Below the pieces are notes generated by a model. That model had not been told where the DNA came from. It worked only from the letters and a program-made list of their open reading frames with translations, and made no database searches. 64,000 nucleotides of DNA from an archaeon (GTDB lineage: Archaea; B1Sed10-29; JAVZDC01), in assembly GCA_038874115.1 (NCBI GenBank), contig JAVZDC010000001.1, forward strand, positions 266,871 through 330,870. The letters run 5' to 3'. Positions within the stretch are counted from its first letter, which is position 1. Every line of letters starts with the position of its first letter. Below, piece after piece: positions 1 to 64,000 of this stretch. The translations under genes and the position numbers were made by a program.

Positions 1-2496
1 AGCTTCTATCAAGATATCGTCATTAGAATTATTGCTCAACATGACTTGTTGTATCGAAATATCCGTCGTTCCAGAAAGATGGATTCCTGTAGAGAAATTA
101 AATATTTTGCAATTTTTTATTTGGCTGGATTGTTGAGAATTTGCCAAATAGATTCCAGATCCCGAATTTGATCCAACAATTGAATGACCTGCGCAATCAA
201 AAGTTTTTCCCGAAAAATTCACGGGAGAATTTATGCAAGTTTCTTCAGAAGTTATATTTTGAGTTAAGATAACTCCAGTACAAGCTGGATCGTTTAATTT
301 ATTAGTACAATCTCCACAAGAATTACATTCACAAGTCTGTCTCTGAGTTGGGGCGATTTGAGGATATGCATAAATAAAAACGTAATCGAACGAACCCTTA
401 CACTTCGCATCAAGCGCTATTTTATCTATAATTGGAAATACACTAGTTGTTTGAGTATCTATCAACTCTCCATTGAAAGTCCAATTTTGATTGTTTGGAA
501 AGATAATAGTATTGTATAGATTATAATTATCTAAATTTGTGGAGTAAGGACAACTTCCGCTGCCCGAGCAAATATGTTCAAAAAATCTGTAAAACGATGG
601 AGATTGTGAGAAGAACGGGGCATTCCACCACCGTTGAGTATCAAAAACAGCATATACTACATTTCCACAATCTCCGTTAATATATTCCATAGTTGCCCAT
701 GCTGAAGAACGTAAAGCTAAACCTAAAGAAGAATTTATATTACTCTTATATTTTGGTATCAGATGATGCCCCCAACCCCACCAATAGAAAGTATTATCAT
801 AAAGACCAGTAACGTTTGCGTATCCATCGGCAACTTTCCAACCTAAATGATAATACCATTTAGAATCATCCCTTGTAGAGAAATCGTCAAAAAAGTCAAA
901 TACTTGCTCTCCGTTTGATGCGCTGTCTGCTGAAAGATTTCCATAGTAATAATATATTATTTTTTGAGAATTTGCCGGAATATATGGAACATTTATCCAA
1001 ATAGAAGTACTAGGAGTATTACATCCCTTTTCAATCCAATAATTTAGGAAAGTTGATGTATCCAAATCTAAGAATCTAAGATCTGCGCAATCTGATCTCA
1101 TTTTACCTTGATCAATTAAAGATTGTGTATCTAACTCAAAATTATATCTATATTTTACAAGACTATTGCTATTATTTGAATTATCGATTAAGAAAGAATC
1201 TGAATAAGGCCAATTACTTATATTGGTAATAACAATTGTTCTTGTTTGAGAATAAGAGGTATATTCTGAGTTATAACATTTAATGTACCATGAATGTGCA
1301 CCATCTGCAGATATATTTGCAGATATATTTGTAAATGTATTGTTTTGAACTGATGTGATTAAAGAGGCCAAATTATTATCAACATAGAGGGCACAACTCA
1401 GGTTTCTATCCGAAATTACATAAAATGTAAAATTATATTCTCCTGGGCTTGTAATAAAGTAATCGCGAGGGGAGGATAAAAGTACCTGCGGACCAATTTT
1501 AACAACAGGATCAATATTCGTGAATTTTCTTACTCTTGCCCAATCTACTTCAGTAGATCCATGCCCTTGGGAAAAAATGTCCGAAGCGATTCCGATCGAA
1601 AATATTGGAGAATATGGATTTGAAAAAAGTCCAAAATAGGACATATACGGAGTATTATTTACCGAAAAAAGCATAAATTTCTCTGGTGCGATGCTCATCC
1701 CCCATAAAGAAAATGATGGAAAATCGCTCGTGTCCGGTGTTGTGTACTCTAAGAAGTCCTGCGGTACTGGACCAAATGGTGACCATACGGAATAAGCTGC
1801 GGTACCTAAATCTGTTCTATTCCTCCAGTTCACAACATACCCGTCCGGAGCATGATGACGATCATCCAAATTTGTTGAATTACTATAACCAATCGAAAAA
1901 ACGGGTTGTTCGGACGAATTTAAAATTTTTAATTCAAACCAGCTAGAATTATTGAATGTAGTTTGAGAATGAATCCAAACATAATCGGAGTAAGAAGAAG
2001 TGGAAAAAGTTATTTTGCCTGAATTAACAGAATAACTTCCTCCCGATGAGCTTTGAGAAGTCCATTTTGAAGTATTTAAAGAATTTCCATCAAAATCATC
2101 AAAAAAGTCAAAAGTCGTATATGGATTACTTGCTGAATCGGATTGATTATCATACCTCAAATAAATTACTTTCGTTGAATTTGCAAGTATTTGCGGAACT
2201 TTTACCCAAACTTTTGTCTCATTCGTATTACAACCACTTTCCAACCAAAAAGATAACATCGTCGAATTATCAGAATCTAAAAATCTAATATCTGAACAAT
2301 CTGGCTTCATTTTACCTTCGTTAATTAAAGTTTCAGAATCAAAAGTAACAAGAATTTGAAAATCAGATAAATTTTCGTAATTATTGGAATTATCAATCGT
2401 TATAAATTTGTAATAAGTTTCTGCAAAACTAATGGTAGACAAGGTAAAAAAGAATACTATAAAAGCAATTATACTTTTATTAAAAATCTGAGTCAT
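1..2496 (-). CDS. Large secreted surface protein, 3'-partial (C-terminus beyond the window start). It has an N-terminal signal peptide, two ConA-like lectin/DUF2341-like repeats and a C-terminal right-handed beta-helix-like region.
   Basis: The minus-strand frame is open from the ATG at 2496 to position 1 (no minus ORF closed in the track). It starts MTQIFNKSIIAFIVFFFTLSTISFA. A repeated module (GKMKPDCSDIRFLD.../GKMRSDCADLRFLD..., followed by FDFFDDFD and KW motifs) occurs twice. Toward the window start come a Cys-rich segment CECNSCGDCTNKLNDPACTG and then GSNSGSGIYLANS...ISTFYSGIHLSGTTD beta-helix-type repeats. It is N-glycosylation-sequon rich. Confidence 0.6.
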   Translation of the reverse strand, partial: MTQIFNKSIIAFIVFFFTLSTISFAETYYKFITIDNSNNYENLSDFQILVTFDSETLINEGKMKPDCSDIRFLDSDNSTMLSFWLESGCNTNETKVWVKVPQILANSTKVIYLRYDNQSDSASNPYTTFDFFDDFDGNSLNTSKWTSQSSSGGSYSVNSGKITFSTSSYSDYVWIHSQTTFNNSSWFELKILNSSEQPVFSIGYSNSTNLDDRHHAPDGYVVNWRNRTDLGTAAYSVWSPFGPVPQDFLEYTTPDTSDFPSFSLWGMSIAPEKFMLFSVNNTPYMSYFGLFSNPYSPIFSIGIASDIFSQGHGSTEVDWARVRKFTNIDPVVKIGPQVLLSSPRDYFITSPGEYNFTFYVISDRNLSCALYVDNNLASLITSVQNNTFTNISANISADGAHSWYIKCYNSEYTSYSQTRTIVITNISNWPYSDSFLIDNSNNSNSLVKYRYNFELDTQSLIDQGKMRSDCADLRFLDLDTSTFLNYWIEKGCNTPSTSIWINVPYIPANSQKIIYYYYGNLSADSASNGEQVFDFFDDFSTRDDSKWYYHLGWKVADGYANVTGLYDNTFYWWGWGHHLIPKYKSNINSSLGLALRSSAWATMEYINGDCGNVVYAVFDTQRWWNAPFFSQSPSFYRFFEHICSGSGSCPYSTNLDNYNLYNTIIFPNNQNWTFNGELIDTQTTSVFPIIDKIALDAKCKGSFDYVFIYAYPQIAPTQRQTCECNSCGDCTNKLNDPACTGVILTQNITSEETCINSPVNFSGKTFDCAGHSIVGSNSGSGIYLANSQQSSQIKNCKIFNFSTGIHLSGTTDISIQQVMLSNNSNDDILIEA

Positions 2497-2665
2497 CAGT
2501 ATCTCCCTCCAAGTTTTTCTCTAATTTTATCTTTGAAAGAATCTTGAAATAAGCATCCAACAACTCATCTAAAGATAATGACGACATTTTTTGAGCATAT
2601 AGGTTAAGTAAATTCAGTGCAAGTTCTTCATCATCCATAGCATCTCCAAAATTTTTATATTTCAA
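2480..2665 (-). CDS. Small acidic hypothetical protein (61 aa), immediately upstream of and overlapping the start of the surface-protein gene.
   Basis: Listed ORF. Its stop overlaps the ATG of the downstream large gene (GATGACTCA). No recognisable domain. Confidence 0.3.
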   Translation of the reverse strand: MKYKNFGDAMDDEELALNLLNLYAQKMSSLSLDELLDAYFKILSKIKLEKNLEGDTDDSDF

Positions 2666-2680
2666 ATCTATTTAAAGATT

Positions 2681-3448
2681 ATGCTTATCAAACTAGGAGT
2701 AGCAGGTAATCCAACAATTTGCTCAAAAATAGAAGAAAGCATTCCTTGGCTAGGTGAACATGGATTACATGAGGAAATAGAATTTGTAAGGAATGTTTGG
2801 ATGACTGAAAAAAGAGCGGAAAAGGTTGCTGAGTTAGCCAAAAAGCATAATGTCGAATTAAGCATTCATGCGCCATATTATATAAATCTCGCAAACCCGG
2901 AAAAAGCTGAAATTTCAAAGAAAAGAATCTTGGCTTGTTGTAAAATTGCTGAAATCTTAAACGCTGGACCTGTCGTATTTCACGCAGGCTATTATGGAAA
3001 AGACCCTCAAAAAGCAAGAAGTTTAATAAAAAAAGAATGCTTGGACTTAAGTAATAAAACTCGGGCGTTCCTTGGGTTGGAAACAACTGGGAGAGTAAAC
3101 CAGTTTGGAACTTTGGATGAAATTTTGGAAATTTGTGAAGAAATAAACAATTGCGTCCCAGTTGTAGACTTCGCACATATATATGCAAGAAGTTTTGGAA
3201 AAGTTGATTTTAAAGAAATTTTGCGAAAACTTACGAAATATGAAAAAATACATTCTCATTTCTCCGGGATTGAAATAGGAAAATCTGGGGAAAGAAAACA
3301 TACTCCGATAGATAATAACCCTTGTTTTAAAGAGATTGCAAAAATGCTTTTGGAGATAAATAAACCAAAAGAAATAATGATTATAAACGAATCTCCTCTT
3401 TTAGAGACAGACGCGTTAAAAATGAAGAAAATACTGGAAGAAATTTAA
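2681..3448 (+). CDS. Xylose-isomerase-like TIM-barrel protein, probable endonuclease IV (Nfo)-family AP endonuclease.
   Basis: 255 aa. Motifs LSIHAPYYINLA and VVFHAGYYG resemble the Nfo/AP-endonuclease-2 metal-binding blocks. Its end is convergent with the 3445..4002 gene. Confidence 0.55.
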   Translation: MLIKLGVAGNPTICSKIEESIPWLGEHGLHEEIEFVRNVWMTEKRAEKVAELAKKHNVELSIHAPYYINLANPEKAEISKKRILACCKIAEILNAGPVVFHAGYYGKDPQKARSLIKKECLDLSNKTRAFLGLETTGRVNQFGTLDEILEICEEINNCVPVVDFAHIYARSFGKVDFKEILRKLTKYEKIHSHFSGIEIGKSGERKHTPIDNNPCFKEIAKMLLEINKPKEIMIINESPLLETDALKMKKILEEI

Positions 3449-4002
3449 GAAAGCATATCCTCCAACGTAAGCTTTTTCTTCTCTTTTAATTTCTTTATAA
3501 TTTCTTCTTCCTTTTGCGGAGTTAACTCTGAACTCTCTTTCCCAAAAACAAAACTCTTTACACTTTTCATTTTTTGTTTAGCCGTACTTTTCAATTCCTC
3601 TTTTTTCTTTTGGAGATATTCACGCAATTTCTGCTTATGTTCTTTTAAAAATTGTTTACATAGTTTCAATTCTTCATAAATAGCTTTCATAGTAAGCTTT
3701 TTCTTAGAAATCTCCTTTCTCTTTTTTTCCACATTTTCCCATTGTTCGAGATAAGCATCCATCTTTTGCAGTTCGGAGACGATAGCTTTTTCCTGAGCTT
3801 TTGATAAAGGCTCTGTTTGGTATTTCCAAGAAAGTTTTTTATACTTTGCTTTTATGCTCTTATAATCTTTTGGCAAAGATGGAATAGAGGCAATTTCCTG
3901 CTTTAATGCTTTTAAATTAGAAGAAATTTCCTGTATCTTTTTTTGAAGCTCAGAAATAGCTGCTTTTTCTTGCTCTATTAATTCAGATAATTTATCACTC
4001 AT
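3445..4002 (-). CDS. K/E-rich coiled-coil protein, hypothetical.
   Basis: 185 aa with strongly heptad-like K/E/L composition. It overlaps the upstream gene by 4 nt (operon). Confidence 0.45.
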   Translation of the reverse strand: MSDKLSELIEQEKAAISELQKKIQEISSNLKALKQEIASIPSLPKDYKSIKAKYKKLSWKYQTEPLSKAQEKAIVSELQKMDAYLEQWENVEKKRKEISKKKLTMKAIYEELKLCKQFLKEHKQKLREYLQKKKEELKSTAKQKMKSVKSFVFGKESSELTPQKEEEIIKKLKEKKKLTLEDMLS

Positions 4003-4691
4003 TCAGATCCCAACCGAGTAAATTTTCTGATCGATAGCAATCTTAAAGCGGCATAGATGCATACAAAACCCATGAAAAGGATTGATAACACACCCAAGAA
4101 AAATATTAGTTCAATATTAATAGAATATTTGAAGAGTGAGTTTAAATAAGTTACTAGATTTGAGACCCCTGTCAAAATAGAAAATCCCCCAACTAATAAT
4201 AAAGAAATTATTAAAAGATCGCGCAGAGGCCCACTTATTGTTATTTTCTCAATCTGAGAAGAAATAGATTTTAATCTAGCTTCTACGCCTAACTTAAAAT
4301 CTTTAAATTCAGACTGAACTGCTAAAAACTCATCCCTTGTTTTCTCCTGAACCTTGTCTGTATATTGTTTAGCATCCAATTTCATTAATTCTAACTTTGT
4401 ATCTACTTTTTTAGCAAAATCATCAAAAAGGTTAGAAACATACTTTTCCAAAGATTCTCTTCTTTTTTCTATTAACTCATCTACAATCTCTCTTAACTTT
4501 GATTCTACCAAAGCATCATATTTTGCCTTGGCAACTTTTAAAATCTCTTTAGCCTCAGTCTCTGACGCCCCACTCTCGATCAAATTTTCAATTATTTTCT
4601 GTTCGGGAACGTTTATCGTTAACATCTCCAATACAACGTCAAGCATCTTAGAAGATTCTACTTTCTCTTTTTTCTTTTCAAAAAGAGGCAT
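3999..4691 (-). CDS. Coiled-coil protein with a C-terminal double transmembrane anchor, hypothetical.
   Basis: 230 aa. N-terminal coiled coil, then two hydrophobic helices (LLIISLLLVGGFSILTGV..., LIFFLGVLSILFMGFVCIYAAL). Confidence 0.45.
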   Translation of the reverse strand: MPLFEKKKEKVESSKMLDVVLEMLTINVPEQKIIENLIESGASETEAKEILKVAKAKYDALVESKLREIVDELIEKRRESLEKYVSNLFDDFAKKVDTKLELMKLDAKQYTDKVQEKTRDEFLAVQSEFKDFKLGVEARLKSISSQIEKITISGPLRDLLIISLLLVGGFSILTGVSNLVTYLNSLFKYSINIELIFFLGVLSILFMGFVCIYAALRLLSIRKFTRLGSE

Positions 4692-4792
4692 GATTTTTAT
4701 TAAGAGCGATGTTTTAAAAACTTTATGGTATAAACTAAAACTATCTAAAAAAAGTTTAATAAAAAATTTATTTTGAAATTCTTCGTAAATTC

Positions 4793-5179
4793 ATGTCATA
4801 TTCAATCCTTTTGCTTTTTATTTTAATCATATTTGCCTGCGACCTTAAAATAAACGAGATTCAAAAAAATCTGGAAAATGACTTGCAAGTAAATTTAGCT
4901 ACGTTCCAAGAGATAAAGGAATTCCAATATGAAAATGAAAATTATTTTTATTACAATTTAAAAAAAGTTGCTAATGGTTTGGAAACTTCGGAAGAAAAAG
5001 CAAAAAAATTATGTTTTGAGTTAGAAAAGAACCCTTATTTTAAAAAAGAGAATTGTGAAAATAAAGTAGTCTTTTTTGAAAATTTTGTTGAAATCTTGGA
5101 TGATTTTATTTTTGAAAATAAAATCCATGGAAACTTTGTACAAACCAGGATTCAAAAAGGTGCGTATGTATGGAGATGA
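4793..5179 (+). CDS. Hypothetical secreted protein.
   Basis: 128 aa with an N-terminal hydrophobic signal-like segment (ILLLFILIIFAC). Confidence 0.35.
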   Translation: MSYSILLLFILIIFACDLKINEIQKNLENDLQVNLATFQEIKEFQYENENYFYYNLKKVANGLETSEEKAKKLCFELEKNPYFKKENCENKVVFFENFVEILDDFIFENKIHGNFVQTRIQKGAYVWR

Positions 5180-5463
5180 TCTTACCTTACTCATTTTTTA
5201 TCGCAACAATATGCTTATTCTCTTTTATGCTTTTGGTTGAATCAAAAAATTTTATTGAAAGGGTCTTAGAGATCAGAGAAAAATATATTGTGGAGAAAGT
5301 AGCAAGCGCTTGTTTTTTATACCGACTTACAGGGGTTAGCCAAAAAATAAATGTGGATGTAGGTTTTGATGGGAAGATATTTTCGAAAAAAATGCCACAT
5401 ATAAAATCAGACTGCTATTCTTCTATTTCAATTGAAAACGGTTTTGTTGTTTTTGGTGGTTAA
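5170..5463 (+). CDS. Hypothetical small membrane/secreted protein.
   Basis: 97 aa with an N-terminal hydrophobic segment. It overlaps its neighbours. Confidence 0.3.
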   Translation: MEMILPYSFFIATICLFSFMLLVESKNFIERVLEIREKYIVEKVASACFLYRLTGVSQKINVDVGFDGKIFSKKMPHIKSDCYSSISIENGFVVFGG

Positions 5464-5782
5464 TTTGCTTGAGTTTGATGTTGGACTTAGCATCGTTGTG
5501 CTTTTGCTTGGTTTAACGATATTTTTTAATTCACTTACCCCTCCAGACGACGATTTCATCAAGAAGTACGAACTCATCGAAAAAAGTAGAATTTTATTGT
5601 TTGATAAGGAGATCGGACTTGCGACGGAGTGTCCTTATTGTATAGCCACTTCGAACTTAGAAAAATCAAAGAATATTCTAAAATTAAAAGAAATAAAAAT
5701 AAATGAAGATCCGGGAATAACTTGCATAAAAAGGATTGCAATTTGTGACAAAAAGGAGGTATGCATTTTATATGTTTGCTAA
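5432..5782 (+). CDS. Hypothetical small Cys-containing secreted protein.
   Basis: 116 aa with an N-terminal hydrophobic segment. Confidence 0.3.
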   Translation: MKTVLLFLVVNLLEFDVGLSIVVLLLGLTIFFNSLTPPDDDFIKKYELIEKSRILLFDKEIGLATECPYCIATSNLEKSKNILKLKEIKINEDPGITCIKRIAICDKKEVCILYVC

Positions 5783-6110
5783 ATCGAAAAGTTTTGCTTT
5801 TTTTACTTTTGATAGCTTGATTTTTCTAATGTTGCTAATTTTAATAATATCAAGTATCCCGAAAGAGGAAAAGATGGATAATTTCGATGTTTTACTTTAT
5901 GAAATTGCTCAAGACGCAGTCCAAACTTGTTTATACCTGGATGAGTTTAATGAAGAATGTCTTAAAGTTTTGAAAAAAATAGATAAAAACATAAATTACT
6001 GTTTTTGCGAACATGAAGGCATCAAGTTTAAAAGGTATACTTCAGAAGGTGAGAAAGTTCTAGTTGTTTGGTACTCCATTCCTAAACGAAATGATGCCTT
6101 TTTTAATTAA
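5772..6110 (+). CDS. Pilin-like protein with a class III (type IV pilin-like) signal peptide.
   Basis: The internal start MFAKSKSFAFFTFDSLIFLMLLILII matches the MKAF-hydrophobic-D pattern of the pilin paralogs at 22.7-23.9 kb. Confidence 0.4.
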   Translation: MFAKSKSFAFFTFDSLIFLMLLILIISSIPKEEKMDNFDVLLYEIAQDAVQTCLYLDEFNEECLKVLKKIDKNINYCFCEHEGIKFKRYTSEGEKVLVVWYSIPKRNDAFFN

Positions 6111-6404
6111 AAAACTTGAAAAATTGCACCTTGAATGAATGCAGAATGAATCACAGCAAAGATTTCCATTACTCGCGCTTACGTTGAGTTCTTGATTAAA
6201 AGAATAGTTTAAACTTGAAACTCCAAAAAATATTGATTTTTCACAAGCTTCTTGAACCTTAAAACAAATGTTTGAAATTTTATTTTTTAATATAATCTTT
6301 TCTCCTGCCTTTTCGAATTTTGAATATACAGGTATAAAAATAAGGATGGATGAAATCAAAAAAGCAAAAAGTATTAAATATTCTAAAGAAACTTGCGCGT
6401 TCAT
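6060..6404 (-). CDS. Pilin-like protein (class III signal peptide).
   Basis: Begins MNAQVSLEYLILFAFLISSILIF (the Q-x-S/T-x-E-Y-L motif typical of archaeal type IV pilins). Confidence 0.55.
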   Translation of the reverse strand: MNAQVSLEYLILFAFLISSILIFIPVYSKFEKAGEKIILKNKISNICFKVQEACEKSIFFGVSSLNYSFNQELNVSASNGNLCCDSFCIHSRCNFSSFLIKKGIISFRNGVPNN

Positions 6405-6556
6405 GTTGCGTTCAAAACTTTTTTCATGTTGGAAACCAAATTCGTTTTTGCGGTGGACCCAAAAGTTTTAGCAGAAACAATAAAAATAAAAGCTAAGCTT
6501 AGAAGTATTGAAGCTATTACTAAAATTTCCAAGGAAGTTTGAGCATTATCGTCCAT
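6401..6556 (-). CDS. Small pilin-like protein (51 aa, class III signal peptide). Not in the ORF track.
   Basis: Translates MDDNAQTSLEILVIASILLSLAFIFIVSAKTFGSTAKTNLVSNMKKVLNAT. Its stop overlaps the ATG of the 6060..6404 gene (ATGA). Confidence 0.5.
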   Translation of the reverse strand: MDDNAQTSLEILVIASILLSLAFIFIVSAKTFGSTAKTNLVSNMKKVLNAT

Positions 6557-6561
6557 TAAAA

Positions 6562-6738
6562 TCACTCTCCTGAAGTAATATTATCGATTGATGCTAAAAC
6601 TTTGTCAGCTTTTTCAGAAAGTTTTGTTGCAGCGTGCTTTACATTTGAATTAAGAGTATTTATAAAAACAAAAGCAACAGCAAGTAATGCTGCAATGATA
6701 ACTATCAATTCAGCTGAGATCTGCGCTCGGTCGTCCAT
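6562..6738 (-). CDS. Small pilin-like protein (class III signal peptide).
   Basis: From the internal Met: MDDRAQISAELIVIIAALLAVAFVFI..., a paralog of the 6401..6556 product. Confidence 0.5.
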   Translation of the reverse strand: MDDRAQISAELIVIIAALLAVAFVFINTLNSNVKHAATKLSEKADKVLASIDNITSGE

Positions 6739-6835
6739 GATAAAGAAAAAAAGAAAATTTAATAAAAATTTTTTCAACTGGAATAAGTTTAATCTAGTGA
6801 AAAATTTTTAAAGTTTAAAAATAGAAAAATATTGT

Positions 6836-7387
6836 ATGCTGTTTTATAAAGGGGAAATAATTCATATTTTGATCTCAGTACTTACAATTTCAGCAGCTTT
6901 TTCATTTCCATTTATGATTTCATTTCCAGTAGTTTTTATTACTTTAGGTTTGGGTTTTGTTCTGCATGAACTTGCTCACAAGATAGTTGCGATGAAGTAC
7001 GGATGTGTAGCAGTTTATAGAGCCTGGCTAGAAGGATTGGCATTAGCTTTAATTTTTGCGATTTTTACTGGAGGAAATTTTGTATTCGCTGCTCCTGGAG
7101 CAGTTTATATTTATAAACATACGATAACCAGAAGAGAGGATGGGATTATAAGTTTAGCCGGTCCTCTAACAAATTTGATACTCGCTGTTATGTTTTTATA
7201 CCTAGCCCCTCTCTTAGGAAAAATAGCAATTATTGGGTTCCAAGTAAATGCTTTTCTCGCATTCTTTAATCTCTTGCCAATCCCACCATTAGATGGATCA
7301 AAAGTATTTTCTTGGAATATAGGAGTATGGCTCTTTGCGATAGGATTTGCCGCGATAATGGCTTTTTCTTATCCTCTTGTTTTTTAA
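6836..7387 (+). CDS. Site-2-protease-like (peptidase M50 family) membrane zinc metalloprotease.
   Basis: 183 aa polytopic protein with HELAH (HExxH) and NLLPIPPLDGSKV (the LDG motif of S2P). Confidence 0.7.
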   Translation: MLFYKGEIIHILISVLTISAAFSFPFMISFPVVFITLGLGFVLHELAHKIVAMKYGCVAVYRAWLEGLALALIFAIFTGGNFVFAAPGAVYIYKHTITRREDGIISLAGPLTNLILAVMFLYLAPLLGKIAIIGFQVNAFLAFFNLLPIPPLDGSKVFSWNIGVWLFAIGFAAIMAFSYPLVF

Positions 7388-9538
7388 TTAAATGACTTCC
7401 ATAGCTCTTTTTTGGAAAGATTCGTAAGTTTTAATTATTCTTTCCTCTAAACTAGGTCTTATGGTTTTAAACGCTTGCTCAAAATGACGCCATTCTACTT
7501 GCTTTGCCTTTTTGTTTTCTCGCAATGCATTCAACGCTGCTTCTCGAACGACTGCTGCAACATCCGCTCCAGAATATTTGTCTGCCATCTCCACTAGCTT
7601 ATTTATATCTACATCTTTGGAAATCGGAACTTTTCTTAGATGAACTTCAAAAATCTTTTTCAAAGTTTCTTTATCTGGAGGTGGTACTTGTAAAAGCTTA
7701 TCAAAACGACCTGGCCTGAGTAAAGCAGGGTCGACCAAATCAGGTCTGTTTGTCGCAGCTATAACAACAACATTTCTCAATTCTTCCAAACCATCCAATT
7801 CAGTCAAAAGTTGGTTTACTACTTGCTCATAAACATGGCTTCCGAATTCTCCTCCACGTCTTGGAGCGATAGCGTCTAATTCATCGAAAAATATTATGCA
7901 TGGGGCTGCTTGACGCGCTTTTCTAAAAATCTCTCTAATTGCTTTTTCTGATTCACCGACCCACTTACTAAAGATTTCAGGTCCTTTCACACTTATGAAA
8001 TTTGCTTCGCTTTCGTTTGCTACCGCTTTAGCTAATAATGTTTTTCCTGTACCTGGGGGACCGTATAAAAGAATACCTTTCGGAGGTGTGATTCCCATCC
8101 TTTTAAACATTTCAGGATATTTCAAAGGCCATTCCACTGCTTCAATCAATTCTTTTTTAACATTTTCTAAGCCCCCAATATCTGACCATCTTACATTCGG
8201 GATTTCAACTAAAACTTCCCTTAATGCACTAGGTTGAATTTCCTTCAATGCATTTTCGAAATCCTCTTGTGTAACCTTCAAAGAATCTAAAACCTCTACA
8301 GGGATTGTTTCTTCTTCCAAATTAATTTTTGGTAAAATTCTCCTCAAAGTCTTCATCGCAGCTTCTCTAGCTAAAGCAGCTAAATCAGCACCAACAAATC
8401 CATGAGTATTTGCTGCAAGCTCATCTAAATTAACATCCTCAGCAAGGGGCATCCCTCGCGTATGAATTTGAAGTATCTCCTTCCTGCCTTGCTTATCTGG
8501 AACAGGGAGTTCAATTTCACGGTCGAAGCGCCCAGGTCTCCTCAATGCTGGATCTAAAGCATTAGGCCTGTTTGTTGCGCCTATGACGATTACTTTTCCT
8601 CGAGATTGTAAACCATCCATGAGTGTCAAAAGTTGAGCTACCACTCTCTTTTCTACTTCTCCTACAACTTCTTCTCTTTTTGGAGCTATAGAATCAATTT
8701 CATCTATGAAAATTATGGATGGTGCCGTCTCCTGAGCTTTTTTGAAAATTTCTCTCAGTCTTTCTTCTGCCTCGCCTACGAATTTTGAAATTATTTCTGG
8801 GCCTTGAATTGAATAAAAGTTTGCTTCGCTTTCGTTTGCTACTGCTTTAGCTAATAATGTTTTTCCCGTACCTGGAGGACCATAAAGTAAAACTCCTTTT
8901 GGTGGCTCAATACCAAGTTTTGTGAATAATTCCGGATGCCGCAAAGGCAATTCTATCATTTCTCTTACTTTAATCACTTGATCTTTCAATCCCCCAATGT
9001 CCTCATACCTTATCTTCGAAACTCCCTCTATTTCTGGAACAGGTTCTTCTTTCAAAACAACATTTGTTGATTCAACAATTTGACAGAATCCTTTTGGGGA
9101 AGTATTAACAACTTTGAAAAATAGGGGAGAACCAAAGAAAGGTAATAAGATTAGATCTCCTGCCGTAACCGGTCTTTGAATCAGTCTTTGTTTCACCCAT
9201 TCAGCAAACTCTGATTGAAACCTCATTGGTTGAGTAGGCGCAAGTATGATTTTGGATGCTTCTTTAATCTCTGAAAGCTTATAAACTTTTACTTTGTCGC
9301 CAACCCCTACTCCGGCGTTTTGTCTTAAAATTCCATCCATTCTTATTATTCCTTTTCCCTCATCTTGGGGATAGGATTGCCAAACAATGACCGCTGTCTT
9401 TTTTTTCCCCTCTACCACTACGATTTCCCCGCTGCGGACGTTCAAATGTTCTCTAGAAGCAGTATCAAGCCTAACAATACCTCGTCCTATATCATCTTGC
9501 ATTGCTTCGGAAACTCGGAGAATAATACTTTCTTCCAT
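7388..9538 (-). CDS. cdc48: Cdc48/VCP-like AAA+ ATPase (two AAA domains).
   Basis: Two Walker [16 protein letters not shown] blocks, SRH regions and an N-domain starting [25 protein letters not shown]. The ORF's 55-codon N-terminal extension (to 9703) lacks conservation. Confidence 0.93.
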
Positions 9539-9638
9539 AGAAATCGCTAAGTTATTAATCTTGCAGGAATTTATATTTTTTTCTATTAACTTTCCAGAAT
9601 CTGAAAAAGAATTTAAGAAAAAAGTATTTTTTGAAAAT
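9539..9638. promoter_or_regulatory. Divergent intergenic promoter region between cdc48 (-) and radB (+).
   Basis: About 100 nt non-coding spacer between the conserved start codons of two divergently oriented genes. AT-rich. Confidence 0.3.
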
Positions 9639-10280
9639 ATGCTTCCTCTTGGATGTAAAAATATGGATCTTTTGCTTGATGGTGGCTTATTGGAAAAAGT
9701 CATAACTGAAATTTATGGTGCTCCTGGTACTGGTAAAACTACTTTTGCTCTCCAAGCTGCCTTAAATGCAGCTAGGATTGGAAAAGAAGTTTTGTTTTTA
9801 GACACAGAGTCTTCTTTCAATTTTAGAAGGTTTGAGCAAATGGCTGGACCAAGGTTCAAGGAATTTTTAAAAAGAATAACCATTAAAGACATGTATTCTT
9901 TTGAAGAACAAGAAAAGGTATGTGAAAATATTTTTGGAGACCTAGTGATCGTAGATTGTTTTACCTATTTTTATAGGTTGGAAAAAAATAATGAAAATCG
10001 CGAAGAAATAAATAGAAGATTAGGGAAAATTCTTGCGAAACTTAACGAACATGCTAGAAAAAATAATGCGGCAGTACTTTTAACAAATCAAGTTTATTTT
10101 GATTTAAAAACAAATAAAGAAGAACCAGTAAGTGGGGATCTTTTAGAATATTTTTCCAAAGTCATCTTGGAGTTGAAAAATAAAGAAGAAAGAAAAGCAA
10201 TATTGAAAAAGCATGTTTTTAAAAAGCCAGGCCAAGAAGTTTATTTTAAAATAACGGATTTGGGGATTATCGATGTTTAA
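9639..10280 (+). CDS. radB: RadB (RecA/RadA paralog).
   Basis: [16 protein letters not shown]...[13 protein letters not shown] Walker A and Walker B (LVIVDC). The longer ORF from 9387 is a non-conserved extension that would overlap cdc48. Confidence 0.8.
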
Positions 10281-11056
10281 GGTTTTATCTTAACTATGTC
10301 CGCCCCTCCAGACGGTAAAATTTCAAGAAGCCAAGATTTTTCAAAGACCTTTCCAGGATAAAGTTTTTGCAAAGATGTATACAATTTATCAACTATTTCT
10401 TTTTTGGTTACTGATGGATCTGGTTTAATTAAAATATATGGAAAGTCTTTATCTCTTATTTCTAATTCTGGTAAAACAGCTAATTTCTCATCCAAAAAAC
10501 AAACTCCGAGCAACAACTCCATATTTTTAAACCATTTTCTTTCTCCAAGAAGAACAAAAGAGCCTTTTGGTAAATATTCTCCAGGCTTAGCCGCAAGTTT
10601 AACTTGATCTTTTCTAACGCAATACACTGAAATTGGAATCCCCATTTTCCATGCAGAGCTAAAGCATGCTGCAAATTGAGCTGTTTTATTAAGAACAGAT
10701 TCAGGGGCATTTAACCCGTTTTTCAAAATAACTACGGAAGCTCCATGGATATCAGCATGGAAGAAAAGATCAGAATCTTCAAAATACTTTCTCACAAGAA
10801 TTTCATTTGTCTGGGCATCTTTGCCGCCAATAACTAAAAAATTTTCAATAATTGTCCAATGAAACTTTTCATACCATTCTTTCTCTCTCACGATTTTTTT
10901 AACTTTTACTTTGGGAGTATAACTTTCTAGATTGGCCTGTGTATCTTGTATTGCTTTCAGTAAACCTTTCTTTTTCATTTTTAATTTTTTAATTGCTTCG
11001 TAAACATCAGAAATATTCTTCTGAACAGACTCAAGATAGTTTATCTTTATCTCCAC
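10277..11056 (-). CDS. NFACT-R/DUF814 domain protein (Rqc2/FbpA-related).
   Basis: Coiled N-terminus plus HWTIIENFLVIGGKDAQTNEILVRKY...FFHADIHGASVVI (DUF814 signature). Confidence 0.55.
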   Translation of the reverse strand: MEIKINYLESVQKNISDVYEAIKKLKMKKKGLLKAIQDTQANLESYTPKVKVKKIVREKEWYEKFHWTIIENFLVIGGKDAQTNEILVRKYFEDSDLFFHADIHGASVVILKNGLNAPESVLNKTAQFAACFSSAWKMGIPISVYCVRKDQVKLAAKPGEYLPKGSFVLLGERKWFKNMELLLGVCFLDEKLAVLPELEIRDKDFPYILIKPDPSVTKKEIVDKLYTSLQKLYPGKVFEKSWLLEILPSGGADIVKIKP

Positions 11057-13046
11057 GCACCCACCCTTTTTTCGAAGGACATTTTAGGTCTAAACACATT
11101 TCAAAAGATCTTTTTTTATTCGATATTTTTATTTTTGGAGTTTTGCATAACGGACACAGTTCTCCCAAAGGAGTAATTTTTCCTTTTGCAGGTAAGGGGA
11201 AAGATACTTTGCAACCTTTTGAATAGTTTGTGCAACCTACAAATCTTTTTTTATTTTTCGATGTTATAACAATTAAGTTTCCTCCGCATGAGCAAACACC
11301 CAAAACCTGATTTGTTCGAATTGCTGATTTTAGCTCATTAGCAATTTTTTCAGAATTTTTATCTATTTGAGAATAAAGTTCCAACAGCATCTGCCTTGAC
11401 TCGGAAACAACATTCTCTTTTTTCTTTTGCCCAAGTTCTACCTTATTCATTTCTTCCTCTAGTGCAGAGGTCATATCTGGTTTTGTTATCGCTGGAACGT
11501 ACTTACTTAAAATATCGATAACTGCGAAAGCGATTGGAGATGGAGAAAAGGTTTTTTTGCCAACCAAATAGCCTCTGTCAATAAGTTTCTGCAATATCTC
11601 TGCTCTCGTTGATTTTGTACCGAGGTTCAAATCTTCCATCTCTTTTAAAAGAGCTGCGGGGGTATACCTTGGTTTTGGTTTTGTAAAATCTTGCTTAAAA
11701 GCGATTTTCACTGGAATTACTTCCCCTTCTTTTAATTGAGGTAAATAAATTTCTTCTTGCTTCGAATATGGGTAATAATATTTCCATCCAGCATCAATGA
11801 TCCTTCTACCATGTGCTATGTATTTTTGACCATTCGCTTCCAAAATTATTTTTAAACTTTCCAATTTTTCATTTGGTGCTAAAGTTGCAAAAAATCTCCT
11901 AACAACAAGTTCATAAATCATCCATTCTTGCTTTGATAGTTCCGAAGGGGAAGCGTTTTCTACAGGGTGGATTGGAGGGTGATCAGTAGTTGCTTTTTTT
12001 CCTGAGGTAGGGGTAATTTTTGGAAGTTTTAAAAGAGATTGGGCAAGGTTCGAAAAAACTCCTTTTGAAAGTTTATTTAAAATTTCCTTCAAATTTAAAG
12101 ATTTTGGATAAACTGTATTATCTGTTCTTGGGTAAGAAATATATCCTTCCATGTATAACTTTTCTGCAATCTGCATAGCTCTTTGTGGTTGAAAACCTAA
12201 AAACGAGCAAGCTCTTAAAAATTCAGTTGTATTAAACGGTTCGGGTGGGCTTATCTCTAAAATTTTAGACGTAGATTTAACTACTTTTGCTTCAGAAGGA
12301 TTTGAGGACAACACTTTCTCAAACTCAGATTTATCAAAAAATTTTTCTTTTTCATGAATCGCGACGAAAGTTTCCCCGTTTTTCTCACATTTTAAATAAA
12401 TTACCCAAAAAGGATCTGGTTTAAAGTTTAAAATCTCTTTTTCCCTCTGAACAACCAAAGCTAACATCGGGGTTTGGACCCTGCCTGCTGAAAGAAAATC
12501 TTTACCAAGTCGATTAGAAGTTAAAGAAAGATAACGGGTTAAAACAGCACCCCAAATTAAATCTATTTCTCTTCGAGTATCTGCAGCATCAGCTAAGTTC
12601 CAATTAAATTCAACAAGGTTTGAAAATGCTTTTTTTATTTCTTCAGGAGTTATTGCAGAAAAAACAGCTCGCAGATACGGGATTTTTTTTACACTCAACA
12701 AAATACTTAATGCTTCTTTTCCTATGCTTTCTCCTTCGCGATCGTAATCTGTACTAATTATAATCTCGTCTGCGTCTTTTACCAATTGTTCCAAAGCCGC
12801 ACAAATTTTATCATTTATCTTTCTAAGAATTATAGGGGCAAAAATAAGTTCTTTTGGATTTACTTTCGTCCAATTCGAGTATTCATCTGGAAAATCTACA
12901 TCAAAAACATGCCCTTTCAAAGGGAAAAAAATAGAATCTCCAACTGAATAGTATTCGATACCAAGTAAACGATTTGTCTTATACTTTCCAAAAATACTTG
13001 CAATCTTTTGAGCTGCAATTGGTTTCTCAACAATTACTAATTTCAT
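11031..13046 (-). CDS. Type IA DNA topoisomerase (Topo III/TopA-like) with C-terminal zinc ribbons.
   Basis: 671 aa. Toprim N-terminus (MKLVIVEKP), a type IA core and C-terminal CxxC...CxxC ribbons. Confidence 0.9.
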   Translation of the reverse strand: MKLVIVEKPIAAQKIASIFGKYKTNRLLGIEYYSVGDSIFFPLKGHVFDVDFPDEYSNWTKVNPKELIFAPIILRKINDKICAALEQLVKDADEIIISTDYDREGESIGKEALSILLSVKKIPYLRAVFSAITPEEIKKAFSNLVEFNWNLADAADTRREIDLIWGAVLTRYLSLTSNRLGKDFLSAGRVQTPMLALVVQREKEILNFKPDPFWVIYLKCEKNGETFVAIHEKEKFFDKSEFEKVLSSNPSEAKVVKSTSKILEISPPEPFNTTEFLRACSFLGFQPQRAMQIAEKLYMEGYISYPRTDNTVYPKSLNLKEILNKLSKGVFSNLAQSLLKLPKITPTSGKKATTDHPPIHPVENASPSELSKQEWMIYELVVRRFFATLAPNEKLESLKIILEANGQKYIAHGRRIIDAGWKYYYPYSKQEEIYLPQLKEGEVIPVKIAFKQDFTKPKPRYTPAALLKEMEDLNLGTKSTRAEILQKLIDRGYLVGKKTFSPSPIAFAVIDILSKYVPAITKPDMTSALEEEMNKVELGQKKKENVVSESRQMLLELYSQIDKNSEKIANELKSAIRTNQVLGVCSCGGNLIVITSKNKKRFVGCTNYSKGCKVSFPLPAKGKITPLGELCPLCKTPKIKISNKKRSFEMCLDLKCPSKKGWVRGDKDKLS

Positions 13047-13798
13047 TTCTTTCTAACCATTTTTCTAGTTTTTACTTTTACGATAGGATATCTATTCAAA
13101 TAAAGCACGCTTGCGTATATTTGTAAGAATGGCACTATGAAAAAGGCTGTTAAAAGAAGGGAAAAAATCTTGTGTTCCCAAACGAAATAAAAGCCAAGAA
13201 ATACTTCAAAAACTGCTGCCAAAAATAGAAGTACCAGCCCTACAACAAGGTATTTCAAATAGTATATCGGAGAAGATAAAAAGAAAGTTAGCGAGTCTTT
13301 TAAAGTTTTTTCTAAACCAAAATCATCCATAACCATTATTTGTGGAGCAAATAAAAGTGGGAGCCAAAGCAAAAATATTATTAATTGTGTGAAAAAGTAA
13401 GGGACATGTAAATAAGTTAAAAAAACTCCTACAGAAATTGTTAGAAGGATAATGAATAGGAAGAAAATAAAAAGATCCTTTAAATATTTTTGAAAGAATT
13501 TTAAAACTCTCGCAAAGCCAACATGGTCGTAAGTTTCTTGAAGTTTAACTATGCTTATCATTGCTGCACAAAAAGCTGCTAAAAAGAAAGGAGTGAGAAT
13601 AGTGAAAAAAGCGATAACAATTCCGGAAATTAAACTAAAATCTAAATATATTGAAGAAAATCTAATAAACCCACTACCTATGGTAACGTAAGATTCGATA
13701 AAAGGTAATAGAGTCAGAGAATATAAAACTGCAAAACTAAATACGAATATAACATCTAGATTTTTCAAATAATATTCGAATGATTTTTGAAGAGACAT
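13043..13798 (-). CDS. Polytopic integral membrane protein, hypothetical.
   Basis: 251 aa with about 6-7 hydrophobic helices. Overlaps the topoisomerase gene by 4 nt. Confidence 0.5.
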   Translation of the reverse strand: MSLQKSFEYYLKNLDVIFVFSFAVLYSLTLLPFIESYVTIGSGFIRFSSIYLDFSLISGIVIAFFTILTPFFLAAFCAAMISIVKLQETYDHVGFARVLKFFQKYLKDLFIFFLFIILLTISVGVFLTYLHVPYFFTQLIIFLLWLPLLFAPQIMVMDDFGLEKTLKDSLTFFLSSPIYYLKYLVVGLVLLFLAAVFEVFLGFYFVWEHKIFSLLLTAFFIVPFLQIYASVLYLNRYPIVKVKTRKMVRKK

Positions 13799-13832
13799 CA
13801 GACCACCTATAAAATTAAATCAATTCTTATAT

Positions 13833-15041
13833 TTATACTATTTCTCCTTTTAACCCTCTTTCCGAAAAACCAGTAATTCTTACCTTAGTTATGTCTCCTG
13901 TTTTTCCTTTTACCGAGACAGGTAAATAGTTAAAAGCTCTGGAGGTATCTAAAATTAAACATTCTATTTCTCTCCCCAAAAACTTTCTATTATTTTCCAA
14001 AGCCAATTTCCTACAAATTTCCGAAAGTTCTACGCTTCTTTTTTTAATGATTTTTGTATCTACTTTTTTCATCGATTTTGCAGGAGTATTCAGCCTTGGA
14101 TAAAATTTCGAGAGGTTTACTATTGCAGGTCTAGTTTGATTTAAAAGTTCTACCGTCTTAAGATGATCATCATCTTTTTCTCCTGGAAAACCAACGATTA
14201 TATCAGTCGAAATTGTGATGTCTGGGAACTTTTCTTTGAAAAAGAAAACTAAATCTGAAAAATCTTTTGCTGTGTGACCCCTATGCATCGATCTTAAAAT
14301 TTCATCCGATCCGCTTTGAACTGGAAGATGTAAGAATTGGAAAAAAATCGGGGATTCAAGAGATTTTGCTATAACTTCTTTATATTTTTTAATATATTGT
14401 GGGTTCGCCATGCCAAGTCTTACTTTAAATTCCCCCTCAACTTTCGATATTTTTTCTAAAAGAGATCCAATGTTCGTACCTATGTCAAGTCCATAGCATC
14501 CACAATCTTGAGCAGTTAACAAAATTTCTTTTTTTCCAGCTTGGACTGCTCTTTCCAAAGTTAAAACTATATCTCTTTCCGAATAACTTCTAAGATTACC
14601 TCGCGCATTTTTTGTGGCGCAAAAAGAACATCGAGACAAGCATCCTTCGCATATTGGAATTATAGCCGTAAAGCCTTCCCCATAGAAATCGAGTTTATTC
14701 AAAGATTTGGAAGATATGAAGATTTCTCTTTTTTCTAAAGCTTGAGGCAAAAAATCCAAGGAATTTGAATCTACGATAGAAACCGGATATTTTTGAAGCC
14801 TTTCAAAATTTATCTTTGGTAAGCAACCAGTGACCACTACTTTTTTATTTGCTTTCAAATATTTTTCGATTAAAAAAAACATTCTATTTTCAGTAGTGTT
14901 TTTTACCCCGCATGTATTTAAAATTACAGCATCTGCGTGCTCAAGTCTTTTACAAAAGACATTTTTATTTAATACTTTTTTTATGTATCCTTCGTCAGCT
15001 TTATTAAAAGTGCATCCAAAAGTTTGCAAAAATATTCGCAT
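13833..15041 (-). CDS. Radical SAM methylthiotransferase (MiaB/CDKAL1/MtaB family).
   Basis: The UPF0004 N-domain has FGCTFNKAD and the radical SAM motif is CEGCLSRCSFC. A TRAM-like C-terminus follows. Confidence 0.85.
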   Translation of the reverse strand: MRIFLQTFGCTFNKADEGYIKKVLNKNVFCKRLEHADAVILNTCGVKNTTENRMFFLIEKYLKANKKVVVTGCLPKINFERLQKYPVSIVDSNSLDFLPQALEKREIFISSKSLNKLDFYGEGFTAIIPICEGCLSRCSFCATKNARGNLRSYSERDIVLTLERAVQAGKKEILLTAQDCGCYGLDIGTNIGSLLEKISKVEGEFKVRLGMANPQYIKKYKEVIAKSLESPIFFQFLHLPVQSGSDEILRSMHRGHTAKDFSDLVFFFKEKFPDITISTDIIVGFPGEKDDDHLKTVELLNQTRPAIVNLSKFYPRLNTPAKSMKKVDTKIIKKRSVELSEICRKLALENNRKFLGREIECLILDTSRAFNYLPVSVKGKTGDITKVRITGFSERGLKGEIV

Positions 15042-15044
15042 ATC

Positions 15045-15335
15045 CTATCTTTTTTTGAAAAAATCAAAAGCATACCTGAGTAGCCCGCCAAAAAGCAGTG
15101 CTCCGGACAAGATTAAAGGTAATCCTCCGCCAGCCGCAGTAAATTTGCTAGCGTCCATCATCGAGAAAGTTTGAAAAAGAATAATATTTAAAAATAAGTA
15201 AGAAACAAAAACCAAGAAACTCGGTAAAACATAGTATATCCAATGCTCAAATTTTATCCCGAGTTCTTCCAAAGGTTCTTTTAAAAAAGAGCCAAGTATA
15301 AAACCTCCAATGAAAACAAAGACAGCATCCAACAT
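15045..15335 (-). CDS. Small membrane protein, hypothetical.
   Basis: 96 aa with three hydrophobic helices. Confidence 0.4.
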   Translation of the reverse strand: MLDAVFVFIGGFILGSFLKEPLEELGIKFEHWIYYVLPSFLVFVSYLFLNIILFQTFSMMDASKFTAAGGGLPLILSGALLFGGLLRYAFDFFKKR

Positions 15336-15387
15336 AAATTATTTTTTGGGGAAATAAATATATAAAAGTATTGTACATTATTTATCC

Positions 15388-16362
15388 ATGGATGTTATTC
15401 CTTGGGTAGAAAAATATAGGCCGAAGAAATTAAAAGAAATTGTTGGGCATGAAGAAATAATAAAAAGATTGGAAAATTATGTGCAAACAAAAAATTTACC
15501 TAATTTTCTTTTTGCCGGACCTGCAGGGGTTGGTAAAACCGCGACTGTTTTAGCCTTGGCTCATGAACTTTTCAAAGATACAATATCTCAAAACTTTTTA
15601 GAATTGAATGCAAGTGATGAAAGGGGGATTGATGTAATAAGGGGAAAAATAAAAGATTTTGCTGCCACGCTTCCGTATGGAGACGTAAAATTTAAGATAA
15701 TATTTTTGGATGAAGCTGATGCTTTAACAAAAGATGCACAAAATGCGCTGAGAAGGACGATGGAAACCTATGCCAACACAACTAGATTTTGTCTAAGTTG
15801 TAATTATAGCAGCAGAATAATAGAACCTATTCAAAGTAGATGCGTGCTTCTCAGATTTAAACCTCTTTCAAAAGAGGAAATTATCAAAAGGTTAAAAATG
15901 ATTGCTGAAAAGGAAAAAGTTAATTGCACAGACGACGGGTATGAAGCATTAGTTTATGCTTCAGAAGGAGATTTGAGAAAGGCGATAAACTTATTACAGA
16001 CTGCAAGTGCATTAGGTGAAAAGGTTACTGAAAAAATTGTTTTTAAAATTGCTGCTAGAGCAAGGCCAAAAGAAGTTAAAGAACTTATAGAATATGCGTT
16101 AAAAGGAAAGTTTGAAGCGTCTCGTGAAAAATTGGATTTTTTACTTTATGAATATGGTTTAAGCGGAGAAGACATCATGCTTCAAATCTATAAAGAGATC
16201 ATAAACTCGAAATTAGACCCAAGACATAAAGTGGAATTAATAGATAAAATCGGGGAATATGATTTTAGGCTTAGTGAAGGCGCGAATGAAAGAATACAAT
16301 TAGAAGCAATGCTAGCTTATTTTGTTTTGTTTGGAGAAAAAAATAAATTAACTGAAGTTTAG
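15388..16362 (+). CDS. rfcS: Replication factor C small subunit.
   Basis: PWVEKYRP, GPAGVGKT Walker A, DEAD-like LDEAD and SRC motifs. Confidence 0.95.
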   Translation: MDVIPWVEKYRPKKLKEIVGHEEIIKRLENYVQTKNLPNFLFAGPAGVGKTATVLALAHELFKDTISQNFLELNASDERGIDVIRGKIKDFAATLPYGDVKFKIIFLDEADALTKDAQNALRRTMETYANTTRFCLSCNYSSRIIEPIQSRCVLLRFKPLSKEEIIKRLKMIAEKEKVNCTDDGYEALVYASEGDLRKAINLLQTASALGEKVTEKIVFKIAARARPKEVKELIEYALKGKFEASREKLDFLLYEYGLSGEDIMLQIYKEIINSKLDPRHKVELIDKIGEYDFRLSEGANERIQLEAMLAYFVLFGEKNKLTEV

Positions 16363-17379
16363 AGAAAACCTTAAAATGGCTACAATCCCACCAAAAGCTG
16401 CTAATTTTTTACTTTCTTCGTTTTCGTGAGAAATAAATAAAACTTTGGCTCCCTTTTTCTCCACTTCTTCTAAAATCTGTTCCAAATTTTCTCTTTTCTC
16501 AAAAAGTAAAGAATCCAATACTAAAAGAGTATCAACTGCTCCACAAGTAATTGCCTCTTTTATTTGCTCAAAACCGTACGCTACTTTCGATGAATCTTTT
16601 GAAAGTTGTTCTATAAAACTATCTATAGCTTTTGTTTCTTGAGAAAATCTATTCTGACGAATTAATTTTTCCAAAGTTCCTTTTTTCACAAGTTCATAAA
16701 CTCCTTGTGCTCCTGTGTTTCCCGTACTTTCAATAAGTGTTTTTTCTGCTAGTTGCTTATTTTTCTCTTTCAAGAATTTATAGAAGTTTTCTTTTTCAAA
16801 ACCAGGCCCGGCTAAAATTAGAAAATCAATTTCAGATTTTGAAATTAAATTATAAATATCTTTAAAATATTCCGTCTTTTCTCCCATGCCTTCTTTTATA
16901 CCTGAAGTACTTACTTGTCCTTTACTTTTTATCCCTGATAAAAATATTTGAAAAAGCTCTGCTTCCCTTTCATCAAGCACTAAAATCGATAATTTTGGTT
17001 TTTTACTTTCTTCCTGCGCCTCTAAAAGACGAGAAATTTCATGTTTTTTCCAAACCTGTTTTTGAATTGTTATCCGATCGTTTATAGATACATCTATAGA
17101 ATGGTATGCTCCTTTTGGTGCATACTCCTCTGGGTTCGCTTCCAGAATTTTTCCTAAAATTCTAAGAGATTGGAAATTTGGATTAAATTCTACTTTTTCC
17201 ACAGATATTTTCAAAATAATTGGTTTTTTCTCCGCCCGACCGCCTTCTGAAATAAATTTACGGTGTGTAAAAGCAGTAACTTGATCCCCGGGAGAAATTA
17301 CTTTTTCTAAATGCCATAAATCCTCCAAACTTTCTATTTTTACTTTCTTTATATTTTCCGATTCATCAAAAACATGCAT
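16348..17379 (-). CDS. pelA: Pelota/Dom34 (aPelota) mRNA surveillance factor.
   Basis: 343 aa with an eRF1-like three-domain pattern. Confidence 0.88.
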   Translation of the reverse strand: MHVFDESENIKKVKIESLEDLWHLEKVISPGDQVTAFTHRKFISEGGRAEKKPIILKISVEKVEFNPNFQSLRILGKILEANPEEYAPKGAYHSIDVSINDRITIQKQVWKKHEISRLLEAQEESKKPKLSILVLDEREAELFQIFLSGIKSKGQVSTSGIKEGMGEKTEYFKDIYNLISKSEIDFLILAGPGFEKENFYKFLKEKNKQLAEKTLIESTGNTGAQGVYELVKKGTLEKLIRQNRFSQETKAIDSFIEQLSKDSSKVAYGFEQIKEAITCGAVDTLLVLDSLLFEKRENLEQILEEVEKKGAKVLFISHENEESKKLAAFGGIVAILRFSLNFS

Positions 17380-17413
17380 AATCTTTATATATTTCCTTTA
17401 ATTATAAGTTTTT

Positions 17414-17608
17414 ATGCAGGTGGATAAAATTGGGTTAATATTCTTAATCGTCGGCCTTTTAATTTTGGGTGGAATGTTTACTTTTGTCATCCCAGGCGGA
17501 TTTTCCATATCCGGAATTATTAATGCTTTTTGGCTATTGGTTCAAGGGGGTCTTATTCTAGCGGGCATTATGTTCTTATTTTTCGGATTTCTTCTAATGT
17601 TTTTTTAA
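17414..17608 (+). CDS. Small membrane protein, hypothetical.
   Basis: 64 aa, two hydrophobic helices. Confidence 0.3.
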   Translation: MQVDKIGLIFLIVGLLILGGMFTFVIPGGFSISGIINAFWLLVQGGLILAGIMFLFFGFLLMFF

Positions 17609-17619
17609 GTTGAGCTAAA

Positions 17620-19299
17620 ATGAGGATTGCTGTTATTGATAAAACTAAATGTCAACCTAGAAAATGCAATTTTACCTGTATTTCAGTATGTCCTGGAGTT
17701 AAGACTGGGAAAAAAACTATAGTTGAGGAAAATAATTTTCCGGTGATTTATGAAAATCTTTGCATCGGATGCGGAATATGTGTTAAAAAGTGTCCGTTTA
17801 ATGCGATAAAAATAGAAAATTTAGCTGAGGAAAAAGGATACTTGGCTTATAGATATGGGAAAAATGGGTTTGGAATTTTCAATTTGCCCATTCCAGATAA
17901 AGGAGTCGGGGTCATAATAGGAAGTAATGGTATTGGAAAAACGACGACTTTAAAAATACTTTCTGGAAGCTTAAAAGTAGATTTTCAAAATTTTCCAAAG
18001 CAAGCTCAAGATTGGTTAAAAGAAGAAAGAAGTGTGGTTGTTAAACCTCAAGAATTAAAAATAAGTAAAAAAGAAAAGGTCAAAGATGTGATTTTAAGAA
18101 ACGATGAAAGAAAAGTAGCACCAGAGATCATAAAAAAGTTAGAATTAAATGATTCTTTGGATAAAGATTTGGATGAATTAAGTGGGGGAGAATTGCAAAG
18201 AGTTGCTATTGCTTGTGCTTGTTGTAAGAAGGCAGAATTTTATTTTTTTGATGAACCTTGTTCTTTTTTAGATATAAAACAAAGGCTAAATGTTGCTGAG
18301 GTTTTGAAAGATTTGAGCAAAGAAGCAAACGTTCTGGTTATTGAGCATGATTTAGCTGTGCTTGATTATCTTGCAGATTATGTCTACATCATTTATGGAA
18401 AACCAGGGGTATTTGGAGTTTGTTCAAATAAAAAGAATGCGAGAGTTGGGGTAAATGAATATCTTTTTGGTTTCTTGAAATCCGAGAATGTAAGGATCAG
18501 GGATTTTGAGTATACTTTTGAGAAGAAACCTCCAGCCTCTGAATGGAAAGGTAAGAAATATGTAGAATATCCTTCTTTTGAGAAAAAATGGCCTAGTTTT
18601 GAGCTTAAAGTTGAAGGGGGTAGATTGATAAAAGGAGAGGTTGTCGGTTTGGTTGGTCCAAATGCGATTGGAAAAACAACCTTTGTAAGAGTTTTAGCTG
18701 GAGAAATAGATATTGGGAAAAAGATAGATTTGGGAAAAGTCGCATATAAACCTCAGTATTTAAACATAAATTCTGAAAAAACTGTTTTTGATTTCTTAAA
18801 TTCTCAAAAATTGGATCAAGCTATCTTTGAAGAAACAAAAAGTTTTGTTTCTGAACTTTTCGATAAACAAGTTAACACACTTTCGGGTGGAGAATTACAA
18901 AGAGTTGCAATAGTAAATGCTTTATGTTTACCTTCTGAAATTTGCCTTTTAGATGAACCTTCTGCATATTTGGATATTGAACAACGAATAAGTTTAGCAA
19001 AACTTATAAAAAAGATTACTGAGAAAACGGAAAGAATTAGCTTGGTTGTAGATCATGACATCTCATTCATAGATTCTATCTCGAATCGATTAATAGTATT
19101 TAATGGAGAACCTGGGAAAAAAGGTTTTGCAAATGCTCCAGTAAGCATGAGAGAAGGAATGAACTCCTTGTTGAAAAATTTTGATATAACATTTAGGAGG
19201 GATAAAGATACTGGAAGGCCAAGAATGAATAAAAAAGGTTCGCAAAAAGATATTGAACAAAAAAAGATGGGAGAATATTACTATGTTATCTCCGAATGA
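17620..19299 (+). CDS. abcE1: ABCE1/RNase L inhibitor (ribosome recycling factor).
   Basis: N-terminal CxxC ferredoxin-like 4Fe-4S domains plus two ABC ATPase domains (GSNGIGKTT, GPNAIGKTT, LSGGELQRVA x2). Confidence 0.95.
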   Translation: MRIAVIDKTKCQPRKCNFTCISVCPGVKTGKKTIVEENNFPVIYENLCIGCGICVKKCPFNAIKIENLAEEKGYLAYRYGKNGFGIFNLPIPDKGVGVIIGSNGIGKTTTLKILSGSLKVDFQNFPKQAQDWLKEERSVVVKPQELKISKKEKVKDVILRNDERKVAPEIIKKLELNDSLDKDLDELSGGELQRVAIACACCKKAEFYFFDEPCSFLDIKQRLNVAEVLKDLSKEANVLVIEHDLAVLDYLADYVYIIYGKPGVFGVCSNKKNARVGVNEYLFGFLKSENVRIRDFEYTFEKKPPASEWKGKKYVEYPSFEKKWPSFELKVEGGRLIKGEVVGLVGPNAIGKTTFVRVLAGEIDIGKKIDLGKVAYKPQYLNINSEKTVFDFLNSQKLDQAIFEETKSFVSELFDKQVNTLSGGELQRVAIVNALCLPSEICLLDEPSAYLDIEQRISLAKLIKKITEKTERISLVVDHDISFIDSISNRLIVFNGEPGKKGFANAPVSMREGMNSLLKNFDITFRRDKDTGRPRMNKKGSQKDIEQKKMGEYYYVISE

Positions 19300-20050
19300 A
19301 CTTAATGAAATAATTGAAAACTTGGATATTGAATTTTCCGATTCTTGTTTTGAAAAAGAACTTTACGAAGCTTTAGATAGAAATTGTTTTGGGGATGTAG
19401 TGTTTTTTTCAGGGGGCGTCGATTCAACTCTTTTGGCTTATTTAGCAAATAAAAAGAAAAAAGTAATATGTTGTACTTGTGGAATCCCTGGTGCTGAAGA
19501 CTTAATCTTTGCTGAAAAAGTTTGTGAAAAAATGAATTGGTTGTGGCAACCAATAATCGTTGAAGATTTAAAAGAATACATAAAAGAAGTTATGAGAATA
19601 ACTCATAGAAAAGATCCTTTGGGAATCTCTCTAGGGTTAATTACATACTTGATTTTGAGTTCCAGACCTGAAAAAGTTTTTATATCTGGCTTGGGTGCTG
19701 AAGATTTATTTGCTGGGTATTCTAGGTTTAAAAAAGCAAAAAATTATGACGAATTGCACAAAATGCTTTACGATTCTTTGAAAGAACTTCCAAAAAGAGA
19801 CTATGAAAAAGATTATTTGATTGCAAGAGAACTTGGGAAAGAAATAATTTATCCTTTTTTAAGTAAAGAAGTTTTGCAAATTGCCATGAAAATACATCCA
19901 AAATATAAGCTGGGAGACCAAAATAAGTTGATTTTGAGAAAAATTGCATCAAAATACATTCCAGACTTTTCCGTTTATCGGATTAAAAGAGCAGCGCAAT
20001 TTGGTTCTGGTTTTTGGAAAAAAGTTAAGAAAATTTTAAAAGAAGTTTAA
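19283..20050 (+). CDS. PP-loop ATPase of the asparagine-synthetase C-terminal domain family (no glutaminase domain).
   Basis: VVFFSGGVDSTLLAYLA (PP-loop, SGGxDS) and the AsnB-like C-terminal block NKLILRKIASKYIP...RIKRAAQFGSG. Confidence 0.6.
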   Translation: MLSPNELNEIIENLDIEFSDSCFEKELYEALDRNCFGDVVFFSGGVDSTLLAYLANKKKKVICCTCGIPGAEDLIFAEKVCEKMNWLWQPIIVEDLKEYIKEVMRITHRKDPLGISLGLITYLILSSRPEKVFISGLGAEDLFAGYSRFKKAKNYDELHKMLYDSLKELPKRDYEKDYLIARELGKEIIYPFLSKEVLQIAMKIHPKYKLGDQNKLILRKIASKYIPDFSVYRIKRAAQFGSGFWKKVKKILKEV

Positions 20051-20409
20051 AAAACTATAATTTTGACTCCAAAAACCTTTTCCATAATTTCTTTTGCTTT
20101 TGGTGATGATTTTAATAGCATTAGGTCTGGTTTTTCTACATTAATTATTCTAGAAAGTTTATCAATCAAGCTTCCCCATTCATCGTATATTTTACATTTT
20201 GGACCAAATTTCTCAGAAAAAAACTCCAAAGTTTTTTGTTTATTCTTAATTTCTGTAGAAAAAGCAAGAGTTGAATTATCGCTATGTTCGACAATGTTTA
20301 CTAAAATAATTTTATCTGCAGAAGAACAAAACTCCAAATATTTTTCAAAAAGTTCGGACTCGTCTCCAGATATTATTGGGATTATAACCTTATGCGCGCA
20401 CATATACAC
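20047..20409 (-). CDS. Universal stress protein (UspA)-like.
   Basis: 120 aa with the pattern HKVIIPI.SGDESE...KIILVNIVE. Confidence 0.45.
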   Translation of the reverse strand: MYMCAHKVIIPIISGDESELFEKYLEFCSSADKIILVNIVEHSDNSTLAFSTEIKNKQKTLEFFSEKFGPKCKIYDEWGSLIDKLSRIINVEKPDLMLLKSSPKAKEIMEKVFGVKIIVF

Positions 20410-21121
20410 CTTTCTTCTTCTCGATAAACAAACCTTCTTCTTTTAAAACCTCGAGTAAAGCCTTACAAGCTTCCTCATTTAAACCAGTTTCTTTTACTAT
20501 TTCAGCTAAAGTCTTAGGTGTTTTTAAAATTTGCTCTAACTTTGGCCTGTATTTTTTCAAAAAGTCTTTAAAAACAATATAATATTTTTTATCAAAACTA
20601 CGAACGCCTACAACTTCAGAATCCAAAGCCAATTCTTTTATTTTTTTATTTAATTCCTCTGCTTTCTTCTCATCTGAAAAACAAAGGTATTTCTTTCTTT
20701 TTAGAACGGAAATTTCATCCCCTCCTGATTCTGGAAGTATAAACTTAAAATATTCTTTAGATATTCCGATAAGTTCCTTTTTATCCTTTACATACTTAAA
20801 AAATATTTTCTCCTCGAGCATTTTAGAAAATAAATCAAATTCTTCTTTTGTTAATACATTGCGAATGTTATCCAAAGTCCTGTTCCAATATTTTAAAGAA
20901 TTTACTTTCTTTAGAACGTTTAATTTTTTCGGATCTAGATCAGAAACTTTTTTAACAAATAAAACCAAGTTTCCATATGGATTTAAAAACTCAACTTCGT
21001 CCTCATCTTCAAGTTCTAAAATCTCCCTAACTTTTTCTGGAATTTCCACGTATCTTTTTCCTTTTAGCAAAAAAATTTTCATAAATATCAAGTTTTTGCT
21101 TGACCGAGTAATAAAACACAT
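20390..21121 (-). CDS. Hypothetical protein with a C-terminal winged-helix-like segment.
   Basis: 243 aa, C-terminus TLAEIVKETGLNEEACKALLEVLKEEGLFIEKKKGVYV. Confidence 0.4.
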   Translation of the reverse strand: MCFITRSSKNLIFMKIFLLKGKRYVEIPEKVREILELEDEDEVEFLNPYGNLVLFVKKVSDLDPKKLNVLKKVNSLKYWNRTLDNIRNVLTKEEFDLFSKMLEEKIFFKYVKDKKELIGISKEYFKFILPESGGDEISVLKRKKYLCFSDEKKAEELNKKIKELALDSEVVGVRSFDKKYYIVFKDFLKKYRPKLEQILKTPKTLAEIVKETGLNEEACKALLEVLKEEGLFIEKKKGVYVRA

Positions 21122-21579
21122 TCTTCGTCTGGATCTATCTTAACAGTAAGACCTTCATAGGTTTTATTTAAGGCAAGCTTGATTACTGTTATAAAAGGAT
21201 GGATTCTAAAACAATATGGTTCAAAACCTTCATCTAAAATAGCCTTACAAATATTCCGATAGGTGCATGGAGCACGTACTACGCATTTTAAAATCCCTTT
21301 CTTTTCTTCTATCTGTATTCTTTCAGAAGGAATAAATTTTTCTTTATCCATGAAAGCAATATATTTTTGGCAAGCTTCCAGTGGAGTTTTCGCCTTAATC
21401 TGCACTTTGCGATCATTTAACCATTTCTGTACTGCCTCTGCTTGCACTTTTCTCACAAAATCTTCATTTTCTCCCCCTACTTTTCCCAAGGCATAAATCC
21501 AAGTATTAAAAATAGTGGATAGAATTCTGTTCTGATCTTCAAGTATTTTAATCTTGTTCTCTTCTTTCATAAACACCAC
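21088..21579 (-). CDS. Cys-containing hypothetical protein (possibly a V4R-like small-molecule binding domain).
   Basis: 163 aa, C-terminal Cys cluster CVVRAPCTYRNICKAILDEGFEPYC. No secure family call. Confidence 0.4.
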   Translation of the reverse strand: MVFMKEENKIKILEDQNRILSTIFNTWIYALGKVGGENEDFVRKVQAEAVQKWLNDRKVQIKAKTPLEACQKYIAFMDKEKFIPSERIQIEEKKGILKCVVRAPCTYRNICKAILDEGFEPYCFRIHPFITVIKLALNKTYEGLTVKIDPDEECVLLLGQAKT

Positions 21580-22320
21580 TTAAAACAATCTTTCTTGAGG
21601 GTATATGGATATTCCTTTTGAAGATATTACATATGGTCTAATTGATCTATCGCAGTTTGCACCTCTTTGTTTCAATACAGTTATCCCTCTTTTCCTTTCC
21701 TCTCTACTAAGATAATCTCGCATCAATATTAAACTATCTGCTAAAAAGTCTTCAAAAGAAAATTCTTCTTCTTGTTTTGATTTCTCAGATATTATTATTG
21801 AAGTTAGGCCTTGTCTTTTAAGATATTGAAATAAAGCTGCTATTTCAACTCTTGTCTGGCTTTCATCGACGCTTGATAATTTTAAAACACTCAAGCTGTC
21901 TATCACAAGTCTAGAGTAATTCTCACTGCTTAAAGAGTCTTTTATGGTAAAATATAAATCCATGATTGTTGGAGGTTTTGGAGGAGTCATTTTTGCCAAA
22001 CTTGGACTTATTCTTGGGTCCAATTGTTCGTATTCAACTGGAGATAATTTAAACTGTTTAAAAACCAAAAGGCCTTTTTCTAAATATGCCGTTAGGGGGA
22101 TCCCCAAATTTTGTACATTATTTATTATTTGCTGACTATTTTCTTCTAAAGAAATATAAAGTCCTTTTTCTCCCAATTCTGCACCTTTTGTTAAAAATTG
22201 CACTGCGAGGATTGTTTTTCCCGATCCAGGGGTTCCAGCGATTAAGTTTACAGAATTCTTTAAAAAACCGCCCCCAAGTAAAACATCTAACCCGGGAACT
22301 CCGGATGAAACCCTTTCCAT
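21580..22320 (-). CDS. KaiC/RecA-superfamily ATPase (FlaH/ArlH-like).
   Basis: 246 aa single KaiC-like domain with Walker A IAGTPGSGKTILAVQF. Placed at the distal end of the pilus operon. Confidence 0.8.
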   Translation of the reverse strand: MERVSSGVPGLDVLLGGGFLKNSVNLIAGTPGSGKTILAVQFLTKGAELGEKGLYISLEENSQQIINNVQNLGIPLTAYLEKGLLVFKQFKLSPVEYEQLDPRISPSLAKMTPPKPPTIMDLYFTIKDSLSSENYSRLVIDSLSVLKLSSVDESQTRVEIAALFQYLKRQGLTSIIISEKSKQEEEFSFEDFLADSLILMRDYLSREERKRGITVLKQRGANCDRSIRPYVISSKGISIYPQERLF

Positions 22321-22364
22321 AATATCTCCAATTATAAAAATGCTTTCTTATTTATATATCTTTT

Positions 22365-22742
22365 TTATGATGAAAAACTACTCGAAACTGCGGAAGTTTT
22401 GCAAACCACCCCATCTTCAGTACATACTGTAAAAGTAACAGTTATACTACTTGGGCAATTATCTGAAAGGGTATAAGTGACATTCATGCCGCTCGAGTTT
22501 ACTAAACTATTTGAAAATATGCTCCTTGCATATTCTTTTCCAGTTGTGCAATTTACTGCATTACTTGTTGCGCTATAAAAAGCATTCTTTAAATCTTTTA
22601 CCCTGTATGCGACAGACAATATCTTTATTGCGTTTTGCTCAGATTCGTCAATTTTTTGCTCGACTATGAAAATCTGCAAAGCTAAAAATAGGAAAATCAC
22701 TCCAAGAGCCGCACCTATCGAAGAATAAACAAACCCTTTCAT
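22365..22742 (-). CDS. Pilin-like protein (class III signal peptide).
   Basis: MKGFVYSSIGAALGVIFLFLAL... Confidence 0.6.
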   Translation of the reverse strand: MKGFVYSSIGAALGVIFLFLALQIFIVEQKIDESEQNAIKILSVAYRVKDLKNAFYSATSNAVNCTTGKEYARSIFSNSLVNSSGMNVTYTLSDNCPSSITVTFTVCTEDGVVCKTSAVSSSFSS

Positions 22743-23032
22743 TTATAACACACCACGGTAACGTTAGCCTTTAACTGGCTCCCATCCCAGTATAAGTTTG
22801 TAAAAGCTGCTGTATCTTTTGCATTTTTACAATTTTCATTCCCTAAGTAAAAATCTTCATTTTCAAAATCGAAATTTGAGCCTACGATGAACGCATCTCT
22901 GGAGTAAAAGAAAAGATTCAAAGAAGAATGGTGTGAATAAGACATTAAATAGAAACTTACTGTTAAAAATAACGTTGCTATTGCTATCGCAAGTACGGCA
23001 TCCATTGAAATGAAAAACGCTTTCATGAACAC
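22739..23032 (-). CDS. Pilin-like protein (class III signal peptide).
   Basis: MFMKAFFISMDAVLAIAIATLFL... It overlaps the neighbouring genes by 4 nt and 10 nt. Confidence 0.6.
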   Translation of the reverse strand: MFMKAFFISMDAVLAIAIATLFLTVSFYLMSYSHHSSLNLFFYSRDAFIVGSNFDFENEDFYLGNENCKNAKDTAAFTNLYWDGSQLKANVTVVCYK

Positions 23033-23475
23033 ACCTTAACTATTAAATCACCATTATATTCAGTTGAATCATTTACAACTTTAACTAATCTTTTGATTGT
23101 TGCTAGATTATTCTTCCTGAAGCATGCATCTTTATTCCAATACTCATGGTTTGCCCTTCCTAATCCAGGCTTATATGCTCCGTATGCCAATTCAACTTCA
23201 AAAGTATACCTTGCTATCCCGGAATTCTTTAAATATTCGCATCCGCTTTTTATTGTACTCATGTTTACTTTATTATCGTAGCCTGGCAAAATTGTTGAAT
23301 TTTTGGTTAAAAACTCTGAAATATCTTCTGCTTGGAAAAAAAGATCGTAGTTCTGGAATTCTTTTGTTTTCGAAACATAAACATCCAAAAAGTGAAAAGT
23401 AAAGCCTACCAAAAATAAACCAAGAGCTGCAGACAAAAGAAAATCTAAAGTAAAAATTTGAGCTTTCATACACAA
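23023..23475 (-). CDS. Pilin-like protein (class III signal peptide).
   Basis: MCMKAQIFTLDFLLSAALGLFLV... Confidence 0.6.
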   Translation of the reverse strand: MCMKAQIFTLDFLLSAALGLFLVGFTFHFLDVYVSKTKEFQNYDLFFQAEDISEFLTKNSTILPGYDNKVNMSTIKSGCEYLKNSGIARYTFEVELAYGAYKPGLGRANHEYWNKDACFRKNNLATIKRLVKVVNDSTEYNGDLIVKVCS

Positions 23476-23850
23476 TCACGGGAGTAACATTTCACCTGGT
23501 CGTATCTTAACGTTTAATGCAGCTATTTGTGAAGAGTCTTGATTCCTGCAAGTAGCTTGAATTTTTGAATTTTGATAAGAAAAATTACAAACGTCTAATC
23601 TTGCGCCTTCTATTTTCATTTGACTATAGTTAGATAAATCTTCTCGAAATGTTAAATCCCGCTGAGTATAATGAGTGGATAAAAGGTTTGCTTGATGAGC
23701 TAATCCCCAAGCCATAACGTCTGCTGAAAGTTTTAATGCTTTTGAACCCATCATCGCGAAATCTTGGGTAAATAAAAGTAAAAAACTTCCAAATATTAAA
23801 GTTAACAACATCGCAATCATCAAATCTAAAGATGAAAAAGCCTTCATCAT
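23476..23850 (-). CDS. Pilin-like protein (class III signal peptide).
   Basis: MMKAFSSLDLMIAMLLTLIFGSF... Confidence 0.6.
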   Translation of the reverse strand: MMKAFSSLDLMIAMLLTLIFGSFLLLFTQDFAMMGSKALKLSADVMAWGLAHQANLLSTHYTQRDLTFREDLSNYSQMKIEGARLDVCNFSYQNSKIQATCRNQDSSQIAALNVKIRPGEMLLP

Positions 23851-24149
23851 TCTCCCCTTATCTCAACTGTATAACCACCAAGATTTTTTTCGCTCAAGTA
23901 TGCTTGAACTCCGTCAGGAGTGATTGAACACGATTCTTTTTTGATAGTCAGAGTAATCTCGTTTTTATCTAAAGTTTGGGATTCAACTATACAAAAGTTG
24001 GAAAGAGCGTATTCTTTTGCAAAAGCTAAAGCTCGAATATCGTCGCTTTTCGATACGAAAATACCAGTGAATGAAACCACGGTGAAAGTAATCGCTGCTA
24101 AAATAATTAATAGTTCGAAAGTGGTTTGACCTTTATGTCCTTTTAACAA
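23847..24149 (-). CDS. Pilin-like protein (class III signal peptide).
   Basis: MLKGHKGQTTFELLIILAAITF... (KGQ-TxFE motif). Confidence 0.65.
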   Translation of the reverse strand: MLKGHKGQTTFELLIILAAITFTVVSFTGIFVSKSDDIRALAFAKEYALSNFCIVESQTLDKNEITLTIKKESCSITPDGVQAYLSEKNLGGYTVEIRGE

Positions 24150-24534
24150 TTACCTCACCAAATGAATTTGCAGATATCGATTGCCCTGCATTATCGTATT
24201 CAAATCCGGATGGTAAGATTCCAAAAGTTTGAGGAACATCTTTGGCTGGAGAATTTGGATTGCAACTTGCAGTAATATTGTTGTTATTCAATATATACGC
24301 ACAATCATAAGGAGCTTTTAGAAGAATTGTAACTTTTGCTCCAGATCCTTGAGTTTTCAAGAAGTTTACTGCTTGTTTTACTTTCGTATCGGATGCTTTA
24401 ATTAAACTATTTGCTTCAAGAAGAATGCCTGTATCTGCTGACTTTAAAGCAAGATTCAAGGATATTGTTGAAAATATGAGAAGTGAAATTGCTAAGATGA
24501 CTAAATATTCTATTGTTATTTGGCCTTTCATCAT
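24133..24534 (-). CDS. Pilin-like protein (class III signal peptide).
   Basis: MMKGQITIEYLVILAISLLIF... Confidence 0.65.
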   Translation of the reverse strand: MMKGQITIEYLVILAISLLIFSTISLNLALKSADTGILLEANSLIKASDTKVKQAVNFLKTQGSGAKVTILLKAPYDCAYILNNNNITASCNPNSPAKDVPQTFGILPSGFEYDNAGQSISANSFGEVIVKRT

Positions 24535-24692
24535 ACCACCAAGTTCATAATTTGGTTCTTAAAACTATCTAAAATTGTCACTCCTGCTTGCGATAAAGAA
24601 ATTATTTGGGAAACTAAAGCAAATATCACTATGGAAAACATAAAAAGGACTACGAGACCAAGTAAATATTCGAAAGAAGTTTGGCCTTTCAT
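24531..24692 (-). CDS. Small pilin-like protein (53 aa). Not in the ORF track.
   Basis: Translates MKGQTSFEYLLGLVVLFMFSIVIFALVSQIISLSQAGVTILDSFKNQIMNLVV. ATGA overlap with the downstream gene. Confidence 0.55.
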   Translation of the reverse strand: MKGQTSFEYLLGLVVLFMFSIVIFALVSQIISLSQAGVTILDSFKNQIMNLVV

Positions 24693-24847
24693 GAAAGCAC
24701 CTTTGTTTTTATCGCATCTAAAAGACCCACAACTGTATCTTTTAAACCAAATATTTGAAGTATTAACGCTAAAAGTACGATAGCGATTACTAGAGTTAAA
24801 GCAAGGGACATCAAATAATCTAAAGAAACTTGGGCTTTGTTATCCAT
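24689..24847 (-). CDS. Small pilin-like protein (52 aa). Not in the ORF track.
   Basis: Translates MDNKAQVSLDYLMSLALTLVIAIVLLALILQIFGLKDTVVGLLDAIKTKVLS. ATGA overlap with the downstream gene. Confidence 0.55.
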   Translation of the reverse strand: MDNKAQVSLDYLMSLALTLVIAIVLLALILQIFGLKDTVVGLLDAIKTKVLS

Positions 24848-24853
24848 AAGTTG

Positions 24854-25600
24854 TTAAAAGCATGGGAAATTTAAAAACTTTGCCACAGGCCCGTACAAGA
24901 AACCTAAAGAAAGTAAAAAAGCTAAAGGAAAACTTCTTTTAACTTTTACTTTTTTGAAATGTTCCTTCAAAATTTGAGCCTCTTTTTCAGAAATTCCTGA
25001 AGCCTTTGGAATTATTCTATATTTTCCAACTTTGATTTCTTCGGCTAAAATCAATCCTTCTCTTGGTTCTGTTTCAAACGTAAAAATCGAATCTTTTGAA
25101 GATTTGAAAGCATGGAAAAATAGGAAAAAGTATGTGGAAATTAAAAATGCGGGAAAATAAGCAATTTCAAAAAGGGAAAAGAATAAAAACGTTAAACAAA
25201 GGATTAAAGCAAGTTTGCTTGACTTTAAAGATTTGAAGAATTTTTCCCTATTTTTTAAAACTGCGAAACTAATGACGTAAGCTGACGCTAGAGGAAAGAA
25301 TAAAATAAGGGCTTGTAAGATAGCTAGGAAAGGATAAAAACAAATAGAGAAACAAGGCATAAGGGCACTTGCAGCAGTGAAAAATTTTACATCTCCCCCT
25401 CCAACTAACCTAATTTTATAAAGAACATAAAAAGAGAGAAATGAAAGTAATACTACGAAAAAAGTTTGAGGGTAAAAATTTATTATAATCCCTGTACTTA
25501 AGAAAAAATAATTCAATTCTCTTGGAATTTTATGATACTTCAAATCGAAAAAAGATGTAAGAATGAAAAAGATTAAAGAATAAAAAAGGGTTAAAGACAT
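24854..25600 (-). CDS. Type IV prepilin peptidase (A24 family; PibD/FlaK/EppA-like) with a C-terminal extension.
   Basis: Polytopic protein with the D...GGGDVK motif (RLVGGGDVKFFTAASALMP) and an N-terminal DLKYHKIP (first catalytic Asp). Confidence 0.8.
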   Translation of the reverse strand: MSLTLFYSLIFFILTSFFDLKYHKIPRELNYFFLSTGIIINFYPQTFFVVLLSFLSFYVLYKIRLVGGGDVKFFTAASALMPCFSICFYPFLAILQALILFFPLASAYVISFAVLKNREKFFKSLKSSKLALILCLTFLFFSLFEIAYFPAFLISTYFFLFFHAFKSSKDSIFTFETEPREGLILAEEIKVGKYRIIPKASGISEKEAQILKEHFKKVKVKRSFPLAFLLSLGFLYGPVAKFLNFPCF

Positions 25601-25626
25601 CGCAGGTTTTTGTAAAGCTTTATTTT

Positions 25627-25947
25627 TTAAGGTTCACAGTTTAAAAAAGACGCTTGGGTGGCTGTAGTATTATTACATGCGACAACCATGGTGGAGCCAA
25701 GAGTACATCCCGATTTGGAATTTCCAATATCCGAACAACCAGCTGTGCATATCGAAGTACAATCAAAAGTAGGTGCTATTGCTCTTTTCTGCTGGCATTG
25801 AGCAAAAGCTTCTTCACATTTTGCAAGACTTGCAGATTTCGTACTTGTCTTAAATGCTCCAGTCATAAACAAAACGACTACTGCAGCAATTGCTAAAACT
25901 GCTGCGACCATGATTAGGTATTCTAAAGAACCTTGCCCTTTTTTCAT
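25627..25947 (-). CDS. Cys-rich type IV pilin (class III signal peptide). Probable major pilin.
   Basis: MKKGQGSLEYLIMVAAVLAIAAVVVLF... followed by 10 Cys in a short mature domain. Confidence 0.7.
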   Translation of the reverse strand: MKKGQGSLEYLIMVAAVLAIAAVVVLFMTGAFKTSTKSASLAKCEEAFAQCQQKRAIAPTFDCTSICTAGCSDIGNSKSGCTLGSTMVVACNNTTATQASFLNCEP

Positions 25948-26027
25948 TTTGTCTCACCCCTTGAATTAAAAAAGAAAGAAGAATATTTAAATTTTTCTTT
26001 TTTAAAGATCACGAATTCAAGTAATAT

Positions 26028-26921
26028 TTATAATGCTGCCGGTACGCCTAAACCAAGCATTGAAATAAATAAAGACGCGACAAATACATATATCAAATAT
26101 GCACCAAGCATTGCGATCGGGATCAAAACAACTCCTTTGGAAAGGTCGCCTTCTCTAACTTGGACTGCGCCTGCCGTAGTTAAAGCTGCAGAAACTATGA
26201 CATAAAACTTGAATAAAGTATCGAATTGAGCAACCATGGAAAAAGTTTCTTGAGTCATTTCTCCTCCCATGCCAACCAAAATCTGAAGAACTGATTTTAC
26301 AATTCCGAAAACAAATGGAGCGACCCCTGCTCCCGCAACTAAAATAAATAAAAATTGCATGAATGTTTTAGTCTTTCTTTCTCTTTTCAATCTATAAAGA
26401 GCACGAATATCATCAGCCAAAGCGGTTAAAGTATCCAAAAGGGAGCCTCCAGCTTTTTTTGCTGCGATTATTATGACTGCGGCTCTTTGTAACATTTCAG
26501 ATTTTGATCTAGTTGCAAAGTCTGAAAATGCTGTCTCAAATGGCTTCCCCTCATACATCTCTTTAAGCATATCTTTTACTCCTGATGTTATTGGCCCATA
26601 ATTTGCTTTAGATACCTCAGTCAAAGCTGTTTCGATAGTCCCACCAGTTTTTAAAGTTGTACCGATGTGGTGCAAAACATCAGGTAATCTACTTTCAATA
26701 TTAGCTATCTTTCTTTGAACAAGATAAAAAGGCCCTCCTATTGAAAGGTCTAAAACTAAAACAAATAGAAGAAAACCAAGTGTTGGATCGACAAAATACA
26801 AGGAAAATAAGAGAATTAAAGCTATGGCTATGCCTCCGAATAAAAGGAATTTTGGATTTATTTTTATGTCTGCGTATTCCACTGCATCTTCATATTTTGC
26901 CAATAGTTCTGAAATGTCCAT
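26028..26921 (-). CDS. TadC/FlaJ-like pilus assembly membrane protein.
   Basis: 297 aa polytopic protein of the GspF/TadC type. Follows its paralog and the ATPase. Confidence 0.7.
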   Translation of the reverse strand: MDISELLAKYEDAVEYADIKINPKFLLFGGIAIALILLFSLYFVDPTLGFLLFVLVLDLSIGGPFYLVQRKIANIESRLPDVLHHIGTTLKTGGTIETALTEVSKANYGPITSGVKDMLKEMYEGKPFETAFSDFATRSKSEMLQRAAVIIIAAKKAGGSLLDTLTALADDIRALYRLKRERKTKTFMQFLFILVAGAGVAPFVFGIVKSVLQILVGMGGEMTQETFSMVAQFDTLFKFYVIVSAALTTAGAVQVREGDLSKGVVLIPIAMLGAYLIYVFVASLFISMLGLGVPAAL

Positions 26922-26923
26922 TC

Positions 26924-28090
26924 TTAAGCACCCGGATCTGAAACTTTAATGTAATAAATAAACACAAAGATTAACGCTGGACATATTACGAAATATAAAA
27001 GAATCAAAAAATCCACGCTAAATACGGAAAACATTGCCAGATATTTCTTTATGGCTGGAGCACTACCGATTGTTGTTAATATTGTTATCATGACTGGTAA
27101 AACAACAGCCCCCATCATTAAAAACAATCCTAACAAATTTAATTTTTCTGCGAAATCAGCTATTTTTGATTTTCTTTCAAAAGATACATCTTCCGCAATG
27201 GTTATCATTATTTCGGATAAATTTCCCCCAGTCCTTAAAGCTCTAACAATGTGTGCAACTACTCTCTTCAATGCTTCTGAATTTGTTTTATTCGCCCAAG
27301 CTTGCAATGCATCTTCAGTCGGAATTCCTTTTTCTATATTGAGAAGAACCCATCTTAAACCTTCTGAAAACGCTCCATATCCTCCATGAGCAACAGATGT
27401 TAAAGTCTTATGAATTCCGACCCCTGCTCTAATCTCGATTGACATGTGTCTTAACGCAAAAGGCAAATGTTTTTCTATATCTGCAGCTATCTTTGATGCT
27501 CTACTTCTTGGAATCACTAAACCAAAAGCAAGCCCAACAAAAGGCAATATTAACAACCCTAAAACTAAAATAGGTAAACTTATTGCTCCTACGAACAAAA
27601 GCAAGATAAAAAAGATTAAAGCTACAAGCTCGAGTATAAAAATTCCGGAAATTAAAAGTGCGATATACTGTTGAGCCGTATAAGGCATATCTGCCGCAGC
27701 GAGTTGATCTTCCAACCCTTTACCAAAAAGTCTTTCAAAAAAAGTAGAAAAATATGAAAGAATATTTTGGAATTTAAGGTAAAAACTTCCTAAAGCTCTA
27801 ATTGTCGGATTCTCATGCGCCTGAAGTTCTCTCACAGTAGGTCCAACTATTTTAGTTGCTCTTGGCCCGTAGTCCAAAACCTCTTTCAAAGCTGCCGCTC
27901 GTCCATATTCTTCTATAGTGATACCCTCTTCCACGTATTTCGATTTTAATCTTTCCACAATTTTAGAAAGAACCTCGTAATCTACAGCTTCTTCACTTTT
28001 AATTTCTTCCTTTTCTTCTTTTTTCGCTGGTTTCTTCTCTAAAATTTTCTTTAAATCTTCAATTCTACCCATGCTTTTCAGACTCCTCAA
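26924..28090 (-). CDS. TadB/TadC/FlaJ-like pilus assembly membrane protein.
   Basis: 388 aa with a cytoplasmic N-domain and multiple TM helices. Overlaps the ATPase gene. Confidence 0.7.
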   Translation of the reverse strand: MRSLKSMGRIEDLKKILEKKPAKKEEKEEIKSEEAVDYEVLSKIVERLKSKYVEEGITIEEYGRAAALKEVLDYGPRATKIVGPTVRELQAHENPTIRALGSFYLKFQNILSYFSTFFERLFGKGLEDQLAAADMPYTAQQYIALLISGIFILELVALIFFILLLFVGAISLPILVLGLLILPFVGLAFGLVIPRSRASKIAADIEKHLPFALRHMSIEIRAGVGIHKTLTSVAHGGYGAFSEGLRWVLLNIEKGIPTEDALQAWANKTNSEALKRVVAHIVRALRTGGNLSEIMITIAEDVSFERKSKIADFAEKLNLLGLFLMMGAVVLPVMITILTTIGSAPAIKKYLAMFSVFSVDFLILLYFVICPALIFVFIYYIKVSDPGA

Positions 28091-29699
28091 ATTTACGTAT
28101 TTCTAATGCGACATCCGATAATTTTCGTATATTTTTCTTAACTAAAATTTCTAGGAAATCTTTCCTTTTTTCTTTTTCGTAATCGAGATCACTTTTTGAC
28201 ATCCCTGTAAACTTCATCAGCCTGTTTTCATACCTTGAAGATAAATTATTATTCTTTATTATGTCTGGAGCTGGGTCCCATTCGAAAAGAAGTTGAGTTT
28301 GAGGAGCATTCCCTGCTATACCTTGAATTTCAGCAAGTTCTGTCACTCTTCTAATTGTACCTTTTCTAGGATCTACAATTCTTTGTTGCATCAAGACAAA
28401 ATCCAAAGCGTCAAGCATCACTAAAGGAACATTCATCGGTGGGCTTAGAAGACGAACTAATGTTTCCTGAGCACTGTTTGCATGAACTGTACCCATGCAT
28501 CCATGGTGCCCAGTGTTCATGGCAGTGAACAAAGTAAAAGCTTCTGCATGTCTTATTTCCCCGACTATGATTCTGTCAGGTCTCATTCTCAAAGTATTTT
28601 TAACCAAAGTATCTAAAGTAATTTCTCCCAAACCTTCGATACTTGGAGGTCTAGCTTCAAAACGTATCCAATGCGAAAGAGGTAAATTAAGTTCTGCCGT
28701 ATCTTCTATAGAAAGAACTCTTTCTCTTGGGGGTATGAAAGATGCTAAAACGTTTAAAGTTGTAGTTTTCCCAGATCCTGTTCCTCCAGCAACCAAAATA
28801 TTTGCTGGATGCGCACCAAGCCCGGTAACTGCTAACCATAAGAACGCTGCTAATTCTGAAGATATTGTTCCATATTTTATTAAATCTACAACTGAATAAG
28901 GATCTGATCTAAATTTTCGGATAGTCAAAGTTGATCCATTCAAAGAAATTGGAGGAATAGTTGCGTTAACTCTGGATCCATCTGGTAGTCTTGCATCTAA
29001 AATCGGAGACTGCAAGTCAACTCTTCTATTTACATCTCTAGCGATTCTATCTATTATATTTCGAATTTCAGAATCGTCAGAAAAAACAACATTTGTCTTA
29101 AGCATGCCAAACTCTCGATGAAAAACATAAACTGGAGCTTGCGGTCCAATTACCATGATTTCTTCCAATTTATCATCTCTTACAAGATCATCAATAAGCC
29201 CATACCCAACCATTTCTTTCATGACTTGGAGAGCATAAAAATCAACTCTAGTGGAAGGTACTCCAAGTTCTGGACTTGCTTCTATTATTTCTTTAACTTT
29301 TTTGAAGTAAAATTCTCTTTTCCTCTCTATATCTCTGAATTCTTCAGGAGAAACTGTTATCAACCTTGTTGCGGCTTCTTTTATTGTTGAAATTAAAACT
29401 TTTTCTGGCCCTGTTGGTCTAACAACAGGAATCGCATATATTAGCAAAGGCTCTCCAGGCACTTTATAAATTCTTACAGAACCATAACTCGCTATCAAAC
29501 TTTTTTCTTTAGGCAACTCTGCTTCAATCTCTAAAAACTTTTGCTCAACTTTTAATTCTGGTTTTCCCTCTTTTTTTAATTCCGGTTTTTCTTCAGGTTT
29601 TTTCTCTTCAACCTTTTCTTCCACGGGCTTTACTGGAACGATTCCAGCTTCTCTTTCTTTTTTTGCTTTTTTCATTAATTCCTCAATATAAGAAGGCAT
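28065..29699 (-). CDS. Type IV pilus assembly ATPase (FlaI/TadA/VirB11 family).
   Basis: 544 aa with Walker A GGTGSGKTTTLN and Asp/His boxes typical of secretion ATPases. Confidence 0.9.
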   Translation of the reverse strand: MPSYIEELMKKAKKEREAGIVPVKPVEEKVEEKKPEEKPELKKEGKPELKVEQKFLEIEAELPKEKSLIASYGSVRIYKVPGEPLLIYAIPVVRPTGPEKVLISTIKEAATRLITVSPEEFRDIERKREFYFKKVKEIIEASPELGVPSTRVDFYALQVMKEMVGYGLIDDLVRDDKLEEIMVIGPQAPVYVFHREFGMLKTNVVFSDDSEIRNIIDRIARDVNRRVDLQSPILDARLPDGSRVNATIPPISLNGSTLTIRKFRSDPYSVVDLIKYGTISSELAAFLWLAVTGLGAHPANILVAGGTGSGKTTTLNVLASFIPPRERVLSIEDTAELNLPLSHWIRFEARPPSIEGLGEITLDTLVKNTLRMRPDRIIVGEIRHAEAFTLFTAMNTGHHGCMGTVHANSAQETLVRLLSPPMNVPLVMLDALDFVLMQQRIVDPRKGTIRRVTELAEIQGIAGNAPQTQLLFEWDPAPDIIKNNNLSSRYENRLMKFTGMSKSDLDYEKEKRKDFLEILVKKNIRKLSDVALEIRKFEESEKHG

Positions 29700-29746
29700 A
29701 TTTTAAAAAAGCAAAAGTATTTAAAAATTTAATCATTTATGTAGAT

Positions 29747-31600
29747 ATGACAAATTACCTCCTGGAGGAAAATAAAAAAACAGTCTTGCTCGGGAACGAA
29801 GCGATTGCTAGGGGGGCTGTAGAAGCAGGACTTGGTTTTTCTGCTTGTTATCCTGGAACTCCGAGCTCTGAAATTGGAATAACTCTTGCCAGGATTGCAA
29901 AAGATGTTGGGTTTTATTTTGAATGGAGTGCTAATGAAAAAGTTGCTTTTGAAGCGTGTGCTGGTGCTTCTTTTTGTGGCATTAGAAGTTTGAGCGCAGT
30001 AAAGCATTTTGGATTAAACGTTGCTTTGGACTCTATCGCTCCTGTTGTTTATTCTGGAGTAAAAGGTGGTCTTGTTTACGTTGTGGCTGACGATCCTCAT
30101 GGATGGAGTAGCGCCCAAAGTGAAGAAGATACAAGATGGGTCGGACATTTATGTAATATACCAATATTAGAACCATCCAATCCCCAAGATGCGAAGGATT
30201 TAACTTTTCTTGGTTTTGAAATTTCTGAAAAGTTTGAAATTCCAATAATGTTGCACACGACTACAAAAGTAAACCATGCCATCGGAACTGTTTCTCTTGG
30301 AAAAATTCCAAAGAACATAAAAACAAAAGGCGATTTTGTTAAAAATTTTGAAAGGTACTATAACATAACTCCTGGGCTACAAAAGCAGCATGAAAAAGTT
30401 TTAGAAAAATTAGAAGGAATAGAAAAATACTGCGAAAATATTAACAAAGTTGTTGGGAAGAAAAATTCTAAAATTGGAATAATTACTTCTGGAGTTTGTT
30501 ATGAATTTTGTCTAGAAAACGGATTAGATGAGCACGCCAAGATAGCTAAACTCTCTCTTATTTATCCTTTTCCTGAAAAATTTGTGGCTAAGTTTTTAGA
30601 AAATTTGGGAACTTTAATAGTAATTGAACAACTTGAGCCTTTTATCGAAGAAAAAGTTTATAAAATTGCAAAAGAAATTAATCCAGACCTAAAAATTTTT
30701 GGAAAGAATATATTTCCAAAAGTTGATGAATTAGAGATAGACATTATTTACGAAAAAGTATCGGAATTGCTTGGTTTAAAAAACAAAGGTTTTGAAAAAA
30801 TAGATAAAAAATTCAAAGAAATTAAGATTCCAACTAGAAAACCAGCGCTATGTCCTGGATGCCCACACAGATCAACTTTTTATGCTTTGAAGAGTGTTAT
30901 TCCTGAAGATACTCCAACCCCTGGGGATATAGGTTGTTACATTTTAGGAATCTATCCTCCTTTCAAAGTTCAAGACTTTGATATTTCAATGGGAGCAAGC
31001 TTGGGTTTTGCCCATGGATTTTCAAAAGTTAGCTCGAAAAGACCAGTAGCTATGGTTGGGGACTCTACATTTTTCCATGCTGCTTTACCTGCTATAGCAA
31101 ACATTGTATTTAACAAATCAAATCCACTGATTATTGTTCTAGACAATTCAGTCACAGCCATGACCGGCCACCAGCCTCATCCGGGGACAGGAGTAAACGC
31201 TCTTGGAGAACCAACAGAAAAAATAAAAATAGAAGATGTGGCTAAAGCTTTAGGGATAAAGAATGTAGAGATAGCAAACGTTTGGAACCAAAAAGAGCTC
31301 CAAGAAAAGATTAAAAAACTTTGGGATAAAAAAGATGAACCTTGCTTGCTTATAGCTAGAGGAGAGTGCAGGTTAATAATGCGAAGAAAGATTTTGGCTC
31401 GAGGGAAAGATTTTCCTAAATTCCAAATCTCTGAGGATAAATGTACCAAATGTGGCATTTGTATTGATAAATTTGCTTGCCCCGCAATACAAAGAAGTGA
31501 GGATAAGAAAAAATATTGGATTGATGAATCTCTATGCTGGGGTTGCAGCATATGTTCTCAAATCTGCCCATCAAAAGCAATTTCGGTTAGATCAGTATGA
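29747..31600 (+). CDS. iorA: Indolepyruvate:ferredoxin oxidoreductase alpha subunit.
   Basis: TPP-binding oxidoreductase with two C-terminal 4Fe-4S ferredoxin CxxCxxCxxxCP motifs. The start is chosen at the MTNYLLEENKK Met. Confidence 0.88.
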   Translation: MTNYLLEENKKTVLLGNEAIARGAVEAGLGFSACYPGTPSSEIGITLARIAKDVGFYFEWSANEKVAFEACAGASFCGIRSLSAVKHFGLNVALDSIAPVVYSGVKGGLVYVVADDPHGWSSAQSEEDTRWVGHLCNIPILEPSNPQDAKDLTFLGFEISEKFEIPIMLHTTTKVNHAIGTVSLGKIPKNIKTKGDFVKNFERYYNITPGLQKQHEKVLEKLEGIEKYCENINKVVGKKNSKIGIITSGVCYEFCLENGLDEHAKIAKLSLIYPFPEKFVAKFLENLGTLIVIEQLEPFIEEKVYKIAKEINPDLKIFGKNIFPKVDELEIDIIYEKVSELLGLKNKGFEKIDKKFKEIKIPTRKPALCPGCPHRSTFYALKSVIPEDTPTPGDIGCYILGIYPPFKVQDFDISMGASLGFAHGFSKVSSKRPVAMVGDSTFFHAALPAIANIVFNKSNPLIIVLDNSVTAMTGHQPHPGTGVNALGEPTEKIKIEDVAKALGIKNVEIANVWNQKELQEKIKKLWDKKDEPCLLIARGECRLIMRRKILARGKDFPKFQISEDKCTKCGICIDKFACPAIQRSEDKKKYWIDESLCWGCSICSQICPSKAISVRSV

Positions 31601-32202
31601 AAAAGTTTAATCTATTGATAGTTGGTATCGGAGGAGAAGGAGTACTCACATCAGGTGTTGTTGTCGCCAGAGCTGCGCACGAAGAGGACATGTATGTAAC
31701 TGGCTTGCAGTTGCATGGACTATCACAAAGAGGAGGATCTATCCCTGTTTTCGTAAGGTTTGGAAGCGAAGTACATGCTCCGACTTTTGGAATGGGGGAT
31801 GCTGATTTAATAATTGCAACAGAACCTTCAGAAGCTCTTAGATTTGCTAAATATGGGAACTTAGAAAAAACTATGTTCATAATTGATGATTCTGTAGTGA
31901 AATCTCCATATTCAAACGTTGAAAATGAACACTATCCAAGTAAAGAAGAAATTATGAGATACTTAAAACCATTTTCAAAAAAAATATATTATATTCCTAT
32001 ATCCGAGGAATGTAAGAAAAAATTTGGGGATAAGATTTACGGGAACATTGCTTTATTAGGAGTTGCTGTTTCTCTTGGAGCCTTGCCTTTAAAAGAAGAA
32101 AGCATGATAAAAGCAATAAAGGAAACTGCACGACGAAATTTAGATAAAAACATGGATGCTTTTAAATACGGCTTAGAGTATGGTAGAAAATTGAATGTTT
32201 AG
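31597..32202 (+). CDS. iorB: Indolepyruvate:ferredoxin oxidoreductase beta subunit.
   Basis: 201 aa with VGIGGEGVLT (gamma-type OFOR domain). 4-nt overlap with iorA. Confidence 0.85.
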   Translation: MKKFNLLIVGIGGEGVLTSGVVVARAAHEEDMYVTGLQLHGLSQRGGSIPVFVRFGSEVHAPTFGMGDADLIIATEPSEALRFAKYGNLEKTMFIIDDSVVKSPYSNVENEHYPSKEEIMRYLKPFSKKIYYIPISEECKKKFGDKIYGNIALLGVAVSLGALPLKEESMIKAIKETARRNLDKNMDAFKYGLEYGRKLNV

Positions 32203-32228
32203 TTGAAAACAAGAAGAAAAGTGAAAAA

Positions 32229-34082
32229 TTAGCCAACAAATATTGGTCTTTTACTAACAAAAACTGGATAAGGTAAATTCCTGAAAGGCATATCTTTTTG
32301 TAATTTAGCAAACAATTCTTTTAATTCTTGAATACTCATTTCTTTTTTCTCCCTTGTCTCCCTAATCCTAACAGATAAAACGTTTTTCTCTAATTCTTTT
32401 GGTCCAATTACGATAATAAATGGAATCCATAATTCTTCTGCATTTTTTATTTTTTTTGCTAAAGTATTGTCTGTATCGTCGATATCGATACGAACTTTTT
32501 CAAAATTCTTTAATATTCTTTCACACTGTGGGACTAAATCAGGAGATGTTGGAATTATTCTTGCTTGGACAGGAGATAGCCAAAAAGGAAGCATAGGTAC
32601 TTTTCCTATTTTTTCCATTGCCGCTGCGTTTTCCAAAAGGGCTGCTAAAACTCTTTCAGGTCCAAAACCAGTATGTAATATTCCGAAAGGATATTTTTTT
32701 GAACCATCTTCAGCAATGTACTTTATATCCCACCAAGCTGAACTGCTGGTATCTAATTGGACTGTGGAAACTTCCATCGCTCTTCCCAAATTATCAAAAG
32801 CTAGAACATCTATCCAAGCCACTTTATAAGTTTTTGTTGTTTTAAAAAGTTTAATTATGAAAGGAATTTTAAGGTCATCAGCCCATTTTTTGAAAACTTC
32901 TTTGTAAGTATCAAAGAAATCTTTTTTGCAATTTAGGACTATTGCTGATGGCTTAACCCCAATAGCGTTATAAACTCCCATGGCAAACTTTTCAGTCTGT
33001 CTTTCAAATTCTTCAAAAGTTTGATTTGCGTCTAAACAGATTGTGTGTACATTGGCCATCGTTGCGTTTCTAAGACGATATAACCCTAAAACTTCGCCCC
33101 TCTGCTCATATCTCCAAAAAATATCGTATTCAAAAATCCTGAAAGGAAGTTGTTTATAAGTCACTACTGCATCTTTGAATATGGACCAAACTCCATAATC
33201 GCAAGCAGGTCTTAATCTAAATTCTTGAGTTTTTTCTTTAGATCCTGGATAAACTTTATACAATCTTTCAGGGAATTTGCCCATCATTATAGAAACACTT
33301 TTTTCATTCGGGTTTATGATCGCAGGCGTTCTAACAAAAAAAGATCCAAGTTCCTCGCAAACTTTTCTACCCCAATCCATCAACAAATTAATCATAAGTT
33401 CTCCGTTTGGATAGTATCTCATATTTCCTGAATCTGAAACCCTTAGCTCTGGTTCACAGATCTCAAACTTTCTCATAAGCTTTAGATGCGGGGGAGTACC
33501 AAACGAACTTTCCTTAATCTCTTTTAACTCAAGAGCGATCGTTCTTTTAACGTCTTTTTCCTCATCGCCTAAATCCTCTCTTCTCAAAATTCCTTTCCCA
33601 GGAAGTATAACAAGAACATCCTCTATCTTTCCTTCATCCTCTTCTTCCTCCAATTCTTCTTCCTTCGTTCCTTTAACCTCTCTACTCAACTCGGCTAAAG
33701 GATGTCCTTTGCAAGAAATTGTAAATTTTTTATACCATCCGAAAGGCGCTCTGTAAACTTCATACTCTTCAGAAAGTTTATTCTCCAAATCTTTTAAAAC
33801 AGAAAGAGCAAAAGAAGGAGAAGATGGATTCGAAGAAAGATGAACAAAAGGATATAAAACTAACCTCTTACTTTTAATCTTTTCTAAAACATCTTTTATT
33901 TCATTATATGCTTCATTCAATATTTCTTCTTTTTTATTTTCATCCTGTTTTTCAATGGAACAAAATACAACTAAACAATCTTCTATTCTCTTTTTAACCT
34001 TTTCAACATCTTCCGCATCCTCTATAGCTTTTGAAACAGGTTCTACTTCCAGAAAATCGGAATGTATGCAAAGAATTCTCAT
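32229..34082 (-). CDS. thrS: Threonyl-tRNA synthetase, archaeal type with an N-terminal editing domain.
   Basis: 617 aa with an archaeal-specific editing N-domain, a class II core and an anticodon-binding domain. Confidence 0.93.
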   Translation of the reverse strand: MRILCIHSDFLEVEPVSKAIEDAEDVEKVKKRIEDCLVVFCSIEKQDENKKEEILNEAYNEIKDVLEKIKSKRLVLYPFVHLSSNPSSPSFALSVLKDLENKLSEEYEVYRAPFGWYKKFTISCKGHPLAELSREVKGTKEEELEEEEDEGKIEDVLVILPGKGILRREDLGDEEKDVKRTIALELKEIKESSFGTPPHLKLMRKFEICEPELRVSDSGNMRYYPNGELMINLLMDWGRKVCEELGSFFVRTPAIINPNEKSVSIMMGKFPERLYKVYPGSKEKTQEFRLRPACDYGVWSIFKDAVVTYKQLPFRIFEYDIFWRYEQRGEVLGLYRLRNATMANVHTICLDANQTFEEFERQTEKFAMGVYNAIGVKPSAIVLNCKKDFFDTYKEVFKKWADDLKIPFIIKLFKTTKTYKVAWIDVLAFDNLGRAMEVSTVQLDTSSSAWWDIKYIAEDGSKKYPFGILHTGFGPERVLAALLENAAAMEKIGKVPMLPFWLSPVQARIIPTSPDLVPQCERILKNFEKVRIDIDDTDNTLAKKIKNAEELWIPFIIVIGPKELEKNVLSVRIRETREKKEMSIQELKELFAKLQKDMPFRNLPYPVFVSKRPIFVG

Positions 34083-34099
34083 TCAATCCCTTTGGAAAA

Positions 34100-35647
34100 T
34101 TATTTGAGTTTATATAAATCATCTTTTAACTTTTTACCAGTCTTTTTCTCCCATTCTTCTATTGGAATGCCAAAATCTTGTTGCATTTTCATTAAATACA
34201 ACTCTGGTAATCCATTAAAAGCACAAAATGGAACTATTCTTTCATCTGGCAAGACATAATGAATTACACATCTTCTAACCCTCTCAACATCGTAGTTGTA
34301 AGCATCCATGAAATGCATTGTTCCGACAAACAAAGTTTTGTAATGGAATTTTCCAAGACTTTTATAATTTCTTAATATTAACATTTCAAGTAAAAGTTGT
34401 TTTAAGTTAAAATCTTTTGGAGCTTTGTCTTTACGTACAAGCCCGCTCAAAGCAAAATAACCTTTAAAAAGCCACTTAATTTTTGCAAGTAAACCTCCTT
34501 TTTCCAAATCTTTTGCCACTTCCTCTACAATTTGGAAAAACTTATCTGCGTCCACAATATCAGTTATAGGTGTAATTTCTCCCGAGTCGTCGATGTACAA
34601 ATAAGTTGCTACTCCGCAATGAGGATGAGCACTAAATTCGATTTCTGGTTTTTTTGATAATGCCTCGGCCAAATGAGTTATTGGAACTACGCATGAAATC
34701 GGATAAAAGGCCTTCCTAGTGATTTTTTTCTTTGATTGTTTTTCTAAAGCAATGAGCAAATCAGGAATTGTTACTCTGATTTTTCTTCGTTGGGCAGGGG
34801 ACATTGCTCCAACAAAGGAAACAGGTTGGAAATTTACTCCTCTAATTATATCTTTGTTTTTGGCTGCAAATTTTATAATTTCCCACACTTCGGCCAAATT
34901 ATAGTTTTTTAATAAAACAGGTACTAAAACAATTCCAAGCCCTGCTTTTCTACAGTTTTCAATCGCGTTTAAAGTTTCTTTTGATGCGCCACCTTTTAGT
35001 TTTTTCTTCACAGAATCAAAAGATAGATATACAGTATTTACTCCTGCCTCTCTTACTTTTTTAGCAAGCTCTGGATCTGTACCTAGTCTTATCCCGTTGG
35101 TATTCAATTGAACATGAGTGAAACCATGCTTTTTACAAAGTTTAATTATATCTATTAAATCTTCTCTCAATGTTGGTTCTCCACCTGTAATTTGGATTGC
35201 TTTTGTTGGGACTGGTCTCTCAGACCTCAAAGCGATTAACATTTTTTCAATCGTTTCCAAATCTGGTTCAAAAACTTTCCCCGCAGCTCCAACATTGGCA
35301 AAACAATAGCTACATCTCATATCACACCTATTCGTAACGAAAAGGTTTGCTAAAACAGTTCCAGAAAGATGATAATTGCACAAACCGCAGTCCAAAGGGC
35401 AAACTGGAATACTTTTAGTTATCTTTGGATTTTCTATTCCTTTCCCGTCGTGGAGAAATTTGTCTGCCCAAGCATAGAGGTTATAGTCCGACCAATAAAC
35501 ATCTTCAAAAGACCCGTGTTCCTCACATTCTTTTTTGATATAAACTTTGCCTGCTTTTTCATATATCGTTGCTTTAATCGGAATATGACATTCCGGGCAT
35601 ATTGAAGTAGTGCTCTTCAAAATACGCATAAATTTAGAATGAATCAA
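34100..35647 (-). CDS. Radical SAM enzyme with an N-terminal rubredoxin-like Cys motif. It resembles tetraether-lipid (GDGT/MAS) synthase Tes-like proteins.
   Basis: CPECH...C..EHG at the N-terminus, an extra CPLDCGLC cluster and the canonical TNRCDMRCSYCF radical SAM motif. 515 aa, matching the size of archaeal COG1964-type enzymes. Confidence 0.6.
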   Translation of the reverse strand: MIHSKFMRILKSTTSICPECHIPIKATIYEKAGKVYIKKECEEHGSFEDVYWSDYNLYAWADKFLHDGKGIENPKITKSIPVCPLDCGLCNYHLSGTVLANLFVTNRCDMRCSYCFANVGAAGKVFEPDLETIEKMLIALRSERPVPTKAIQITGGEPTLREDLIDIIKLCKKHGFTHVQLNTNGIRLGTDPELAKKVREAGVNTVYLSFDSVKKKLKGGASKETLNAIENCRKAGLGIVLVPVLLKNYNLAEVWEIIKFAAKNKDIIRGVNFQPVSFVGAMSPAQRRKIRVTIPDLLIALEKQSKKKITRKAFYPISCVVPITHLAEALSKKPEIEFSAHPHCGVATYLYIDDSGEITPITDIVDADKFFQIVEEVAKDLEKGGLLAKIKWLFKGYFALSGLVRKDKAPKDFNLKQLLLEMLILRNYKSLGKFHYKTLFVGTMHFMDAYNYDVERVRRCVIHYVLPDERIVPFCAFNGLPELYLMKMQQDFGIPIEEWEKKTGKKLKDDLYKLK

Positions 35648-35679
35648 AATATTTAAAAACCTTTCTAAATCAATAGAAT

Positions 35680-36270
35680 GTGCAATTTCTAGGAATCGAT
35701 CTAGCAGGTAGTGAGAAAAGAAATACAGGTATCTGTGTCTTGGAAGGAAACTTAGCTAAAACTGAAATCTTAAAATCAGATTCGGAAATTTTGGAAAAAG
35801 TTGAAAAATGTGAAGCAAAAATAGTTGCAATAGACGCGCCCTTATTTTTACCATCAGATAGAAGAAATATTGAAGATGTTTCTGGGTCACACCTAAGAAA
35901 ATGTGATAAAGAGCTTTTGCGGATGCACATTAAGTTTTTCCCGATAACTTTAGGTCCGATGCGAGCTTTAACGAAAAGAGGCATTAGAATTAAGAAAAAA
36001 ATTGAAAAATTAGGAAAAACCGTGCTTGAAACATATCCAGGAGCAGTTTATGATTTGTTTGGGATAAAAAGAGAGGATAAAGAAAAAAGTAAACTTTGGA
36101 GGTTACTTGGAATAAAAATCGTAGGTGGGAAAACAAAAGATGAGTTGGATGCAATTGCTTGTGCTTATGTTGCGAAAATGTATCATGAAAAGAAAGTAAT
36201 TAAAATTGGAGAAAAAGAAGAAGGATATATGTACCTGCCAGACGTAAAAAATATCAAAAGATTTAAATAA
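35680..36270 (+). CDS. RNase H-like fold protein (DUF429-like), hypothetical.
   Basis: N-terminal MQFLGIDLAGSEKRNTGICVL motif. Confidence 0.4.
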   Translation: MQFLGIDLAGSEKRNTGICVLEGNLAKTEILKSDSEILEKVEKCEAKIVAIDAPLFLPSDRRNIEDVSGSHLRKCDKELLRMHIKFFPITLGPMRALTKRGIRIKKKIEKLGKTVLETYPGAVYDLFGIKREDKEKSKLWRLLGIKIVGGKTKDELDAIACAYVAKMYHEKKVIKIGEKEEGYMYLPDVKNIKRFK

Positions 36271-36314
36271 ATCTTTTATATCTTAAAACTTTAATTTTAG
36301 AGAGGGGTGAAGTC

Positions 36315-36695
36315 ATGAAGCAAATAACTCTAAAAATAAAAAATGAGCCTGGAGCTCTTGCTGATTTGTGTGGTGCGCTTGGGGATAAAGGAGTAAATAT
36401 AATTTCCATATTTGCTGGAGCTCTTGATTCTGAAGGGTTAGTTTATATCATAACCGAAGATGAAAAAACGACTGAAAAAATATTGAGGGATAAAAAAATA
36501 AACTACAGATCTGAGGAGATTATAGAACTTAAAATTTTGGATAGACCTGGAGAACTAGCAAAAGTTGCCAGACTTCTTGCTTTTGAGAGAATTAATATAC
36601 AATCAATATTCCTGCTTTCCAAAGAAAAAGGAGTTGTAACGCTAGCTTTGAGAACTGATGATTTAGAGAAAACAAAAGAAGTTTTGAAATTATGA
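36315..36695 (+). CDS. Tandem ACT-domain protein.
   Basis: 126 aa with two ACT-like repeats (KNEPGALADL..., LDRPGELAKV...). Confidence 0.65.
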   Translation: MKQITLKIKNEPGALADLCGALGDKGVNIISIFAGALDSEGLVYIITEDEKTTEKILRDKKINYRSEEIIELKILDRPGELAKVARLLAFERINIQSIFLLSKEKGVVTLALRTDDLEKTKEVLKL

Positions 36696-36889
36696 AAGTT
36701 ATCTTGGAGCACAAAGGAAAAATAAAAAAAGTAGATACAAAGAAGAAGACTTTAGGAGCCTTACTGAAAGAACTTGGATATTCTCCAAAGGATTATATAA
36801 TTACTGTAAATGGGAAAATCTCCCTCCCTACAGAAAAAATAAAGGAAAATTCTATAATTAAACTTTTTGCAATCGTTAGTGGAGGATAA
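36692..36889 (+). CDS. Small archaeal modifier protein (SAMP; ThiS/MoaD-like ubiquitin-like protein).
   Basis: 65 aa ending in Gly-Gly immediately before the stop. A 4-nt overlap with the ACT gene places it in the same operon as ncsA. Confidence 0.7.
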   Translation: MKVILEHKGKIKKVDTKKKTLGALLKELGYSPKDYIITVNGKISLPTEKIKENSIIKLFAIVSGG

Positions 36890-36900
36890 TTAGTGAAAAA

Positions 36901-37815
36901 ATGAAATGTTTTTTATGCGGCAGGAAAGCGATTGAATTTTTACCCTACTTGGGCAAAGCAGTTTGCGATAGGTGCTTTATAAGAATTTATGAAAGAAGGG
37001 TTAGTCGAGTTATACACAACCATAAAATGTTTGACAAAAATGAAAAGATTTGCCTTGGGGTTAGTGGTGGAAAAGATTCGCTAAGTTTGCTTTATTTTTT
37101 AAGAAAAAGAAAGTACGATGTCTATCCTGTGTTGATAGATGAAGGAATTAAAGGGTATAGAGACATCACCATAAAATATGCAGAGAAAGTATGTAAAAAA
37201 CTTGGGTTGGATTTAAAGATTTATAGGTTTAAAGATTTGTTTGGGTTTAATTTGGATGACATCGATCAAAAACTTAAATGCGGTGTTTGCGGAGTATTGA
37301 GACGTAGAGCTTTAAATACTGCTGCAAGAGAGCTTGAATGCACGAAAATAGCGACAGCACATAACTTAGATGATGAGGCACAAACTGCTTTAATGAATTT
37401 CGCGAGAGGAGAGATATGGAGGATTGCAAGAAGTGGACCAATCTCAGGATATGAAACACATCCGAAATTTATTCCAAGAGTTAAACCTTTGAGGGAATGT
37501 TTGGAGCGAGAAAATGTGATATATGCTTTGCTAAACAGAATTGAATTTAAAGATATTGATTGTCCTTACGCGGGGGCGGCTTTAAGAAACGAATATCGAA
37601 ATGCAATAAATTTAATAGAAGAAAAGCATCCAGGTACAAAATTTGGAATATTGAGAACTTCGGATAAACTTTCTGAAATTTTAAGAAAAATACAAAAACA
37701 AAAATTTGTAGAATGTGAAATGTGTGGAGAAATTGGAGCGGACAAAATATGTAAAGTTTGCAAAATCTTATCTTCCCTTCAAGGAAAAGTAGATCTCAAA
37801 AAATCTTTGGGCTAA
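36901..37815 (+). CDS. ncsA: tRNA 2-thiolation PP-loop ATPase NcsA/Ncs6/TtcA family.
   Basis: N-terminal CxxC..CxxC, PP-loop GVSGGKDS, and CGVCGVLRR plus C-terminal CxxC (zinc finger / Fe-S). Confidence 0.85.
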   Translation: MKCFLCGRKAIEFLPYLGKAVCDRCFIRIYERRVSRVIHNHKMFDKNEKICLGVSGGKDSLSLLYFLRKRKYDVYPVLIDEGIKGYRDITIKYAEKVCKKLGLDLKIYRFKDLFGFNLDDIDQKLKCGVCGVLRRRALNTAARELECTKIATAHNLDDEAQTALMNFARGEIWRIARSGPISGYETHPKFIPRVKPLRECLERENVIYALLNRIEFKDIDCPYAGAALRNEYRNAINLIEEKHPGTKFGILRTSDKLSEILRKIQKQKFVECEMCGEIGADKICKVCKILSSLQGKVDLKKSLG

Positions 37816-38061
37816 AGGAGTTAGAAAATATCTTTTTTCATGCTGAAGGACAATCAAATCTAAAAACCTTTTCTTTCTCAGAGAGTTAAATTTTTCTTCT
37901 AAAATCAAAGTATCTAAATCATAAGTTTTACATAAATTCTCAATAGTGTTTGCTCCATTTAAAAGTTCTTTCAAAGCATTTAAATATTGGATGTTTTTCA
38001 GAAAAAATTCCAACTCTGGAAAACTTTGTAAAAAATACAAATATTCCTCTTCAAGATTCAT
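37768..38061 (-). CDS. Hypothetical small protein.
   Basis: 97 aa. Overlaps the 3' end of gatE. Confidence 0.3.
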   Translation of the reverse strand: MNLEEEYLYFLQSFPELEFFLKNIQYLNALKELLNGANTIENLCKTYDLDTLILEEKFNSLRKKRFLDLIVLQHEKRYFLTPLAQRFFEIYFSLKGR

Positions 38062-39865
38062 TCTCTATCACTTCTTTAACAATTTTAGCAATCTCCGCTC
38101 CATCGTATTTTCCTCTAAACTCTGCCATGAGCAAACCCATTAAAACGTTAAATTGTCTTTCCCTTGGCAAATTTTTTAATTTTTCCAAGTGTTGTCTTGT
38201 TTTCTCCACAATTGCTTCTTTCGTAACTTTCTCAACAGAAATAATCTCATCTAACTCTTTATCTATATTCATTAACCATTTTTCAGAAACTTCTGGAAGG
38301 GCTTCTTTTGAAAACTTATTTTTTAATAAAGCCTTAAAAAGTTCCAAGTAGTGCTTCTGAGTAAATTTGGAGATATCAAGATTTTTCCTTTTAAGGCTTG
38401 GCAATGTGTTCTCAAAGAAAGATGCAACTATTTGTGCTGGCACACCAAGTTTTAAAATCTCTTTAAATTGGACAAAGTATTTAGACAGCATTATTTTTTC
38501 AGCCAATTCTTCACTTAAACCAAGTTTTTTCAAATCTTCTAAAACTTTGACCGGGTTTTCAAATTCCTGACCTTCAAATTCTTTTAAAATTTCTTTCACG
38601 TTTCCAATGGGTGGAACATCAGTCTCAGGATACATTCTTGCTTCTCCAGGTAAAGGTCTCAAGTACGCTGAAGAACCATCTTCAATGGCCTGTCTAACTT
38701 CGTCTGGAACTGCTTTTCCTTTTATCCTTTCAATTATAGCTTGGGCTGCTTTTTCACAAAGTTCTTTCTTTTCAACTAAAAGAATAAATGCGTCTTTTTT
38801 GTCAAAATTTAAAAGTTTCTTTAAGGCCTCGATTTCGTCAGAAAATCCATATTTGGCTAAATTTTCATCAGAATGGATTATTCCACCAAGACCAAATTGC
38901 TTAGCATAATCTGCTAACTCTGTACCGAAACGTCTATTTGGTAAAAGTTCTCTACCAAGAAGCCCACCAAAACCACTTAAGTGTATACAAAGAACTGAGC
39001 CCCCAGATTTTAATATTTTTTCAACAAATTTACATTTTGTATCTTTAAAAAGTTCAGAAACGTCTAAAATATTAAATTTTAATTCCGGTTTCTCTTTCCA
39101 AATCTTTTTTAAATTTTCTTGTCTTAAAACCTCGAACTCAATAATTTTATCCAGGTTTCTAATATCTTGGAAACCTTTTATTTCGACACGCCCGCCCTCG
39201 TCAGTCGAAATATTTACATCCTGCCTGATCGTACCTAACCCTCTTTGTACTTTTCCAGTGAGCCTTAAAAAAGTTCCAATTTCTAAAGCGATCTGCTTTA
39301 CTTTTGCTGGGTCTGGGGGTAACAATCCTGTAGAAATCTCGATTAAAGGAATACCCAACCTATCCAACCTAAACTTTTTATAATCCTTTCCCATCTCTCC
39401 AATCCCGCATGCTTCTTCTTCCAAATAAACTCCAGATATTGGCACCGGTCCAACACTTGAATTAAAAACACCATCAACTCCAATAAGCATCGTTCTTTGG
39501 AAACCAGTGGTATTACTTCCATCGATCACTATCTTTCTCATAACTTGAATCTCATCAAAAATGAAACAATTAAAGGCTTTTGCGATTTGAAGAACAATCT
39601 TAAAAGCATCGGGATTTACATTGTGCGGGGGTTCTTCATCTGCTTCAACTAAACAACTGGAATCTTTTTGAAAACCATAATAAAATTTCTTCTTTCTTGC
39701 AGCTTCCGCTAATGCAGCCAAGTCAAAAGTATTTAGTTCGCTAAAAGACGGTCTTAAATACCTGAAGATTTCCAAATATGGACTTTCTTCCGAGTATGTG
39801 GATTCGCAATTGCAAAACAGTTTCCTTGTATTTAACCTCTGATGGAATTCTAAACCAACTTTCAT
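38051..39865 (-). CDS. gatE: Glutamyl-tRNA(Gln) amidotransferase subunit E.
   Basis: 604 aa starting MKVGLEFHQRLNT..CNC, GatB/E-like. Confidence 0.9.
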   Translation of the reverse strand: MKVGLEFHQRLNTRKLFCNCESTYSEESPYLEIFRYLRPSFSELNTFDLAALAEAARKKKFYYGFQKDSSCLVEADEEPPHNVNPDAFKIVLQIAKAFNCFIFDEIQVMRKIVIDGSNTTGFQRTMLIGVDGVFNSSVGPVPISGVYLEEEACGIGEMGKDYKKFRLDRLGIPLIEISTGLLPPDPAKVKQIALEIGTFLRLTGKVQRGLGTIRQDVNISTDEGGRVEIKGFQDIRNLDKIIEFEVLRQENLKKIWKEKPELKFNILDVSELFKDTKCKFVEKILKSGGSVLCIHLSGFGGLLGRELLPNRRFGTELADYAKQFGLGGIIHSDENLAKYGFSDEIEALKKLLNFDKKDAFILLVEKKELCEKAAQAIIERIKGKAVPDEVRQAIEDGSSAYLRPLPGEARMYPETDVPPIGNVKEILKEFEGQEFENPVKVLEDLKKLGLSEELAEKIMLSKYFVQFKEILKLGVPAQIVASFFENTLPSLKRKNLDISKFTQKHYLELFKALLKNKFSKEALPEVSEKWLMNIDKELDEIISVEKVTKEAIVEKTRQHLEKLKNLPRERQFNVLMGLLMAEFRGKYDGAEIAKIVKEVIENES

Positions 39866-39875
39866 AGTTATTCAC

Positions 39876-41162
39876 TTAAAAAAGAAATGATTCTGGAATA
39901 CTTCTTTCAGAAATTTCACCACGTAAATTTTCACGCATCTTTCGACAAACTTCTTCAGGTGAAAGATTATGCCCAAGCAACCAACCCAACTTTACGTAAG
40001 CAGTTTCTGGAAGCATATCTTCGCAAAATACTGCTCCAGTTTTAGAAAGAATTCTTAAGTTCTCGTAAACGCTTGGGTGGGTTCTACCGTATAAAGTTTG
40101 AGTGGTTATCGCTACAACACATCCCTCTTTAATTGCTTTCTCTATATTTTTTATCCAAGAGTTTTCTCCTCTCGTAGGTACATGTCCAAGCCCTGTTCCT
40201 TCCAAAACAAGACCTTTGTATCCTTTTTCAAGGTAAAAATCGATTATCTCTGGCGATGCTCCAGGATATGTTTTTAAAATAGCTGTTTTTTCTTCAAATA
40301 CGGCATCTAACTTTACATCGGCAGTATTATCTCTTAAAACGTATTCTGAAATTTTTTCAAATTTGCCATCTGGGAAAACTTTTGCTAAAGGCAGACAATT
40401 AATTGGTCTAAAAGCATCTCTCCTAGAGGAATGCATTTTTCTTACTTTGGTTCCTCGAAGAACATAACAAAAATCATCACTCATCGTTGCATGCATACAA
40501 ATAGCGGTTTCTCCCAAATCCTTTGTTGCTGCAATAGCCGAACATATTACATTCATCGCAGCATCAGAAGATGGTCTATCGCTACTTCTCTGGGCTCCAG
40601 TAAGTATTATTGGTTTTTTACAAGAAATCATAAAAGAAAGAGCGGCAGATGTAAAATGCATAGTATCTGTACCGTGAAATATAATAATTCCATCTACTTT
40701 TTGAATGACCTTTGAAACTTCTTTTGCTAAAAGAATCCAATCCTTAGGACATAAATCCTCGCTCATTTTTAAGAAAGGAGTATAAGTACTCTCCACACAA
40801 ACAAAGTTGTAAAGCTCTGGTATTGATCCTATCAATTCCTCTGGCTTCATCAAAGCTTTCACAGCTCCAGTCCCGTATTCTACTTTCGAAGCTATTGTAC
40901 CGCCTGTAGAAAAAATCGATATCTTTGGCTTTGATTTATCAAAACTAAAAGAAAAAGATTTTTCTTCTAATTTTTCTTTTTTCTTTATTATCTCATATTT
41001 TGCGTTAGTTAAGTCTATCCCAACATTATAGCCATTTTTTAACTTTAAAACAATTATATTTTGTCCAGTAAACTCAGTGGATGGCATCACTAGGCCTTCA
41101 AAGATTTTTCCATCTTTCTTTATCCTTACGAAGTCCCCTGTATCTAAGTTCATAAACATCAT
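39876..41162 (-). CDS. gatD: Glutamyl-tRNA(Gln) amidotransferase subunit D (asparaginase-like).
   Basis: 428 aa with the asparaginase motif HGTDTM. Confidence 0.9.
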   Translation of the reverse strand: MMFMNLDTGDFVRIKKDGKIFEGLVMPSTEFTGQNIIVLKLKNGYNVGIDLTNAKYEIIKKKEKLEEKSFSFSFDKSKPKISIFSTGGTIASKVEYGTGAVKALMKPEELIGSIPELYNFVCVESTYTPFLKMSEDLCPKDWILLAKEVSKVIQKVDGIIIFHGTDTMHFTSAALSFMISCKKPIILTGAQRSSDRPSSDAAMNVICSAIAATKDLGETAICMHATMSDDFCYVLRGTKVRKMHSSRRDAFRPINCLPLAKVFPDGKFEKISEYVLRDNTADVKLDAVFEEKTAILKTYPGASPEIIDFYLEKGYKGLVLEGTGLGHVPTRGENSWIKNIEKAIKEGCVVAITTQTLYGRTHPSVYENLRILSKTGAVFCEDMLPETAYVKLGWLLGHNLSPEEVCRKMRENLRGEISERSIPESFLF

Positions 41163-41208
41163 CTTTAAAGAGCAAGTTGCGAAATATAATTTTTTCTATC
41201 GAAGATAT

Positions 41209-42723
41209 CTATAATTTCTTGGACATGTAATGCCCGTCCCTAACAAAACCTAATTTAGAATAATACTCTCTAACACCAACTCCACTTATAACGCATATTT
41301 TTTCAAAACCATTTTCTTTCGCAATTTCTTCCGCTTTTTCCACCAGCATTTTTCCAAATTTCCGATGCTGCACTTGTCCCTTTTCTTTTAAAGGAACTTG
41401 TTCTCCATAAACATGCAGTTCTCTTATGCCTGCTGAGGATTGAAGCTCAGGAAGAAAAGGATTGTTTAAAAATCTCAATCTTAAGAAACCTAAAAGTCTG
41501 TCCGAAGGAGTAATAAACTCGAGAAATATCTCTTTTCCTCCGCTCGCGTTATACTCTGTAGCTTTAAGACTGAATGTTTTATAATCTTCTGTTAGAATTT
41601 CTCTACATCTTATGCAATTGCATCTTAAACCTTTTTTCAAAAGTTTTTTCTCATAAATTTCGCGAATATTTGTATGAATCGGTCCAGCTAAAATTAATTT
41701 AGAAGGAATATCCCTTTCTACTCTCATTATTCTTACCCATCGAGGAATAAAAGAGGTAACATCCATCAAAAAATTTATTAATTCTTCCTCAGAATACGGT
41801 TTCCATTGGCCTTTTTCATATAGTTCTCTAAGTTTTTCTTGTTCAAAACCTTTAAGCAACAATGTTGGATAGATTTTAATCATATCTGGTTTAAAATTAT
41901 CATCTTCAAAAATTTTCCTAAACATATTTAAGTCCTTATAATAATCAGAACCTGGAAGACCCGGCATTAGATGATAACATATTTTAAACAAACTGTCCTT
42001 AGCTAATTGAGTTGCTTTAATAACATCTTTGACTGTGTGGCCTCTATTCACAAGATAATATATTGCATCATCTGGATTTTGAACACCCAGTTCTAACCTT
42101 GTTGTACCAAAATCAAGGAGTTTTTTTATTGTCTCTTCATTGATTTCGTCTGGCCTAGTTTCAATAGTTAAACCAACACATCTTTTATCCGCTGTTTCGT
42201 TTGCTTTTATAGCGCTTTCCAAATCTTTAGAATCAAACCCATTTAAACCATCATATATTCCTTTTATGAATGAGGTTTGATAATTGAACGGTTGGCTTGT
42301 GAAAGTTCCTCCCATAACTATAACATCGATTTTTTGAGGTTTGTGTCCCATGGATTCCAGTTGAGAAAGTCTATCTAAAATCTGTTTTTTAGAATCGTAT
42401 GAATGCTGTTGTCCTCTCATGGCTGCAGGTTCATGACCGGTGTAACTTTGAGGTGTCGTTCCTGTTCCAGGACAGTATATGCATTTTCCATGAGGGCAAG
42501 GCCAAGGTCTTGTCATAACTGCAACAACGGCAACTCCAGATAAAGTTCTTCTTGGTTTTTTCTTCAAAAAAACACGTACTCTTTCGTCGAAATTGCTGGC
42601 TGCATAGATTTCAGGGTTTGAAGGAACCTTACATTTATGTTTTTTAGCATATTTCTTTTTTAAAATTTCGAATTCTTCCCTGGACACTGTTCCATTTAAG
42701 ATTGCTTCAATTAACTCTTGCAT
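41209..42723 (-). CDS. elp3: Elp3-like radical SAM / GNAT acetyltransferase (tRNA U34 modification).
   Basis: A CPHGKCIYCPG radical SAM motif plus a C-terminal GNAT domain (ISGVGVREYYSKLGF). Confidence 0.9.
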   Translation of the reverse strand: MQELIEAILNGTVSREEFEILKKKYAKKHKCKVPSNPEIYAASNFDERVRVFLKKKPRRTLSGVAVVAVMTRPWPCPHGKCIYCPGTGTTPQSYTGHEPAAMRGQQHSYDSKKQILDRLSQLESMGHKPQKIDVIVMGGTFTSQPFNYQTSFIKGIYDGLNGFDSKDLESAIKANETADKRCVGLTIETRPDEINEETIKKLLDFGTTRLELGVQNPDDAIYYLVNRGHTVKDVIKATQLAKDSLFKICYHLMPGLPGSDYYKDLNMFRKIFEDDNFKPDMIKIYPTLLLKGFEQEKLRELYEKGQWKPYSEEELINFLMDVTSFIPRWVRIMRVERDIPSKLILAGPIHTNIREIYEKKLLKKGLRCNCIRCREILTEDYKTFSLKATEYNASGGKEIFLEFITPSDRLLGFLRLRFLNNPFLPELQSSAGIRELHVYGEQVPLKEKGQVQHRKFGKMLVEKAEEIAKENGFEKICVISGVGVREYYSKLGFVRDGHYMSKKL

Positions 42724-42751
42724 ATTAAATCTTTTTTAAAAGAGAAACTGT

Positions 42752-43492
42752 TTAGACTTTTAATAAAGAGAATAAAGAAAAGAAAGGTTGGAGAATTGGA
42801 ATTATGGAAAAACCTTCTGCGCAAGATTTGAACTTTGAAACAAGACTTGGGTAAATGCGAATTCCTGTTTGCTGTTTGTATTCTACATTGCCTCTAAAAA
42901 TAACTTTGACGTTATAAAAATTTTCTTCTGTCGGTGTCATGCACACACTAAAATTACCTTTAGATTTAGGAGGTACTTTCAAAATAGAGAATTCTTGCCA
43001 TCTGGAAGGAACTCCATCAAAATAAACTTCGAAATTCTCTTCTGCGATAGATTTACTTTCTACCCCCATTTGAAAGCAAGATCTTTCTCCGGCTTGTGCC
43101 GTGTATTGTTTGGAAACTGTAAACTTGAAAACATCATAATTACCTGAAAATATTATCCTTGAAGATTTCTGAATCTGGAGGTTTAAACTATTTGAAACTT
43201 TCAAATCTATGTAATGATTTCCAGGTCCGATCCCTTTAGCTAAAATAGTGAAGTGGGTTGCATTAGTTTGAATGCTTGTGTTTACGTCCGAGTGAACATC
43301 AAAAGTATCCCATAAATATGCTCCAGAAGATCTTTCAAAAATAAGTTTTAATTCTTGCCCTGGAGCCACCTCTCCCAAATTAACTTGGTCCGGAAGAATC
43401 ATTTTTTCAGGATAGATGAGCCTCAAATCAACTTCGGAACATAATCCTAGACAAGAAATTAAAGCGAAAATTAAAGCAAACTTGTACTTCAT
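42752..43492 (-). CDS. Secreted beta-rich hypothetical protein.
   Basis: 246 aa with an N-terminal signal peptide (MKYKFALIFALISCLGLCS). Confidence 0.5.
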   Translation of the reverse strand: MKYKFALIFALISCLGLCSEVDLRLIYPEKMILPDQVNLGEVAPGQELKLIFERSSGAYLWDTFDVHSDVNTSIQTNATHFTILAKGIGPGNHYIDLKVSNSLNLQIQKSSRIIFSGNYDVFKFTVSKQYTAQAGERSCFQMGVESKSIAEENFEVYFDGVPSRWQEFSILKVPPKSKGNFSVCMTPTEENFYNVKVIFRGNVEYKQQTGIRIYPSLVSKFKSCAEGFSIIPILQPFFSLFSLLKV

Positions 43493-43631
43493 GAATTTCT
43501 TATAAAAATTTGAATTTATAAGAATATCGTTAAAAAGTAAAAATGAATCTCCACTCGTACATTTTCTGTTTTAATACCAAAGACGAACTTGGAAAAGAAT
43601 AATTTTTTAATATTTTTTAACGTTTTACTTC

Positions 43632-44933
43632 TTGATGCCTGTAGAAAATTCTGAATTGCCGGGTTTTTATAAACTTTCTATTGAAGAAAGATTGAAAATC
43701 TTAAGTAAATTAGCAAACTTGGATGAAGATGAAGTAAATCAATTGAAAGGAAATCCTTTGCGGTTGGAAATTGCAGACAAAATGATTGAAAATGTGATAG
43801 GGACGTTTCAAGTACCTTTAGGAATCGCAACTAGTTTCAAAATAAATGGGAAAGACTATCTTGTACCAATGGCAATCGAAGAACCAAGTGTCATAGCTGC
43901 TGCGAGTAATGCGGCGAAAATTGCTAGAAAATCTGGAGGATTTAAAGCCGAAAGTGATGAACCCATAATGATTGGACAGATCCAAATTTTAAATATTCCA
44001 AACGTTGAAAATGCAAAAAAAGAAATTTTTGAAAACTTAAAAGAAATTAAAAGAATTTGCAATGAAAAACATACGAATTTAGTTAACGCTGGGGGAGGGT
44101 TTAAAGACTTATTTTTGTATGAATTAAACACGGAGATAGGAAAAATGCTAATTGTAAACTTATTAGTTGATGTTAGGGATGCTATGGGGGCCAATGTAAT
44201 AAACTCGATGTGTGAAACTTTAGCTCCTTTCTTGGAAAAGATAACTGGTGGGACGGTAAGGTTAAGAATACTCTCAAACCTTGCGGTTTATAGAAAAGTA
44301 AAAGCTGAAGCAATTTTTAGTAAAGAAGCTATAGAAGAAAGTTTTAAAGGTGAGATTTCTGGGGAAGAGGCGATTGAAAATATTTTACAAGCATATTATT
44401 TTGCGAAAAATGATAAGTTTAGAGCAACGACCCACAATAAAGGAATAATGAATGGAATAGATGCTGTCGCCTTGGCTACCGGAAATGATTTTAGAGCTTT
44501 GGAAGCCGGCGCCCATGCGTTTGCATCTTTAAAGCAAGGATATGGACCATTAACCGAATATTATAAAAATGATAACGGAGATTTGGTTGGAAGGATTGAA
44601 ATACCTCTTGCTTTTGGGATAGCTGGCGGAATAACCAAGTCTCATCCTTTAGTAAAGATAAACTTAAAGATACTTGGAGTTAAGAGCGCGCAGGAGTTAG
44701 CGGAAGTTGCTGCTTGTGTTGGTCTTGCAAACAATTTTGCTAGTTTAAGAGCTCTTGCAACAGAAGGGATTCAAAAAGGGCATATGAAACTACATGCAAA
44801 AAATATAGCTATGAGCGTTGGAGCTACAGGGCGAGAAGTTGAAGAAATTGTGGAAAAAATGGTTGAAGAAAAAAATATTTCCATGAGTAGAGCTAAAGAG
44901 ATTTTAGAAGAGATTAGGAAAAGTAAGATTTGA
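43632..44933 (+). CDS. hmgA: HMG-CoA reductase.
   Basis: 433 aa with conserved blocks DAMGANVINSMCE and GTVGG-like. Confidence 0.9.
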   Translation: MMPVENSELPGFYKLSIEERLKILSKLANLDEDEVNQLKGNPLRLEIADKMIENVIGTFQVPLGIATSFKINGKDYLVPMAIEEPSVIAAASNAAKIARKSGGFKAESDEPIMIGQIQILNIPNVENAKKEIFENLKEIKRICNEKHTNLVNAGGGFKDLFLYELNTEIGKMLIVNLLVDVRDAMGANVINSMCETLAPFLEKITGGTVRLRILSNLAVYRKVKAEAIFSKEAIEESFKGEISGEEAIENILQAYYFAKNDKFRATTHNKGIMNGIDAVALATGNDFRALEAGAHAFASLKQGYGPLTEYYKNDNGDLVGRIEIPLAFGIAGGITKSHPLVKINLKILGVKSAQELAEVAACVGLANNFASLRALATEGIQKGHMKLHAKNIAMSVGATGREVEEIVEKMVEEKNISMSRAKEILEEIRKSKI

Positions 44934-45270
44934 ACCAAGAATCGATATCTGTCACATTTTCTTTTGATAAAATCTCCGCATCTTTTTCAATTTCTTTGAT
45001 GAATATCTTTGTGCGATTAAAAGAAAAAGCTAACAGTGGTTTCGCTTTGTATCTTTTTGCCAGTTCCAATAGCTCTTTGAGGTTATAAACATAAATCTTA
45101 TCTTTCGATGATTTTTTACATTGAATGAAAAATAAATCTTTATTTTTAGAAATTACAACCAAGTCCAGTGGGCTTTTCGATGCTGGGCTTCGGAGTACTA
45201 AGAAACCGTTTTTTTCGAAATAAGTCTTCAATCGATACTCGAACTTATACCCTTTTCTATAGTTCGTCAT
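44914..45270 (-). CDS. hjc: Holliday junction resolvase Hjc.
   Basis: 118 aa with KGYKFEYRL...LRSPASKSPLDLVV...IQCK (Hjc catalytic motif pattern). Confidence 0.85.
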   Translation of the reverse strand: MTNYRKGYKFEYRLKTYFEKNGFLVLRSPASKSPLDLVVISKNKDLFFIQCKKSSKDKIYVYNLKELLELAKRYKAKPLLAFSFNRTKIFIKEIEKDAEILSKENVTDIDSWFKSYFS

Positions 45271-45274
45271 TAAT

Positions 45275-45619
45275 TCAGCCTACTAGTTTTAAATTTCCAG
45301 TATATTTATCTATCTCAGAATCATCCCATGGTCCAAGACCAAAACAAGTTATAGTTCCAGGCTCAAGTTGAGTCATACCTGCGTCTCTGATCAGGGCTTT
45401 TGGAATATTTTTTATAGAGTTATAAAGTTCTAAAAGCTTTTCCTGATCTTCTACATAAACTACAACTTTCTTTGCCCCTTCCCGCAACCATTTTTCCGTT
45501 TTTTCTTTGTCTTTTTTCCAAGCTTCCAAAAAAGCTTGTAAAGAAGCATGCGCTACTTGGACCGACATTTTTCCTTTCTTAAGTTTTAAATCCTTCCTGA
45601 CAACAATTACTTGTTTCAT
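45275..45619 (-). CDS. pth2: Peptidyl-tRNA hydrolase Pth2.
   Basis: MKQVIVVRKDLKLKKGKMSVQVAHAS. Confidence 0.9.
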   Translation of the reverse strand: MKQVIVVRKDLKLKKGKMSVQVAHASLQAFLEAWKKDKEKTEKWLREGAKKVVVYVEDQEKLLELYNSIKNIPKALIRDAGMTQLEPGTITCFGLGPWDDSEIDKYTGNLKLVG

Positions 45620-45700
45620 GTTTTTATTTTTAAAAATAGAAAGTTTTAAATATTATGGTTTCAAAAAAATAAATAACTTTATTTTAAATTAAGGAGAATT
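45620..45700 (+). promoter_or_regulatory. AT-rich intergenic promoter region upstream of rpoK, with TATA-like TTTTAAAT/TTTAAATA and a GGAG ribosome-binding site before the ATG.
   Basis: TATA-like boxes and AAGGAGAATT directly 5' of the ATG at 45701. Confidence 0.3.
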
Positions 45701-45937
45701 ATGTTAACTCGTTTTGAAATTACAAGAATAATCTCAGCTAGGGCTCACCAAATAGCTCTAGGAAGCCCGACATTTATTAAAGTTAAAGATGAAAAAGATC
45801 CGTTCCTTTTAGCTAAAGCTGAATTTGATGCTAAAGTGTTGCCAATACTAGTCCTGCGGACCTTGCCAAATGGAGAAATAGTATATTTAGATCTTGATGG
45901 AAAAGTGGTAGATTATGGGAAAGCAAAAAAGCAGTAA
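45701..45937 (+). CDS. rpoK: RNA polymerase subunit K (Rpb6/omega).
   Basis: LTRFEITRIISARAHQIALGSP. Confidence 0.85.
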   Translation: MLTRFEITRIISARAHQIALGSPTFIKVKDEKDPFLLAKAEFDAKVLPILVLRTLPNGEIVYLDLDGKVVDYGKAKKQ

Positions 45938-46109
45938 ACATGAAAGAATGGCAGAGATAATTTTTAAAGAAATGAGAGATAAAATAACAGAAGATTTCTC
46001 TAAAAATAAAAAGCTTTTAATAGAATTAAATCTTGGTCTTTCAAAAGTTGAAAGGAACATACTTGCTGGCATACTTACTAATAAAGCTAAGAAAGGGGAA
46101 ACTCTTTAA
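45915..46109 (+). CDS. Small basic hypothetical protein.
   Basis: 64 aa. Overlaps the rpoK end. No recognised family. Confidence 0.25.
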   Translation: MGKQKSSKHERMAEIIFKEMRDKITEDFSKNKKLLIELNLGLSKVERNILAGILTNKAKKGETL

Positions 46110-48385
46110 TCCCCAGAAACAAAGGATTCAAAGCTAATCTTTGTTGGTTCGTCTGCTTCTTTCTTTCTATCTAATTTGTATAAATATGCAGAAGCCGCTC
46201 CTTCTAATTCCTCATCGTGTGTGATTATGAATATTTGATCTACTATTTTTGGCAAATACTCTCTTAAAGTTTTAGAAAGCTCTAAAACGCCTTTTTTATC
46301 AAGGTTGTGAGTTGGTTCGTCCAAGATTAACCAAGAAAGGTTTTGGGCTAAAACTAAAGAAAAGCTAATTCTCAAAGCAAGACAAGCAGAACTTCTTTCC
46401 CCTCCACTTGAAATTCCTTCAACTTGAACGTATTCCATGTCTCTTTTTAATAACTGGAGAACATAATCCCCGTGTTCATCAACAGCAAGCCTTAAGCCCT
46501 TGTAATCTTCGTAAGGGTATATCTTTTTCCAAACGTCAAAAAGAATCGCATTCGTATTTTCTACAAAAACAGATCTAAGTTCATTCTGAGTTGCTTGAAG
46601 TGCTTTCTGTAAAATCTCAAAATTATGAACATATTTCTTTAATTTCTCTAAATCTTTCTCCTTTTTCTCTTTTTGAGCAATTAGATCAAATATATTATGT
46701 AATCTCTTTTCCTTTTCAAAAACTAAATCCTCCAAAGATTTTATCTCTTGCTCCAAAACAGAACATTTTTTTTCAATTTCCTTCAAACTTTCAAAAATGC
46801 TTTTCTCTTTTTCTTCAGAATATGAAAGCTCATTTATCTCAAGCTTTAACTTTTCAATTTCTTTTTCTAAATCCTGAAGGGCTCTCAAGTTTTTATAATA
46901 CTCTAATTTTTTCTCAAAAACAGAAATTTCTTTTAAGATCTCAGAAAGATCCCTAGGCTTTTGAATAGAACTTATTACTTTCTCCAAATTTTCTAAATCC
47001 TCTTTCAATTTTTTCAAATCTTCTCTTTTTTGTTTTGCTTGCTTAATCATTTTATCAAGTTCTTTCGAAGCTTCAATCTCCTTTTCAAGATCTTCCAATG
47101 CTTTTTCAAGATTCTCTTTTTCCTTTTTCATAATGTCTATTTTTTCCTGGATCGATGCAATCTTTTTATCAATTTCCAAAAGTTCTTTCATTTTTGCTTC
47201 CAAAATCTGCGGATTCTCGGAAAAATCACTGCCACATATCGGGCACTGTTTGTTTTCTCTTATTATTTTTATATTCTCAGAAACTTGTTTCTTACTTTGA
47301 ACAGTTTGAGCCAATTCAAAAAGATGTTTTTCTATAGAATCTCTTAACTTTTGAAGATCGAGTTCCAAGTTTTGCTTCTTCTTTAAGAATGTTTCCAAAT
47401 TGGATTCTTCTACAGTTGGTGCTTGCTTTAAAAAATCTTCTATTTGAGAAATAGAATACATAATCTTATTTTTATCTATTTCATACTTTTGAAGAAGTTT
47501 CATTTTTTCTTTCGAATCTTCGTATTCCTTCCTTAAACTTTCAATTTTTTCTTGAATTGCGGATTCATCTTCACTAGGCTTTTCTCCGATTTTAAGTTGG
47601 ATCGACTCTTTCATTCCAATTTTTTTCTTTAAAGCATCGTTCAAACTTAAGAATTTATTCTTTAATTGAATTATCTCCGCATATTCTTGTTTTAAGTCTC
47701 TTAGATTTTCAGAAAATTTAGAGAAATCTTTCTTTTTTTCAGAAAGTTTTTCTTGAATTTTCTTAATTTCTTCTTGTATTGGTTTTGGATCCTCGATTTG
47801 AATGTATTTCAAAAAGTTTTGGATATCTTGAATTCTAGATTCTAACCTTGAACAAAGAGTTATTATGCTTTTTCTCGCATTCTCATACTTTTCTATTTTT
47901 AAAAGTTCGTCTATCTTCATTTTTCTTTGGGATTTAGGAATTTCTAAAAAGTAATCTATCCTGTTCTGCTCAGCATAAACTGCTCTAGAAAACAAATCAT
48001 AGTTTATCCCTAGAATTTCAGTGATCTTTTCAGTCACTCTTTGAGGGCCAACTTCTATCAGAAAAGAATCTTTCCTAAGTTCTGCATTTGATCCCTTTCC
48101 ACGTTTTATTTCACGTCTAACTACATAAACTTCATTCCCGTTTGTAAACTCTAGTTCAATAAATCCCCTATCTTTCTTTTTTGGTTTATCCATCAAAAGA
48201 TCGTCAACTTTTATCTTTTTTTGCTGAAGTTCTGGGAAAGTTCCAAAAAGGGCAAAACAAATGGCGTTTAAAACTGTTGATTTTCCAGATCCCATCGGGC
48301 CAATTAAAACGTTTGTTCCTTTATCAAAATAAAGTTCTGACCTTTCATGAGATCGAATATTCTCTAAAAGTATTCTTTTAATCAT
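46106..48385 (-). CDS. rad50: Rad50-like SMC-family ATPase with a zinc hook.
   Basis: N-terminal Walker A GPMGSGKST, a long coiled coil with a central CPICG hook, and C-terminal signature/D-loop (ILDEPT). No mre11 adjacent. Confidence 0.85.
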   Translation of the reverse strand: MIKRILLENIRSHERSELYFDKGTNVLIGPMGSGKSTVLNAICFALFGTFPELQQKKIKVDDLLMDKPKKKDRGFIELEFTNGNEVYVVRREIKRGKGSNAELRKDSFLIEVGPQRVTEKITEILGINYDLFSRAVYAEQNRIDYFLEIPKSQRKMKIDELLKIEKYENARKSIITLCSRLESRIQDIQNFLKYIQIEDPKPIQEEIKKIQEKLSEKKKDFSKFSENLRDLKQEYAEIIQLKNKFLSLNDALKKKIGMKESIQLKIGEKPSEDESAIQEKIESLRKEYEDSKEKMKLLQKYEIDKNKIMYSISQIEDFLKQAPTVEESNLETFLKKKQNLELDLQKLRDSIEKHLFELAQTVQSKKQVSENIKIIRENKQCPICGSDFSENPQILEAKMKELLEIDKKIASIQEKIDIMKKEKENLEKALEDLEKEIEASKELDKMIKQAKQKREDLKKLKEDLENLEKVISSIQKPRDLSEILKEISVFEKKLEYYKNLRALQDLEKEIEKLKLEINELSYSEEKEKSIFESLKEIEKKCSVLEQEIKSLEDLVFEKEKRLHNIFDLIAQKEKKEKDLEKLKKYVHNFEILQKALQATQNELRSVFVENTNAILFDVWKKIYPYEDYKGLRLAVDEHGDYVLQLLKRDMEYVQVEGISSGGERSSACLALRISFSLVLAQNLSWLILDEPTHNLDKKGVLELSKTLREYLPKIVDQIFIITHDEELEGAASAYLYKLDRKKEADEPTKISFESFVSGD

Positions 48386-48418
48386 AATATTTATTTTTAT
48401 CTTCAAGGATTAAAAAAT

Positions 48419-48808
48419 ATGCGATTCATTTGCGATGCAATGCTTGCCAAACTTGGTAGATGGCTTAGAATGGCTGGTTATGATACCAAAATAGCGTCAA
48501 ACAAAGAAAAGGATGAAGAAATTTTGGATAAAGCAATAAGGGAAGATAGGATAATTCTTACTCGAGATAAAAACCTTTCAAGGTATAAAAGAGCGATTTA
48601 TATAACTTCAGATAACCTTCAAGAACAATTAGAACAAACAAAAAAACTTGGGATAGAGTTTAAATTCCCTGAAGAATCGTTTTGTCCTGTTTGCGGTGGA
48701 GAACTAGTGAAAGAAAGAGAAATATGGGTATGTAAAGAATGTAAGAAGAGATATTGGAAAGGAAGTCATTGGAAAGGGATTTTAAAAAGATTTAACTTAT
48801 CAGACTAA
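48419..48808 (+). CDS. Mut7-C/DUF82 PIN-like nuclease-fold protein with a C-terminal zinc ribbon.
   Basis: MRFICDAMLAKLGRWLRMAGYDT... and CPVCGG...CKEC. Confidence 0.75.
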   Translation: MRFICDAMLAKLGRWLRMAGYDTKIASNKEKDEEILDKAIREDRIILTRDKNLSRYKRAIYITSDNLQEQLEQTKKLGIEFKFPEESFCPVCGGELVKEREIWVCKECKKRYWKGSHWKGILKRFNLSD

Positions 48809-49046
48809 CTTCCAAGCAATCTAACTCTTTCACTCCCTTTATTGTTCTCAATTTATCTTCAACCTCTTGTGGATTCCCAGTCTTATCATCCACAACTACT
48901 CCAACTTTTATAACTTCTAAACCAAAAGCAATAGGTTCTCTTTGAACTCCCTTCACTTCTGGAATTTTTGCAAGTTCATCTATCATTTGCTTTAAATCCT
49001 GATTTTCTTCAGGGTAAATTCTATAGATCGCTAAAGCTTTCCCCAT
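48792..49046 (-). CDS. Translation elongation factor 1-beta (aEF-1beta).
   Basis: Product from the internal Met: MGKALAIYRIYPE...GLEVIKVGVVVDD...LDCLEVSLIS. The longer listed ORF (to 49166) is an extension. Confidence 0.85.
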   Translation of the reverse strand: MGKALAIYRIYPEENQDLKQMIDELAKIPEVKGVQREPIAFGLEVIKVGVVVDDKTGNPQEVEDKLRTIKGVKELDCLEVSLIS

Positions 49047-49053
49047 AAAACCA

Positions 49054-49215
49054 CTATGGACCAGTAAAACCACAAGATTTACAAGTATACTGTACTGTGT
49101 TTTGCCTGCAAAAGTCACATCTAATGATTTTTTCTTTTCCGCAGGCAGGGCAGTTAAAAGAAACATAATCGTTTGTAACTTCTCGGTTACAAGAACTACA
49201 TTTGTGCAGAATCAT
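49054..49215 (-). CDS. Small 4-Cys zinc-ribbon protein (53 aa). Not in the ORF track.
   Basis: Translates MILHKCSSCNREVTNDYVSFNCPACGKEKIIRCDFCRQNTVQYTCKSCGFTGP. Ends 7 nt upstream of the aEF-1beta ATG, a conserved archaeal pairing. Confidence 0.6.
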   Translation of the reverse strand: MILHKCSSCNREVTNDYVSFNCPACGKEKIIRCDFCRQNTVQYTCKSCGFTGP

Positions 49216-49269
49216 CACCTTTTGTATCGGACAAATATTTATTTTATTGAAACTAGTATATAAAAATAA

Positions 49270-49343
49270 GCCCTCATCGTCCAGTCTGGATAGGATGGAG
49301 CCCTGCGGAGGCTCAGACCCGGGTTCGAATCCCGGTGAGGGCG
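49270..49343 (+). tRNA. tRNA-Arg (anticodon GCG).
   Basis: Cloverleaf: acceptor GCCCTCA/TGAGGGC, anticodon stem GAGCC/GGCTC with loop CTGCGGA, T-arm CCGGGTTCGAATCCCGG. Preceded by TATATAAAAATAA. Confidence 0.9.
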
Positions 49344-49348
49344 TTTTC

Positions 49349-50494
49349 TTATTTTCGGAAAACTATAACTTTTTTTAATTTTTTATAATGGCTTGGCTTA
49401 GGCACAAATTTCCATATATCTTTTACATTGCAAAACTTTCTTTTTGTAAAAGAGTATAATCTTTGTCCCTCAATCCAACAATTTTTATGCTTTTCTATAA
49501 ACCTGCTAGAATTTTCGTAATCGAAATAGGGTGGGCCCATGCTTTTTTTATATTTTGAAAGGACTGGAGAAGAAACATACAAGGCAATATTTGCGTCTTT
49601 ATCTATCCAATAGTCACTTCTTTCGACCGTAAACCCTTCTTCCTCTAAGACTCTTCTGATGTTGTTACGTAAAGCCGCTAACTGAGACCAAGCTGTTTCT
49701 TCTATGACTTTTGGAACAGGAAATTTAAACAAAACATTGTACCATTTTCTTTTCTCTTTTTTTATTGTAAAGAAGTTAATGCTTGGGTTTCTCAAAAATT
49801 CTCTTGCACGAATTATTGCAAGACCAAGTTTTTCTTGGGAAAGGGCTGCAGCAACATTTCTTTTTGGATCTACGGGGTCTTGAATTTTCAAATGAGTTTT
49901 TAAATTGGCTAGTTCTTCCAAAACCTGCATAAAACTTCCATAAGTTACCACTAAAAGCTCACACAGATATCCGGAAAACCCTTTAACTTTTTCTTCCGCT
50001 CCATATGATCCACATGAAATCAAAAACTGTTTTAATAAAAGAACATCATCTTCTTTTCCCTTTATCTTCTCGAGTAAAAATTGATGGTGAAGCGGGCTCC
50101 TATCTACGGCTGTTTGAATTTCTTGTCCAAACATTATTTTTCTCGCAGGAACTATTTCAACATCAAATCCTTTATATTTCATTCTCACGTATGGGTGCTC
50201 AGCATAATGTATTTTAACTTTTTTCTTTCCAAACAATCTCTGAGAAACTTCCAAAATAACTTCTAAATCTTCTTTTTCAGGTACAAAAACAAATACGTCT
50301 AGATCTATAGAACCCTTTAAGCAAGTTCTTCTTGGAAAAGACCCAACTAAGACCGCCTCGTACCCTAAATCTTTAATTTTACCAATGATCTCTTCAGCTA
50401 TTTTTTCTCCTTTGGCAAAATCTTGTTTTGAAGGCTTTATCTTTGAAAGAACTTTTTCAAAAATCTCATTTAACTTTTCTGACATAACCTTCAT
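49349..50494 (-). CDS. cca: CCA-adding tRNA nucleotidyltransferase (archaeal class I).
   Basis: VGSFPRRTCLKGSIDLDVFVF (nucleotidyltransferase GS...D.D motif). Confidence 0.78.
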   Translation of the reverse strand: MKVMSEKLNEIFEKVLSKIKPSKQDFAKGEKIAEEIIGKIKDLGYEAVLVGSFPRRTCLKGSIDLDVFVFVPEKEDLEVILEVSQRLFGKKKVKIHYAEHPYVRMKYKGFDVEIVPARKIMFGQEIQTAVDRSPLHHQFLLEKIKGKEDDVLLLKQFLISCGSYGAEEKVKGFSGYLCELLVVTYGSFMQVLEELANLKTHLKIQDPVDPKRNVAAALSQEKLGLAIIRAREFLRNPSINFFTIKKEKRKWYNVLFKFPVPKVIEETAWSQLAALRNNIRRVLEEEGFTVERSDYWIDKDANIALYVSSPVLSKYKKSMGPPYFDYENSSRFIEKHKNCWIEGQRLYSFTKRKFCNVKDIWKFVPKPSHYKKLKKVIVFRK

Positions 50495-51842
50495 CCATCA
50501 AAGTTTTAAGCGCGCAACATACGAATTCTTTAGAGTACCTAAGGTTTAAGCATAAGTCTTTAACTTTTATCTCTGGATGCTGTTTTATAAACAAATATAT
50601 TTCTTTTAAAATAACATCTTCGGGCTCCCTTAAGCATTCATAAGTTCCATCGAATTCTTCTTTCAAAAGAATTGCTGGTCTTTTCAAAAATTCTAAAAGA
50701 GTTTTGGATTTTAAAATTAATACTAGAAAACCAAAGCTTATAAACAAAAGAGAGAGGGCTAGGAAGATAAGATATAAGGGGGAAGGGGCTCCATAATTTT
50801 CTAAAAAACTCGTTTTAAGGTATAGGTCCAAAGCTGAACCATTGTAAACCATTGGGCTTAAAAATGGCTCTTCAAAAGATTTCGAATATTTTGGAGGTAA
50901 AACTTTACCTTCGTATGGATCTAACCCAATCCATCTATCTTCTTTATAATATTCCACCCAAGCATACATCTTTTCCGCTTTATTAAAAACTAATCTGCAA
51001 GAAAGACCAGACAAATAGCAAAGTTTTTTGAAATATACTGATGCGCTCAGACTATCAAGAGGGCTTGATGCATCGTGAAATGACGTAAACTCCCCTTGGC
51101 TTCTTGGATATGCTTGTAAAAATTCCATCATATTGACGAGCAAAGCTTGGTTGGAATAGTTTGGAGAGAAAGATAATTTTGGTGGTTTGAAAAAAGTATT
51201 TGTAGAGTACCAGGAAAATTGGGCAGTCTCGTTTGATTTTATATACAAAGGAACGAAAAAAATAGAAATACTAAATTTTTCTCCCTCGGAAAGATTGCTT
51301 GAAATAAACAAATCATAAGTTGAATATTTCGTTTCAAAACCAGTTTTAATTTTTATCGGAGTAGAAAAAACAATACCCAACGCCTCCCCATTTTCTTTAA
51401 AGAGAATTACATATTTAGAAGTTTTATTAATTATCTCTGGAGTAAATATTTGAAAACTTTCCGTTGATGAAAAAGTCCATTTAAGGCCAACTTTGCCTGT
51501 TTTTTTAGCAGTTAAATCAAAATCTAGACGAACATCGCGGTCATTAAAAGTTATTTTTTCGCTTAAAGAATAATCCAGCCTTTCTATATACCCTTCATAA
51601 ACAGATGCTCCCGAGGATAAACCAGTATGGCTTGGTGCTATTATTCGTGTTTCATTTTCAAAAGAGACAGCTGGGAGAATTTGAAAAGAAAAACCATTTA
51701 CTGCCACTGGCAAATAAAAGTTATCTATTTTTGCGAAATAAGTTTCTCCTTTTACAAGATGCCCGGCATCGTAAGGTCCGAGATATTGAATGGCATTTGA
51801 GAAATTCAAGATGAACATTAGAAATAAAAGTTTTTTGATCAT
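50466..51842 (-). CDS. Membrane-anchored protein with an extracytoplasmic transglutaminase-like core and a cytoplasmic C-terminal winged-helix domain.
   Basis: Signal/TM at the N-terminus. Cys...AW...D arrangement (LCYLSGLSCRLVF...MYAWVEYYKEDRWIGLDPYEG). A TM helix near residue 360 and C-terminal KEIYLFIKQHPEIKVKDLCLNLRYSKEFVCCALKTLMDEGYV. Confidence 0.5.
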   Translation of the reverse strand: MIKKLLFLMFILNFSNAIQYLGPYDAGHLVKGETYFAKIDNFYLPVAVNGFSFQILPAVSFENETRIIAPSHTGLSSGASVYEGYIERLDYSLSEKITFNDRDVRLDFDLTAKKTGKVGLKWTFSSTESFQIFTPEIINKTSKYVILFKENGEALGIVFSTPIKIKTGFETKYSTYDLFISSNLSEGEKFSISIFFVPLYIKSNETAQFSWYSTNTFFKPPKLSFSPNYSNQALLVNMMEFLQAYPRSQGEFTSFHDASSPLDSLSASVYFKKLCYLSGLSCRLVFNKAEKMYAWVEYYKEDRWIGLDPYEGKVLPPKYSKSFEEPFLSPMVYNGSALDLYLKTSFLENYGAPSPLYLIFLALSLLFISFGFLVLILKSKTLLEFLKRPAILLKEEFDGTYECLREPEDVILKEIYLFIKQHPEIKVKDLCLNLRYSKEFVCCALKTLMDEGYVRKVK

Positions 51843-51879
51843 ACGTTTTTATATAAATAATTTGTTTATAATTTTTTCA

Positions 51880-52392
51880 TTAAATCAAAGAAAAACGCTT
51901 CAGCTCTGTGTATTGTGGGCCTTTCGGAGAAAGTTTGCTTTCAAAAACAGAAAAATATTGAAAATCTAGTTCTCTTTTGTACTGTTTTGAAAAGAACGCT
52001 GAAAGATCTATTTTTCTTTTTATCCTGGCCAAAGTCAAATGTGGAACATAACTTTCTTTTGAAAAACCCAGTCGATGAAGTTCTTCTGATAAAAGTTTTT
52101 CTAAAGCGATCAAAGAAGGACTTTTAACAGAAATATAAAGCACTCTTATGAAATTTTTATTCGGGAAAGCATCAAATCCGTCTAAACTAACATGTACGGT
52201 CCCAAATCCTTTCAAAGTTTCCAAAACCGTAAAAACTTCTTGAAGTTTTTTTTCATCAATCTCTCCTAAAAATTTAAGACAAATATGCAAATTTTGAGGT
52301 TCGACTGGTTTAATTCCAGCAATATTTAAATCTTTTAAAAAACTTAAAATCTCAGAATCCGGTTCTATTTTAAACCCGATAAAAACTCGCAT
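51880..52392 (-). CDS. 2H phosphoesterase (LigT/ThpR RNA 2',3'-cyclic phosphodiesterase family).
   Basis: Two H-x-T/S-x motifs (LHICL, PHLTLARI) at a spacing typical of LigT. Confidence 0.72.
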   Translation of the reverse strand: MRVFIGFKIEPDSEILSFLKDLNIAGIKPVEPQNLHICLKFLGEIDEKKLQEVFTVLETLKGFGTVHVSLDGFDAFPNKNFIRVLYISVKSPSLIALEKLLSEELHRLGFSKESYVPHLTLARIKRKIDLSAFFSKQYKRELDFQYFSVFESKLSPKGPQYTELKRFSLI

Positions 52393-52452
52393 GTTTAAAT
52401 ATGAAAAGCTTTTAAATATTTTTTACTTTAAATTTAATTTGAAGGTGAAAAA

Positions 52453-52983
52453 ATGCGCGAGATCAGAGTTAAAGACATTATGAAAAAGGTTGTTTTAAGC
52501 GTTTCTGAAGACAACACGATTGAAGATTTGGCTAAAGTTATGAAGAAAACCGGCATTGGTGGAGTGCTCGTTTTGGACCATGGAAAAATAAAAGGAATAA
52601 TTACAAAAGGAGACGTTATGAGAAAAGTTTTGGCTGTTGGAAAAGATTACAAAAAAACAAAAGTAAAAGAAGCTATGAGTTCTCCAGTGCATACTATAGA
52701 TATTAATGAGAGTGCGGAAAACGCGATGAAAATGATGCGCAGTTTGAATATAGAAAGATTGCCCGTCTTAAAAGACGATAAATTAGTCGGGATAATAACT
52801 GAAAGGGACATAATTGCTATTGCTCCTTCCTTAATCGAATTAGCTGAAGAAAAAAACATTTTGGAAATAATTCCCGCTGGGGAAAAAGAAATTACTTTGG
52901 CTGGAGAATGTGAAGAATGTGGAAACTATTCTGAATCCTTGAGATATATACGAGGTTTATGGTTATGCGAAAATTGCAGATAA
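52453..52983 (+). CDS. CBS-pair protein with a C-terminal zinc ribbon.
   Basis: Two CBS domains, then CEECGN...CENC. Confidence 0.78.
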   Translation: MREIRVKDIMKKVVLSVSEDNTIEDLAKVMKKTGIGGVLVLDHGKIKGIITKGDVMRKVLAVGKDYKKTKVKEAMSSPVHTIDINESAENAMKMMRSLNIERLPVLKDDKLVGIITERDIIAIAPSLIELAEEKNILEIIPAGEKEITLAGECEECGNYSESLRYIRGLWLCENCR

Positions 52984-53888
52984 AAGTACAACAGGGAAAA
53001 GATTGGAAAAAATTTTTTGATCGAGGGCCGAGAAATAGAAAACAAAAAAGATCTGAAAAGAAAGGAGGCACGATAAAAGATCTTTGCGAATATTCAGCAT
53101 ACGTTTTTCCAAACACTCCTATAAAAGAATTGCTTGGAATAATTGTTGAAAATGAGCTTAGGAGGGTGCCTGTTCTATCTCCTGGAACTAAAAAAATTGT
53201 TGGAGAAGTTAAAGGAAGCGATCTGTTGGAACTTTTCTTTTTTGGACCAAAGCACGAGATTTTTGAAAAAAATGGATTTGCTAAAACTTTAAACTTGCCA
53301 GTGAGAGTTATTTATTCTAAAAACCCGGAAAGCGTAGACGTAAAAGAATCGATAATTGAGCTATTGAAAAAGATGAGCGGCGGCAAAGGGATAATTTTTG
53401 TCACGGATAATGGAAAATTTATTGGCAGCATAAGTGAAAAAACTGTAATCGATTGGTTGAAAGAAAGCATCGTAGATGAAACGGTAGAAAATGTTATGAA
53501 TCCAAAAGTTATAACGATTCATCCCGGGTTTAAAGTTTCGGATGCTGCAAGAATGATGATCATTAACAAAATCAGAAGAATACCAGTTATAACTTATGAT
53601 ATTCCGAAATACTGGTGTATGCTTGCCGGAATAATAACTTACGCTGATATTTTGAAGGCTTTAATGCTATGTAAAAATGAAGGAGAATATTATGAATTAT
53701 GCAATAAAACCGTTGAAGAGATTATGACTAAAAATCCAGTAACTATAGAACCTAAAGAAAAAATTTCAAAAGCTATAAAAATTTTTGCAGAATCTGGTCA
53801 TGGTGCCTTACCGGTTTTCACTCATGATGTTTTACATGGAATATTAACTAGAAGGGATATATTAAAAAATATAAAGTTTGAGAAGTGA
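52959..53888 (+). CDS. CBS-domain protein (multiple CBS repeats).
   Basis: 309 aa with repeated CBS-like blocks. Confidence 0.7.
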   Translation: MVMRKLQIKVQQGKDWKKFFDRGPRNRKQKRSEKKGGTIKDLCEYSAYVFPNTPIKELLGIIVENELRRVPVLSPGTKKIVGEVKGSDLLELFFFGPKHEIFEKNGFAKTLNLPVRVIYSKNPESVDVKESIIELLKKMSGGKGIIFVTDNGKFIGSISEKTVIDWLKESIVDETVENVMNPKVITIHPGFKVSDAARMMIINKIRRIPVITYDIPKYWCMLAGIITYADILKALMLCKNEGEYYELCNKTVEEIMTKNPVTIEPKEKISKAIKIFAESGHGALPVFTHDVLHGILTRRDILKNIKFEK

Positions 53889-53894
53889 GGAAAT

Positions 53895-54710
53895 ATGAAA
53901 CTAGATAAATACATATCAAAAGAAGTTTGTGTTGTTCTTCCACAGGATACAGTAGCTCACGTTAGAAATCTTTTTTTGAAAAAAAAGATCTCTTGCGTAT
54001 TAGTATACGATAAAAAACCTATTGGAATAATAACTGAAAAAGAGCTTGCTGATGCTTTTGTTAAAGAAAGGAGAAGCATCGACCAAATACTTGCGAAAGA
54101 GATTACAAATAAAGATTTTTTAAAAATACATCCTGAAGCAAGCGTAGGGGAAATCGCGAAATTAATGATATCTAAAAAAGGCTCTCATGTTGTTTTGGTG
54201 AGGAATGACGATATTTACGGCATCATTACAAAAACCGATTTAGTTAGATATTTCGCTGAAAACTTAAAAGATAAAGTTTTTGTTGAAAATTTAATGACTG
54301 AAAAAGTTGAGACGATTACTGAAATGCACTCATTATTCCAAGCTGCTAAGAGAATGAGAGAAAAAGGAATAGAGAAGCTAGTTGTAGTGGATGGCAAAAA
54401 ACCAGTAGGAATAGTAAGCCAAAGAGATATTTCTTTAGCATCATTAGGTTTATATCCTTCAAAAGTTATACTGATAAGAAAAGCTGGAGATAAAATACAT
54501 CATCATGAAAAGATTATGCCTGCGATAGTTGCAGACATAATGAAAACAAATGTTGAAACAATAACTAAAGATGAAGATTGCGCCGAAGCTGCTAAAAAAA
54601 TGTTGGATAAACGAATTGGATCTTTAATAGTCGCCGATTCAAATGGATATTTACAAGGAATTATAACAAAAACAGACCTTGTTCGATGGATGGCTGAAAA
54701 TTGTAAATAG
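53895..54710 (+). CDS. CBS-domain protein (four CBS repeats).
   Basis: 271 aa with four CBS-like repeats (GIITEKEL, GIITKTDLV x2, GIVSQRDI). Confidence 0.78.
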   Translation: MKLDKYISKEVCVVLPQDTVAHVRNLFLKKKISCVLVYDKKPIGIITEKELADAFVKERRSIDQILAKEITNKDFLKIHPEASVGEIAKLMISKKGSHVVLVRNDDIYGIITKTDLVRYFAENLKDKVFVENLMTEKVETITEMHSLFQAAKRMREKGIEKLVVVDGKKPVGIVSQRDISLASLGLYPSKVILIRKAGDKIHHHEKIMPAIVADIMKTNVETITKDEDCAEAAKKMLDKRIGSLIVADSNGYLQGIITKTDLVRWMAENCK

Positions 54711-54782
54711 CCCTGGTAGTCTAGCGGTTTAGGATCCGGGCCTGTCACGCCCGGGACTCGGGTTCGAATCCCGACCAGGGCG
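54710..54782 (+). tRNA. tRNA-Asp (anticodon GUC).
   Basis: Acceptor GCCCTGG/CCAGGGC, anticodon stem CGGGC/GCCCG with loop CTGTCAC, T-arm GGGTTCGAATCCC. Its first base is the last base of the CBS gene stop codon. Confidence 0.9.
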
Positions 54783-54798
54783 TTTATGAGGTGAGAAG

Positions 54799-55275
54799 GT
54801 GGAAAATAAAATAATAATAGGTGTTGTTGCAATAATCGCGATCATTGGACTTGGAGTATTAATCGGTTCTCTTGGTGGAGGTTCTTTTGCAAAGACGGTA
54901 AACTTTAAGTGTCAAAAAGATGGGGATGAGCTTCCCTGTCAAGTGGAAATATCGCAGGATGAAATAGTTTTCAGTACAAAAGCCATAGACACAAAATTTA
55001 AAGTAAAAGAAGCTAATTTAAAAACCTGTGAACAATTTGGGGAAGCGATGTGGCATTGCACAGGAAAAACACCATGCGAAATAATTCAAGATTCTTCTCC
55101 TTACAAAATGAAGTGCCCAATCCAAAGTGGAAAATATGCTTTAGAATTATCGCTTGGGTACTCTAGGCCAGCGGCGCCAGACGAGACTGTTCCTTCAGAA
55201 TGTAAATACGGTTCGATAGGCGGCGATATGCTAAATTGTGAATTGGGTACTGTGGAAATATACTTTGAAAAATAA
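54799..55275 (+). CDS. Cys-containing membrane-anchored/secreted hypothetical protein.
   Basis: 158 aa with an N-terminal TM (IIIGVVAIIAIIGLGVLIG) and 8 Cys. Confidence 0.45.
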   Translation: MENKIIIGVVAIIAIIGLGVLIGSLGGGSFAKTVNFKCQKDGDELPCQVEISQDEIVFSTKAIDTKFKVKEANLKTCEQFGEAMWHCTGKTPCEIIQDSSPYKMKCPIQSGKYALELSLGYSRPAAPDETVPSECKYGSIGGDMLNCELGTVEIYFEK

Positions 55276-55315
55276 ATTTCAAAAGTTTTTTAAACCAGGA
55301 AAGCCAATATTATTT

Positions 55316-55373
55316 GGCGCATGGGTGAAAGGTCAAGATGTGGTGATTGACCTACAACAATGCGCCGATCAGA
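55316..55373. ncRNA. Candidate small structured RNA (GC-rich hairpin with an internal loop; possibly an H/ACA-like guide sRNA).
   Basis: Outer stem GGCGCAU(55316-22)/AUGCGCC(55360-66), inner stem GGUCAA/UUGACC with GAUG...UGA loop, 8/7-nt internal loop, AGA 3' of the stem. About 50% GC in a roughly 30% GC genome. Strand unknown. Confidence 0.3.
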
Positions 55374-55464
55374 GCTTCATCACGTAACATCATATTCATC
55401 CTGTAAAAAGTATGGTGAACTTGAATAATCGAGAATCAAAGATGAAGCTCTTTCTAACGCGATT

Positions 55465-55812
55465 ATGAAAACTTATGAAAAAATTATTGAAGATCTTGTA
55501 GAAAACAAAGATCTAAAAATAGTTGAAGGAAGAAAAGACAAAGAAGCTTTAGAAAAGCTTGGAGTATCTAAAATAAAAACATTGAAAGGCCCCATCTCAC
55601 AGTTCATCTCAAAAATAAATGAAAGGATAATAATCTTGGTGGACTGTGATGAAAAAGGAGAGAAAATAACTCAAGAAATAGTAAATCAATGCGAACAACA
55701 GGGATTAAAATACGATTTGGAATTTAGGAGAAAAATTTGTAAAGTTTTTGGTATAAAAAAGTTTGAAGAAATTTATAAAAAAATGGAAAAACTGGAGGGA
55801 GAATATGGGTAA
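55465..55812 (+). CDS. Small standalone Toprim-domain protein.
   Basis: 115 aa with IVEGRKDKEAL and ILVDCDEKGE (the Toprim E...DxD motifs). Confidence 0.6.
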   Translation: MKTYEKIIEDLVENKDLKIVEGRKDKEALEKLGVSKIKTLKGPISQFISKINERIIILVDCDEKGEKITQEIVNQCEQQGLKYDLEFRRKICKVFGIKKFEEIYKKMEKLEGEYG

Positions 55813-57061
55813 AACATATATTGACACAGTAAAATATTTGATAGTCGCTAATGTTGAAATAAAAGGAATCGTAGAAAAGCCAGACGTAGTTGGAGCAATA
55901 TTTGGTCAAACAGAAGGACTTCTTGGAGACGAATTAGACATTAGAGAACTACAAAGATCTGGTAAAATAGGGCGAATTGATGTTGACTTAAAAGTGATTG
56001 GTGGAAAAAGTATTGGTAAACTCATCATTCCTTGTTCTCTGGATAAGATTGAAACGGCAATAGTGGCTGCAACGGTCGAAACTGTAGATCGAATAGGGCC
56101 TTGCGAAGCAAGTATAAAAATAGAAAAAATCGAAGATACTCGAAATTCAAAAAGGATTCAAGTCATAAATAGAGCAAAGGATTTAATAAAACAACTCACT
56201 GCAGCAGTTCCGGAAAGAAAAGAAATTTCAGAACTTATAAGAGAAGAAGTTAAAACATCCGAACTTCAAGAGTATGGGCCTGAAAAATTGGCTTGTGGAC
56301 CAAATATCGATGACGCTGATCATTTGATAGTCGTAGAAGGAAGAGCAGATGTTATTAACCTGTTAAAATACGATATAAAAAATGTGATTGCTCTTCAAGG
56401 AAGTACTATTCCAAAAACAATAATAGAACTATCTAAAAGAAAAACCATAACCGTTTTTGTGGATGGAGATCGAGGAGGGGATCTAATAGTTAAGCAATTG
56501 ATGGAAGTTGCGGACATAGATTACGTAGCAAAAGCACCAGACGGGAAAGAGGTAGAAGAATTAACTCAAAAAGAAATACTGAAATGTTTGCGCAGGAAAG
56601 TGAGTATAGAAGAATTTAGTGAAAAAGTATTGAAAAATTCAACGAAATCAGAACAATCAAATTTTGAATATGAGCGTCCTTCTCAAATTGAAGAAAGACA
56701 AAAAAGTTGGACTCAAAAACCAGTAACTTCAAGCATAACCAGGAAGGAAAAACCACATCAAAAAGTTGAATTTAACGAGGAAGAGTCACAATTCTTGGAA
56801 GTTTTAAAAGCTTTGAGCGGAACTCTAACTGCTATTCTCCTTGATGAAAATCTAGAAGTAATTAAACAAGTTGAGGTCAAAGATTTAAGCGAAGCTTTGG
56901 AGGAGGAAACAAAATCTGTTTATGCTGTAGTATTTGACGGGATAATAACTCAAAGGTTGTTGGATATAGCGAAAGAAAAAGAAATTAAATATGTTGTTGG
57001 TATGAAAAAAGGAAAAATAGAAGATGAGGGAAATGTAATAATTTTAACTTTGCCTTCTTAA
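55805..57061 (+). CDS. dnaG: Archaeal DnaG-like primase (Toprim; exosome-associated DnaG).
   Basis: MGKTYIDTVKYLIVANVEIKG..., Toprim VVEGRADVINL and VFVDGDRGGDL. Confidence 0.85.
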   Translation: MGKTYIDTVKYLIVANVEIKGIVEKPDVVGAIFGQTEGLLGDELDIRELQRSGKIGRIDVDLKVIGGKSIGKLIIPCSLDKIETAIVAATVETVDRIGPCEASIKIEKIEDTRNSKRIQVINRAKDLIKQLTAAVPERKEISELIREEVKTSELQEYGPEKLACGPNIDDADHLIVVEGRADVINLLKYDIKNVIALQGSTIPKTIIELSKRKTITVFVDGDRGGDLIVKQLMEVADIDYVAKAPDGKEVEELTQKEILKCLRRKVSIEEFSEKVLKNSTKSEQSNFEYERPSQIEERQKSWTQKPVTSSITRKEKPHQKVEFNEEESQFLEVLKALSGTLTAILLDENLEVIKQVEVKDLSEALEEETKSVYAVVFDGIITQRLLDIAKEKEIKYVVGMKKGKIEDEGNVIILTLPS

Positions 57062-57457
57062 TCATTTTTTCTTTCTTTTACCGATAATTTCTTTTTCAGC
57101 TTGGGTCTTTTCTGAAGGTTTAAACTCTGCTCTTAAAAAACGTGAAGAATATATCCAAACGCCAAGAACAAAGACACCAAACCAAAACATAACTTTAGCC
57201 AAAGGGGGCAAAAGTAATCCAAGTTGAGCATTAGTATTTGAAGCTAAATCTAAATTAATCTGAAGTCCATTCACAGAAGCTAAAACTTGCGTCCGAGCGC
57301 CAAAATTAGCGTCTCTAATAATATTTGCAACTAAAAATAATTGGAAAAAAGATGCCAAAACCATTATAAAGCTTCCAAGTATTAAAAAAGATGCAAAAAG
57401 CTTTGCTAGATCAATATTTTTAAATCCTTCAGTTAAACAAAACATTATAATCACCAA
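57062..57457 (-). CDS. Membrane protein, hypothetical.
   Basis: 131 aa with 3 hydrophobic helices and a basic C-terminus. Confidence 0.4.
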   Translation of the reverse strand: MVIIMFCLTEGFKNIDLAKLFASFLILGSFIMVLASFFQLFLVANIIRDANFGARTQVLASVNGLQINLDLASNTNAQLGLLLPPLAKVMFWFGVFVLGVWIYSSRFLRAEFKPSEKTQAEKEIIGKRKKK

Positions 57458-57476
57458 TTAGTATAAAAAGGTAAAG

Positions 57477-57487
57477 ATATATAAAAG
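57477..57487 (+). promoter_or_regulatory. TATA-box-like element upstream of the tRNA-Val/tRNA-Gly pair.
   Basis: ATATATAAAAG lies about 25-35 nt upstream of the tRNA-Val 5' end. Confidence 0.4.
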
Positions 57488-57511
57488 TTTTTTGCTTGAA
57501 TATTAATTATA

Positions 57512-57584
57512 GGGTTCGTGGTCTAGTGGTTATGACGCGGCACTTACAATGCCGAGGTCGCAGGTTCGAATCCTGCCGAACCCA
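57512..57584 (+). tRNA. tRNA-Val (anticodon UAC).
   Basis: Acceptor GGGTTCG/CGAACCC, anticodon stem CGGCA/TGCCG with loop CTTACAA, T-arm CAGGTTCGAATCCTG. Confidence 0.9.
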
Positions 57585-57589
57585 TTTAA

Positions 57590-57660
57590 GCGCCGATAGT
57601 CTAGTGGTAGGACAGGGGCCCTCCAAGCCCCTGACCCGGGTTCGAATCCCGGTCGGCGCA
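57590..57660 (+). tRNA. tRNA-Gly (anticodon UCC).
   Basis: Acceptor GCGCCGA/TCGGCGC, discriminator A, anticodon stem GGGGC/GCCCC with loop CCTCCAA (note C at position 33), T-arm CCGGGTTCGAATCCCGG. 5 nt after tRNA-Val. Confidence 0.8.
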
Positions 57661-57674
57661 CTTAAGGTTTAAAA

Positions 57675-57992
57675 ATGAAGAAAAATATAAAAACAAAATG
57701 GATAAAAGAATTAGCCTTAAAAAGAATTGAAAAGCTTTTTAAGCTTGCAAAAGAAAATATAAAAGATAGGCCGGATAGAAGCAGAAGATATATTCAATTG
57801 GCCTGGGAAATATCCAAAAAATACAACACGAGAATCCCGTTCAAAAATACGTTTTGCAAAAAATGTTTTACATTAATAATCCCAGGAAAAACAAGCATGG
57901 TTCGCATAGAATCTAAGAAGAAGAAAATCATATATATCTGTTTAAATTGTGGACATAAAAAAACAAAAGTATATAAGAGGTTGAAAGAATGA
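57675..57992 (+). CDS. RNase P protein subunit Rpp21/Rpr2.
   Basis: ALKRIEKLFKLA...RYIQLAWEISKKY... and a CKKC...CLNCGH zinc ribbon. Confidence 0.85.
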   Translation: MKKNIKTKWIKELALKRIEKLFKLAKENIKDRPDRSRRYIQLAWEISKKYNTRIPFKNTFCKKCFTLIIPGKTSMVRIESKKKKIIYICLNCGHKKTKVYKRLKE

Positions 57993-58585
57993 AAATTGGA
58001 GATTATGACCCATCCGAAGTAACCAAAACGATTGGGGAAGAACTTAAAAAAATTCCCGAGATGAAACCGCCTGCATGGGCGGCGTGGGTTAAAACAGGAT
58101 CAAATAAGGAAAGATTACCACAAAAAGATTGGTGGTACATCCGATGCGCGGGTATTTTAAGAAGACTCGCTACAGGTGTTGAAATTGGAGTAAATAGATT
58201 GAGTACAGTTTATGGATCTAGAAAAAAAAGAGGTTCTAGGCCTGAACACCATGGGGAATGTGGAAGAAATCATATAAGAAAAATGCTCCAGCAGTTAGAA
58301 AAATTAGGCTTTGTAGAAAAAAGTAAGAAAGGTCGAAAGATTACTGCAAAAGGAATGGAATGGGTCAAAAAAGTTTTAGAAAAACTTACTTCACAAAAAC
58401 CTGTAGAAATAAAAATAGAACTACCTTATTTGGAAAAAAAGGAGGGAAAAGAAGTTGCAAAACCAAAACAACCTAGAAGAAGAACTTCAAAGAAAAAAGA
58501 TTCTAAGCAAGATAATGTCTCCGAAAGCACGGGAAAGGCTAGCGAACATAAGGATAGCCAATCCAACACTAGCCAACAAAGTTGA
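57989..58585 (+). CDS. rps19e: Ribosomal protein S19e with a low-complexity K/E/S-rich C-terminal tail.
   Basis: PAWAAWVKTG...WWYIRCAGILRRL...YGSRKKRG...IRKMLQQLEKLGFVE. Confidence 0.9.
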   Translation: MKIGDYDPSEVTKTIGEELKKIPEMKPPAWAAWVKTGSNKERLPQKDWWYIRCAGILRRLATGVEIGVNRLSTVYGSRKKRGSRPEHHGECGRNHIRKMLQQLEKLGFVEKSKKGRKITAKGMEWVKKVLEKLTSQKPVEIKIELPYLEKKEGKEVAKPKQPRRRTSKKKDSKQDNVSESTGKASEHKDSQSNTSQQS

Positions 58586-58703
58586 AGAATTAATAATTTG
58601 GTTATTCAGCCAAGGTCAAATAGAAAAAATTGATGAGGAAGATTTAATAAAAATTTTGGAAAAAATTAATGTTCGAAGAGAAATAAAAATAAGAAGGGTG
58701 TGA
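58455..58703 (+). CDS. PDCD5/TFAR19-like dsDNA-binding protein (COG2118 family).
   Basis: LEEELQRKKILSKIMSPKARERLANIRIANPTLANKVEELIIWLFSQGQIEKIDEEDLIKILEKI. It occupies the conserved position between S19e and L39e, but overlaps the S19e 3' tail by about 130 nt out of frame. Confidence 0.72.
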   Translation: MQNQNNLEEELQRKKILSKIMSPKARERLANIRIANPTLANKVEELIIWLFSQGQIEKIDEEDLIKILEKINVRREIKIRRV

Positions 58704-58705
58704 GA

Positions 58706-58871
58706 GATGGGAAGTAGAAAATGTGAAAAATTGAAAAAAAAGGTAGTATCTGCTGCTAAATCAAATAAAAGAGCTCCGGTTTGGGTTGTTTTAAAAACAA
58801 AAGATACTTCGATACGATTTAGAAATAGGCGACATTGGAGATATAATAAACTAAAGATAAAGGAGGATTAA
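58706..58871 (+). pseudogene. rpl39e: Ribosomal protein L39e gene, as sequenced interrupted by a +1 frameshift in an A9 homopolymer.
   Basis: ATG at 58706 gives MGSRKCEKLKKK, and then the A9 run (58733-58741) shifts the frame. With 8 A the reading continues VVSAAKSNKRAPVWVVLKTKDTSIRFRNRRHWRYNKLKIKED-stop, which is canonical L39e ending at 58871. Confidence 0.7.
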
Positions 58872-58872
58872 T

Positions 58873-59232
58873 ATGGCGGAGGATATTGAGAAAAAAAGTG
58901 TAGAAGTAAAAGAAACGCCTCCTAAAAACACGCAAGAAGCTTCTGAGAAAAAATCGGAAACTTTGGCAAAAAAAGTGGAAAAAACGATCGAAAAGATACT
59001 TATAATCCCGTTAAGAAAAGCATATTTATCTCCTGGGAATAGGAAATCAAGAAGTGCGATAAAAATCATTAGAGAATTTGCGAAAAAGCACACTAAAAGA
59101 CAAAATATAAAAATTTCTAGAAAAATAAATGAAATAATCTGGGGGCGGGGAGGGAGCAAACCTCCAACAAAAGTAAAAGTATTGGCAAAAATATATGAGG
59201 ATCGAACAGAATTAGAACCAGTGGTAAAATAA
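58873..59232 (+). CDS. rpl31e: Ribosomal protein L31e.
   Basis: IIPLRKAYLSPGNRKSRSAIKIIREFAKKH...INEIIWGRG. Confidence 0.85.
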   Translation: MAEDIEKKSVEVKETPPKNTQEASEKKSETLAKKVEKTIEKILIIPLRKAYLSPGNRKSRSAIKIIREFAKKHTKRQNIKISRKINEIIWGRGGSKPPTKVKVLAKIYEDRTELEPVVK

Positions 59233-59233
59233 T

Positions 59234-59857
59234 ATGATAAAGAAAGGGAACTTTCAAAAATCTCCTTATGTAGGGTTATTCTGTGTAATGAATGATAATT
59301 TTGCAATAGTGCCCAAAAACTCCAGTAATTCATTTTTAAAACTATTGGAAGGATTTGATGTAGAAATAATAAAAACAAATATTGCTGAATCTTCTTTAGT
59401 TGGCGTCTTTTGTTGTTTAAACAATGAGAAAATCATAGTTCCAAACATAGCGGAGAAAGAAGAATTAAAGAAATTAAAAGACAATTTTCGGGAAGTGATT
59501 ATTTTAGATACAAGTTTTACTGCTATTGGAAATTTAATGGTTATGAACGATCGCGGAGGAATCTGCAGTCCTTTGATTGAAAAAGAAATAGACGGGGTTT
59601 TAAAAATGAAAATAATGGACACAGACCTTTGCGGATCCTTAATATTCGCAAACAATTCCGGTTTTGTAGTCTCAAAAGACTGTACGGATGAAGAATTTAA
59701 AAAAATAGAAAAAATTTTGAAAGTACCTGGAGTAAAAACAACAATCAACGGGGGGGATAAATTCGTAAAATCCGGGATTTGCGGAAACTCAAAAGGTTTG
59801 CTTGTTGGAGATAATTCTTCTGGTTTTGAATTATTAAACTTAAGCGAGGTGTTCTAA
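59234..59857 (+). CDS. eif6: Translation initiation factor 6 (aIF6).
   Basis: 207 aa, GNFQKSPYVGLFCVMNDNFAIVP, pentameric repeat pattern. Confidence 0.88.
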   Translation: MIKKGNFQKSPYVGLFCVMNDNFAIVPKNSSNSFLKLLEGFDVEIIKTNIAESSLVGVFCCLNNEKIIVPNIAEKEELKKLKDNFREVIILDTSFTAIGNLMVMNDRGGICSPLIEKEIDGVLKMKIMDTDLCGSLIFANNSGFVVSKDCTDEEFKKIEKILKVPGVKTTINGGDKFVKSGICGNSKGLLVGDNSSGFELLNLSEVF

Positions 59858-60258
59858 TGGAAGCAGATTATGAAAAAATTAGAAATTTGGAAATTCAAAT
59901 GAGATATCTTCAAGATCAGTTAAATTTCTTTCAAAAAAGTTTAGTTGAATTATCTGTAACTGAAAATGCATTAAACGCAATAATGAATATGAAAGAAGAT
60001 TCTGACGTATTTTTCCCGATAAGTTCTGGAGTTTTTGCTAAAGGAATTTTATTGAAAAGTAAAGAAGTACTTGTTGATTTAGGAGTTGGAGCTTACGTTG
60101 AAAAACCAGTGGAAGAAGCGTTGGAACTTACAAGAAAGAAAAAAGCTTGGGTGGAAAAACAAGCAGAGCAATTAGGAAATTTGTGGACAAAAGTTCAGCA
60201 AGATTATTTTGCGACTTTGCAAAAAATAAAAGAAAGTGAAAGCAAGACGGTGGAGTAG
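59857..60258 (+). CDS. pfdA: Prefoldin alpha subunit.
   Basis: 133 aa with a coiled-coil / beta-hairpin / coiled-coil layout. Sits in the conserved position before ftsY. Confidence 0.78.
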   Translation: MEADYEKIRNLEIQMRYLQDQLNFFQKSLVELSVTENALNAIMNMKEDSDVFFPISSGVFAKGILLKSKEVLVDLGVGAYVEKPVEEALELTRKKKAWVEKQAEQLGNLWTKVQQDYFATLQKIKESESKTVE

Positions 60259-61251
60259 TTGTTTGGGTTTCTAAAGGAAAAAATAAAAAGTTTTTTTAAA
60301 AAAGAAGAAGAAGTTGTAAACAACATAATAAAAACGGAAGAATTGGAAGAAGAAAAAAAGGATTTAAAACCAAAATTAACTGCTTCAACAAGAATAAAAA
60401 AAGCGATTTTAAGAAAAACGAAAATAACTGATAAAGACGTAGAGGGATTACTTGAAGAGTTCAAGATTTCTCTTTTGGAAGCAGATGTTGCATACGAAGT
60501 TGCTGAAAAAATTTGTGAGGATTTAAGAAAAAAACTTGTAGGTCTTGAAATTACTGCTAAAGATGATATAAAGGAAATTTCTGAAAAAGCGATTAAAGAT
60601 AGTTTATTTGAGATATTAAATGATTCGAAAGTAGATTTAAAAGAAATTGCTAAACAAAAAAAGCCGTTTACGGTGTTGTTTTTAGGACCAAACGGACATG
60701 GAAAAACGACGACTGTGGTTAAGGTTGCAAATTACTTTTTGAAAAATAATATGGTGCCAGTAATAGCAGCTGCAGATACATTTAGAGCTGCAAGTATTGA
60801 ACAGTTGGAGACATTGGCAAAAAAAATAGATGTAAAAACAATAAAGCATAAATACGGGGCTGATCCAGCAGCTGTTTGTTATGATGCTATATCTCATGCA
60901 AAGGCGAACGGTCTTTCTGTTGTTTTAATAGATACTGCGGGAAGAAGTGAATTAAATAGAAACCTTATGGAACAATTAAAAAAGATTCAAAAGGTTGCAA
61001 ACCCTGATTTTACTATCTATGTTGGAGAGAGCATCGCAGGAAATGCGATTTTAGAGGAAGTAAAAAAGTTTAGTGAGTTTATAAGAATAGACGGTGTTAT
61101 AATGACGAAGGCTGATTGTGATGTTAAAGGAGGAAGTATATTATCCGTAAAAAGTGCTATTGGAAAACCAATTTTATTTTTAGGGGTCGGTCAAAGTTTA
61201 GACGACTTAATCGAATTTGACCCGAATTGGTTTATAGAAAAAGTGCTTTAA
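60259..61251 (+). CDS. ftsY: Signal recognition particle receptor FtsY.
   Basis: The NG domain has GPNGHGKTTT, DTAGR and TKAD motifs. TTG start per the ORF track. Confidence 0.93.
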   Translation: MFGFLKEKIKSFFKKEEEVVNNIIKTEELEEEKKDLKPKLTASTRIKKAILRKTKITDKDVEGLLEEFKISLLEADVAYEVAEKICEDLRKKLVGLEITAKDDIKEISEKAIKDSLFEILNDSKVDLKEIAKQKKPFTVLFLGPNGHGKTTTVVKVANYFLKNNMVPVIAAADTFRAASIEQLETLAKKIDVKTIKHKYGADPAAVCYDAISHAKANGLSVVLIDTAGRSELNRNLMEQLKKIQKVANPDFTIYVGESIAGNAILEEVKKFSEFIRIDGVIMTKADCDVKGGSILSVKSAIGKPILFLGVGQSLDDLIEFDPNWFIEKVL

Positions 61252-61252
61252 A

Positions 61253-62548
61253 ATGCTTGCAAAACTTAGAGAGATAATTGCGAATATTTCAAAAAAAGCA
61301 ACTATTGATGAAAAGTTTACAAAGGAAATTATAAAAGAATTCCAGAAAATATTAATTCAAAGTGACGTTAATGTAAAACTTGCATTTGAAATTTCGAAAA
61401 AACTTGAAGCAAAGATTAACGAACCAATCCCGGCTGGTTTTTCAAGAAAAGAACATATAATAACTGCTCTTTATGACGAAATTTTAGAGATATTGAAAAG
61501 TGAAGAATATACCCCAAGACTTGAGAAACATAAGATTCTTTTGGTTGGGTTGTATGGGTCTGGAAAGACGAGCGCTACAGCAAAAATAGCAAAGTTTTAT
61601 TCAAAAAGAGGTTTTAAAACAGGAATTATAACAACTGATATCTACAGACCTGCGGCTTATGAACAAGCTGTGCAACTTGCTAATCAGATTAATGTAAAAG
61701 TTTTGGGGAGCGGAAAAGATCCTTTTGAAATTTTAAACAAAGGTTTGGAAGAAGGGAAAAATCTGGATATTTTGATAGTCGATTCTGCAGGAAGGGATTC
61801 TTTAAATGAAGAACTTTTGGAAGAATTAATGAAAATAAAAGAAATTTTAAAGCCTGAGGAAACTTTTCTTGTAATCTCTGCTGATATTGGTCAAACGGCA
61901 AGTAAGCAAGCTAAAGCATTTAGTAAGATAGGCCTTACGGGTGTAATCGTAACAAAAACAGATACTAGCGGTAAAGCTGGCGGGGCAATAAGTGCTTGTG
62001 CTGAAGCTAAAATACCTATATGTTTCTTGAGTACTGGGGAAAAACCGGATGATTTCGAAGTTTTTAATGCTAAGAAGTTTGTTGGAAGGTTGCTTGGTTT
62101 CCCAGATCTTGAAAGTTTATTGGCAAAAGTTAAAGAAGCGGCTGAAGAAAGTGAGTTTAATCCTGAAGATATTCTGTCTGGAGAATATAATTTAAAAACG
62201 TTTATGAAGCAAATAGAAGCCACGAGAAAAATGGGGCCTTTGAAAAAAGTTTTAGAAATGCTTGGGTTAAATATTGGTTCTGAGTTTGCCGATATTGGGG
62301 AAAAGAAACTAGAAACTTATAAAGTGATACTTCAAAGTATGACTAAAAAAGAATTGGAGAATCCTGAAATAATTGATTCGAGCAGGATAAAAAGAATAGC
62401 AAAAGGTAGTGGAAAGAGTGAGGCTGAAGTTAGAGAATTACTCAAACAGTTTAATGCTAGTAAGAAAATAATATCCCAGTTTAAGAAAGGAAAAATTAAA
62501 GGAATAAAATCTTTAATGAAAGGAATGCCATGGATGAAAATGAATTAA
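61253..62548 (+). CDS. srp54: Signal recognition particle protein SRP54.
   Basis: The NG domain has GLYGSGKTS, DSAGR and TKTD motifs, followed by a Met-rich M domain. Confidence 0.95.
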   Translation: MLAKLREIIANISKKATIDEKFTKEIIKEFQKILIQSDVNVKLAFEISKKLEAKINEPIPAGFSRKEHIITALYDEILEILKSEEYTPRLEKHKILLVGLYGSGKTSATAKIAKFYSKRGFKTGIITTDIYRPAAYEQAVQLANQINVKVLGSGKDPFEILNKGLEEGKNLDILIVDSAGRDSLNEELLEELMKIKEILKPEETFLVISADIGQTASKQAKAFSKIGLTGVIVTKTDTSGKAGGAISACAEAKIPICFLSTGEKPDDFEVFNAKKFVGRLLGFPDLESLLAKVKEAAEESEFNPEDILSGEYNLKTFMKQIEATRKMGPLKKVLEMLGLNIGSEFADIGEKKLETYKVILQSMTKKELENPEIIDSSRIKRIAKGSGKSEAEVRELLKQFNASKKIISQFKKGKIKGIKSLMKGMPWMKMN

Positions 62549-63660
62549 AGAAATATAAACTTTGCAAATTTTGTTTTGAAAGGCAATTCGAATTTTCTAA
62601 AAAGAAACCGAAACATGAACAAAGCGGAATAGAATGTTGGTTATGTGAAAATATTTTTGATTATATAGATGATTTGGTTGATAGTATAAAAATAGATGTC
62701 GAATTCTCAACTTTTGAATGCGGGTCGAAAATTCCTGAAAGAATTTTGGAAAGAGAAGATGAGCTTTGGGAAAAAATCGGAGCTATTAATGCTGTGAGTA
62801 TAAAAAGTCAATTAAATCGTATTTTGAATGAAAAAGTTTCTAAAAAATTTGGGAAAAAAGTTGACCATTTAAATCCCGATATCGTATTTTTGTTCGATTT
62901 TGAAAATAAAAAAGTTGATTATGAAATAAAACCAATCTATATATACGGAAGATATAGAAAGCTTGTTAGAGGGATACCTCAAACAAAATGGAATTGTAGA
63001 GTATGTTGGGGAAAAGGTTGTGAAAGATGTGGTTTTTCTGGAAAATTATATGCGGAAAGTGTGCAAGAACTTATAGGTGAAAAAATATTAGAAGAAACTT
63101 TTGGAATTGACACAAAATTCCATGGAAAAGGAAGGGAAGATAGAGACGTACGCATGCTTGGCTCTGGAAGGCCTTTTATAATCGAGATAATAGCCCCGAA
63201 AAAAAGAAATTTGGACTTGGGTCTTTTAGAGAAAAAAATAAACGAGTTTGCAAAGGGAAAAGTAGAAGTTTCTGGCTTAAGATTCTCAAATAAGAAAGAG
63301 GTTGGGTTGATAAAAACAGAGGCTTCTGAAAAGGAATACGAAGCACTAGTTTTTTGTGAAGGAATAAATGAGGAAGATTGTAAAAAAATTGAGGAGTTTT
63401 TCCAAAATAAAGAGATTATACAAAAAACTCCTAGAAGAGTATTGCACAGGCGGGCTGACAAAGCTAGAAAAAGAAAGGTTTTGTTTGTTAAAACTTTGGA
63501 GTTAGGGAAAGATTTTGCGAAGATTATAATAAGAACAACTTCTGGTACGTATATAAAAGAGCTAGTATCTGGGGATGACGGCAGGACAAAACCTTCTTTC
63601 TCGCAAGTATTAGGTAGAGAATGTACAGTTAAAGAGTTAGACGTTATTGAAGTAGAATAG
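62530..63660 (+). CDS. pus10: tRNA pseudouridine synthase Pus10.
   Basis: N-terminal CxxC...CxxC THUMP-like zinc module. The catalytic region has REDRDVRMLGSGRPFIIEI and the C-terminus has YIKELVSGDDGRTKPS. Confidence 0.85.
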   Translation: MDENELKKYKLCKFCFERQFEFSKKKPKHEQSGIECWLCENIFDYIDDLVDSIKIDVEFSTFECGSKIPERILEREDELWEKIGAINAVSIKSQLNRILNEKVSKKFGKKVDHLNPDIVFLFDFENKKVDYEIKPIYIYGRYRKLVRGIPQTKWNCRVCWGKGCERCGFSGKLYAESVQELIGEKILEETFGIDTKFHGKGREDRDVRMLGSGRPFIIEIIAPKKRNLDLGLLEKKINEFAKGKVEVSGLRFSNKKEVGLIKTEASEKEYEALVFCEGINEEDCKKIEEFFQNKEIIQKTPRRVLHRRADKARKRKVLFVKTLELGKDFAKIIIRTTSGTYIKELVSGDDGRTKPSFSQVLGRECTVKELDVIEVE

Positions 63661-63713
63661 AGGATTAAAGTAAAGTATAAAAAGAAAAAAGTTGTATTCA
63701 TACTGGGAGAAAA

Positions 63714-64000
63714 ATGGAGTTCATCGCTTGGTTTTTAATATTTCTCATAACTGGAATCGCTGCTTTACAAGATTTAAAAACAGGGTATGTTTCGGATAAT
63801 TTAATGCATACTGCTATTCTTTTAGCAATAATTCTTGTTCCTTTCTTATATCCTGATAATTTCCTAAATCAGTACGGGATTGCTTTTATCACTTTTATAT
63901 TCTTTTTCTCTATGTATCTTTTTGGCCAGATTGGTGGCGGGGATGTAAAAGTATTTAGCTTTCTTGCTTTACTTCTTCCTCAAACGGAATTTCCAAGGAT
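63714..64000 (+). CDS. Second type IV prepilin peptidase (A24 family), 3'-partial (continues beyond the window).
   Basis: MEFIAWFLIFLITGIAALQDLKTGYVSD...FGQIGGGDVKVF (both catalytic Asp motifs). Confidence 0.6.
   Translation, partial: MEFIAWFLIFLITGIAALQDLKTGYVSDNLMHTAILLAIILVPFLYPDNFLNQYGIAFITFIFFFSMYLFGQIGGGDVKVFSFLALLLPQTEFPR

Follow-up and report, generated by a model that had tools for sequence, protein, structure and literature searches.

The minus strand of the window, by which we mean the whole 64,000-nt stretch of archaeal DNA analysed here, probably carries a complete Epd/Tad-like archaeal type IV pilus operon of Clade 1, or 'System 1' (positions 22365–29699). In archaea, Epd-like pili form the sister of the bacterial Tad pili. 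From 29699 to 22365, 13 co-directional genes encode a T2SSE ATPase, two T2SSF platform proteins, a Cys-rich pilin, an A24 peptidase, and eight small pilin-like proteins (Table 1). Pilus operons of this kind are already known and are conserved in many DPANN archaea; thus, the finding is largely ordinary. A KaiC-family gene starts 44 nt past the last pilin gene, and its sequence context suggests that it and the three genes following it most likely form a lineage-specific adjacent module outside the conserved pilus machine.

Table 1. Features of the window; a slash in a pilin sequence precedes position +1
Position	Strand	Feature	Evidence
29700..29746	-	Putative operon promoter; 47-nt divergent intergenic region 5' of the ATPase gene	Sequence read
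28065..29699	-	Pilus assembly ATPase, 544 aa, T2SSE / CpaF-TadA-FlaI superfamily	Pfam T2SSE 1.9e-50
26924..28090	-	Platform protein 1, TadB/TadC-like, 382-388 aa	Pfam T2SSF 7.3e-20, single stretch
26028..26921	-	Platform protein 2, TadB/TadC-like, 297 aa	Pfam T2SSF 2e-19, single stretch
25948..26027	-	Intergenic region between platform 2 and pilin, 80 nt, widest gap of the operon	Sequence read, gap table
25627..25947	-	Cys-rich class III signal-peptide pilin, 106 aa, MKKG/QGSLEYL...	Pfam Class_IIIsignal 1.9e-09
24854..25600	-	A24 prepilin (class III signal) peptidase, operon-encoded, 248 aa	Pfam Peptidase_A24 7.2e-11
24689..24847	-	Short Flp/Epd-like pilin, 52 aa, MDNKA/QVSLDYL..., no globular domain	Motif scan
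24531..24692	-	Second short Flp/Epd-like pilin, 53 aa, MKG/QTSFEYL...	Motif scan
24133..24534	-	Minor pilin-like, 133 aa, MMKG/QITIEYL...	Class_IIIsignal 2.6e-4, sub-threshold
23847..24149	-	Minor pilin-like, 100 aa, ..KG/QTTFELL...	Class_IIIsignal 9.6e-3, sub-threshold; positional orthologues with KGQTTFE N-terminus
23476..23850	-	Minor pilin-like, 124 aa, MMKA/FSSLDL...	Motif scan; positional orthologues start M[RK]KG..[ST]LDA
23023..23475	-	Minor pilin-like, 148-150 aa, MKA/QIFTLDF...	tblastn L022 3e-8, L019 1.7e-4; N-terminus MKGQIFTLD conserved
22739..23032	-	Minor pilin-like, 95-97 aa, MKA/FFISMDAV...	Positional orthologues start M.KG[FI]VF[ST][LM]DA; weak tblastn match L021
22365..22742	-	Minor pilin-like, 125 aa, MKG/FVYSSIGAAL...	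tblastn L022 4e-11, 38% identity; motif scan
22321..22364	-	Gap between last pilin gene and KaiC, 44 nt, second-largest in the block	Sequence read
21580..22320	-	Single-domain KaiC-family ATPase, 246 aa	Pfam KaiC PF06745 4.5e-52
21088..21570	-	Orphan protein, 160 aa, maybe Bet3/V4R-like fold	9-nt gap from KaiC; fold model pLDDT ~60
20390..21082	-	Putative DNA-binding regulator, 230 aa, AbrB/MazE-like N-terminal domain, winged-helix C-terminus	Homologues' domain matches
20047..20403	-	118-aa protein, end of the co-directional run, maybe USP/HUP-like alpha/beta fold	Fold model pLDDT ~60
6060..6777	-	Second cluster, pilins only	Motif scan, Pfam
1..2496	-	Large protein, at least 832 aa, cut at window start	Pfam DUF2341 1.6e-48, two stretches/domains
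63714..64000	+	Second A24 prepilin peptidase gene, cut at window end	Pfam Peptidase_A24 4.5e-12; local HMM 7.7e-12

Layout of the operon

The original prediction described a run of 14 genes ending at KaiC; all of them lie on the minus strand as tabulated, but the run extends to 20047, with three further genes following KaiC at gaps of 9, 5, and −14 nt. The gaps between the pilin genes ranged from −17 to +6 nt. Pfam searches matched T2SSE, T2SSF (twice), Class_IIIsignal, Peptidase_A24, and KaiC, each in the gene for which it had been anticipated. The divergent region 5' of the ATPase gene contains the TATA-like box TTTTTAAATA about 20–27 nt before the ATPase ATG. It is the likely promoter of the operon, whose transcripts would start with a short leader or none. 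The gap ahead of the Cys-rich pilin gene contains the TATA-like box AAAAATTTAAATA and a GGGGTGA Shine-Dalgarno sequence, and may serve that gene as an internal promoter. The gap preceding KaiC carries the TATA-like GATATATAAATAAG, a T5 run, and GGAG 5–8 nt 5' of the KaiC ATG, possibly representing KaiC's own promoter or a weak terminator.

Assembly ATPase and split platform

The assembly ATPase, which has an N-terminal tail rich in K and E, scored highest among NCBIfam models against FlaI (318.7 bits), and also matched the TadA family (247 bits) and BasE (177 bits). Among PDB structures, CpaF, afGspE, and FlaI scored 265, 255, and 219 bits, and the core identities were 46.2, 41.5, and 38.9%, respectively; the C-terminal 70 residues could be aligned to FlaI and afGspE, not to CpaF. 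The platform is encoded by two genes with one T2SSF domain each, whereas FlaJ in an archaellum locus (L007) is a single gene with two T2SSF stretches, which bears out the predicted Tad-like split. Such a split is a hallmark of Epd/Tad systems (Denise 2019, PMC6668835). The ATPase gene and that for platform protein 1 share 8 nt. Identities to orthologues were 63–69% for the ATPase, about 50% for platform protein 1, and 51–60% for platform protein 2.

The FlaI and BasE matches, together with the C-terminal alignment, could mean that the locus encodes not an adhesive pilus but a reduced archaellum or a protein-secretion/bindosome system. We consider this very improbable, since both scores fall far short of the respective cut-offs (550, an equivalog cut-off, and 1000), FlaJ is not divided in two as the platform is here, the DUF361-type QxSxE motif is found in the pilins, and the block is without substrate-binding proteins bearing class III signals. 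In addition, neither archaellins nor FlaF/G, FlaC/D/E/X, or ArlH were found in the block using Pfam and NCBIfam, and none of the operon's nine pilin-like proteins matched the Pfam family Arch_flagellin. The locus is thus better described as a Tad/Epd-like pilus locus than as an archaellum, as originally proposed.

Pilins and prepilin peptidase

The Cys-rich pilin contains 8 Cys residues by count, not the 10 first reported. Four of them are invariant across nine orthologues (framework C-x6-C ... C-x3-C-x3-C ... C), and Cys-richness, initially regarded as an oddity of this protein, is a conserved trait of the family. All eight small ORFs (52, 53, 133, 100, 124, 150, 97, and 125 aa) begin with a [KR][GA] motif followed by a hydrophobic stretch of approximately 20 residues. 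Five of them have Q at +1, and in these five, as in the 124-aa protein, residue +5 or +6 is acidic. Two of the eight gave sub-threshold matches to Class_IIIsignal. The small ORFs have position-by-position orthologues with the same N-termini in other genomes; these matches are far beyond chance. The expected eight tandem pilin-like genes were thus recovered, and their products, like the Cys-rich pilin, have class III-type N-termini. Orthologues of the 52-aa pilin (52–58 aa, N-terminus MDNKAQVS.EYL) were found in L019, L021, L022, L025, and L108, and the tandem pair of short pilins is kept in the relatives' operons. The 133-aa protein showed 33% identity to its orthologues (E-values of 1e-15 to 5e-20), and the 125-aa gene is the final gene common to the orthologous operons. 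Both catalytic Asp residues of the operon-encoded peptidase (D19, and D70 of the G68-G69-D70 motif) are invariant among seven orthologues.

How this pilus is assembled can be envisaged from what is established for type IV filament systems. Prepilins would be inserted into the membrane, and Gln would be the first residue in six of the nine substrates. A hexamer of the CpaF/TadA-like ATPase would power a heteromeric platform of the two single-domain T2SSF proteins, which would pull pilins out of the membrane and polymerise them. The fibre would consist of the disulfide-rich 106-aa pilin, the short Flp-like pilins (52/53/58 aa), or both, with the six pilin-like proteins of 97–150 aa probably forming a priming or tip complex. 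The pilus probably functions in adhesion to surfaces or host cells.

Orthologous operons and pilus class

Five full orthologous operons (L019/L020, L021, L022, L025, and L108) and two variants (L023 and L024) were identified, all sharing the order ATPase, TadC, TadC, pilin, A24, and small pilins. The orthologous loci also share flanking synteny, with ThrRS upstream and RLI/Pelota downstream. None of the seven orthologous loci examined (L019–L025, L108) contained KaiC, so the gene, proposed earlier as an operon component, does not belong to the shared set. At the place that the KaiC module occupies here, all five full operons have a small gene plus TctA-JAB-phosphomutase. KaiC at the operon end was seen in one genome.

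The organisation had been thought unlike any described archaeal pilus. Its content, however, is that of Clade 1 of Makarova 2016 (PMC4858521), which comprises an ATPase, a pair of TadC genes, a peptidase of its own, and five or more minor pilins. It is also that of 'System 1' (Sivabalasarma & Albers, 10.64898/2026.04.22.720090), a type reported in DPANN. The matching features are the split platform, the operon's own peptidase, pilins with Q at +1 and QxSxE, the short Flp-like pilins, and a set of no fewer than five minor pilins. The placement of the operon in Clade 1, as opposed to Clade 2, is probable and is based on gene content and a modest identity ranking.

KaiC-family ATPase and downstream genes

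The KaiC-family ATPase retains an intact Walker A (GTPGSGKT), Walker B (LVIDS), and catalytic EE. Its score against ArlH was 46 bits (cut-off 215), compared with 196 bits against true KaiC in the PDB; no FlaH structure was present among its PDB matches, and its identity to the FlaH of the L007 archaellum locus was 23%. An ArlH/FlaH identity was therefore rejected, and with it the earlier label 'FlaH-like'. The closest homologues (45–47% identity) lie in KaiC-KaiC pairs without pilus genes, and any pilus component was found in 2 of 80 KaiC-like metagenome loci. In L029, where a KaiC pair adjoins TadC genes, a close KaiC relative (37% identity) is 0.65 kb away from a convergent TadC pair.

In the archaellum, ArlH binds ArlI. 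By analogy, the KaiC-like ATPase could be a true pilus-motor accessory, an independently recruited analogue of ArlH or of the Epd FlaH-like ATPase; this is unlikely, as is the associated idea that it is co-transcribed with the operon and tunes the assembly ATPase through ATP-dependent oligomerisation or autophosphorylation. The intact catalytic motifs, the co-directional position with its own ribosome-binding site, and the TadC genes adjoining the L029 pair are consistent with such a role, and there are precedents: KaiC-family ATPases have recurrently been reported within or beside archaeal T4P operons (Makarova 2016, PMC4858521), and a FlaH-like secondary ATPase (FlaH, arCOG04148) is listed for Epd loci (Denise 2019, PMC6668835). 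However, the machines of the seven orthologous loci are otherwise gene-for-gene equivalent and lack the gene, which also falls outside the ArlH family, has its nearest relatives away from pilus genes, and is tightly packed with three downstream non-pilus genes. Because of its absence from the orthologous loci, the 44-nt TATA-like gap, the KaiC-KaiC pairing of its nearest homologues, and the rarity of pilus components among the KaiC-like loci, we place KaiC outside the machine. Read-through co-transcription with the pilus operon is nevertheless entirely possible, since the gene is co-directional, 44 nt downstream, and preceded by a GGAG ribosome-binding site.

Of the downstream proteins, the 160-aa and 118-aa products may adopt Bet3/V4R-like and USP/HUP-like alpha/beta folds, respectively, according to their models. 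The 230-aa protein belongs to a family with 402 representatives (E<=1e-3), whose members match MazE_antitoxin (SpoVT/AbrB; 6e-7 to 1e-4) and, weakly, wHTH; the window protein itself gave weak matches only. The four genes might constitute an independent regulatory cassette targeting the adjacent pilus operon, with the AbrB-wHTH protein as its DNA-binding output, an option we hold to be possible but rather doubtful. Their tight clustering and the domains of the 230-aa homologues are in keeping with it, as are the KaiC regulators of T4P predicted by Makarova and the precedent of CirA in H. volcanii, where this KaiC-like protein is encoded next to the arl genes and reduces their transcription (PMC10983859). 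Against it, the adjacency is limited to one genome, and the 230-aa family is widespread, with no pilus link in the sole recovered context (a 1.3-kb contig). It also overlaps our preferred explanation, in which the KaiC module is most likely a cassette for signalling or for the regulation of transcription that may or may not control the pilus genes.

Related genes elsewhere in the window

The second cluster on the minus strand encodes a stand-alone Flp/Epd-like pilin (6562–6738, 58 aa, MDDRA/QISAEL; Class_IIIsignal 30.1 bits, cut-off 23.7, and a weak Flp1_like match), a pilin-like ORF found by motif scan (6401–6565, 54 aa), and a Cys-containing pilin (6060–6404, 114 aa; Class_IIIsignal 1.5e-4). 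It likely serves the machine of the operon. The DUF2341 protein at the window start is a candidate PilY-like adhesin; such adhesins are listed for Clade 1 T4P loci, for which stand-alone short pilins have been described as well as adhesin-like DUF2341 proteins (Makarova 2016, PMC4858521, section 9). The genome carrying the operon is small, AT-rich, and of the DPANN archaeal type.

Composition of the pilus operon

The original prediction listed a minus-strand run (29699–21580) of a secretion ATPase, two platform proteins, a Cys-rich pilin, an A24 prepilin peptidase, eight pilin-like genes and a KaiC-like ATPase, and every one of these genes was found in place (see the table). The genes were tightly packed, with an overlap of 8 nt between the ATPase gene and the first platform gene and with spacings of −17 to +6 nt between the pilin genes, in a host genome of approximately 33% G+C whose intergenic regions are very short. 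The peptidase (248 aa) showed five clear transmembrane segments in a crude hydropathy scan; its D19 and GGD70 motif were invariant in seven orthologues, and Arc_PepC was a weak match, seen in just two orthologues. ATPase residues 1–65 (29505–29699) form a lysine/glutamate-rich low-complexity tail, KKAKKEREAG...EEKVEEKKPEEKPELKKEGKPELK, which is suggested to be variable because many homologues covered only 87–91% of the query. In Rfam searches, the window matched only four tRNAs, and the pilus locus contained no RNA element.

The eight ORFs between the peptidase and KaiC encode proteins of 52, 53, 133, 100, 124, 150, 97, and 125 aa. None had a significant Pfam match, and sub-threshold Class_IIIsignal matches were found in two. 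All eight carried a short basic N-terminal stretch ending in [KR][GA] and followed by approximately 20 hydrophobic residues, with Gln at +1 in five (six of the nine operon pilins when the Cys-rich pilin is included) and Asp or Glu at +5 or +6 in those five and in the 124-aa protein. Two of them (52 and 53 aa) were short pilins lacking a globular domain, and the other six (97–150 aa) were minor pilin-like proteins with class III-like N-termini and positional orthologues.

The N-terminus of the Cys-rich pilin reads MKKG/QGSLEYL.... Eight cysteines were counted in this protein, rather than the ten initially reported. In an alignment of nine orthologues with 6–10 cysteines each, C44, C51, C71, and C104 were invariant and a C-x6-C ... 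C-x3-C-x3-C ... C framework was largely retained, which suggests, from the alignment, a small disulfide-stabilised head domain. The 80-nt gap 5' of this gene was the largest in the operon and contained the TATA-like AAAAATTTAAATA and a GGGGTGA Shine-Dalgarno sequence, features that together would fit high, separate expression and a role as the major subunit. Epd and Tad fibres consist of short Flp-like pilins, and three such proteins (52, 53, and 58 aa) are rival candidates for that role.

Features of the pilus operon, its border and the other pilus-related genes in the window
Feature	Position (strand)	Length (aa)	Match or remark
DUF2341 adhesin candidate	1–2496 (−)	at least 832	two DUF2341 domains, 1.6e-48; cut by window start
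Small ORF	4793–5179 (+)		hydrophobic N-terminus; first of four overlapping ORFs
Small ORF	5170–5463 (+)		hydrophobic N-terminus; second of four
Small ORF	5432–5782 (+)		hydrophobic N-terminus; third of four
Small ORF	5736–6110 (+)		hydrophobic N-terminus; fourth of four
Cys-containing pilin	6060–6404 (−)	114
Pilin-like ORF	6401–6565 (−)	54
Stand-alone Flp/Epd-like pilin	6562–6738 (−)	58	Class_IIIsignal PF04021, 30.1 bits (above its cut-off); weak Flp1_like match
Third gene after KaiC	20047–20403 (−)	118	gap to preceding gene −14 nt
Second gene after KaiC	20390–21082 (−)	230	gap to preceding gene 5 nt
First gene after KaiC	21088–21570 (−)	160	gap to KaiC 9 nt
KaiC	21580–22320 (−)	246	PF06745, 4.5e-52
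A24 peptidase	24854–25600 (−)	248	Peptidase_A24, 7.2e-11
Cys-rich pilin	25627–25947 (−)	106	Class_IIIsignal PF04021, 1.9e-09
Platform 2	26028–26921 (−)	297	one T2SSF stretch, 2e-19
Platform 1	26924–28090 (−)	388	one T2SSF stretch, 7.3e-20
Assembly ATPase	28065–29699 (−)	544	Pfam T2SSE, 1.9e-50
Second A24 peptidase	63714–64000 (+)		Peptidase_A24, 4.5e-12; cut by window end

Conservation of the operon in DPANN archaea

Close homologues of the ATPase numbered in the hundreds; E was ≤ 1e-30 for each of the 8000 scored candidates, many were 55–69% identical, and the source labels were Micrarchaeota, Diapherotrites, Nanoarchaeota or 'DPANN group'. The loci of seven ATPase homologues, reached through protein homologues and then their encoding contigs, were compared. 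A contig scan with the ATPase itself reached relatives no closer than 44% identity, which lacked the operon, and in three recovered loci (L002–L004) no platform genes adjoined the ATPase. ATPase homologues of 790–950 aa, some from Hydrothermarchaeales, gave very high scores, with approximately 66–88% of the query matched at 45–49% identity; they bear extra Pfam domains (PF27713, PF23989, and an FtsK_SpoIIIE-like domain) and look like fused or extended secretion ATPases.

The operon order was kept in five loci (L019/L020, which represent one relative, L021, L022, L025, and L108), namely an ATPase of 516–540 aa, platform proteins of approximately 388–396 and 291–314 aa, a Cys-rich pilin of 89–117 aa, the A24 peptidase and two pilins of 46–58 aa, followed by at least six pilin-like genes of approximately 100–190 aa. 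In tblastn comparisons of the window proteins with their positional counterparts, identities were 63–69% for the ATPase, approximately 50% for platform 1, and 51–60% for platform 2, and those of the 133-, 125- and 150-aa pilin-like proteins were 33%, 38%, and approximately 25%, respectively; the N-termini of the small pilins were recognisably the same, gene by gene, across the orthologous operons. The two variant loci, L023 and L024, kept the ATPase, both platform genes, pilins and the peptidase, with the minor-pilin array replaced. These loci (L023 7862–13665 and L024 15723–21608) contain a 573–577-aa protein and an FG-GAP repeat protein of approximately 1500 aa instead of the small-pilin array that otherwise follows the peptidase, and three pilin genes precede the peptidase. 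In L019 (13738–15876) and L020 (5340–7478), a 712-aa WD40/beta-propeller protein is inserted between platform 2 and the pilin gene; at its N-terminus it matched the Cys-rich pilin's class III signal peptide (tblastn 1e-14), and it may be a pilin-fused adhesin.

The neighbourhood was conserved as well, with ELP3, GatD, GatB, TtuA, ThiS, ACT, a radical-SAM gene and ThrRS upstream and with RLI and Pelota downstream. In the window, indolepyruvate/2-oxoacid:ferredoxin oxidoreductase genes (POR_N/TPP_enzyme_C, then POR; 29747–32202, plus strand) lie between ThrRS and the pilus operon; because four of the five relatives with a full operon have the ATPase gene immediately next to ThrRS or separated from it by a single small gene, this pair was regarded as lineage-specific, the second such insertion at the operon border. 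The compact 13-gene Epd-like operon and its chromosomal setting are conserved across many DPANN genomes, and the operon offers an annotation template and a structural target.

Comparison with the archaellum and bacterial Tad systems

The expectation of a Tad/Epd-like system rather than an archaellum was borne out. The ATPase scored 318.7 bits against the ArlI/FlaI equivalog NF058587 (cut-off 550), no ArlH was present, and the platform is split. Neither Arch_flagellin nor Arch_fla_DE matched any of the nine pilin-like proteins, and both families were detected in the control, an archaellum locus of an uncultured archaeon (L007 2–6130) that the ATPase search happened to recover. It encodes a FlaD/E-like protein, FlaH, a FlaI of 628 aa, two proteins of the Arch_flagellin family, and a FlaJ of 547 aa that contains both T2SSF stretches in one gene. 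The operon shares with archaella a homologous ATPase and platform, an A24-processed filament protein and a nearby KaiC-fold ATPase gene; however, it lacks archaellins and ArlF/G/C/D/E/X, its platform is split into two genes instead of the single two-domain ArlJ, and KaiC lies downstream of the pilins, whereas the KaiC-fold gene of the archaellum is immediately upstream of the ATPase. On these sequence criteria, archaellum identity is excluded.

Identity of the ATPase core (residues 149–475) was highest with Caulobacter CpaF (46.2%), followed by A. fulgidus GspE (41.5%) and S. acidocaldarius FlaI (38.9%); the best PDB match was C. crescentus CpaF, and the NCBI name is 'CpaF family'. The match to a Methanobrevibacter ATPase (L015) was partial, at 27% identity. 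The operon resembles bacterial Tad/Flp (type IVc) loci in its order of ATPase, TadB-like and TadC-like genes, in having one T2SSF domain per platform gene, and in its short Flp-like pilin and dedicated A24 peptidase. It differs from them in its archaeal host, in having signal peptides of the archaeal class III/DUF361 type, and in the archaeal-type C-terminal extension of its ATPase, which aligns to afGspE and FlaI. TadD/G and RcpB/C are likewise missing, and no secretin RcpA or TadZ was found by Pfam searches in the block, in which every gene was accounted for.

Probable assignment to the Epd-like (Clade 1) pili

An Epd-like/Tad clade has been defined by two contiguous one-T2SSF platform genes and short pilins (Denise 2019, PMC6668835). 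The same kind of system was described as Clade 1, in which the ATPase is accompanied by two TadC genes, by EppA as dedicated peptidase, by five or more minor pilins, by DUF2341 adhesins, and by major pilins that are small and often stand alone (Makarova 2016, PMC4858521), and as System 1, present in methanogens, Thermococcales and DPANN (Sivabalasarma & Albers 2026 preprint). The micrarchaeon Mia14 carries Clade 1-type and euryarchaeal-type T4P loci, key components of which are common to many Micrarchaeota (Golyshina et al. 2017).

Like the Epd pilus of Methanococcus maripaludis and Clade 1 loci, the window has a secretion ATPase adjoining two contiguous single-domain T2SSF genes, an A24 peptidase dedicated to the system, pilins that combine Q at +1 and the DUF361 QxSxE motif, very short pilins including a stand-alone one, at least five minor pilins and a DUF2341 adhesin-like protein. 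The last, whose domain is the PilY-like adhesin domain of Clade 1 pilus loci (Makarova 2016, PMC4858521), has an N-terminal hydrophobic segment and is encoded approximately 20 kb from the operon, beside a second pilin cluster. Unlike in those systems, nearly all components are gathered here in one compact operon (ATPase, both platform genes, Cys-rich pilin, peptidase, two short and six minor pilins), the gene of a conserved disulfide-rich pilin (90–127 aa) lies between the platform and peptidase genes, the peptidase, a possible counterpart of the 9-TM EppA form (arCOG02300), is short (248 aa), and no FleN/MinD gene (arCOG00589, TadZ-like) was noticed among the genes of the block.

Two tadC genes also occur in many Clade 2 loci (Makarova 2016, PMC4858521). 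Because of this, and because the ATPase was compared by sequence identity, the operon is assigned to Clade 1 over Clade 2 as probable. The original prediction held that the arrangement matched no described archaeal pilus operon; this part was not upheld, as earlier work covers each of its features, from the split platform and dedicated peptidase to the pilin repertoire and the recurrence of KaiC neighbours. Well conserved in DPANN archaea, the operon represents a pilus kind already on record and not a new category.

Identity of the KaiC-family ATPase

The KaiC protein has intact motifs (Walker A GTPGSGKT, Walker B LVIDS, and the catalytic pair SLEE). It had been called FlaH-like, a label that its scores do not sustain: the ArlH equivalog NF052589 gave 46 bits against a cut-off of 215 and the FlaH models gave 41.9 and 21 bits against 194 and 215, respectively, with far higher scores for the general KaiC models (PRK09302, 146 bits; KaiC_arch_3, 136 bits). 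Identity as ArlH/FlaH was therefore rejected. The best PDB matches were true KaiC proteins (8zn5, 196 bits), followed by PH0284 and PH0186, with no FlaH structure in the match list, and identity to the FlaH of the archaellum locus was 23%. A circadian-type KaiC was also rejected, as the protein is a single domain of 246 aa and not a CI+CII duplication; profile searches found no match to KaiB or KaiA among its neighbours. The sole other KaiC-like match in the window (9387–10280, plus strand) proved to be RadB-like. The longest-ORF call of this RecA-family gene overlaps a Cdc48-type AAA ATPase gene (7388–9703, minus strand), and its real start probably differs from that call.

Only three database proteins were 45–47% identical to KaiC, the next being ≤37%. 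Two of these three (on contigs of 7.1 and 3.1 kb) stand head-to-head with another KaiC-like gene, of 229 aa, and no pilus genes lie nearby. The closest relatives, in L016 (4291–5776), L026 (1061–2542), and L029 (1621–3040), were in every case paired with the 229-aa KaiC-like gene, either head-to-head or in tandem, and followed by small unannotated genes; the window holds just the 246-aa partner of the pair. In L029 (37% identical), 0.65 kb separates the tandem KaiC pair from two convergent TadC genes. With HMMs from this operon family, a pilus component was detected in 2 of 80 KaiC-like metagenome loci (37 of the 80 were at least 8 kb long), and a linkage to type IV pili as a general rule for this KaiC clade was rejected on that count.

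Position and possible role of KaiC

The original prediction treated KaiC as an operon component and as the end of the co-directional block. Neither statement stood: the gene was absent from all seven orthologous loci examined, and the run continues through three tightly packed genes. In the full-length orthologous loci, the last pilin-like gene is followed by a 105–112-aa membrane protein, TctA, a JAB-domain protein and a phosphomutase, with RLI or Pelota directly after the phosphomutase in three of them. In the window, KaiC and the three unannotated genes take this position together with an Asn-synthase-like gene that is convergent, and RLI and Pelota come next. KaiC is a genome-specific neighbour; it belongs to a cassette of four genes that took the place of others at the operon border.

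The 44-nt gap 5' of KaiC was second in the block only to the 80 nt before the Cys-rich pilin gene and contained GATATATAAATAAG, a T5 run, and GGAG 5–8 nt before the KaiC ATG, a layout that resembles the upstream region of the Cys-rich pilin gene; at 33% G+C, TATA-like and Shine-Dalgarno motifs are weak evidence 5' of either gene. A sigma-70 promoter and intrinsic-terminator scan of 20000–30000 found 32 and 6 matches versus 31.9 and 6.0 in shuffled sequences, respectively, and these bacterial models are uninformative on archaeal transcription units.

As for the genes that follow, the 160-aa protein had no homologue besides itself in the search and may be Bet3/V4R-like. The 230-aa protein, probably a DNA-binding regulator, belongs to an unannotated family (402 representatives at E ≤ 1e-3). 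The N-terminal domain of this family is SpoVT/AbrB-like (MazE_antitoxin), and the conserved C-terminal half resembles a winged helix and gave weak matches to winged-helix families; some members have 280–350 aa and three matched stretches. For the 118-aa protein, a USP/HUP-like model of low confidence was obtained. Jointly, KaiC and the three genes look like a signalling or regulatory cassette.

Precedents for KaiC-fold proteins beside type IV filaments exist. KaiC-like regulators of arCOG01171/01174/01175 adjoin archaeal type IV filament genes (Makarova 2016, PMC4858521), FlaH (arCOG04148) is a secondary ATPase contiguous with the Epd ATPase (Denise 2019, PMC6668835), and the KaiC-like CirA of Haloferax volcanii, encoded beside the arl genes, represses their transcription (PMC10983859). 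The window resembles these cases in having an intact P-loop KaiC-family ATPase beside a type IV filament cluster, and it may plausibly act as a regulator. It differs in that KaiC is single-domain and co-directional with the cluster, from which cirA is divergent, in that the adjacency is not kept in relatives, and in that the putative Bet3/V4R-like orphan, the AbrB-wHTH protein and the putative USP-like protein are not described partners. KaiC is also the only second ATPase in the block, and it is not kept in the orthologous loci. A regulatory link between cassette and pilus would be credible by precedent and not by conservation.

A stronger version, in which KaiC was captured at the 3' end of the Epd-like operon, is co-transcribed with it, and joins the AbrB-wHTH protein in switching pilus assembly or expression according to phosphorylation or ATP state, appears unlikely. 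If true, a KaiC-fold ATPase would have been coupled to a type IV filament motor a second time, independently and outside the archaellum. The adjacency itself is confined to this genome and would matter only with a functional link to the pilus.

Proposed mechanism and the second pilin cluster

Pili are prime candidates for host attachment in DPANN archaea, which are tiny and for the most part depend on hosts. In the proposed scheme, prepilins would enter the membrane, and the A24 aspartyl protease of the operon would cut the short leader after [KR][GA]. A CpaF-like hexameric ATPase would then turn or push a heteromeric platform of the two T2SSF proteins, and pilins would thereby be raised out of the bilayer and added to the fibre. 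Assembly may be primed, or the tip capped, by the six larger pilin-like proteins, with the DUF2341 protein as a candidate tip adhesin, and host or surface attachment would be the likely use in a DPANN archaeon. The basis for this scheme in the window is domain content, catalytic residues and conservation, and the rest is extrapolated from the protein families.

The second A24 gene at the window end brings the prepilin peptidases of the genome to two or more, of which the pilus operon encodes one. The region 4793–6777 forms a second cluster of pilin-type genes only, in which the plus-strand ORFs face the minus-strand pilins, and the N-terminus of the ORF at 5736–6110 resembles that of the operon's 97-aa minor pilin.

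Follow-up and report, generated by a model that had tools for sequence, protein, structure and literature searches.

What does a run of eight small genes, packed closely within one archaeal operon, encode, and is it a tandem family of pilin duplicates made in fixed proportions, as a sequence-only reading of this DNA had proposed? ORF translation across the window (the whole 64-kb stretch of DNA analyzed here) recovered all eight genes exactly where that reading had placed them, on the minus strand and with the small size and tight packing it had described. We refer to them as g8 to g1 in operon order. They include two genes of 52 and 53 aa (g8 and g7), which were missing from the ORF track only because of its length cut-off. 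Identical sequences of both occur on 9 contigs, and all eight, the two short ones included, are already annotated as genes in the public record of the source MAG (GCA_038870695.1). Shine-Dalgarno-like motifs (GGTG, AGGTG or GGAG) lie 2-8 nt upstream of seven of the eight. In a collinear strain with 95.8% DNA identity every gene is intact, with pN/pS values of 0.07-0.20, and four of the five substitutions in g8 and three of the five in g7 are synonymous. This comparison shows that the array is under purifying selection, both short genes included.

All eight predicted proteins start with a basic leader of 3-7 residues that ends in K-[G/A] and leads into a hydrophobic helix of about 20 residues, in agreement with the earlier description of a short basic stretch and a hydrophobic helix. 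With a slash between leader and mature start, the N-termini are MDNKA/QVSLDYL (g8), MKG/QTSFEYL (g7), MKG/QITIEYL (g6), MLKGHKG/QTTFELL (g5), MKA/FSSLDL (g4), MKA/QIFTLDF (g3), MKA/FFISMD (g2), and MKG/FVYSSIG (g1); the leaders of g6 and g4 can also be written M(M)KG and M(M)KA. The Kyte-Doolittle mean over 16 residues ranges from 1.84 to 2.79 across the set. A FlaFind-style rule for class III signals ([KR][GA][ALIFQMVED][ILMVTAS] plus a hydrophobic stretch) was applied to 1560 start variants of the 64-kb window. Ten ORFs matched, seven of which lie inside the 2.5-kb array; g2, the one array gene to fail, did so at the +2 residue only. The Pfam model PF04021 (Class III signal peptide, DUF361; gathering threshold 23.7 bits) was reached at its gathering score by none of the eight, with 21.3 bits for g6, 16.3 bits for g5, and no match at E<=1 for the other six, which obtained no family match at all in Pfam and NCBIfam. 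At the family level, PF04021 was matched at E<=0.1 by 19/19 sequences of the g6 family and at E<=1 by 16/24 sequences of the family to which g8 and g7 belong (type C). Word-indexed searches of 5.8 billion proteins returned only their own clusters for g7 and g3. The pilin-like leaders of all eight genes, together with an A24 prepilin peptidase gene immediately upstream, support the claim that they encode class III signal peptide (type IV pilin-like) proteins from which the leader is predicted to be removed.

The residues around the predicted cleavage site were compared with those of positional counterparts in relatives, namely about 80 metagenome loci with assembly ATPases 55-75% identical to that of the window; the only taxon names attached to them are Ca. 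Diapherotrites/Iainarchaeum. An acidic residue stands at +5 in g8, g7, g6, g5, and g4 (E or D) and at +6 in g3 and g2 (D), and g1 has one at neither position, as is also the case in 8/8 g1-like counterparts. The two N-terminal subfamilies proposed earlier were roughly right as motif classes, but three classes (acid at +5, at +6, or absent) fit better. Glutamine occupies +1 in five of the eight genes and also in a 106-aa pilin of the same operon. Directly before the helix, [KR]-G is invariant in the g3-, g2-, and g1-like families and takes the form [KR]-[GA] in the g4-like family, while Q or F at +1 is conserved among the counterparts of g4 to g1 except in 3/10 g2-like sequences, which have Y or L. 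Cleavage-site signatures are family-specific, and each array gene fits that of its own family. Among the pilin-like proteins with a globular domain the number of Cys is even in most, and N-glycosylation sequons occur at 1.9 per 100 aa in the pilin-like proteins versus 0.53 in their cytoplasmic neighbours.

The surrounding genes encode an assembly machinery. The operon, all on the minus strand, opens with an assembly ATPase of the T2SSE/VirB11 superfamily (28065..29699; PF00437, E=1.9e-50), followed by two single-domain T2SSF platform genes, the first TadB-like (26924..28090, 382 aa in the public annotation; PF00482, E=7.3e-20) and the second TadC-like (26028..26921; PF00482, E=2e-19). Next come the 106-aa PF04021 pilin, the prepilin (class III signal) peptidase of family A24 (24854..25600; PF01478, E=7.2e-11), and g8 to g1. 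Compared with solved structures, the ATPase scored highest against CpaF of the Tad system (265 bits over 327 residues), followed by archaeal GspE2 (255 bits) and FlaI (219 bits over 417 residues); the NCBIfam models FlaI and TadA were matched below their cut-offs. The peptidase has both expected catalytic aspartates, D19 and, within a GGGD motif, D70, and a pN/pS of 0.10 against the related strain. It lacks a detectable Arc_PepC domain, which the enzymes of the relatives have. After the array, 44 nt downstream of g1 and on the same strand, lies a KaiC/FlaH-like single-domain ATPase gene (21580..22320; PF06745, E=4.5e-52), whose NCBIfam matches to KaiC_arch_3 (1.8e-39) and ArlH (5e-12) are both below cut-off. 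In none of the 80 related loci did the 10 kb around the assembly ATPase contain such a gene, and the protein is possibly an accessory or regulatory component.

Taken with this machinery, the eight genes very probably code for the pilin-like subunits of a type IV filament that is Epd-like ('System 1') and related to Tad, in an uncultured DPANN-type archaeon. This is an ordinary system of a known kind, with pilin sequences that are in no described family. Among archaeal type IV pili the group has been named 'clade 1' (Makarova 2016), 'Epd-like' (Denise 2019), and 'System 1' (Sivabalasarma & Albers 2026). It is the archaeal relative of bacterial Tad/Flp pili, its published hallmarks are a split platform, short pilins, and a dedicated peptidase, and some DPANN are reported to carry such loci. 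As in the Epd pilus of Methanococcus maripaludis, the platform is encoded by two adjacent single-T2SSF genes, an A24 peptidase, a candidate dedicated (EppA-type) enzyme, lies within the locus, the leaders are of the PF04021 type, with Q at +1 in five of the eight proteins and in the 106-aa pilin, and very short pilins without a globular domain are present (here g8 and g7, with mature parts of 47 and 50 aa). Five or more extra pilin-like genes per operon and a FlaH/KaiC-like second ATPase are further points in common; for Epd loci, a second, FlaH-like ATPase is among the genes listed by Denise et al. 2019. On the other hand, neither a DUF2341/PilY-like adhesin nor a FleN/MinD ATPase was seen in the operon, and the order here is ATPase, platform, pilins, whereas Epd is described as platform followed by ATPase. 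Membership of the ATPase and platform proteins in the Epd-like/Tad clade is putative, CpaF being the best match of the ATPase among solved structures.

The likeness to the Tad/Flp pilus extends from the CpaF-like ATPase and the split TadB- and TadC-like platform to subunits of about 50 aa, which there carry the motif [GA]/xxxxEY and here [GA]/QxxxEYL, and to a run of longer pilin-like genes downstream. In Tad systems these are the TadE/F/G pseudopilins. Unlike the bacterial pilus, the archaeal system has no secretin, TadD, or TadZ, Q at +1 is nearly invariant, and the array proteins gave no significant match to Pfam Flp_Fap or TadE. Runs of small unannotatable genes near type IV pilus core genes also recall the 'dark matter' islands of Makarova, Wolf & Koonin 2019 (PMC6393860), who interpreted unannotatable small signal-peptide genes beside FlaI/TadC-type genes in DPANN as diverse pilins; in its available part that paper offers a general statement and one figure, and does not describe the order and signatures family by family.

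The same parts could instead build a short pseudopilus, made up of the eight proteins, or a retractile fibre for DNA uptake or protein export, like those of competence pili and type II secretion, since the gene set is compatible with either function. The four-gene module at the end of the array, with its acid-less last member, recalls the GspH-K pseudopilins, and a paper that screened M. maripaludis for genes required in natural transformation (PMC10133366) may, going by its title and abstract, tie type IV-like pilus genes to DNA uptake. However, none of the operon's genes was recognised as encoding a second (retraction) ATPase, a DNA receptor, or a channel, and the studied relatives (Epd and Tad) are described as adhesive pili, in which very short pilins are typical. 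We consider a pseudopilus unlikely, and for the pilus preferred here adhesion to surfaces or host cells is, by analogy, the likely role.

The first array gene, g8 (24689..24847, minus strand), is supported by its ORF and by public annotation and has blastp matches in 10 related loci at 29-47% identity. An alignment of g8 with 23 further type-C sequences (g7 and 22 from related loci) needs no internal gaps, and Q+1, Y+6, and L+7 are invariant across all 24; g8 scores 31.8 bits against the type-C profile and has a pN/pS of 0.08. The second type-C copy, g7 (24531..24692, minus strand), is likewise supported by its ORF and by public annotation, finds type C as its best profile (22.6 bits), has a pN/pS of 0.19, and is preceded by an AGGTG Shine-Dalgarno motif 5 nt upstream. 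Both small ORFs are conserved in relatives. The 106-aa pilin (25627..25947, minus strand; MKKG/QGSLEYL) has a Cys-rich C-terminal part, with 8 Cys and 2 sequons in its mature portion. It scores 37.6 bits against PF04021, above the gathering score, and 56.8 bits against a profile of pilin type B built from relatives. A GGTGA Shine-Dalgarno motif lies 6 nt upstream of it, and an 80-nt AT-rich spacer precedes the gene, which is a candidate for the abundant subunit. Elsewhere in the window are two stand-alone short pilins (6401..6556 and 6562..6738), the second of which exceeds the PF04021 gathering score and weakly matches Flp1_like. By analogy, candidates for the bulk of the filament are g8 and g7, the 106-aa pilin, and this stand-alone pair at 6.4-6.7 kb.

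The longer subunits are also encoded on the minus strand. Two of them, g6 (24133..24534, 132-133 aa) and g5 (23847..24149, 100 aa from a TTG start), are the pilin-like proteins with the sub-threshold PF04021 scores given above. The former falls in a BLAST cluster whose 24 members come from related loci, scores 49.4 bits against its family profile, is matched by a profile of the C-terminal part only (E=8e-4), and reaches z=27.5 against its counterpart in L018, the closest related locus. For g5, whose family has 18 members, the profile match is 35.2 bits, a GGTGAGG Shine-Dalgarno motif lies upstream, and two public annotations call the same TTG start.

The remaining four genes form a terminal module. 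Its first member, g4 (23476..23850, 123-124 aa, Asp at +5), was identified by ORF and motif; its positional counterparts read KG/QISLDL, with the Asp at +5, in 15/15 sequences. Its best match in L018 is the positional counterpart, weakly (z=4.6), and profile comparison detected no similarity to counterparts in the C-terminal part. The second, g3 (23023..23469, ORF to 23475), has 148 aa from its ATG, as in the public call, with Asp at +6. It shares the signature Q-I-F-[ST]-x-D-F with 9/9 positional counterparts, and its profile match (E=5.7e-5) covers the N-terminal part only. The third, g2 (22739..23026, ORF to 23032; 95 aa from ATG, Asp at +6), was assigned by the signature of its counterparts, KG/F-x-F-S-x-E with the acid at +6 in 10/10 sequences and two conserved Cys, and scores z=8.6 against L018. 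The putative orthology of g4, g3, and g2 to these counterparts is drawn from position, length, and N-terminal signature only. The last, g1 (22365..22742, 125 aa), was likewise assigned by counterpart signature (KG/F followed by hydrophobic residues in 8/8 sequences); it scores z=9.1 against L018 over the full length and 5.4 in the C-terminal part, and has a [DL]-N-C motif near the C-terminus in common with its counterparts. The g1 family comprises only 70 representative clusters among 1.84 billion proteins. A structure model of an ortholog (pLDDT 84) has a transmembrane helix, two helices, and a four-stranded sheet, while that of the array g1 is of low confidence (pLDDT 60); neither model had Foldseek matches to solved pilins.

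These results bear on whether only the Q-type proteins g8, g7, g6, and g5 are pilins, in which case g4 to g1 would be signal-anchored surface or membrane proteins with an uncut K-[G/A]. The four module proteins have no Pfam or NCBIfam match, not even a weak one to PF04021, and g1 combines the missing acid with the lack of a structural match to known pilins. Some subunits of bacterial minor-pilin sets, however, have no acidic residue either. The [KR]-[GA] before the helix and the Q or F at +1 are conserved among the module's counterparts, the acid is fixed at +5 or +6 in g4, g3, and g2, and relatives retain the linkage of the module to the pilus operon or to genes for pilins. A split of the array into cleaved and uncleaved proteins therefore seems to us quite unlikely.

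We now turn to the origin of the array, which was read earlier as eight paralogous pilins that arose by tandem duplication, with gene overlaps enforcing equal production. All eight do share the leader and hydrophobic N-terminus, five junctions are of the ATGA type, and g8 and g7 fall in one family. But the eight resemble one another only over their first ~30 residues, and profiles of the C-terminal domains gave zero cross-hits between groups. The same eight genes follow the peptidase in the same order in L018, and the matrix of scores between the window and L018 is diagonal, with each gene matching its positional counterpart best (for g7, the second short gene there, z=9.9). In relatives the recurring order is short pilin A, one or two copies of pilin B, short pilin C, the peptidase, and g6-g5-g4-g3-g2-g1, which the window follows. 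The tandem array is thus conserved, as the same families in a fixed order in many related loci, some of them distant, and this points to an old, differentiated, and ordered set. Judged by sequence comparison, the array is made up of seven distinct families (C, g6, g5, g4, g3, g2, and g1) and not of eight recent paralogs, and g8/g7 is its sole local duplicate, a lineage-specific one within type C.

The overlaps do not support that proposal either. ATGA overlaps occur at g8/g7, g7/g6, g5/g4, g3/g2, and g2/g1 (with the g2 start at the ATG at 23026), and g6/g5 overlap by 17 nt through the TTG start of g5. At g4/g3, for which an overlap had also been claimed, the genes abut if the TTG of the ORF track is used, or are separated by a 6-nt gap with the likelier ATG at 23469. 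Overlaps are a habit of this genome, because overlaps occur in 17/45 same-strand neighbour pairs of the window and measure 4 nt in 6 of these, and in L018 most of the array junctions are gaps of 6-24 nt. Stop/start overlaps are therefore neither specific to the array nor kept in its closest relative, and seven genes have a Shine-Dalgarno motif of their own, which argues against stoichiometric co-translation. Major and minor pilins are also not produced 1:1. An origin of all eight by duplication, with enforced equal production, is improbable. Finally, a reduced archaellum (motility) operon, suggested by FlaI as the best NCBIfam model of the ATPase (318.7 bits) and by the weak match of the KaiC-like protein to ArlH/FlaH, is exceedingly improbable, given that both matches fall far under their cut-offs (550 and 215 bits), that the ATPase is nearer CpaF than FlaI, that Pfam profiles found no archaellin, FlaF/G, or two-domain FlaJ platform at the locus, and that the platform is split, Q stands at +1, and the subunits are far shorter than archaellins.

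For the Epd-like pilus, general type IV pilin biology suggests how the parts would work together. The prepilins would insert into the membrane, and the adjacent peptidase would cut after the G/A at -1, so that the mature protein begins with Q or F. Extraction of the cleaved subunits, and their polymerisation by way of the N-terminal helices, would then fall to the ATPase and platform proteins, with the acid at +5 or +6 pairing with the N-terminus of a neighbouring subunit. In this process g8 and g7 would resemble Flp/EpdE-type pilins without a globular domain, and g6, g5, and g4 to g1 may be minor subunits, present at low abundance, with a role in priming assembly or in decorating the tip. Because it lacks the acid, g1 is the best candidate for the tip-most position, by analogy with GspK/PilX, which have no Glu5.

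The g4-g1 module invites comparison with the bacterial sets GspH-I-J-K and FimU-PilV-W-X, which prime assembly and cap the fibre. In both cases four consecutive, packed pilin-like genes stand in fixed order at the end of an operon, and the last member lacks the otherwise conserved acid; there is no sequence similarity between them, and the comparison is one of analogy only. We tentatively propose that g4-g3-g2-g1 could be a conserved module of archaeal minor pilins that together form the priming or tip complex of the filament, capped by the acid-less g1, and as such a functional counterpart of GspH-I-J-K/PilV-W-X. It might also be the host-recognition end of the pilus in host-dependent DPANN archaea.

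In most relatives, a TctA-family membrane protein and a JAB/MPN protein precede the g4-g1 module. They could be further, undescribed parts of it.

For annotation, eight proteins of a DPANN-type MAG that were labelled 'hypothetical' can be assigned to an Epd/Tad-like pilus operon, and seven pilin families overlooked by standard profile libraries gain simple signatures at the N-terminus. A pilus in this archaeon was to be expected. For attachment of small symbiotic archaea to surfaces or hosts, pili are the structures usually proposed, and fast-evolving pilin arrays near type IV pilus core genes were already known from DPANN. The point most worth experiments is the fixed-order four-gene module with its acid-less end. 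If g4 to g1 do form a tip or priming complex, an organising principle of bacterial type IV filaments would also be present in the archaeal Epd/Tad lineage.

The eight small minus-strand genes at 22365..24847 (g8 to g1, numbered in transcription order) were all found exactly where the sequence-only reading had placed them: g8 at 24847..24689, g7 at 24692..24531, g6 at 24534..24133, g5 at 24149..23847, g4 at 23850..23476, g3 at 23475..23023 (alternative start at 23469), g2 at 23032..22739 (alternative start at 23026), and g1 at 22742..22365. All eight products carry a leader of 3-7 residues that ends in K-[G/A] and is followed by a hydrophobic stretch. Among 1560 start variants from the whole 64-kb window, 10 ORFs passed a FlaFind-style rule for class III signals, and seven of these fall inside the 2.5-kb array. 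The interpretation of the products as pilins is well supported. All eight genes, the 52- and 53-aa ones among them, are already annotated publicly in MAG GCA_038870695.1; the two short ones were missing from the ORF track of the earlier reading only because of its length threshold. A collinear ungapped copy in a second MAG (95.8% DNA identity) retains every gene intact, with pN/pS values of 0.07-0.20, and synonymous substitutions account for four of five changes in g8 and three of five in g7. An 87-aa plus-strand ORF antisense to g7/g8 (24520..24783) was rejected as a real gene and is probably not one, since the substitutions that separate it from the related strain mostly hit third positions when codons are read on the minus strand.

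The array forms the distal part of a single tightly packed operon, all on the minus strand, which begins with a T2SSE ATPase (29699..28065) and continues with two platform proteins of one T2SSF domain each (28090..26924 and 26921..26028), a 106-aa pilin above the threshold of Pfam PF04021 (class III signal peptide; 25947..25627), and an A24 prepilin peptidase with the expected aspartates D19 and D70, the latter in GGGD (25600..24854). After g1 and a gap of 44 nt lies a single-domain KaiC/FlaH-like ATPase (22320..21580). Among solved structures, CpaF, the ATPase of bacterial Tad pili, is closest to the operon ATPase (265 bits), and archaeal GspE2 and FlaI rank behind it. An archaellum was rejected as the identity of this locus because the platform is split and the domain scans found no archaellin or FlaF/G domain. 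Epd-like archaeal type IV filaments, named 'clade 1' (Makarova et al. 2016), 'Epd-like' (Denise et al. 2019), or 'System 1' (Sivabalasarma & Albers 2026), have as published hallmarks a split platform (two genes of one domain each), very short pilins, and a dedicated peptidase. The window locus shows the first two and also encodes a prepilin peptidase. According to the same literature, bacterial Tad/Flp pili are considered descendants of these filaments, each Epd-like locus encodes a second ATPase resembling FlaH besides 'at least 5' minor pilins, and such filaments are on record in some DPANN archaea. Likewise, unannotatable signal-peptide genes beside DPANN T4P core genes have been read as diverse pilins (Makarova et al. 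2019, PMC6393860). On these hallmarks and DPANN precedents, the locus is therefore a system of an already known kind, and the array belongs to an unremarkable pilus operon of the Epd/Tad-like type in a DPANN-type archaeon.

Several features of the surroundings were also recorded. At 248 aa, the window peptidase falls short of the 327-370 aa seen in its relatives, and the Arc_PepC / Arc_PepC_II C-terminal domain present in the relatives was undetected in it. On the 3' side of the KaiC/FlaH-like ATPase, three abutting or overlapping minus-strand ORFs follow, of which 21088..21579 and 20047..20409 have no family match and 20390..21121 has only a weak C-terminal winged-helix match (E=0.02). None of these four genes was detected within 10 kb of the pilus ATPase in 80 related loci, and the tie of the genes at 20047..22320 to the pilus operon may be lineage-specific or may be a coincidence. 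Several relatives among loci L084-L092 have a pilus ATPase ORF of about 1000 aa (e.g., L085:9485-12502). In L085, the sole locus scanned, the ATPase domain is split by an intein (PF14890 Intein_splicing, 6.3e-27) that includes LAGLIDADG and HTH domains; no intein is present in the window ATPase. An Rfam scan of the window returned four tRNAs only, all distant from the pilus locus.

Word-indexed searches of 5.8 billion proteins matched g7 and g3 only to their own 96%-identical clusters, which indicates that these proteins evolve fast, and the conserved ATPase was therefore chosen as the search anchor. Its best identity among GTDB species representatives was 42-44%, one match being a Ca. Iainarchaeum MAG, and a metagenome scan yielded 80 loci at about 55-75% identity. 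These were annotated by BLAST, the leader rule, and profiles built from the emerging groups. The recurring order is ATPase, TadB and TadC (the two platform proteins), a short pilin A (~48 aa), pilin B (QGxxEYL, ~100 aa, frequently in two copies), a short pilin C (~56 aa), peptidase, g6-like (~150 aa), g5-like (~105 aa), where present a TctA-family and a JAB/MPN gene, and finally g4-like (~140 aa), g3-like (~165 aa), g2-like (~91 aa), and g1-like (~135 aa). Over the 24 loci that extend 8.5 kb or more downstream of the ATPase, B was present in 20, A in 17, g6 in 16, C and the peptidase in 14 each, g5, g4, and g3 in 11 each, g2 in nine, and g1 in seven, the counts of the distal groups being affected by a 10-kb flank that often ends before them. 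The window order is B, peptidase, C, C, g6, g5, g4, g3, g2, g1. The nearest relative among the loci is L018, whose ATPase shows 63% identity across the whole ORF and 68% within the best tblastn segment; downstream of its peptidase the same eight genes recur in unchanged order. In an 8x8 matrix of Smith-Waterman z-scores between the two loci, the positional counterpart was the best match for every protein (g8 12.6, g7 9.9, g6 27.5, g5 9.3, g4 4.6, g3 3.5, g2 8.6, g1 9.1). In Iainarchaeum-type MAGs, the four-gene module g4-g3-g2-g1 is found away from the pilus ATPase and adjoins ABCE1 and Pelota.

ABCE1 (RLI) is also near the pilin array in the window (region 16348..19299) and in L018 as well as in the Iainarchaeum-type MAGs, and Pelota is likewise nearby in the window and in L002/L003. 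This suggests that the genomic neighbourhood has been conserved even though the sequences have diverged widely. The TctA-family membrane protein (PF01970, E~1e-23) and the JAB/MPN-type protein accompany the pilins in 19 related loci, the TctA gene being on the same strand as the pilin genes and mostly between g5-like and g4-like (e.g., L029:16944-17975). The location and orientation of the JAB gene come from L018 and L003 only; the pair follows g1 in L018 (17927-19445) and directly precedes the four-gene module in L003 (19485-20998). Neither gene is present anywhere in the 64-kb window.

The description of the array as eight paralogs was not borne out, as the genes fall into seven families, each with its own cleavage-site signature, and every window gene fits the signature of its position. 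With the predicted cleavage site written as a slash and the residue after it as +1, the signatures in relatives are [KR][AG]/Q-x-x-x-E-Y-L for types A, B, and C (window g8 and g7), with E at +5 in 98 of 104 sequences; KG/QxxxEF for g6; KG/QxxxE for g5; KG/QISLD(+5)L for g4 (window KA/FSSLD); KG/QIFSxD(+6)F for g3 (window KA/QIFTLDF); KG/FxFSxE(+6) for g2 (window KA/FFISMD); and KG/F plus hydrophobic residues for g1 (window KG/FVYSSIG), where the acid is absent in eight of eight relatives. The best profile for g8 and g7 was type C (31.8 and 22.6 bits), and both align without internal gaps to 22 type-C sequences of relatives, with Q+1, Y+6, and L+7 invariant and E or D at +5 throughout. The pair g8/g7 is the sole lineage-specific duplication in the array. 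Profiles of the C-terminal parts gave zero cross-hits between groups; common ancestry beyond the N-terminal ~30 residues is therefore not demonstrable. C-terminal-domain profiles from relatives did not detect g4, g3, or g2 of the window. PF04021 matched 16 of 24 type-C sequences (E<=1) and 19 of 19 of the g6 family (E<=0.1), and no other domain matched either consistently. Scans of the eight window proteins against Pfam and NCBIfam gave two sub-threshold PF04021 matches and otherwise chance matches, including one of a TATA-binding-protein model on g1 that was disregarded. The parts beyond the helix are probably extracellular: N-glycosylation sequons reach 1.9 per 100 aa, compared with 0.53 for neighbouring cytoplasmic proteins, and cysteine counts are mostly even.

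Stoichiometric co-translation, proposed from the overlaps between consecutive genes, was not supported either. ATGA stop/start overlaps were read from the sequence at g8/g7, g7/g6, g5/g4, g3/g2, and g2/g1, and g6/g5 overlap by 17 nt, with g5 starting at a TTG downstream of a GGTGAGG motif. The genes g4 and g3 abut if a TTG start is used, or are separated by 6 nt if g3 starts at the ATG at 23469, which is more likely. Such overlaps are not specific to the array, since they occur in 17 of 45 same-strand neighbour pairs in the window (six of these by 4 nt), L018 has gaps of 6-24 nt at most of the same junctions, and seven of the eight genes have their own Shine-Dalgarno-like motif (GGTG/AGGTG/GGAG) 2-8 nt upstream. 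The overlaps are compatible with co-transcription and termination-reinitiation and do not imply equal stoichiometry of the eight proteins. Equal stoichiometry would be unusual among pilus subunits.

A second pilin cluster lies at 4793..6738. Three coupled minus-strand genes encode a 58-aa pilin (MDDRA/QISAEL; 6562..6738) with a PF04021 match above the gathering score (30.1 bits) and a weak match to Flp1_like (E=0.0016), a 51-aa pilin-like protein (MDDNA/QTSLEIL; 6401..6556), and a 114-aa pilin-like protein (MNA/QVSLEYL; 6060..6404). The latter two have Asn for Lys/Arg at -2 (DNA/Q and NA/Q), unlike the usual class III cleavage motif. Divergent from them are four overlapping plus-strand ORFs with an N-terminal hydrophobic helix, at 4793..5179, 5170..5463, 5432..5782, and 5772..6110 (the last with MFAKSKS/FAFFTFDSL). 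In total, the window holds at least 13 clear pilin-like genes and three plus-strand ORFs with an N-terminal hydrophobic helix only.

The analysis shows the gene content, the leaders, the active-site residues of the peptidase, the conservation of gene order, and the purifying selection, and the mechanism that follows is inferred from established pilin biology. The prepilins would insert into the membrane, the adjacent peptidase would remove the leader after G/A, and the ATPase with TadB/TadC would assemble the processed subunits via their N-terminal helices, the +5/+6 carboxylate pairing with the N-terminus of the neighbouring subunit. Candidates for the bulk of the filament are the short type-C proteins g8 and g7 (predicted mature lengths 47 and 50 aa), the 106-aa type-B pilin, whose gene has the best Shine-Dalgarno motif and an 80-nt AT-rich spacer upstream, and the stand-alone short pilins at 6401..6738, which by analogy with EpdE may be the major subunit. 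The products of g6, g5, and g4-g1 are best read as putative minor subunits. Among them, the acid-less g1 is, by its analogy to GspK/PilX, the natural candidate for the tip-most subunit. Adhesion, perhaps to host cells, is the putative function.

Few proteins belong to the g1 family: the word-indexed search gave 20 clusters, and a search of 1.84 billion proteins gave 70 representative clusters at E<=0.001. Its named members are from Ca. Diapherotrites and Ca. (I)ainarchaeum only. AlphaFold2 modelled window g1 from a 20-sequence alignment at pLDDT 60, and the Foldseek matches of this model were dismissed as meaningless. The model of its ortholog P0005 (pLDDT 84, pTM 0.65) has an N-terminal transmembrane helix, two more helices, and a four-stranded sheet, a predicted architecture that is pilin-like. 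Neither model had a Foldseek match in the PDB at E<=0.001, and when profiles of the type-C and g6 families were run against the PDB, they matched transmembrane-helix look-alikes only, nothing meaningful. The analogy to bacterial minor pilins is therefore one of gene organisation and the missing acidic residue only.

The assignment to a pilus operon is useful for annotating such loci. Its interest is modest, and of its elements only the conserved terminal module of four genes might open up something new.

Follow-up and report, generated by a model that had tools for sequence, protein, structure and literature searches.

A membrane protein family of Micrarchaeota-affiliated archaea with a putatively inactive transglutaminase-like ectodomain and a cytoplasmic winged helix

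The gene studied here lies in a window of 64,000 nucleotides of archaeal DNA (the whole stretch analysed) and raises the question of what a membrane protein does when a transglutaminase (TGase)-like fold is predicted on one side of its membrane helix and a winged helix (wHTH) on the other. The first-pass annotation had proposed an inactive TGase-like ectodomain, one transmembrane (TM) helix and a cytoplasmic wHTH; this architecture proved correct, and neither structure prediction of the wHTH nor profile searches with the TGase-like region contradicted it. The product is probably a surface receptor or a membrane-tethered regulator rather than an enzyme. It belongs to an uncharacterised family of membrane proteins from tiny DPANN archaea.

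Gene, topology and family

The open reading frame agreed exactly with the one claimed previously, and the three motifs quoted for it were located at aa 281 (SCRLVF), 293 (YAWVEYY) and 304 (WIGLDPY). The gene and the segments that determine its topology are as follows.

50466..51842, (-) strand: whole gene, 458 aa plus TGA stop (ORF list)
51792..51842, (-) strand: signal peptide or signal anchor, aa 1-17 (MIKKLLFLMFILNFSNA; sequence, AF2 helix 2-13)
51159..51224, (-) strand: flexible linker, aa 207-228 (AF2 pLDDT <50)
50709..50780, (-) strand: TM helix, aa 355-378 (Kyte-Doolittle, AF2 helix 355-386, positive-inside statistics)
50652..50708, (-) strand: basic juxtamembrane linker, aa 379-397 (14% mean pairwise identity)

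We placed the gene start at M1 (51842), whereas the NCBI model (P0001) has 450 aa and starts at M9. The M1 start was favored because all full-length family members open with M-K/R followed by a hydrophobic stretch. Both the n-region and the h-region of the signal peptide were kept across all full-length relatives, in agreement with the signal or anchor proposed for the N terminus, and the peptide may be cleaved.

The AF2 model built from the family alignment reached a pLDDT of 84.9 and a pTM of 0.73, compared to a pLDDT of 46 without that alignment. Together with profile comparisons, it gave the domain order signal peptide, beta-supersandwich, TGase-like core, TM helix and winged helix. The 19-aa Kyte-Doolittle mean reached 2.91 in the single strongly hydrophobic helix at aa 355 to 378. 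Mean K+R content over 15 aa was 1.16 before this helix and 4.13 after it, and was higher after it in 27 of the 31 members, which by the positive-inside rule places the C terminus in the cytoplasm, as had been suggested. The gene product is thus predicted to be a type I (bitopic) membrane protein. The juxtamembrane linker varies in length, with Pro/Ala/Gln-rich inserts in some members.

Thirty distant full-length relatives (23 to 34% identity) could be aligned end to end, which at the sequence level points to a real gene maintained by selection. With 31 clusters at 50% identity the family is a small one; it is single-copy and found only in Micrarchaeota-affiliated DPANN archaea. Three outer-branch relatives, L012, L018 and L028, were taken from genomes in addition to these 30. 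Ectodomain identity was 24 to 31%, versus 37 to 50% for the neighboring CCA-adding enzyme.

Two extracellular domains

The roughly 340 aa outside the membrane, previously described as holding a TGase core, do contain one; the region consists, however, of two domains, the first of which, a beta-supersandwich of some 190 aa, had escaped recognition.

51225..51791, (-) strand: extracellular beta-supersandwich, aa 18-206, galactose-mutarotase / GH-N-domain / YidC-P1-like fold (AF2, Foldseek)
50787..51158, (-) strand: catalytically inactive TGase-like (papain-fold) domain as predicted, aa 229-352 (hhalign, Pfam, AF2)
51051..51053, (-) strand: Ser264, canonical position of the nucleophile Cys, first core-helix residue (hhalign register, AF2)
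50997..51020, (-) strand: Cys275 and Cys282, near-invariant extracellular pair (both in 28 of 30 sequences)
50964..50966, (-) strand: Tyr293, catalytic His position (hhalign)
50919..50921, (-) strand: Asp308, catalytic Asp position (hhalign)

In the AF2 model aa 18 to 206 are all beta, with pLDDT mostly between 80 and 97. Foldseek against the PDB returned beta-supersandwich matches with E values of 1e-5 to 7e-4, a probability of 1.0 and about 220 to 270 aligned columns; these were YgjK GH63, GH65, MdoD, GH92, cellobiose phosphorylase, heparinase III, YidC P1 and aldose 1-epimerase. The TM-scores were low (about 0.25), being normalised to the full query, of which this domain makes up 40%. The same fold class was also recovered from an independent single-sequence model. 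No Pfam match was obtained for aa 18 to 206, and at a mean pairwise identity of 24% few parts of the protein are less conserved. Since Foldseek was run on whole models, in which the N-terminal domain dominates, the folds of the TGase-like core and the wHTH are assigned from AF2 and profiles.

The TGase-like core comprises a helix (264-277) and three strands (282-286, 294-300 and 303-308). It has the arrangement that defines the transglutaminase-like superfamily, a helix with the nucleophile position at its N terminus followed by the strands of the His and Asp positions. The family core profile matched the core segments of 3isr and TgpA (hhalign, 95.9%; E 5.9e-9), and weak matches to Pfam Transglut_core (PF01841) were found in 13 of 30 members (best E, 1.4e-4), so that the proposed similarity withstood the profile searches. 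The window core itself fell below the PF01841 cut-off (14.9 versus 23 bits; E 0.033), its aa 273 to 309 aligning to HMM positions 63 to 108 of 108, and the full-length protein gave no Pfam TGase match at E<=1. Neither the core nor the wHTH of the window protein exceeded a Pfam or NCBIfam threshold. The divergent member L012 has a canonical GIPARLV motif.

A catalytic Cys had been sought in SCRLVF. This candidate, C282, was rejected, as its counterpart is the Ala of the canonical GIPAR beta-strand, and the nucleophile position corresponds instead to Ser264. That assignment is an ungapped extrapolation of the hhalign register, and the AF2 helix also begins at residue 264. Of the 30 relatives, 27 have S at this position, 2 have F and one has Y; L012, L018 and L028 have S, and C never occurs. 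The replacement of the catalytic His was borne out: the residue is Tyr293 in the window protein, and Y (27), F (3) or V (1), never H, among the 31 sequences. Asp308 is retained as D in 21 of the 30 relatives, with N, P or S in the other 9. Thus, of the Cys, His and Asp proposed earlier, the Asp was kept and the His lost as stated, and the Cys was lost as well, so that two of the three triad residues are missing. With neither Cys nor His at these positions in the 30 distant relatives and the three taken from genomes, the whole family is predicted to be catalytically dead as a thiol enzyme.

An active extracellular hydrolase or transferase with Ser264 as nucleophile, that is, a serine variant of transglutaminase- or PNGase-type enzymes acting on envelope glycoproteins, would account for the Ser at the N terminus of the core helix in 27 of 30 relatives and for the Asp retained in most of them. 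It would also be in line with archaeal cell-surface PNGase homologues that have a signal peptide and a C-terminal TM helix, among them proteins from Micrarchaeota, although every published homologue of this kind has an intact triad (PMC6222260). The reading is scarcely credible, since the general-base His is Y, F or V in all members, the Asp position varies in 9, and Ser is a common helix N-cap residue whose conservation can be purely structural. Furthermore, the family core is not specifically PNGase-like, scoring only 7.7% by hhalign against the mouse and yeast PNGase cores, with the register unchanged.

Cys275 and Cys282 could be paired in a disulfide that ties the core helix to the first strand. 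Both are absent in P0004 and P0020; L028 also lacks both, and L012 and L018 have one each.

In place of catalysis, the ectodomain would act as a non-enzymatic binding module, in which the beta-supersandwich and the dead papain-fold cleft might recognise a glycan or peptide of the cell envelope or of a host cell.

Winged helix, gene neighborhood and proposed function

The most conserved region of the protein (36%) is its C-terminal domain, which argues for a functional output and not a spacer.

50469..50651, (-) strand: cytoplasmic winged helix, DUF7343-like, aa 398-458 (AF2, profiles)

The segment has the order beta-alpha-beta-alpha-alpha-beta (AF2 pLDDT >90). Its modelled elements include strands at 399-403 and 454-456 and helices at 410-421, 427-434 and 438-450, with pLDDT of 92 to 95. 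When its profile was compared with the PDB, the first match was the Lrs14-like protein 6cmv (E 8.4e-4), followed by NiaR, PH1519 and AF2008. All Pfam matches were below threshold. For the window protein they included FeoC (E 9e-4; 19.7 versus 21 bits) and MarR_2 (E 1.9e-3; 18.8 versus 27 bits), with DUF7343 not listed at E<=0.1. Across the family, DUF7343 (PF24034) matched in 8 of 31 members, at E>=0.0018 and without reaching its 27.6-bit threshold, and MarR_2, RPA_C and HTH_Cmi2_C matched in 6 members each. Against a genuine DUF7343 domain (from L031, 65 bits), the family profile scored 88.5% by hhalign. Thus, both the structure model and the profiles upheld the C-terminal winged helix.

The DNA-binding output attributed to this domain is a different matter: the fold stands, and DNA binding is putative. 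A membrane-tethered regulator resembling known transmembrane transcription regulators (TTRs) is nevertheless our best guess, and a tentative one. Ectodomain recognition would be relayed into the cell by a winged helix that remains membrane-bound and regulates from there, most simply its own ligT-containing operon, or other targets. We identified no ligand, target site or conserved palindrome for such a regulator.

Its main rival, which we consider possible but somewhat unlikely, is a surface adhesin or envelope organiser whose ectodomain binds glycans or proteins of the host or of its own envelope, and whose winged helix is a protein adaptor, with no transcriptional output. The cytoplasmic partner anchored by such an adaptor could be a pilus-type ATPase or other machinery.

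Several properties of the winged helix bear on this choice. It tends to be acidic (net charge, -2.8 on average and between -13 and +4), which counts for an adaptor, but this is weak evidence against DNA binding, since the matched DNA-binding segment of Lrs14 also looks acid-rich (judged by eye in the alignments, uncomputed). Among its weak Pfam matches are protein-binding types with similar scores (RPA_C, i.e., RPA32-C, together with ESCRT-II EAP30, MCM5_C and RuvB_C), and the ESCRT-II subunit SNF8 is among the matches of the PDB profile search (E about 0.45). In 11 of the 30 relatives the chain continues past the winged helix through a K/E-rich linker into a second TM helix at the tail; the winged helix is then tethered at both ends, an arrangement unusual for a DNA-binding head. 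The rapid evolution of the ectodomain is also as expected of surface proteins in episymbiotic DPANN archaea. Against the adaptor stand the top PDB and profile matches, which are DNA-binding regulators (Lrs14-like, NiaR, Lrp and MarR), and a conserved K/R cluster (I-K/R-K/R) at the end of the wing; moreover, no partner was identified.

The surroundings of the gene bear on both readings.

51880..52392, (-) strand: LigT/ThpR RNA 2',3'-cyclic phosphodiesterase, upstream gene (TIGR02258, E 5e-33)
51850..51871, (-) strand: two TATA-like elements in the 37-nt ligT/gene spacer (TTATAAA, 51865-51871; TTTATATA, 51850-51857)
49349..50494, (-) strand: archaeal CCA-adding enzyme, downstream gene (TIGR03671, E 2e-100)

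A T2SSE/PilB-type ATPase gene, which would suit an adaptor, was the immediate, convergent neighbor in 4 of 10 loci and lay in the vicinity in a fifth, but this neighbor is absent in the window, L002, L004, L018 and L028, where the CCA-adding enzyme is the next gene downstream.

On the other side, ligT was the gene immediately upstream in each of the 10 distinct loci, 5 of which show a 4-nt overlap of the ATGA type. Such translational coupling to a housekeeping enzyme is atypical for regulators and counts against the membrane-tethered regulator. Downstream, the CCA-adding enzyme was found in 5 loci, its start overlapping the last 29 nt of the gene in the window, and RtcA (RNA 3'-phosphate cyclase) was found in L006, in an overlapping NrdD-LigT-X-RtcA chain. 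Across genomes of 32 to 56% GC the downstream side has been rearranged, and the ligT/gene junction never. In the window spacer, TTATAAA precedes the M1 ATG by about 27 nt, a distance that fits a leaderless transcript, and the TATA-like elements may therefore act as a promoter.

Taken at face value, this constancy would favor a membrane-tethered protein that belongs to an RNA-end repair module or autoregulates it, whose winged helix would bind RNA, DNA or the ligT/cca/rtcA enzymes and pass an envelope signal on to tRNA/RNA 3'-end healing. We regard it as improbable. In about 40 loci of archaea that lack the family protein (including Archaeoglobi, Methanocellales, Methanobacteria, Methanomicrobia, Bathyarchaeia and Desulfurococcales) ligT directly abuts cca, so that one insertion into an old operon is the simplest account of the association. 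Once formed, a start/stop overlap is hard to break, and the glycan-type ectodomain gives no pointer to RNA repair. We thus read the co-orientation and translational coupling with ligT as history and co-expression and not as evidence of RNA repair, and the locus serves as a caution for neighborhood inference, as strict synteny with RNA-repair genes is here probably history, not function.

A more specific version of the receptor reading, which we hold to be very improbable, is a DPANN-specific receptor in which the dead TGase-like domain and the glycan-type beta-supersandwich would sense contact with host or envelope and signal directly, without kinase or protease, to a membrane-clamped winged helix controlling the ligT/cca/rtcA operon. 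If true, it would directly link cell-surface recognition with tRNA/RNA healing in an episymbiotic archaeon.

Comparison with known systems

The TGase-like domain shares its helix and three-strand core, in the same order and register, with the transglutaminase-like superfamily (PF01841; 3isr, a putative cysteine protease; Pseudomonas aeruginosa TgpA, 6g49). An alignment was obtained for the GIPAR-like strand (SCRLV in the window protein, GIPARLV in L012) and likewise for the xAW and W..D strands. In the window protein, however, Cys is replaced by Ser and His by Tyr, a beta-supersandwich precedes the core, and a TM helix and a wHTH follow it. TgpA, unlike the window protein, is polytopic and catalytically active. 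For its part, the beta-supersandwich has a fold in common with galactose mutarotase-like domains (GH63, GH65, GH92 and GH38 N-domains, cellobiose phosphorylase, MdoD/OpgD, YidC P1 and the heparinase III C-domain), from which it differs in the absence of sequence similarity (7 to 12% identity) and of an attached catalytic domain.

Band 4.2 is another inactive transglutaminase-fold protein. The Rad4/XPC TGD is likewise described as an inactive papain/TGase fold serving as a binding module (PMC6222260). Two family members graze Pfam Rad4 (E about 0.1), but Rad4/XPC-type inactive domains are eukaryotic and cytoplasmic or nuclear, have no specific sequence relationship with the family and were inactivated independently. 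The family thus adds a prokaryotic transglutaminase-fold pseudoenzyme, independent of Rad4/XPC. Similar in layout are the archaeal cell-surface PNGase homologues, which share with the window protein a TGase-fold ectodomain that follows a signal peptide and precedes a C-terminal TM helix (Krishnan et al. 2018, PMC6222260). In those homologues the Cys-His-Asp triad is intact and the linked genes are of the N-glycoprotein and restriction type, whereas the window family lacks the triad, is linked to ligT/cca and carries a cytoplasmic wHTH of which the section consulted makes no mention for the PNGase homologues. According to abstracts, DPANN archaea are thought to depend on host-cell contact, and molecular host recognition is little understood. 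A conserved surface family that combines ectodomain, TM helix and winged helix is a tractable candidate receptor or attachment factor in this Micrarchaeota-affiliated clade.

In regulators of the ToxR/CadC type, a cytoplasmic OmpR-type wHTH stands at the N terminus and a periplasmic sensor at the C terminus. The window protein runs in the opposite order, from signal peptide through ectodomain and TM helix to a C-terminal MarR/DUF7343-like wHTH. Like the window protein, TTRs (ToxR, CadC and TcpP) cross the membrane once and have one domain outside the cytoplasm and a winged helix inside it (PMC10269533); DNA binding is putative in the window protein, and the second TM helix after the wHTH in a third of the members sets its family apart. 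The first-pass annotation overstated the case in calling the architecture uncommon in archaea, where TTRs, consisting of a TM region and a DNA-binding domain, are common, at about 4 per genome in a 2023 survey (PMC10269533), and where the same plan occurs with other ectodomains. One example is L031 3683-4360 (226 aa; ectodomain-TM-DUF7343, PF24034), with a signal peptide, a beta-rich ectodomain, one TM helix and a C-terminal winged helix. Its ectodomain is CarboxypepD_reg-like and unrelated to that of the window family, and its wHTH scores above the DUF7343 threshold, whereas that of the family scores below it. No mention of DUF7343, and no published function for it, was found in the literature searched. 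The window family shows that archaeal ectodomain-TM-wHTH (DUF7343-like) proteins reach below what a Pfam-based census of transmembrane regulators detects.

Gene model, protein family and overall fold

The open reading frame at 50466-51842 on the reverse strand was found as the first-pass annotation had described it, encoding 458 amino acids, with SCRLVF, YAWVEYY and WIGLDPY at residues 281, 293 and 304. The GC content of the window is about 33%. According to a Kyte-Doolittle scan, the protein has a signal-like N-terminus, MIKKLLFLMFILNFSNA. The NCBI gene model places the start at M9, eight codons downstream of M1 (450 aa), and thereby cuts the KK n-region off the signal peptide (window 51818-51842, reverse strand). 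Since all full-length relatives start with M-K/R and then run into a hydrophobic stretch, M1 at 51842 is to be preferred. About 27 nt 5' of M1 there is a TTATAAA element, a spacing that would fit a leaderless transcript.

Neither Pfam nor NCBIfam recognized the full-length protein, and no Transglut_core match was obtained at E ≤ 1. The sub-threshold winged-helix matches in these collections, covering aa 411-458, were FeoC (E 0.036), MarR_2 (E 0.059) and Lrs14 (E 0.13). A word-indexed homology search with the protein returned only itself; the same kind of search with the alignment of the family core (A2) gave zero matches and missed the family members as well, and is thus uninformative. An exhaustive scan with HMMER, covering 1.84 billion cluster representatives, retrieved 30 relatives, 29 of them at E ≤ 1e-10, with identities of 23-34% and end-to-end alignment for most. 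The full-length family alignment (A1) revealed a conserved plan: a signal peptide and some 190 residues of low conservation, a core block (HDVD..DSLxASxYFKxxCIxxxxPCxLVIG..YAWxxAY..WxDxD..P..Y..YEEP), a transmembrane (TM) helix and a linker that varies between members. The linker leads to a GxY strand, which is invariant, and to a conserved module at the C-terminus, YSxELIxxxxxYLxDxGxIxK. Mean pairwise identity was highest in the winged helix (36%), followed by the core (31%) and the N-terminal domain (24%).

A single-sequence AlphaFold2 model was poor (pLDDT 46) save for aa 410-458, and the model built with a 31-sequence alignment reached a pLDDT of 84.9 and a pTM of 0.73, with the following elements.

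Elements of the AlphaFold2 family model
aa 19-203, all-beta domain
aa 207-228, disordered linker
aa 231-243, 264-277 and 337-349, helices, with strands at 282-286, 294-300, 303-308 and 331-333
aa 355-386, long helix
aa 399-403, strand, followed by helices at 410-421, 427-434 and 438-450 and a strand at 454-456

When the whole model was compared with the PDB by Foldseek, the N-terminal domain matched beta-supersandwich domains (E 1e-5 to 7e-4, probability 1.0), namely those of GH63 YgjK, GH65 kojibiose phosphorylase, MdoD, GH92 and GH38, as well as cellobiose phosphorylase, heparinase III, the YidC P1 domain and aldose 1-epimerase. This domain dominates the 50 matches listed, so that the search is not a test of the transglutaminase (TGase) or winged-helix (wHTH) domains. 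The poor single-sequence model again yielded the beta-supersandwich fold class. The domain, seen in both AlphaFold2 and Foldseek, was missing from the plan proposed in the first-pass annotation.

The transglutaminase-like core

With isolated core segments, Pfam Transglut_core was matched by 13 of the 30 members (best E, 1.4e-4); the core of the studied protein did so at E 0.033, with aa 273-309 on HMM positions 63-108 of 108. Three members matched the EDR1/CTR1/ARMC3 peptidase-like family and two the Rad4 TGD. The core profile gave no match to PDB sequences at E ≤ 10. The TGase register was fixed against PDB core segments with intact triads, those of 3isr and TgpA 6g49, which were retrieved by means of a consensus-like core probe. 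The A2 profile matched this template in hhalign with a probability of 95.9% and an E value of 5.9e-9, a result that may be somewhat inflated by the probe, which is one of the three template rows (A4). The proposed TGase-like similarity, put to a refutation test, is thus supported by profiles. With mouse and yeast PNGase the same register was reproduced at a probability of only 7.7%; a specific PNGase/Rad4 relationship was therefore rejected, the family being nearer to the generic TGase core than to that branch.

In the alignment with 3isr and TgpA, the catalytic His corresponds to Tyr293 and the catalytic Asp to Asp308. Cys282 of SCRLVF, previously taken as the nucleophile, falls on the Ala of the canonical GIPAR strand, and Cys275 lies in the helix preceding that strand. 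By ungapped extension of the alignment, the nucleophile position is occupied by Ser264, the first residue of the modelled helix 264-277. Across the family this position holds Ser in 27 sequences, Phe in 2, Tyr in 1 and Cys in none. The earlier claim of a non-His residue at the catalytic His position was correct, with Tyr in 27 sequences, Phe in 3, Val in 1 and His in none; the Asp is kept in 21 of 30. Three divergent members from genome loci (L012, L018 and L028) likewise carry Ser and Tyr at the nucleophile and His positions, and L012 has a canonical GIPARLV motif. As no member has Cys or His at those positions, the whole family is predicted to be dead as a thiol enzyme. A serine-based enzyme, in which Ser264 would be the candidate nucleophile, seems highly improbable in a family that nowhere keeps the His, and simple helix N-capping may be the cause of the conservation of this residue.

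The pair Cys275 and Cys282 is complete in 28 of 30 sequences and wholly absent from the remaining two. This joint retention or loss suggests a disulfide between them, although the outer branch (L012, L018 and L028) breaks the pattern, lacking the kept pair.

Krishnan et al. (2018; PMC6222260) describe archaeal cell-surface PNGase homologues that have a signal peptide at one end and a TM helix at the C-terminus, Micrarchaeota included, and state intact triads for all of them. Those homologues, as described there, keep the triad, whereas the studied family lacks its Cys and His.

Genomic setting and distribution

The gene lies between two RNA-related neighbours.

Genes flanking the studied gene
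51880-52392, reverse strand, LigT/ThpR, a 2',3'-cyclic phosphodiesterase (TIGR02258, E 5e-33), adjoining the studied gene upstream
49349-50494, reverse strand, archaeal CCA-adding enzyme (TIGR03671, E 2e-100), its start overlapped by the studied gene

In the contigs of five relatives, LigT is directly 5' of the family gene with a 4-nt ATGA-type overlap, and the 3' neighbour is CCA, a convergent T2SSE ATPase with CCA beyond it, or the RNA 3'-phosphate cyclase RtcA. The RtcA case is L006 (3687-8399, forward strand), where NrdD, LigT, the family protein and RtcA, in place of CCA, form a four-gene chain with overlapping stop and start codons. The T2SSE/PilB-type ATPase is convergent in four loci, overlapping the 3' end of the family gene and preceding CCA.

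T2SSE/PilB-type secretion ATPase genes
L005, 7424-8950, reverse strand
L007, 7451-8983, reverse strand
L008, 8443-10098, reverse strand
L012, 8514-9992, reverse strand

Between the genomes in which the five LigT overlaps were seen, identity is 37-50% for CCA, 30-57% for LigT and 23-34% for the family protein, and the GC content of the loci ranges from 32 to 56%. The carriers form a deep clade, and of the three proteins the membrane protein evolves fastest. For GatE of the window, the best match other than itself (48%) is on a 1.08-Mb contig that also carries one of the relatives (P0005); among named organisms, Candidatus Micrarchaeota come closest, at about 45%.

GTDB species representatives were scanned with a CCA profile as the anchor, and the ORFs of the resulting 80 loci were searched with the family HMMs. 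Only four more genomes proved to encode the family protein: those of L008 (Micrarchaeota), L012 ('archaeon'), L018 ('Nanobdellati') and, from a single cell, L028. LigT is upstream in all four. In about 40 loci without the gene, the end of LigT is the start of CCA; these belong to Archaeoglobi, Methanocellales, Methanobacteria, Methanomicrobia, Bathyarchaeia, Desulfurococcales and others.

Loci with abutting ligT and cca, near position 10001
L011, L015, L019, L021, L022, L025, L029-L033, L036
L038, L040, L042, L044, L048, L051, L053 and others

Thus, ligT-cca is a widespread and probably old archaeal pair, possibly functional in tRNA 3'-end healing, and the studied gene sits between its members in one DPANN subclade. 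A role linked to RNA repair would agree with the neighbours of the gene, but the position of the gene within this pair in one subclade explains the synteny without it; this function was accordingly downgraded and is distinctly unlikely.

In L055, from a high-GC Micrarchaeota genome, the LigT-CCA slot is held by an unrelated 477-aa ORF (8450-9880, forward strand), with no TM helix, no Pfam match and no match to the family HMM. Other genes of the window also deserve mention.

Further genes of the window
42752-43492, reverse strand, 246-aa ORF adjoining ELP3, without a Pfam match, carrying a signal peptide and ending in a hydrophobic tail
48419-48808, forward strand, Mut7-C/PIN-like RNase with a C-terminal zinc ribbon, overlapping the EF-1-beta 3' end on the opposite strand
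52453-54710, forward strand, three consecutive CBS-domain proteins (176, 309 and 271 aa) divergent from ligT, the first with a CxxC...CxxC zinc-ribbon-like tail

The 246-aa ORF is conserved at 22-30% identity beside ELP3 in L004 and L007 and one gene off in L002; a homologue also occurs in L005, where ELP3 was not identified among neighbours without Pfam data. It is a second uncharacterised surface protein of the clade. The RNase lies beside EF-1-beta also in L002, L004 and L007. The source contig, too, has the three CBS-domain genes annotated.

Topology, winged helix and comparison with known systems

The only strong hydrophobic helix in the Kyte-Doolittle scan spans about aa 355-378 and leads into a K/R-rich stretch. 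On family average, the 15-residue segments on either side of the TM helix contain 1.16 K+R before it and 4.13 after it, with more after in 27 of 31 members. This excess places the winged helix in the cytoplasm, in agreement with the earlier topology of an outside ectodomain and an inside wHTH. All 7 NxS/T sequons of the studied protein precede the TM helix, with none inside. This asymmetry was ruled out as topology evidence because it is not a family property: 63 sequons were observed outside against 81 expected from composition, and 14 inside against 11.

The wHTH profile (A3) matched the Lrs14-like regulator 6cmv in the PDB (E 8.4e-4) and, more weakly, NiaR, the Lrp-type PH1519, a BirA-family regulator, AF2008 and ESCRT-II SNF8. 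Nearly all sub-threshold Pfam matches of isolated segments were to winged-helix families, led by DUF7343 (8 members) and MarR_2, RPA_C and HTH_Cmi2_C (6 each), and followed by FeoC, HTH_11, Fe_dep_repress, EAP30, HTH_24, RuvB_C and Rrf2. The family profile also matched, with 88.5% probability in hhalign, the DUF7343 domain of L031 3683-4360 (forward strand). This 226-aa protein of an uncultured archaeon shows the same plan in miniature, running from a signal peptide through a CarboxypepD_reg-like ectodomain and one TM helix to a C-terminal DUF7343 (E 5.6e-18); the ectodomain-TM-wHTH plan is therefore modular in archaea. No mention of DUF7343 was found in the literature searched. Given the agreement of the PDB, Pfam segment and DUF7343 matches, the wHTH fold is well supported, and the refutation test run on it, which included the AlphaFold2 model, came out in its favour. 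Of the DNA-binding output proposed earlier, the fold thus stood, DNA binding being a putative activity.

Protein-binding winged helices matched the segments as well as DNA-binding ones did at sub-threshold level, and the module is on average acidic (mean net charge, -2.8), which is weak evidence only on DNA binding, as the matched DNA-binding Lrs14 segment is also acid-rich by eye. In 11 of the 30 relatives (P0002, P0003, P0009, P0012, P0017, P0018, P0020, P0022, P0025, P0026 and P0028), the wHTH leads into a K/E-rich linker and then a second TM helix at the tail, which is very hydrophobic (A1 columns ~690-715); the studied protein lacks this extension. In those members the winged helix would form a cytoplasmic loop held at both ends by TM helices. 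A surface adhesin or adaptor whose winged helix binds proteins would suit the protein-binding matches, and the best PDB profile match is to a regulator; we consider this reading the main rival, somewhat less likely than a membrane-tethered regulator.

Taken together, the computations show a real, conserved single-pass membrane protein whose ectodomain combines a beta-supersandwich with a catalytically dead TGase-fold domain and whose cytoplasmic part is a DUF7343-like winged helix. The first-pass architecture was essentially right, erring in the triad assignment and missing one domain. The ectodomain would bind a glycan or peptide ligand that it does not turn over, and the cytoplasmic output would come from the winged helix. 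We tentatively favour a membrane-tethered regulator resembling the transmembrane transcription regulators.

Such regulators, defined by a TM region and a DNA-binding domain, number about 4 per archaeal genome (Demey et al., 2023; PMC10269533), so the class is not rare, contrary to the earlier description of the architecture as uncommon in archaea. The present family would escape a Pfam-type census of them because its wHTH falls below Pfam thresholds. In the literature searched, no archaeal protein that joins a TGase-like domain to a TM helix and a wHTH was found. An archaeal ectodomain-TM-winged helix plan, uncharacterised, is already known; the ectodomain combination and the unnamed protein family are new.
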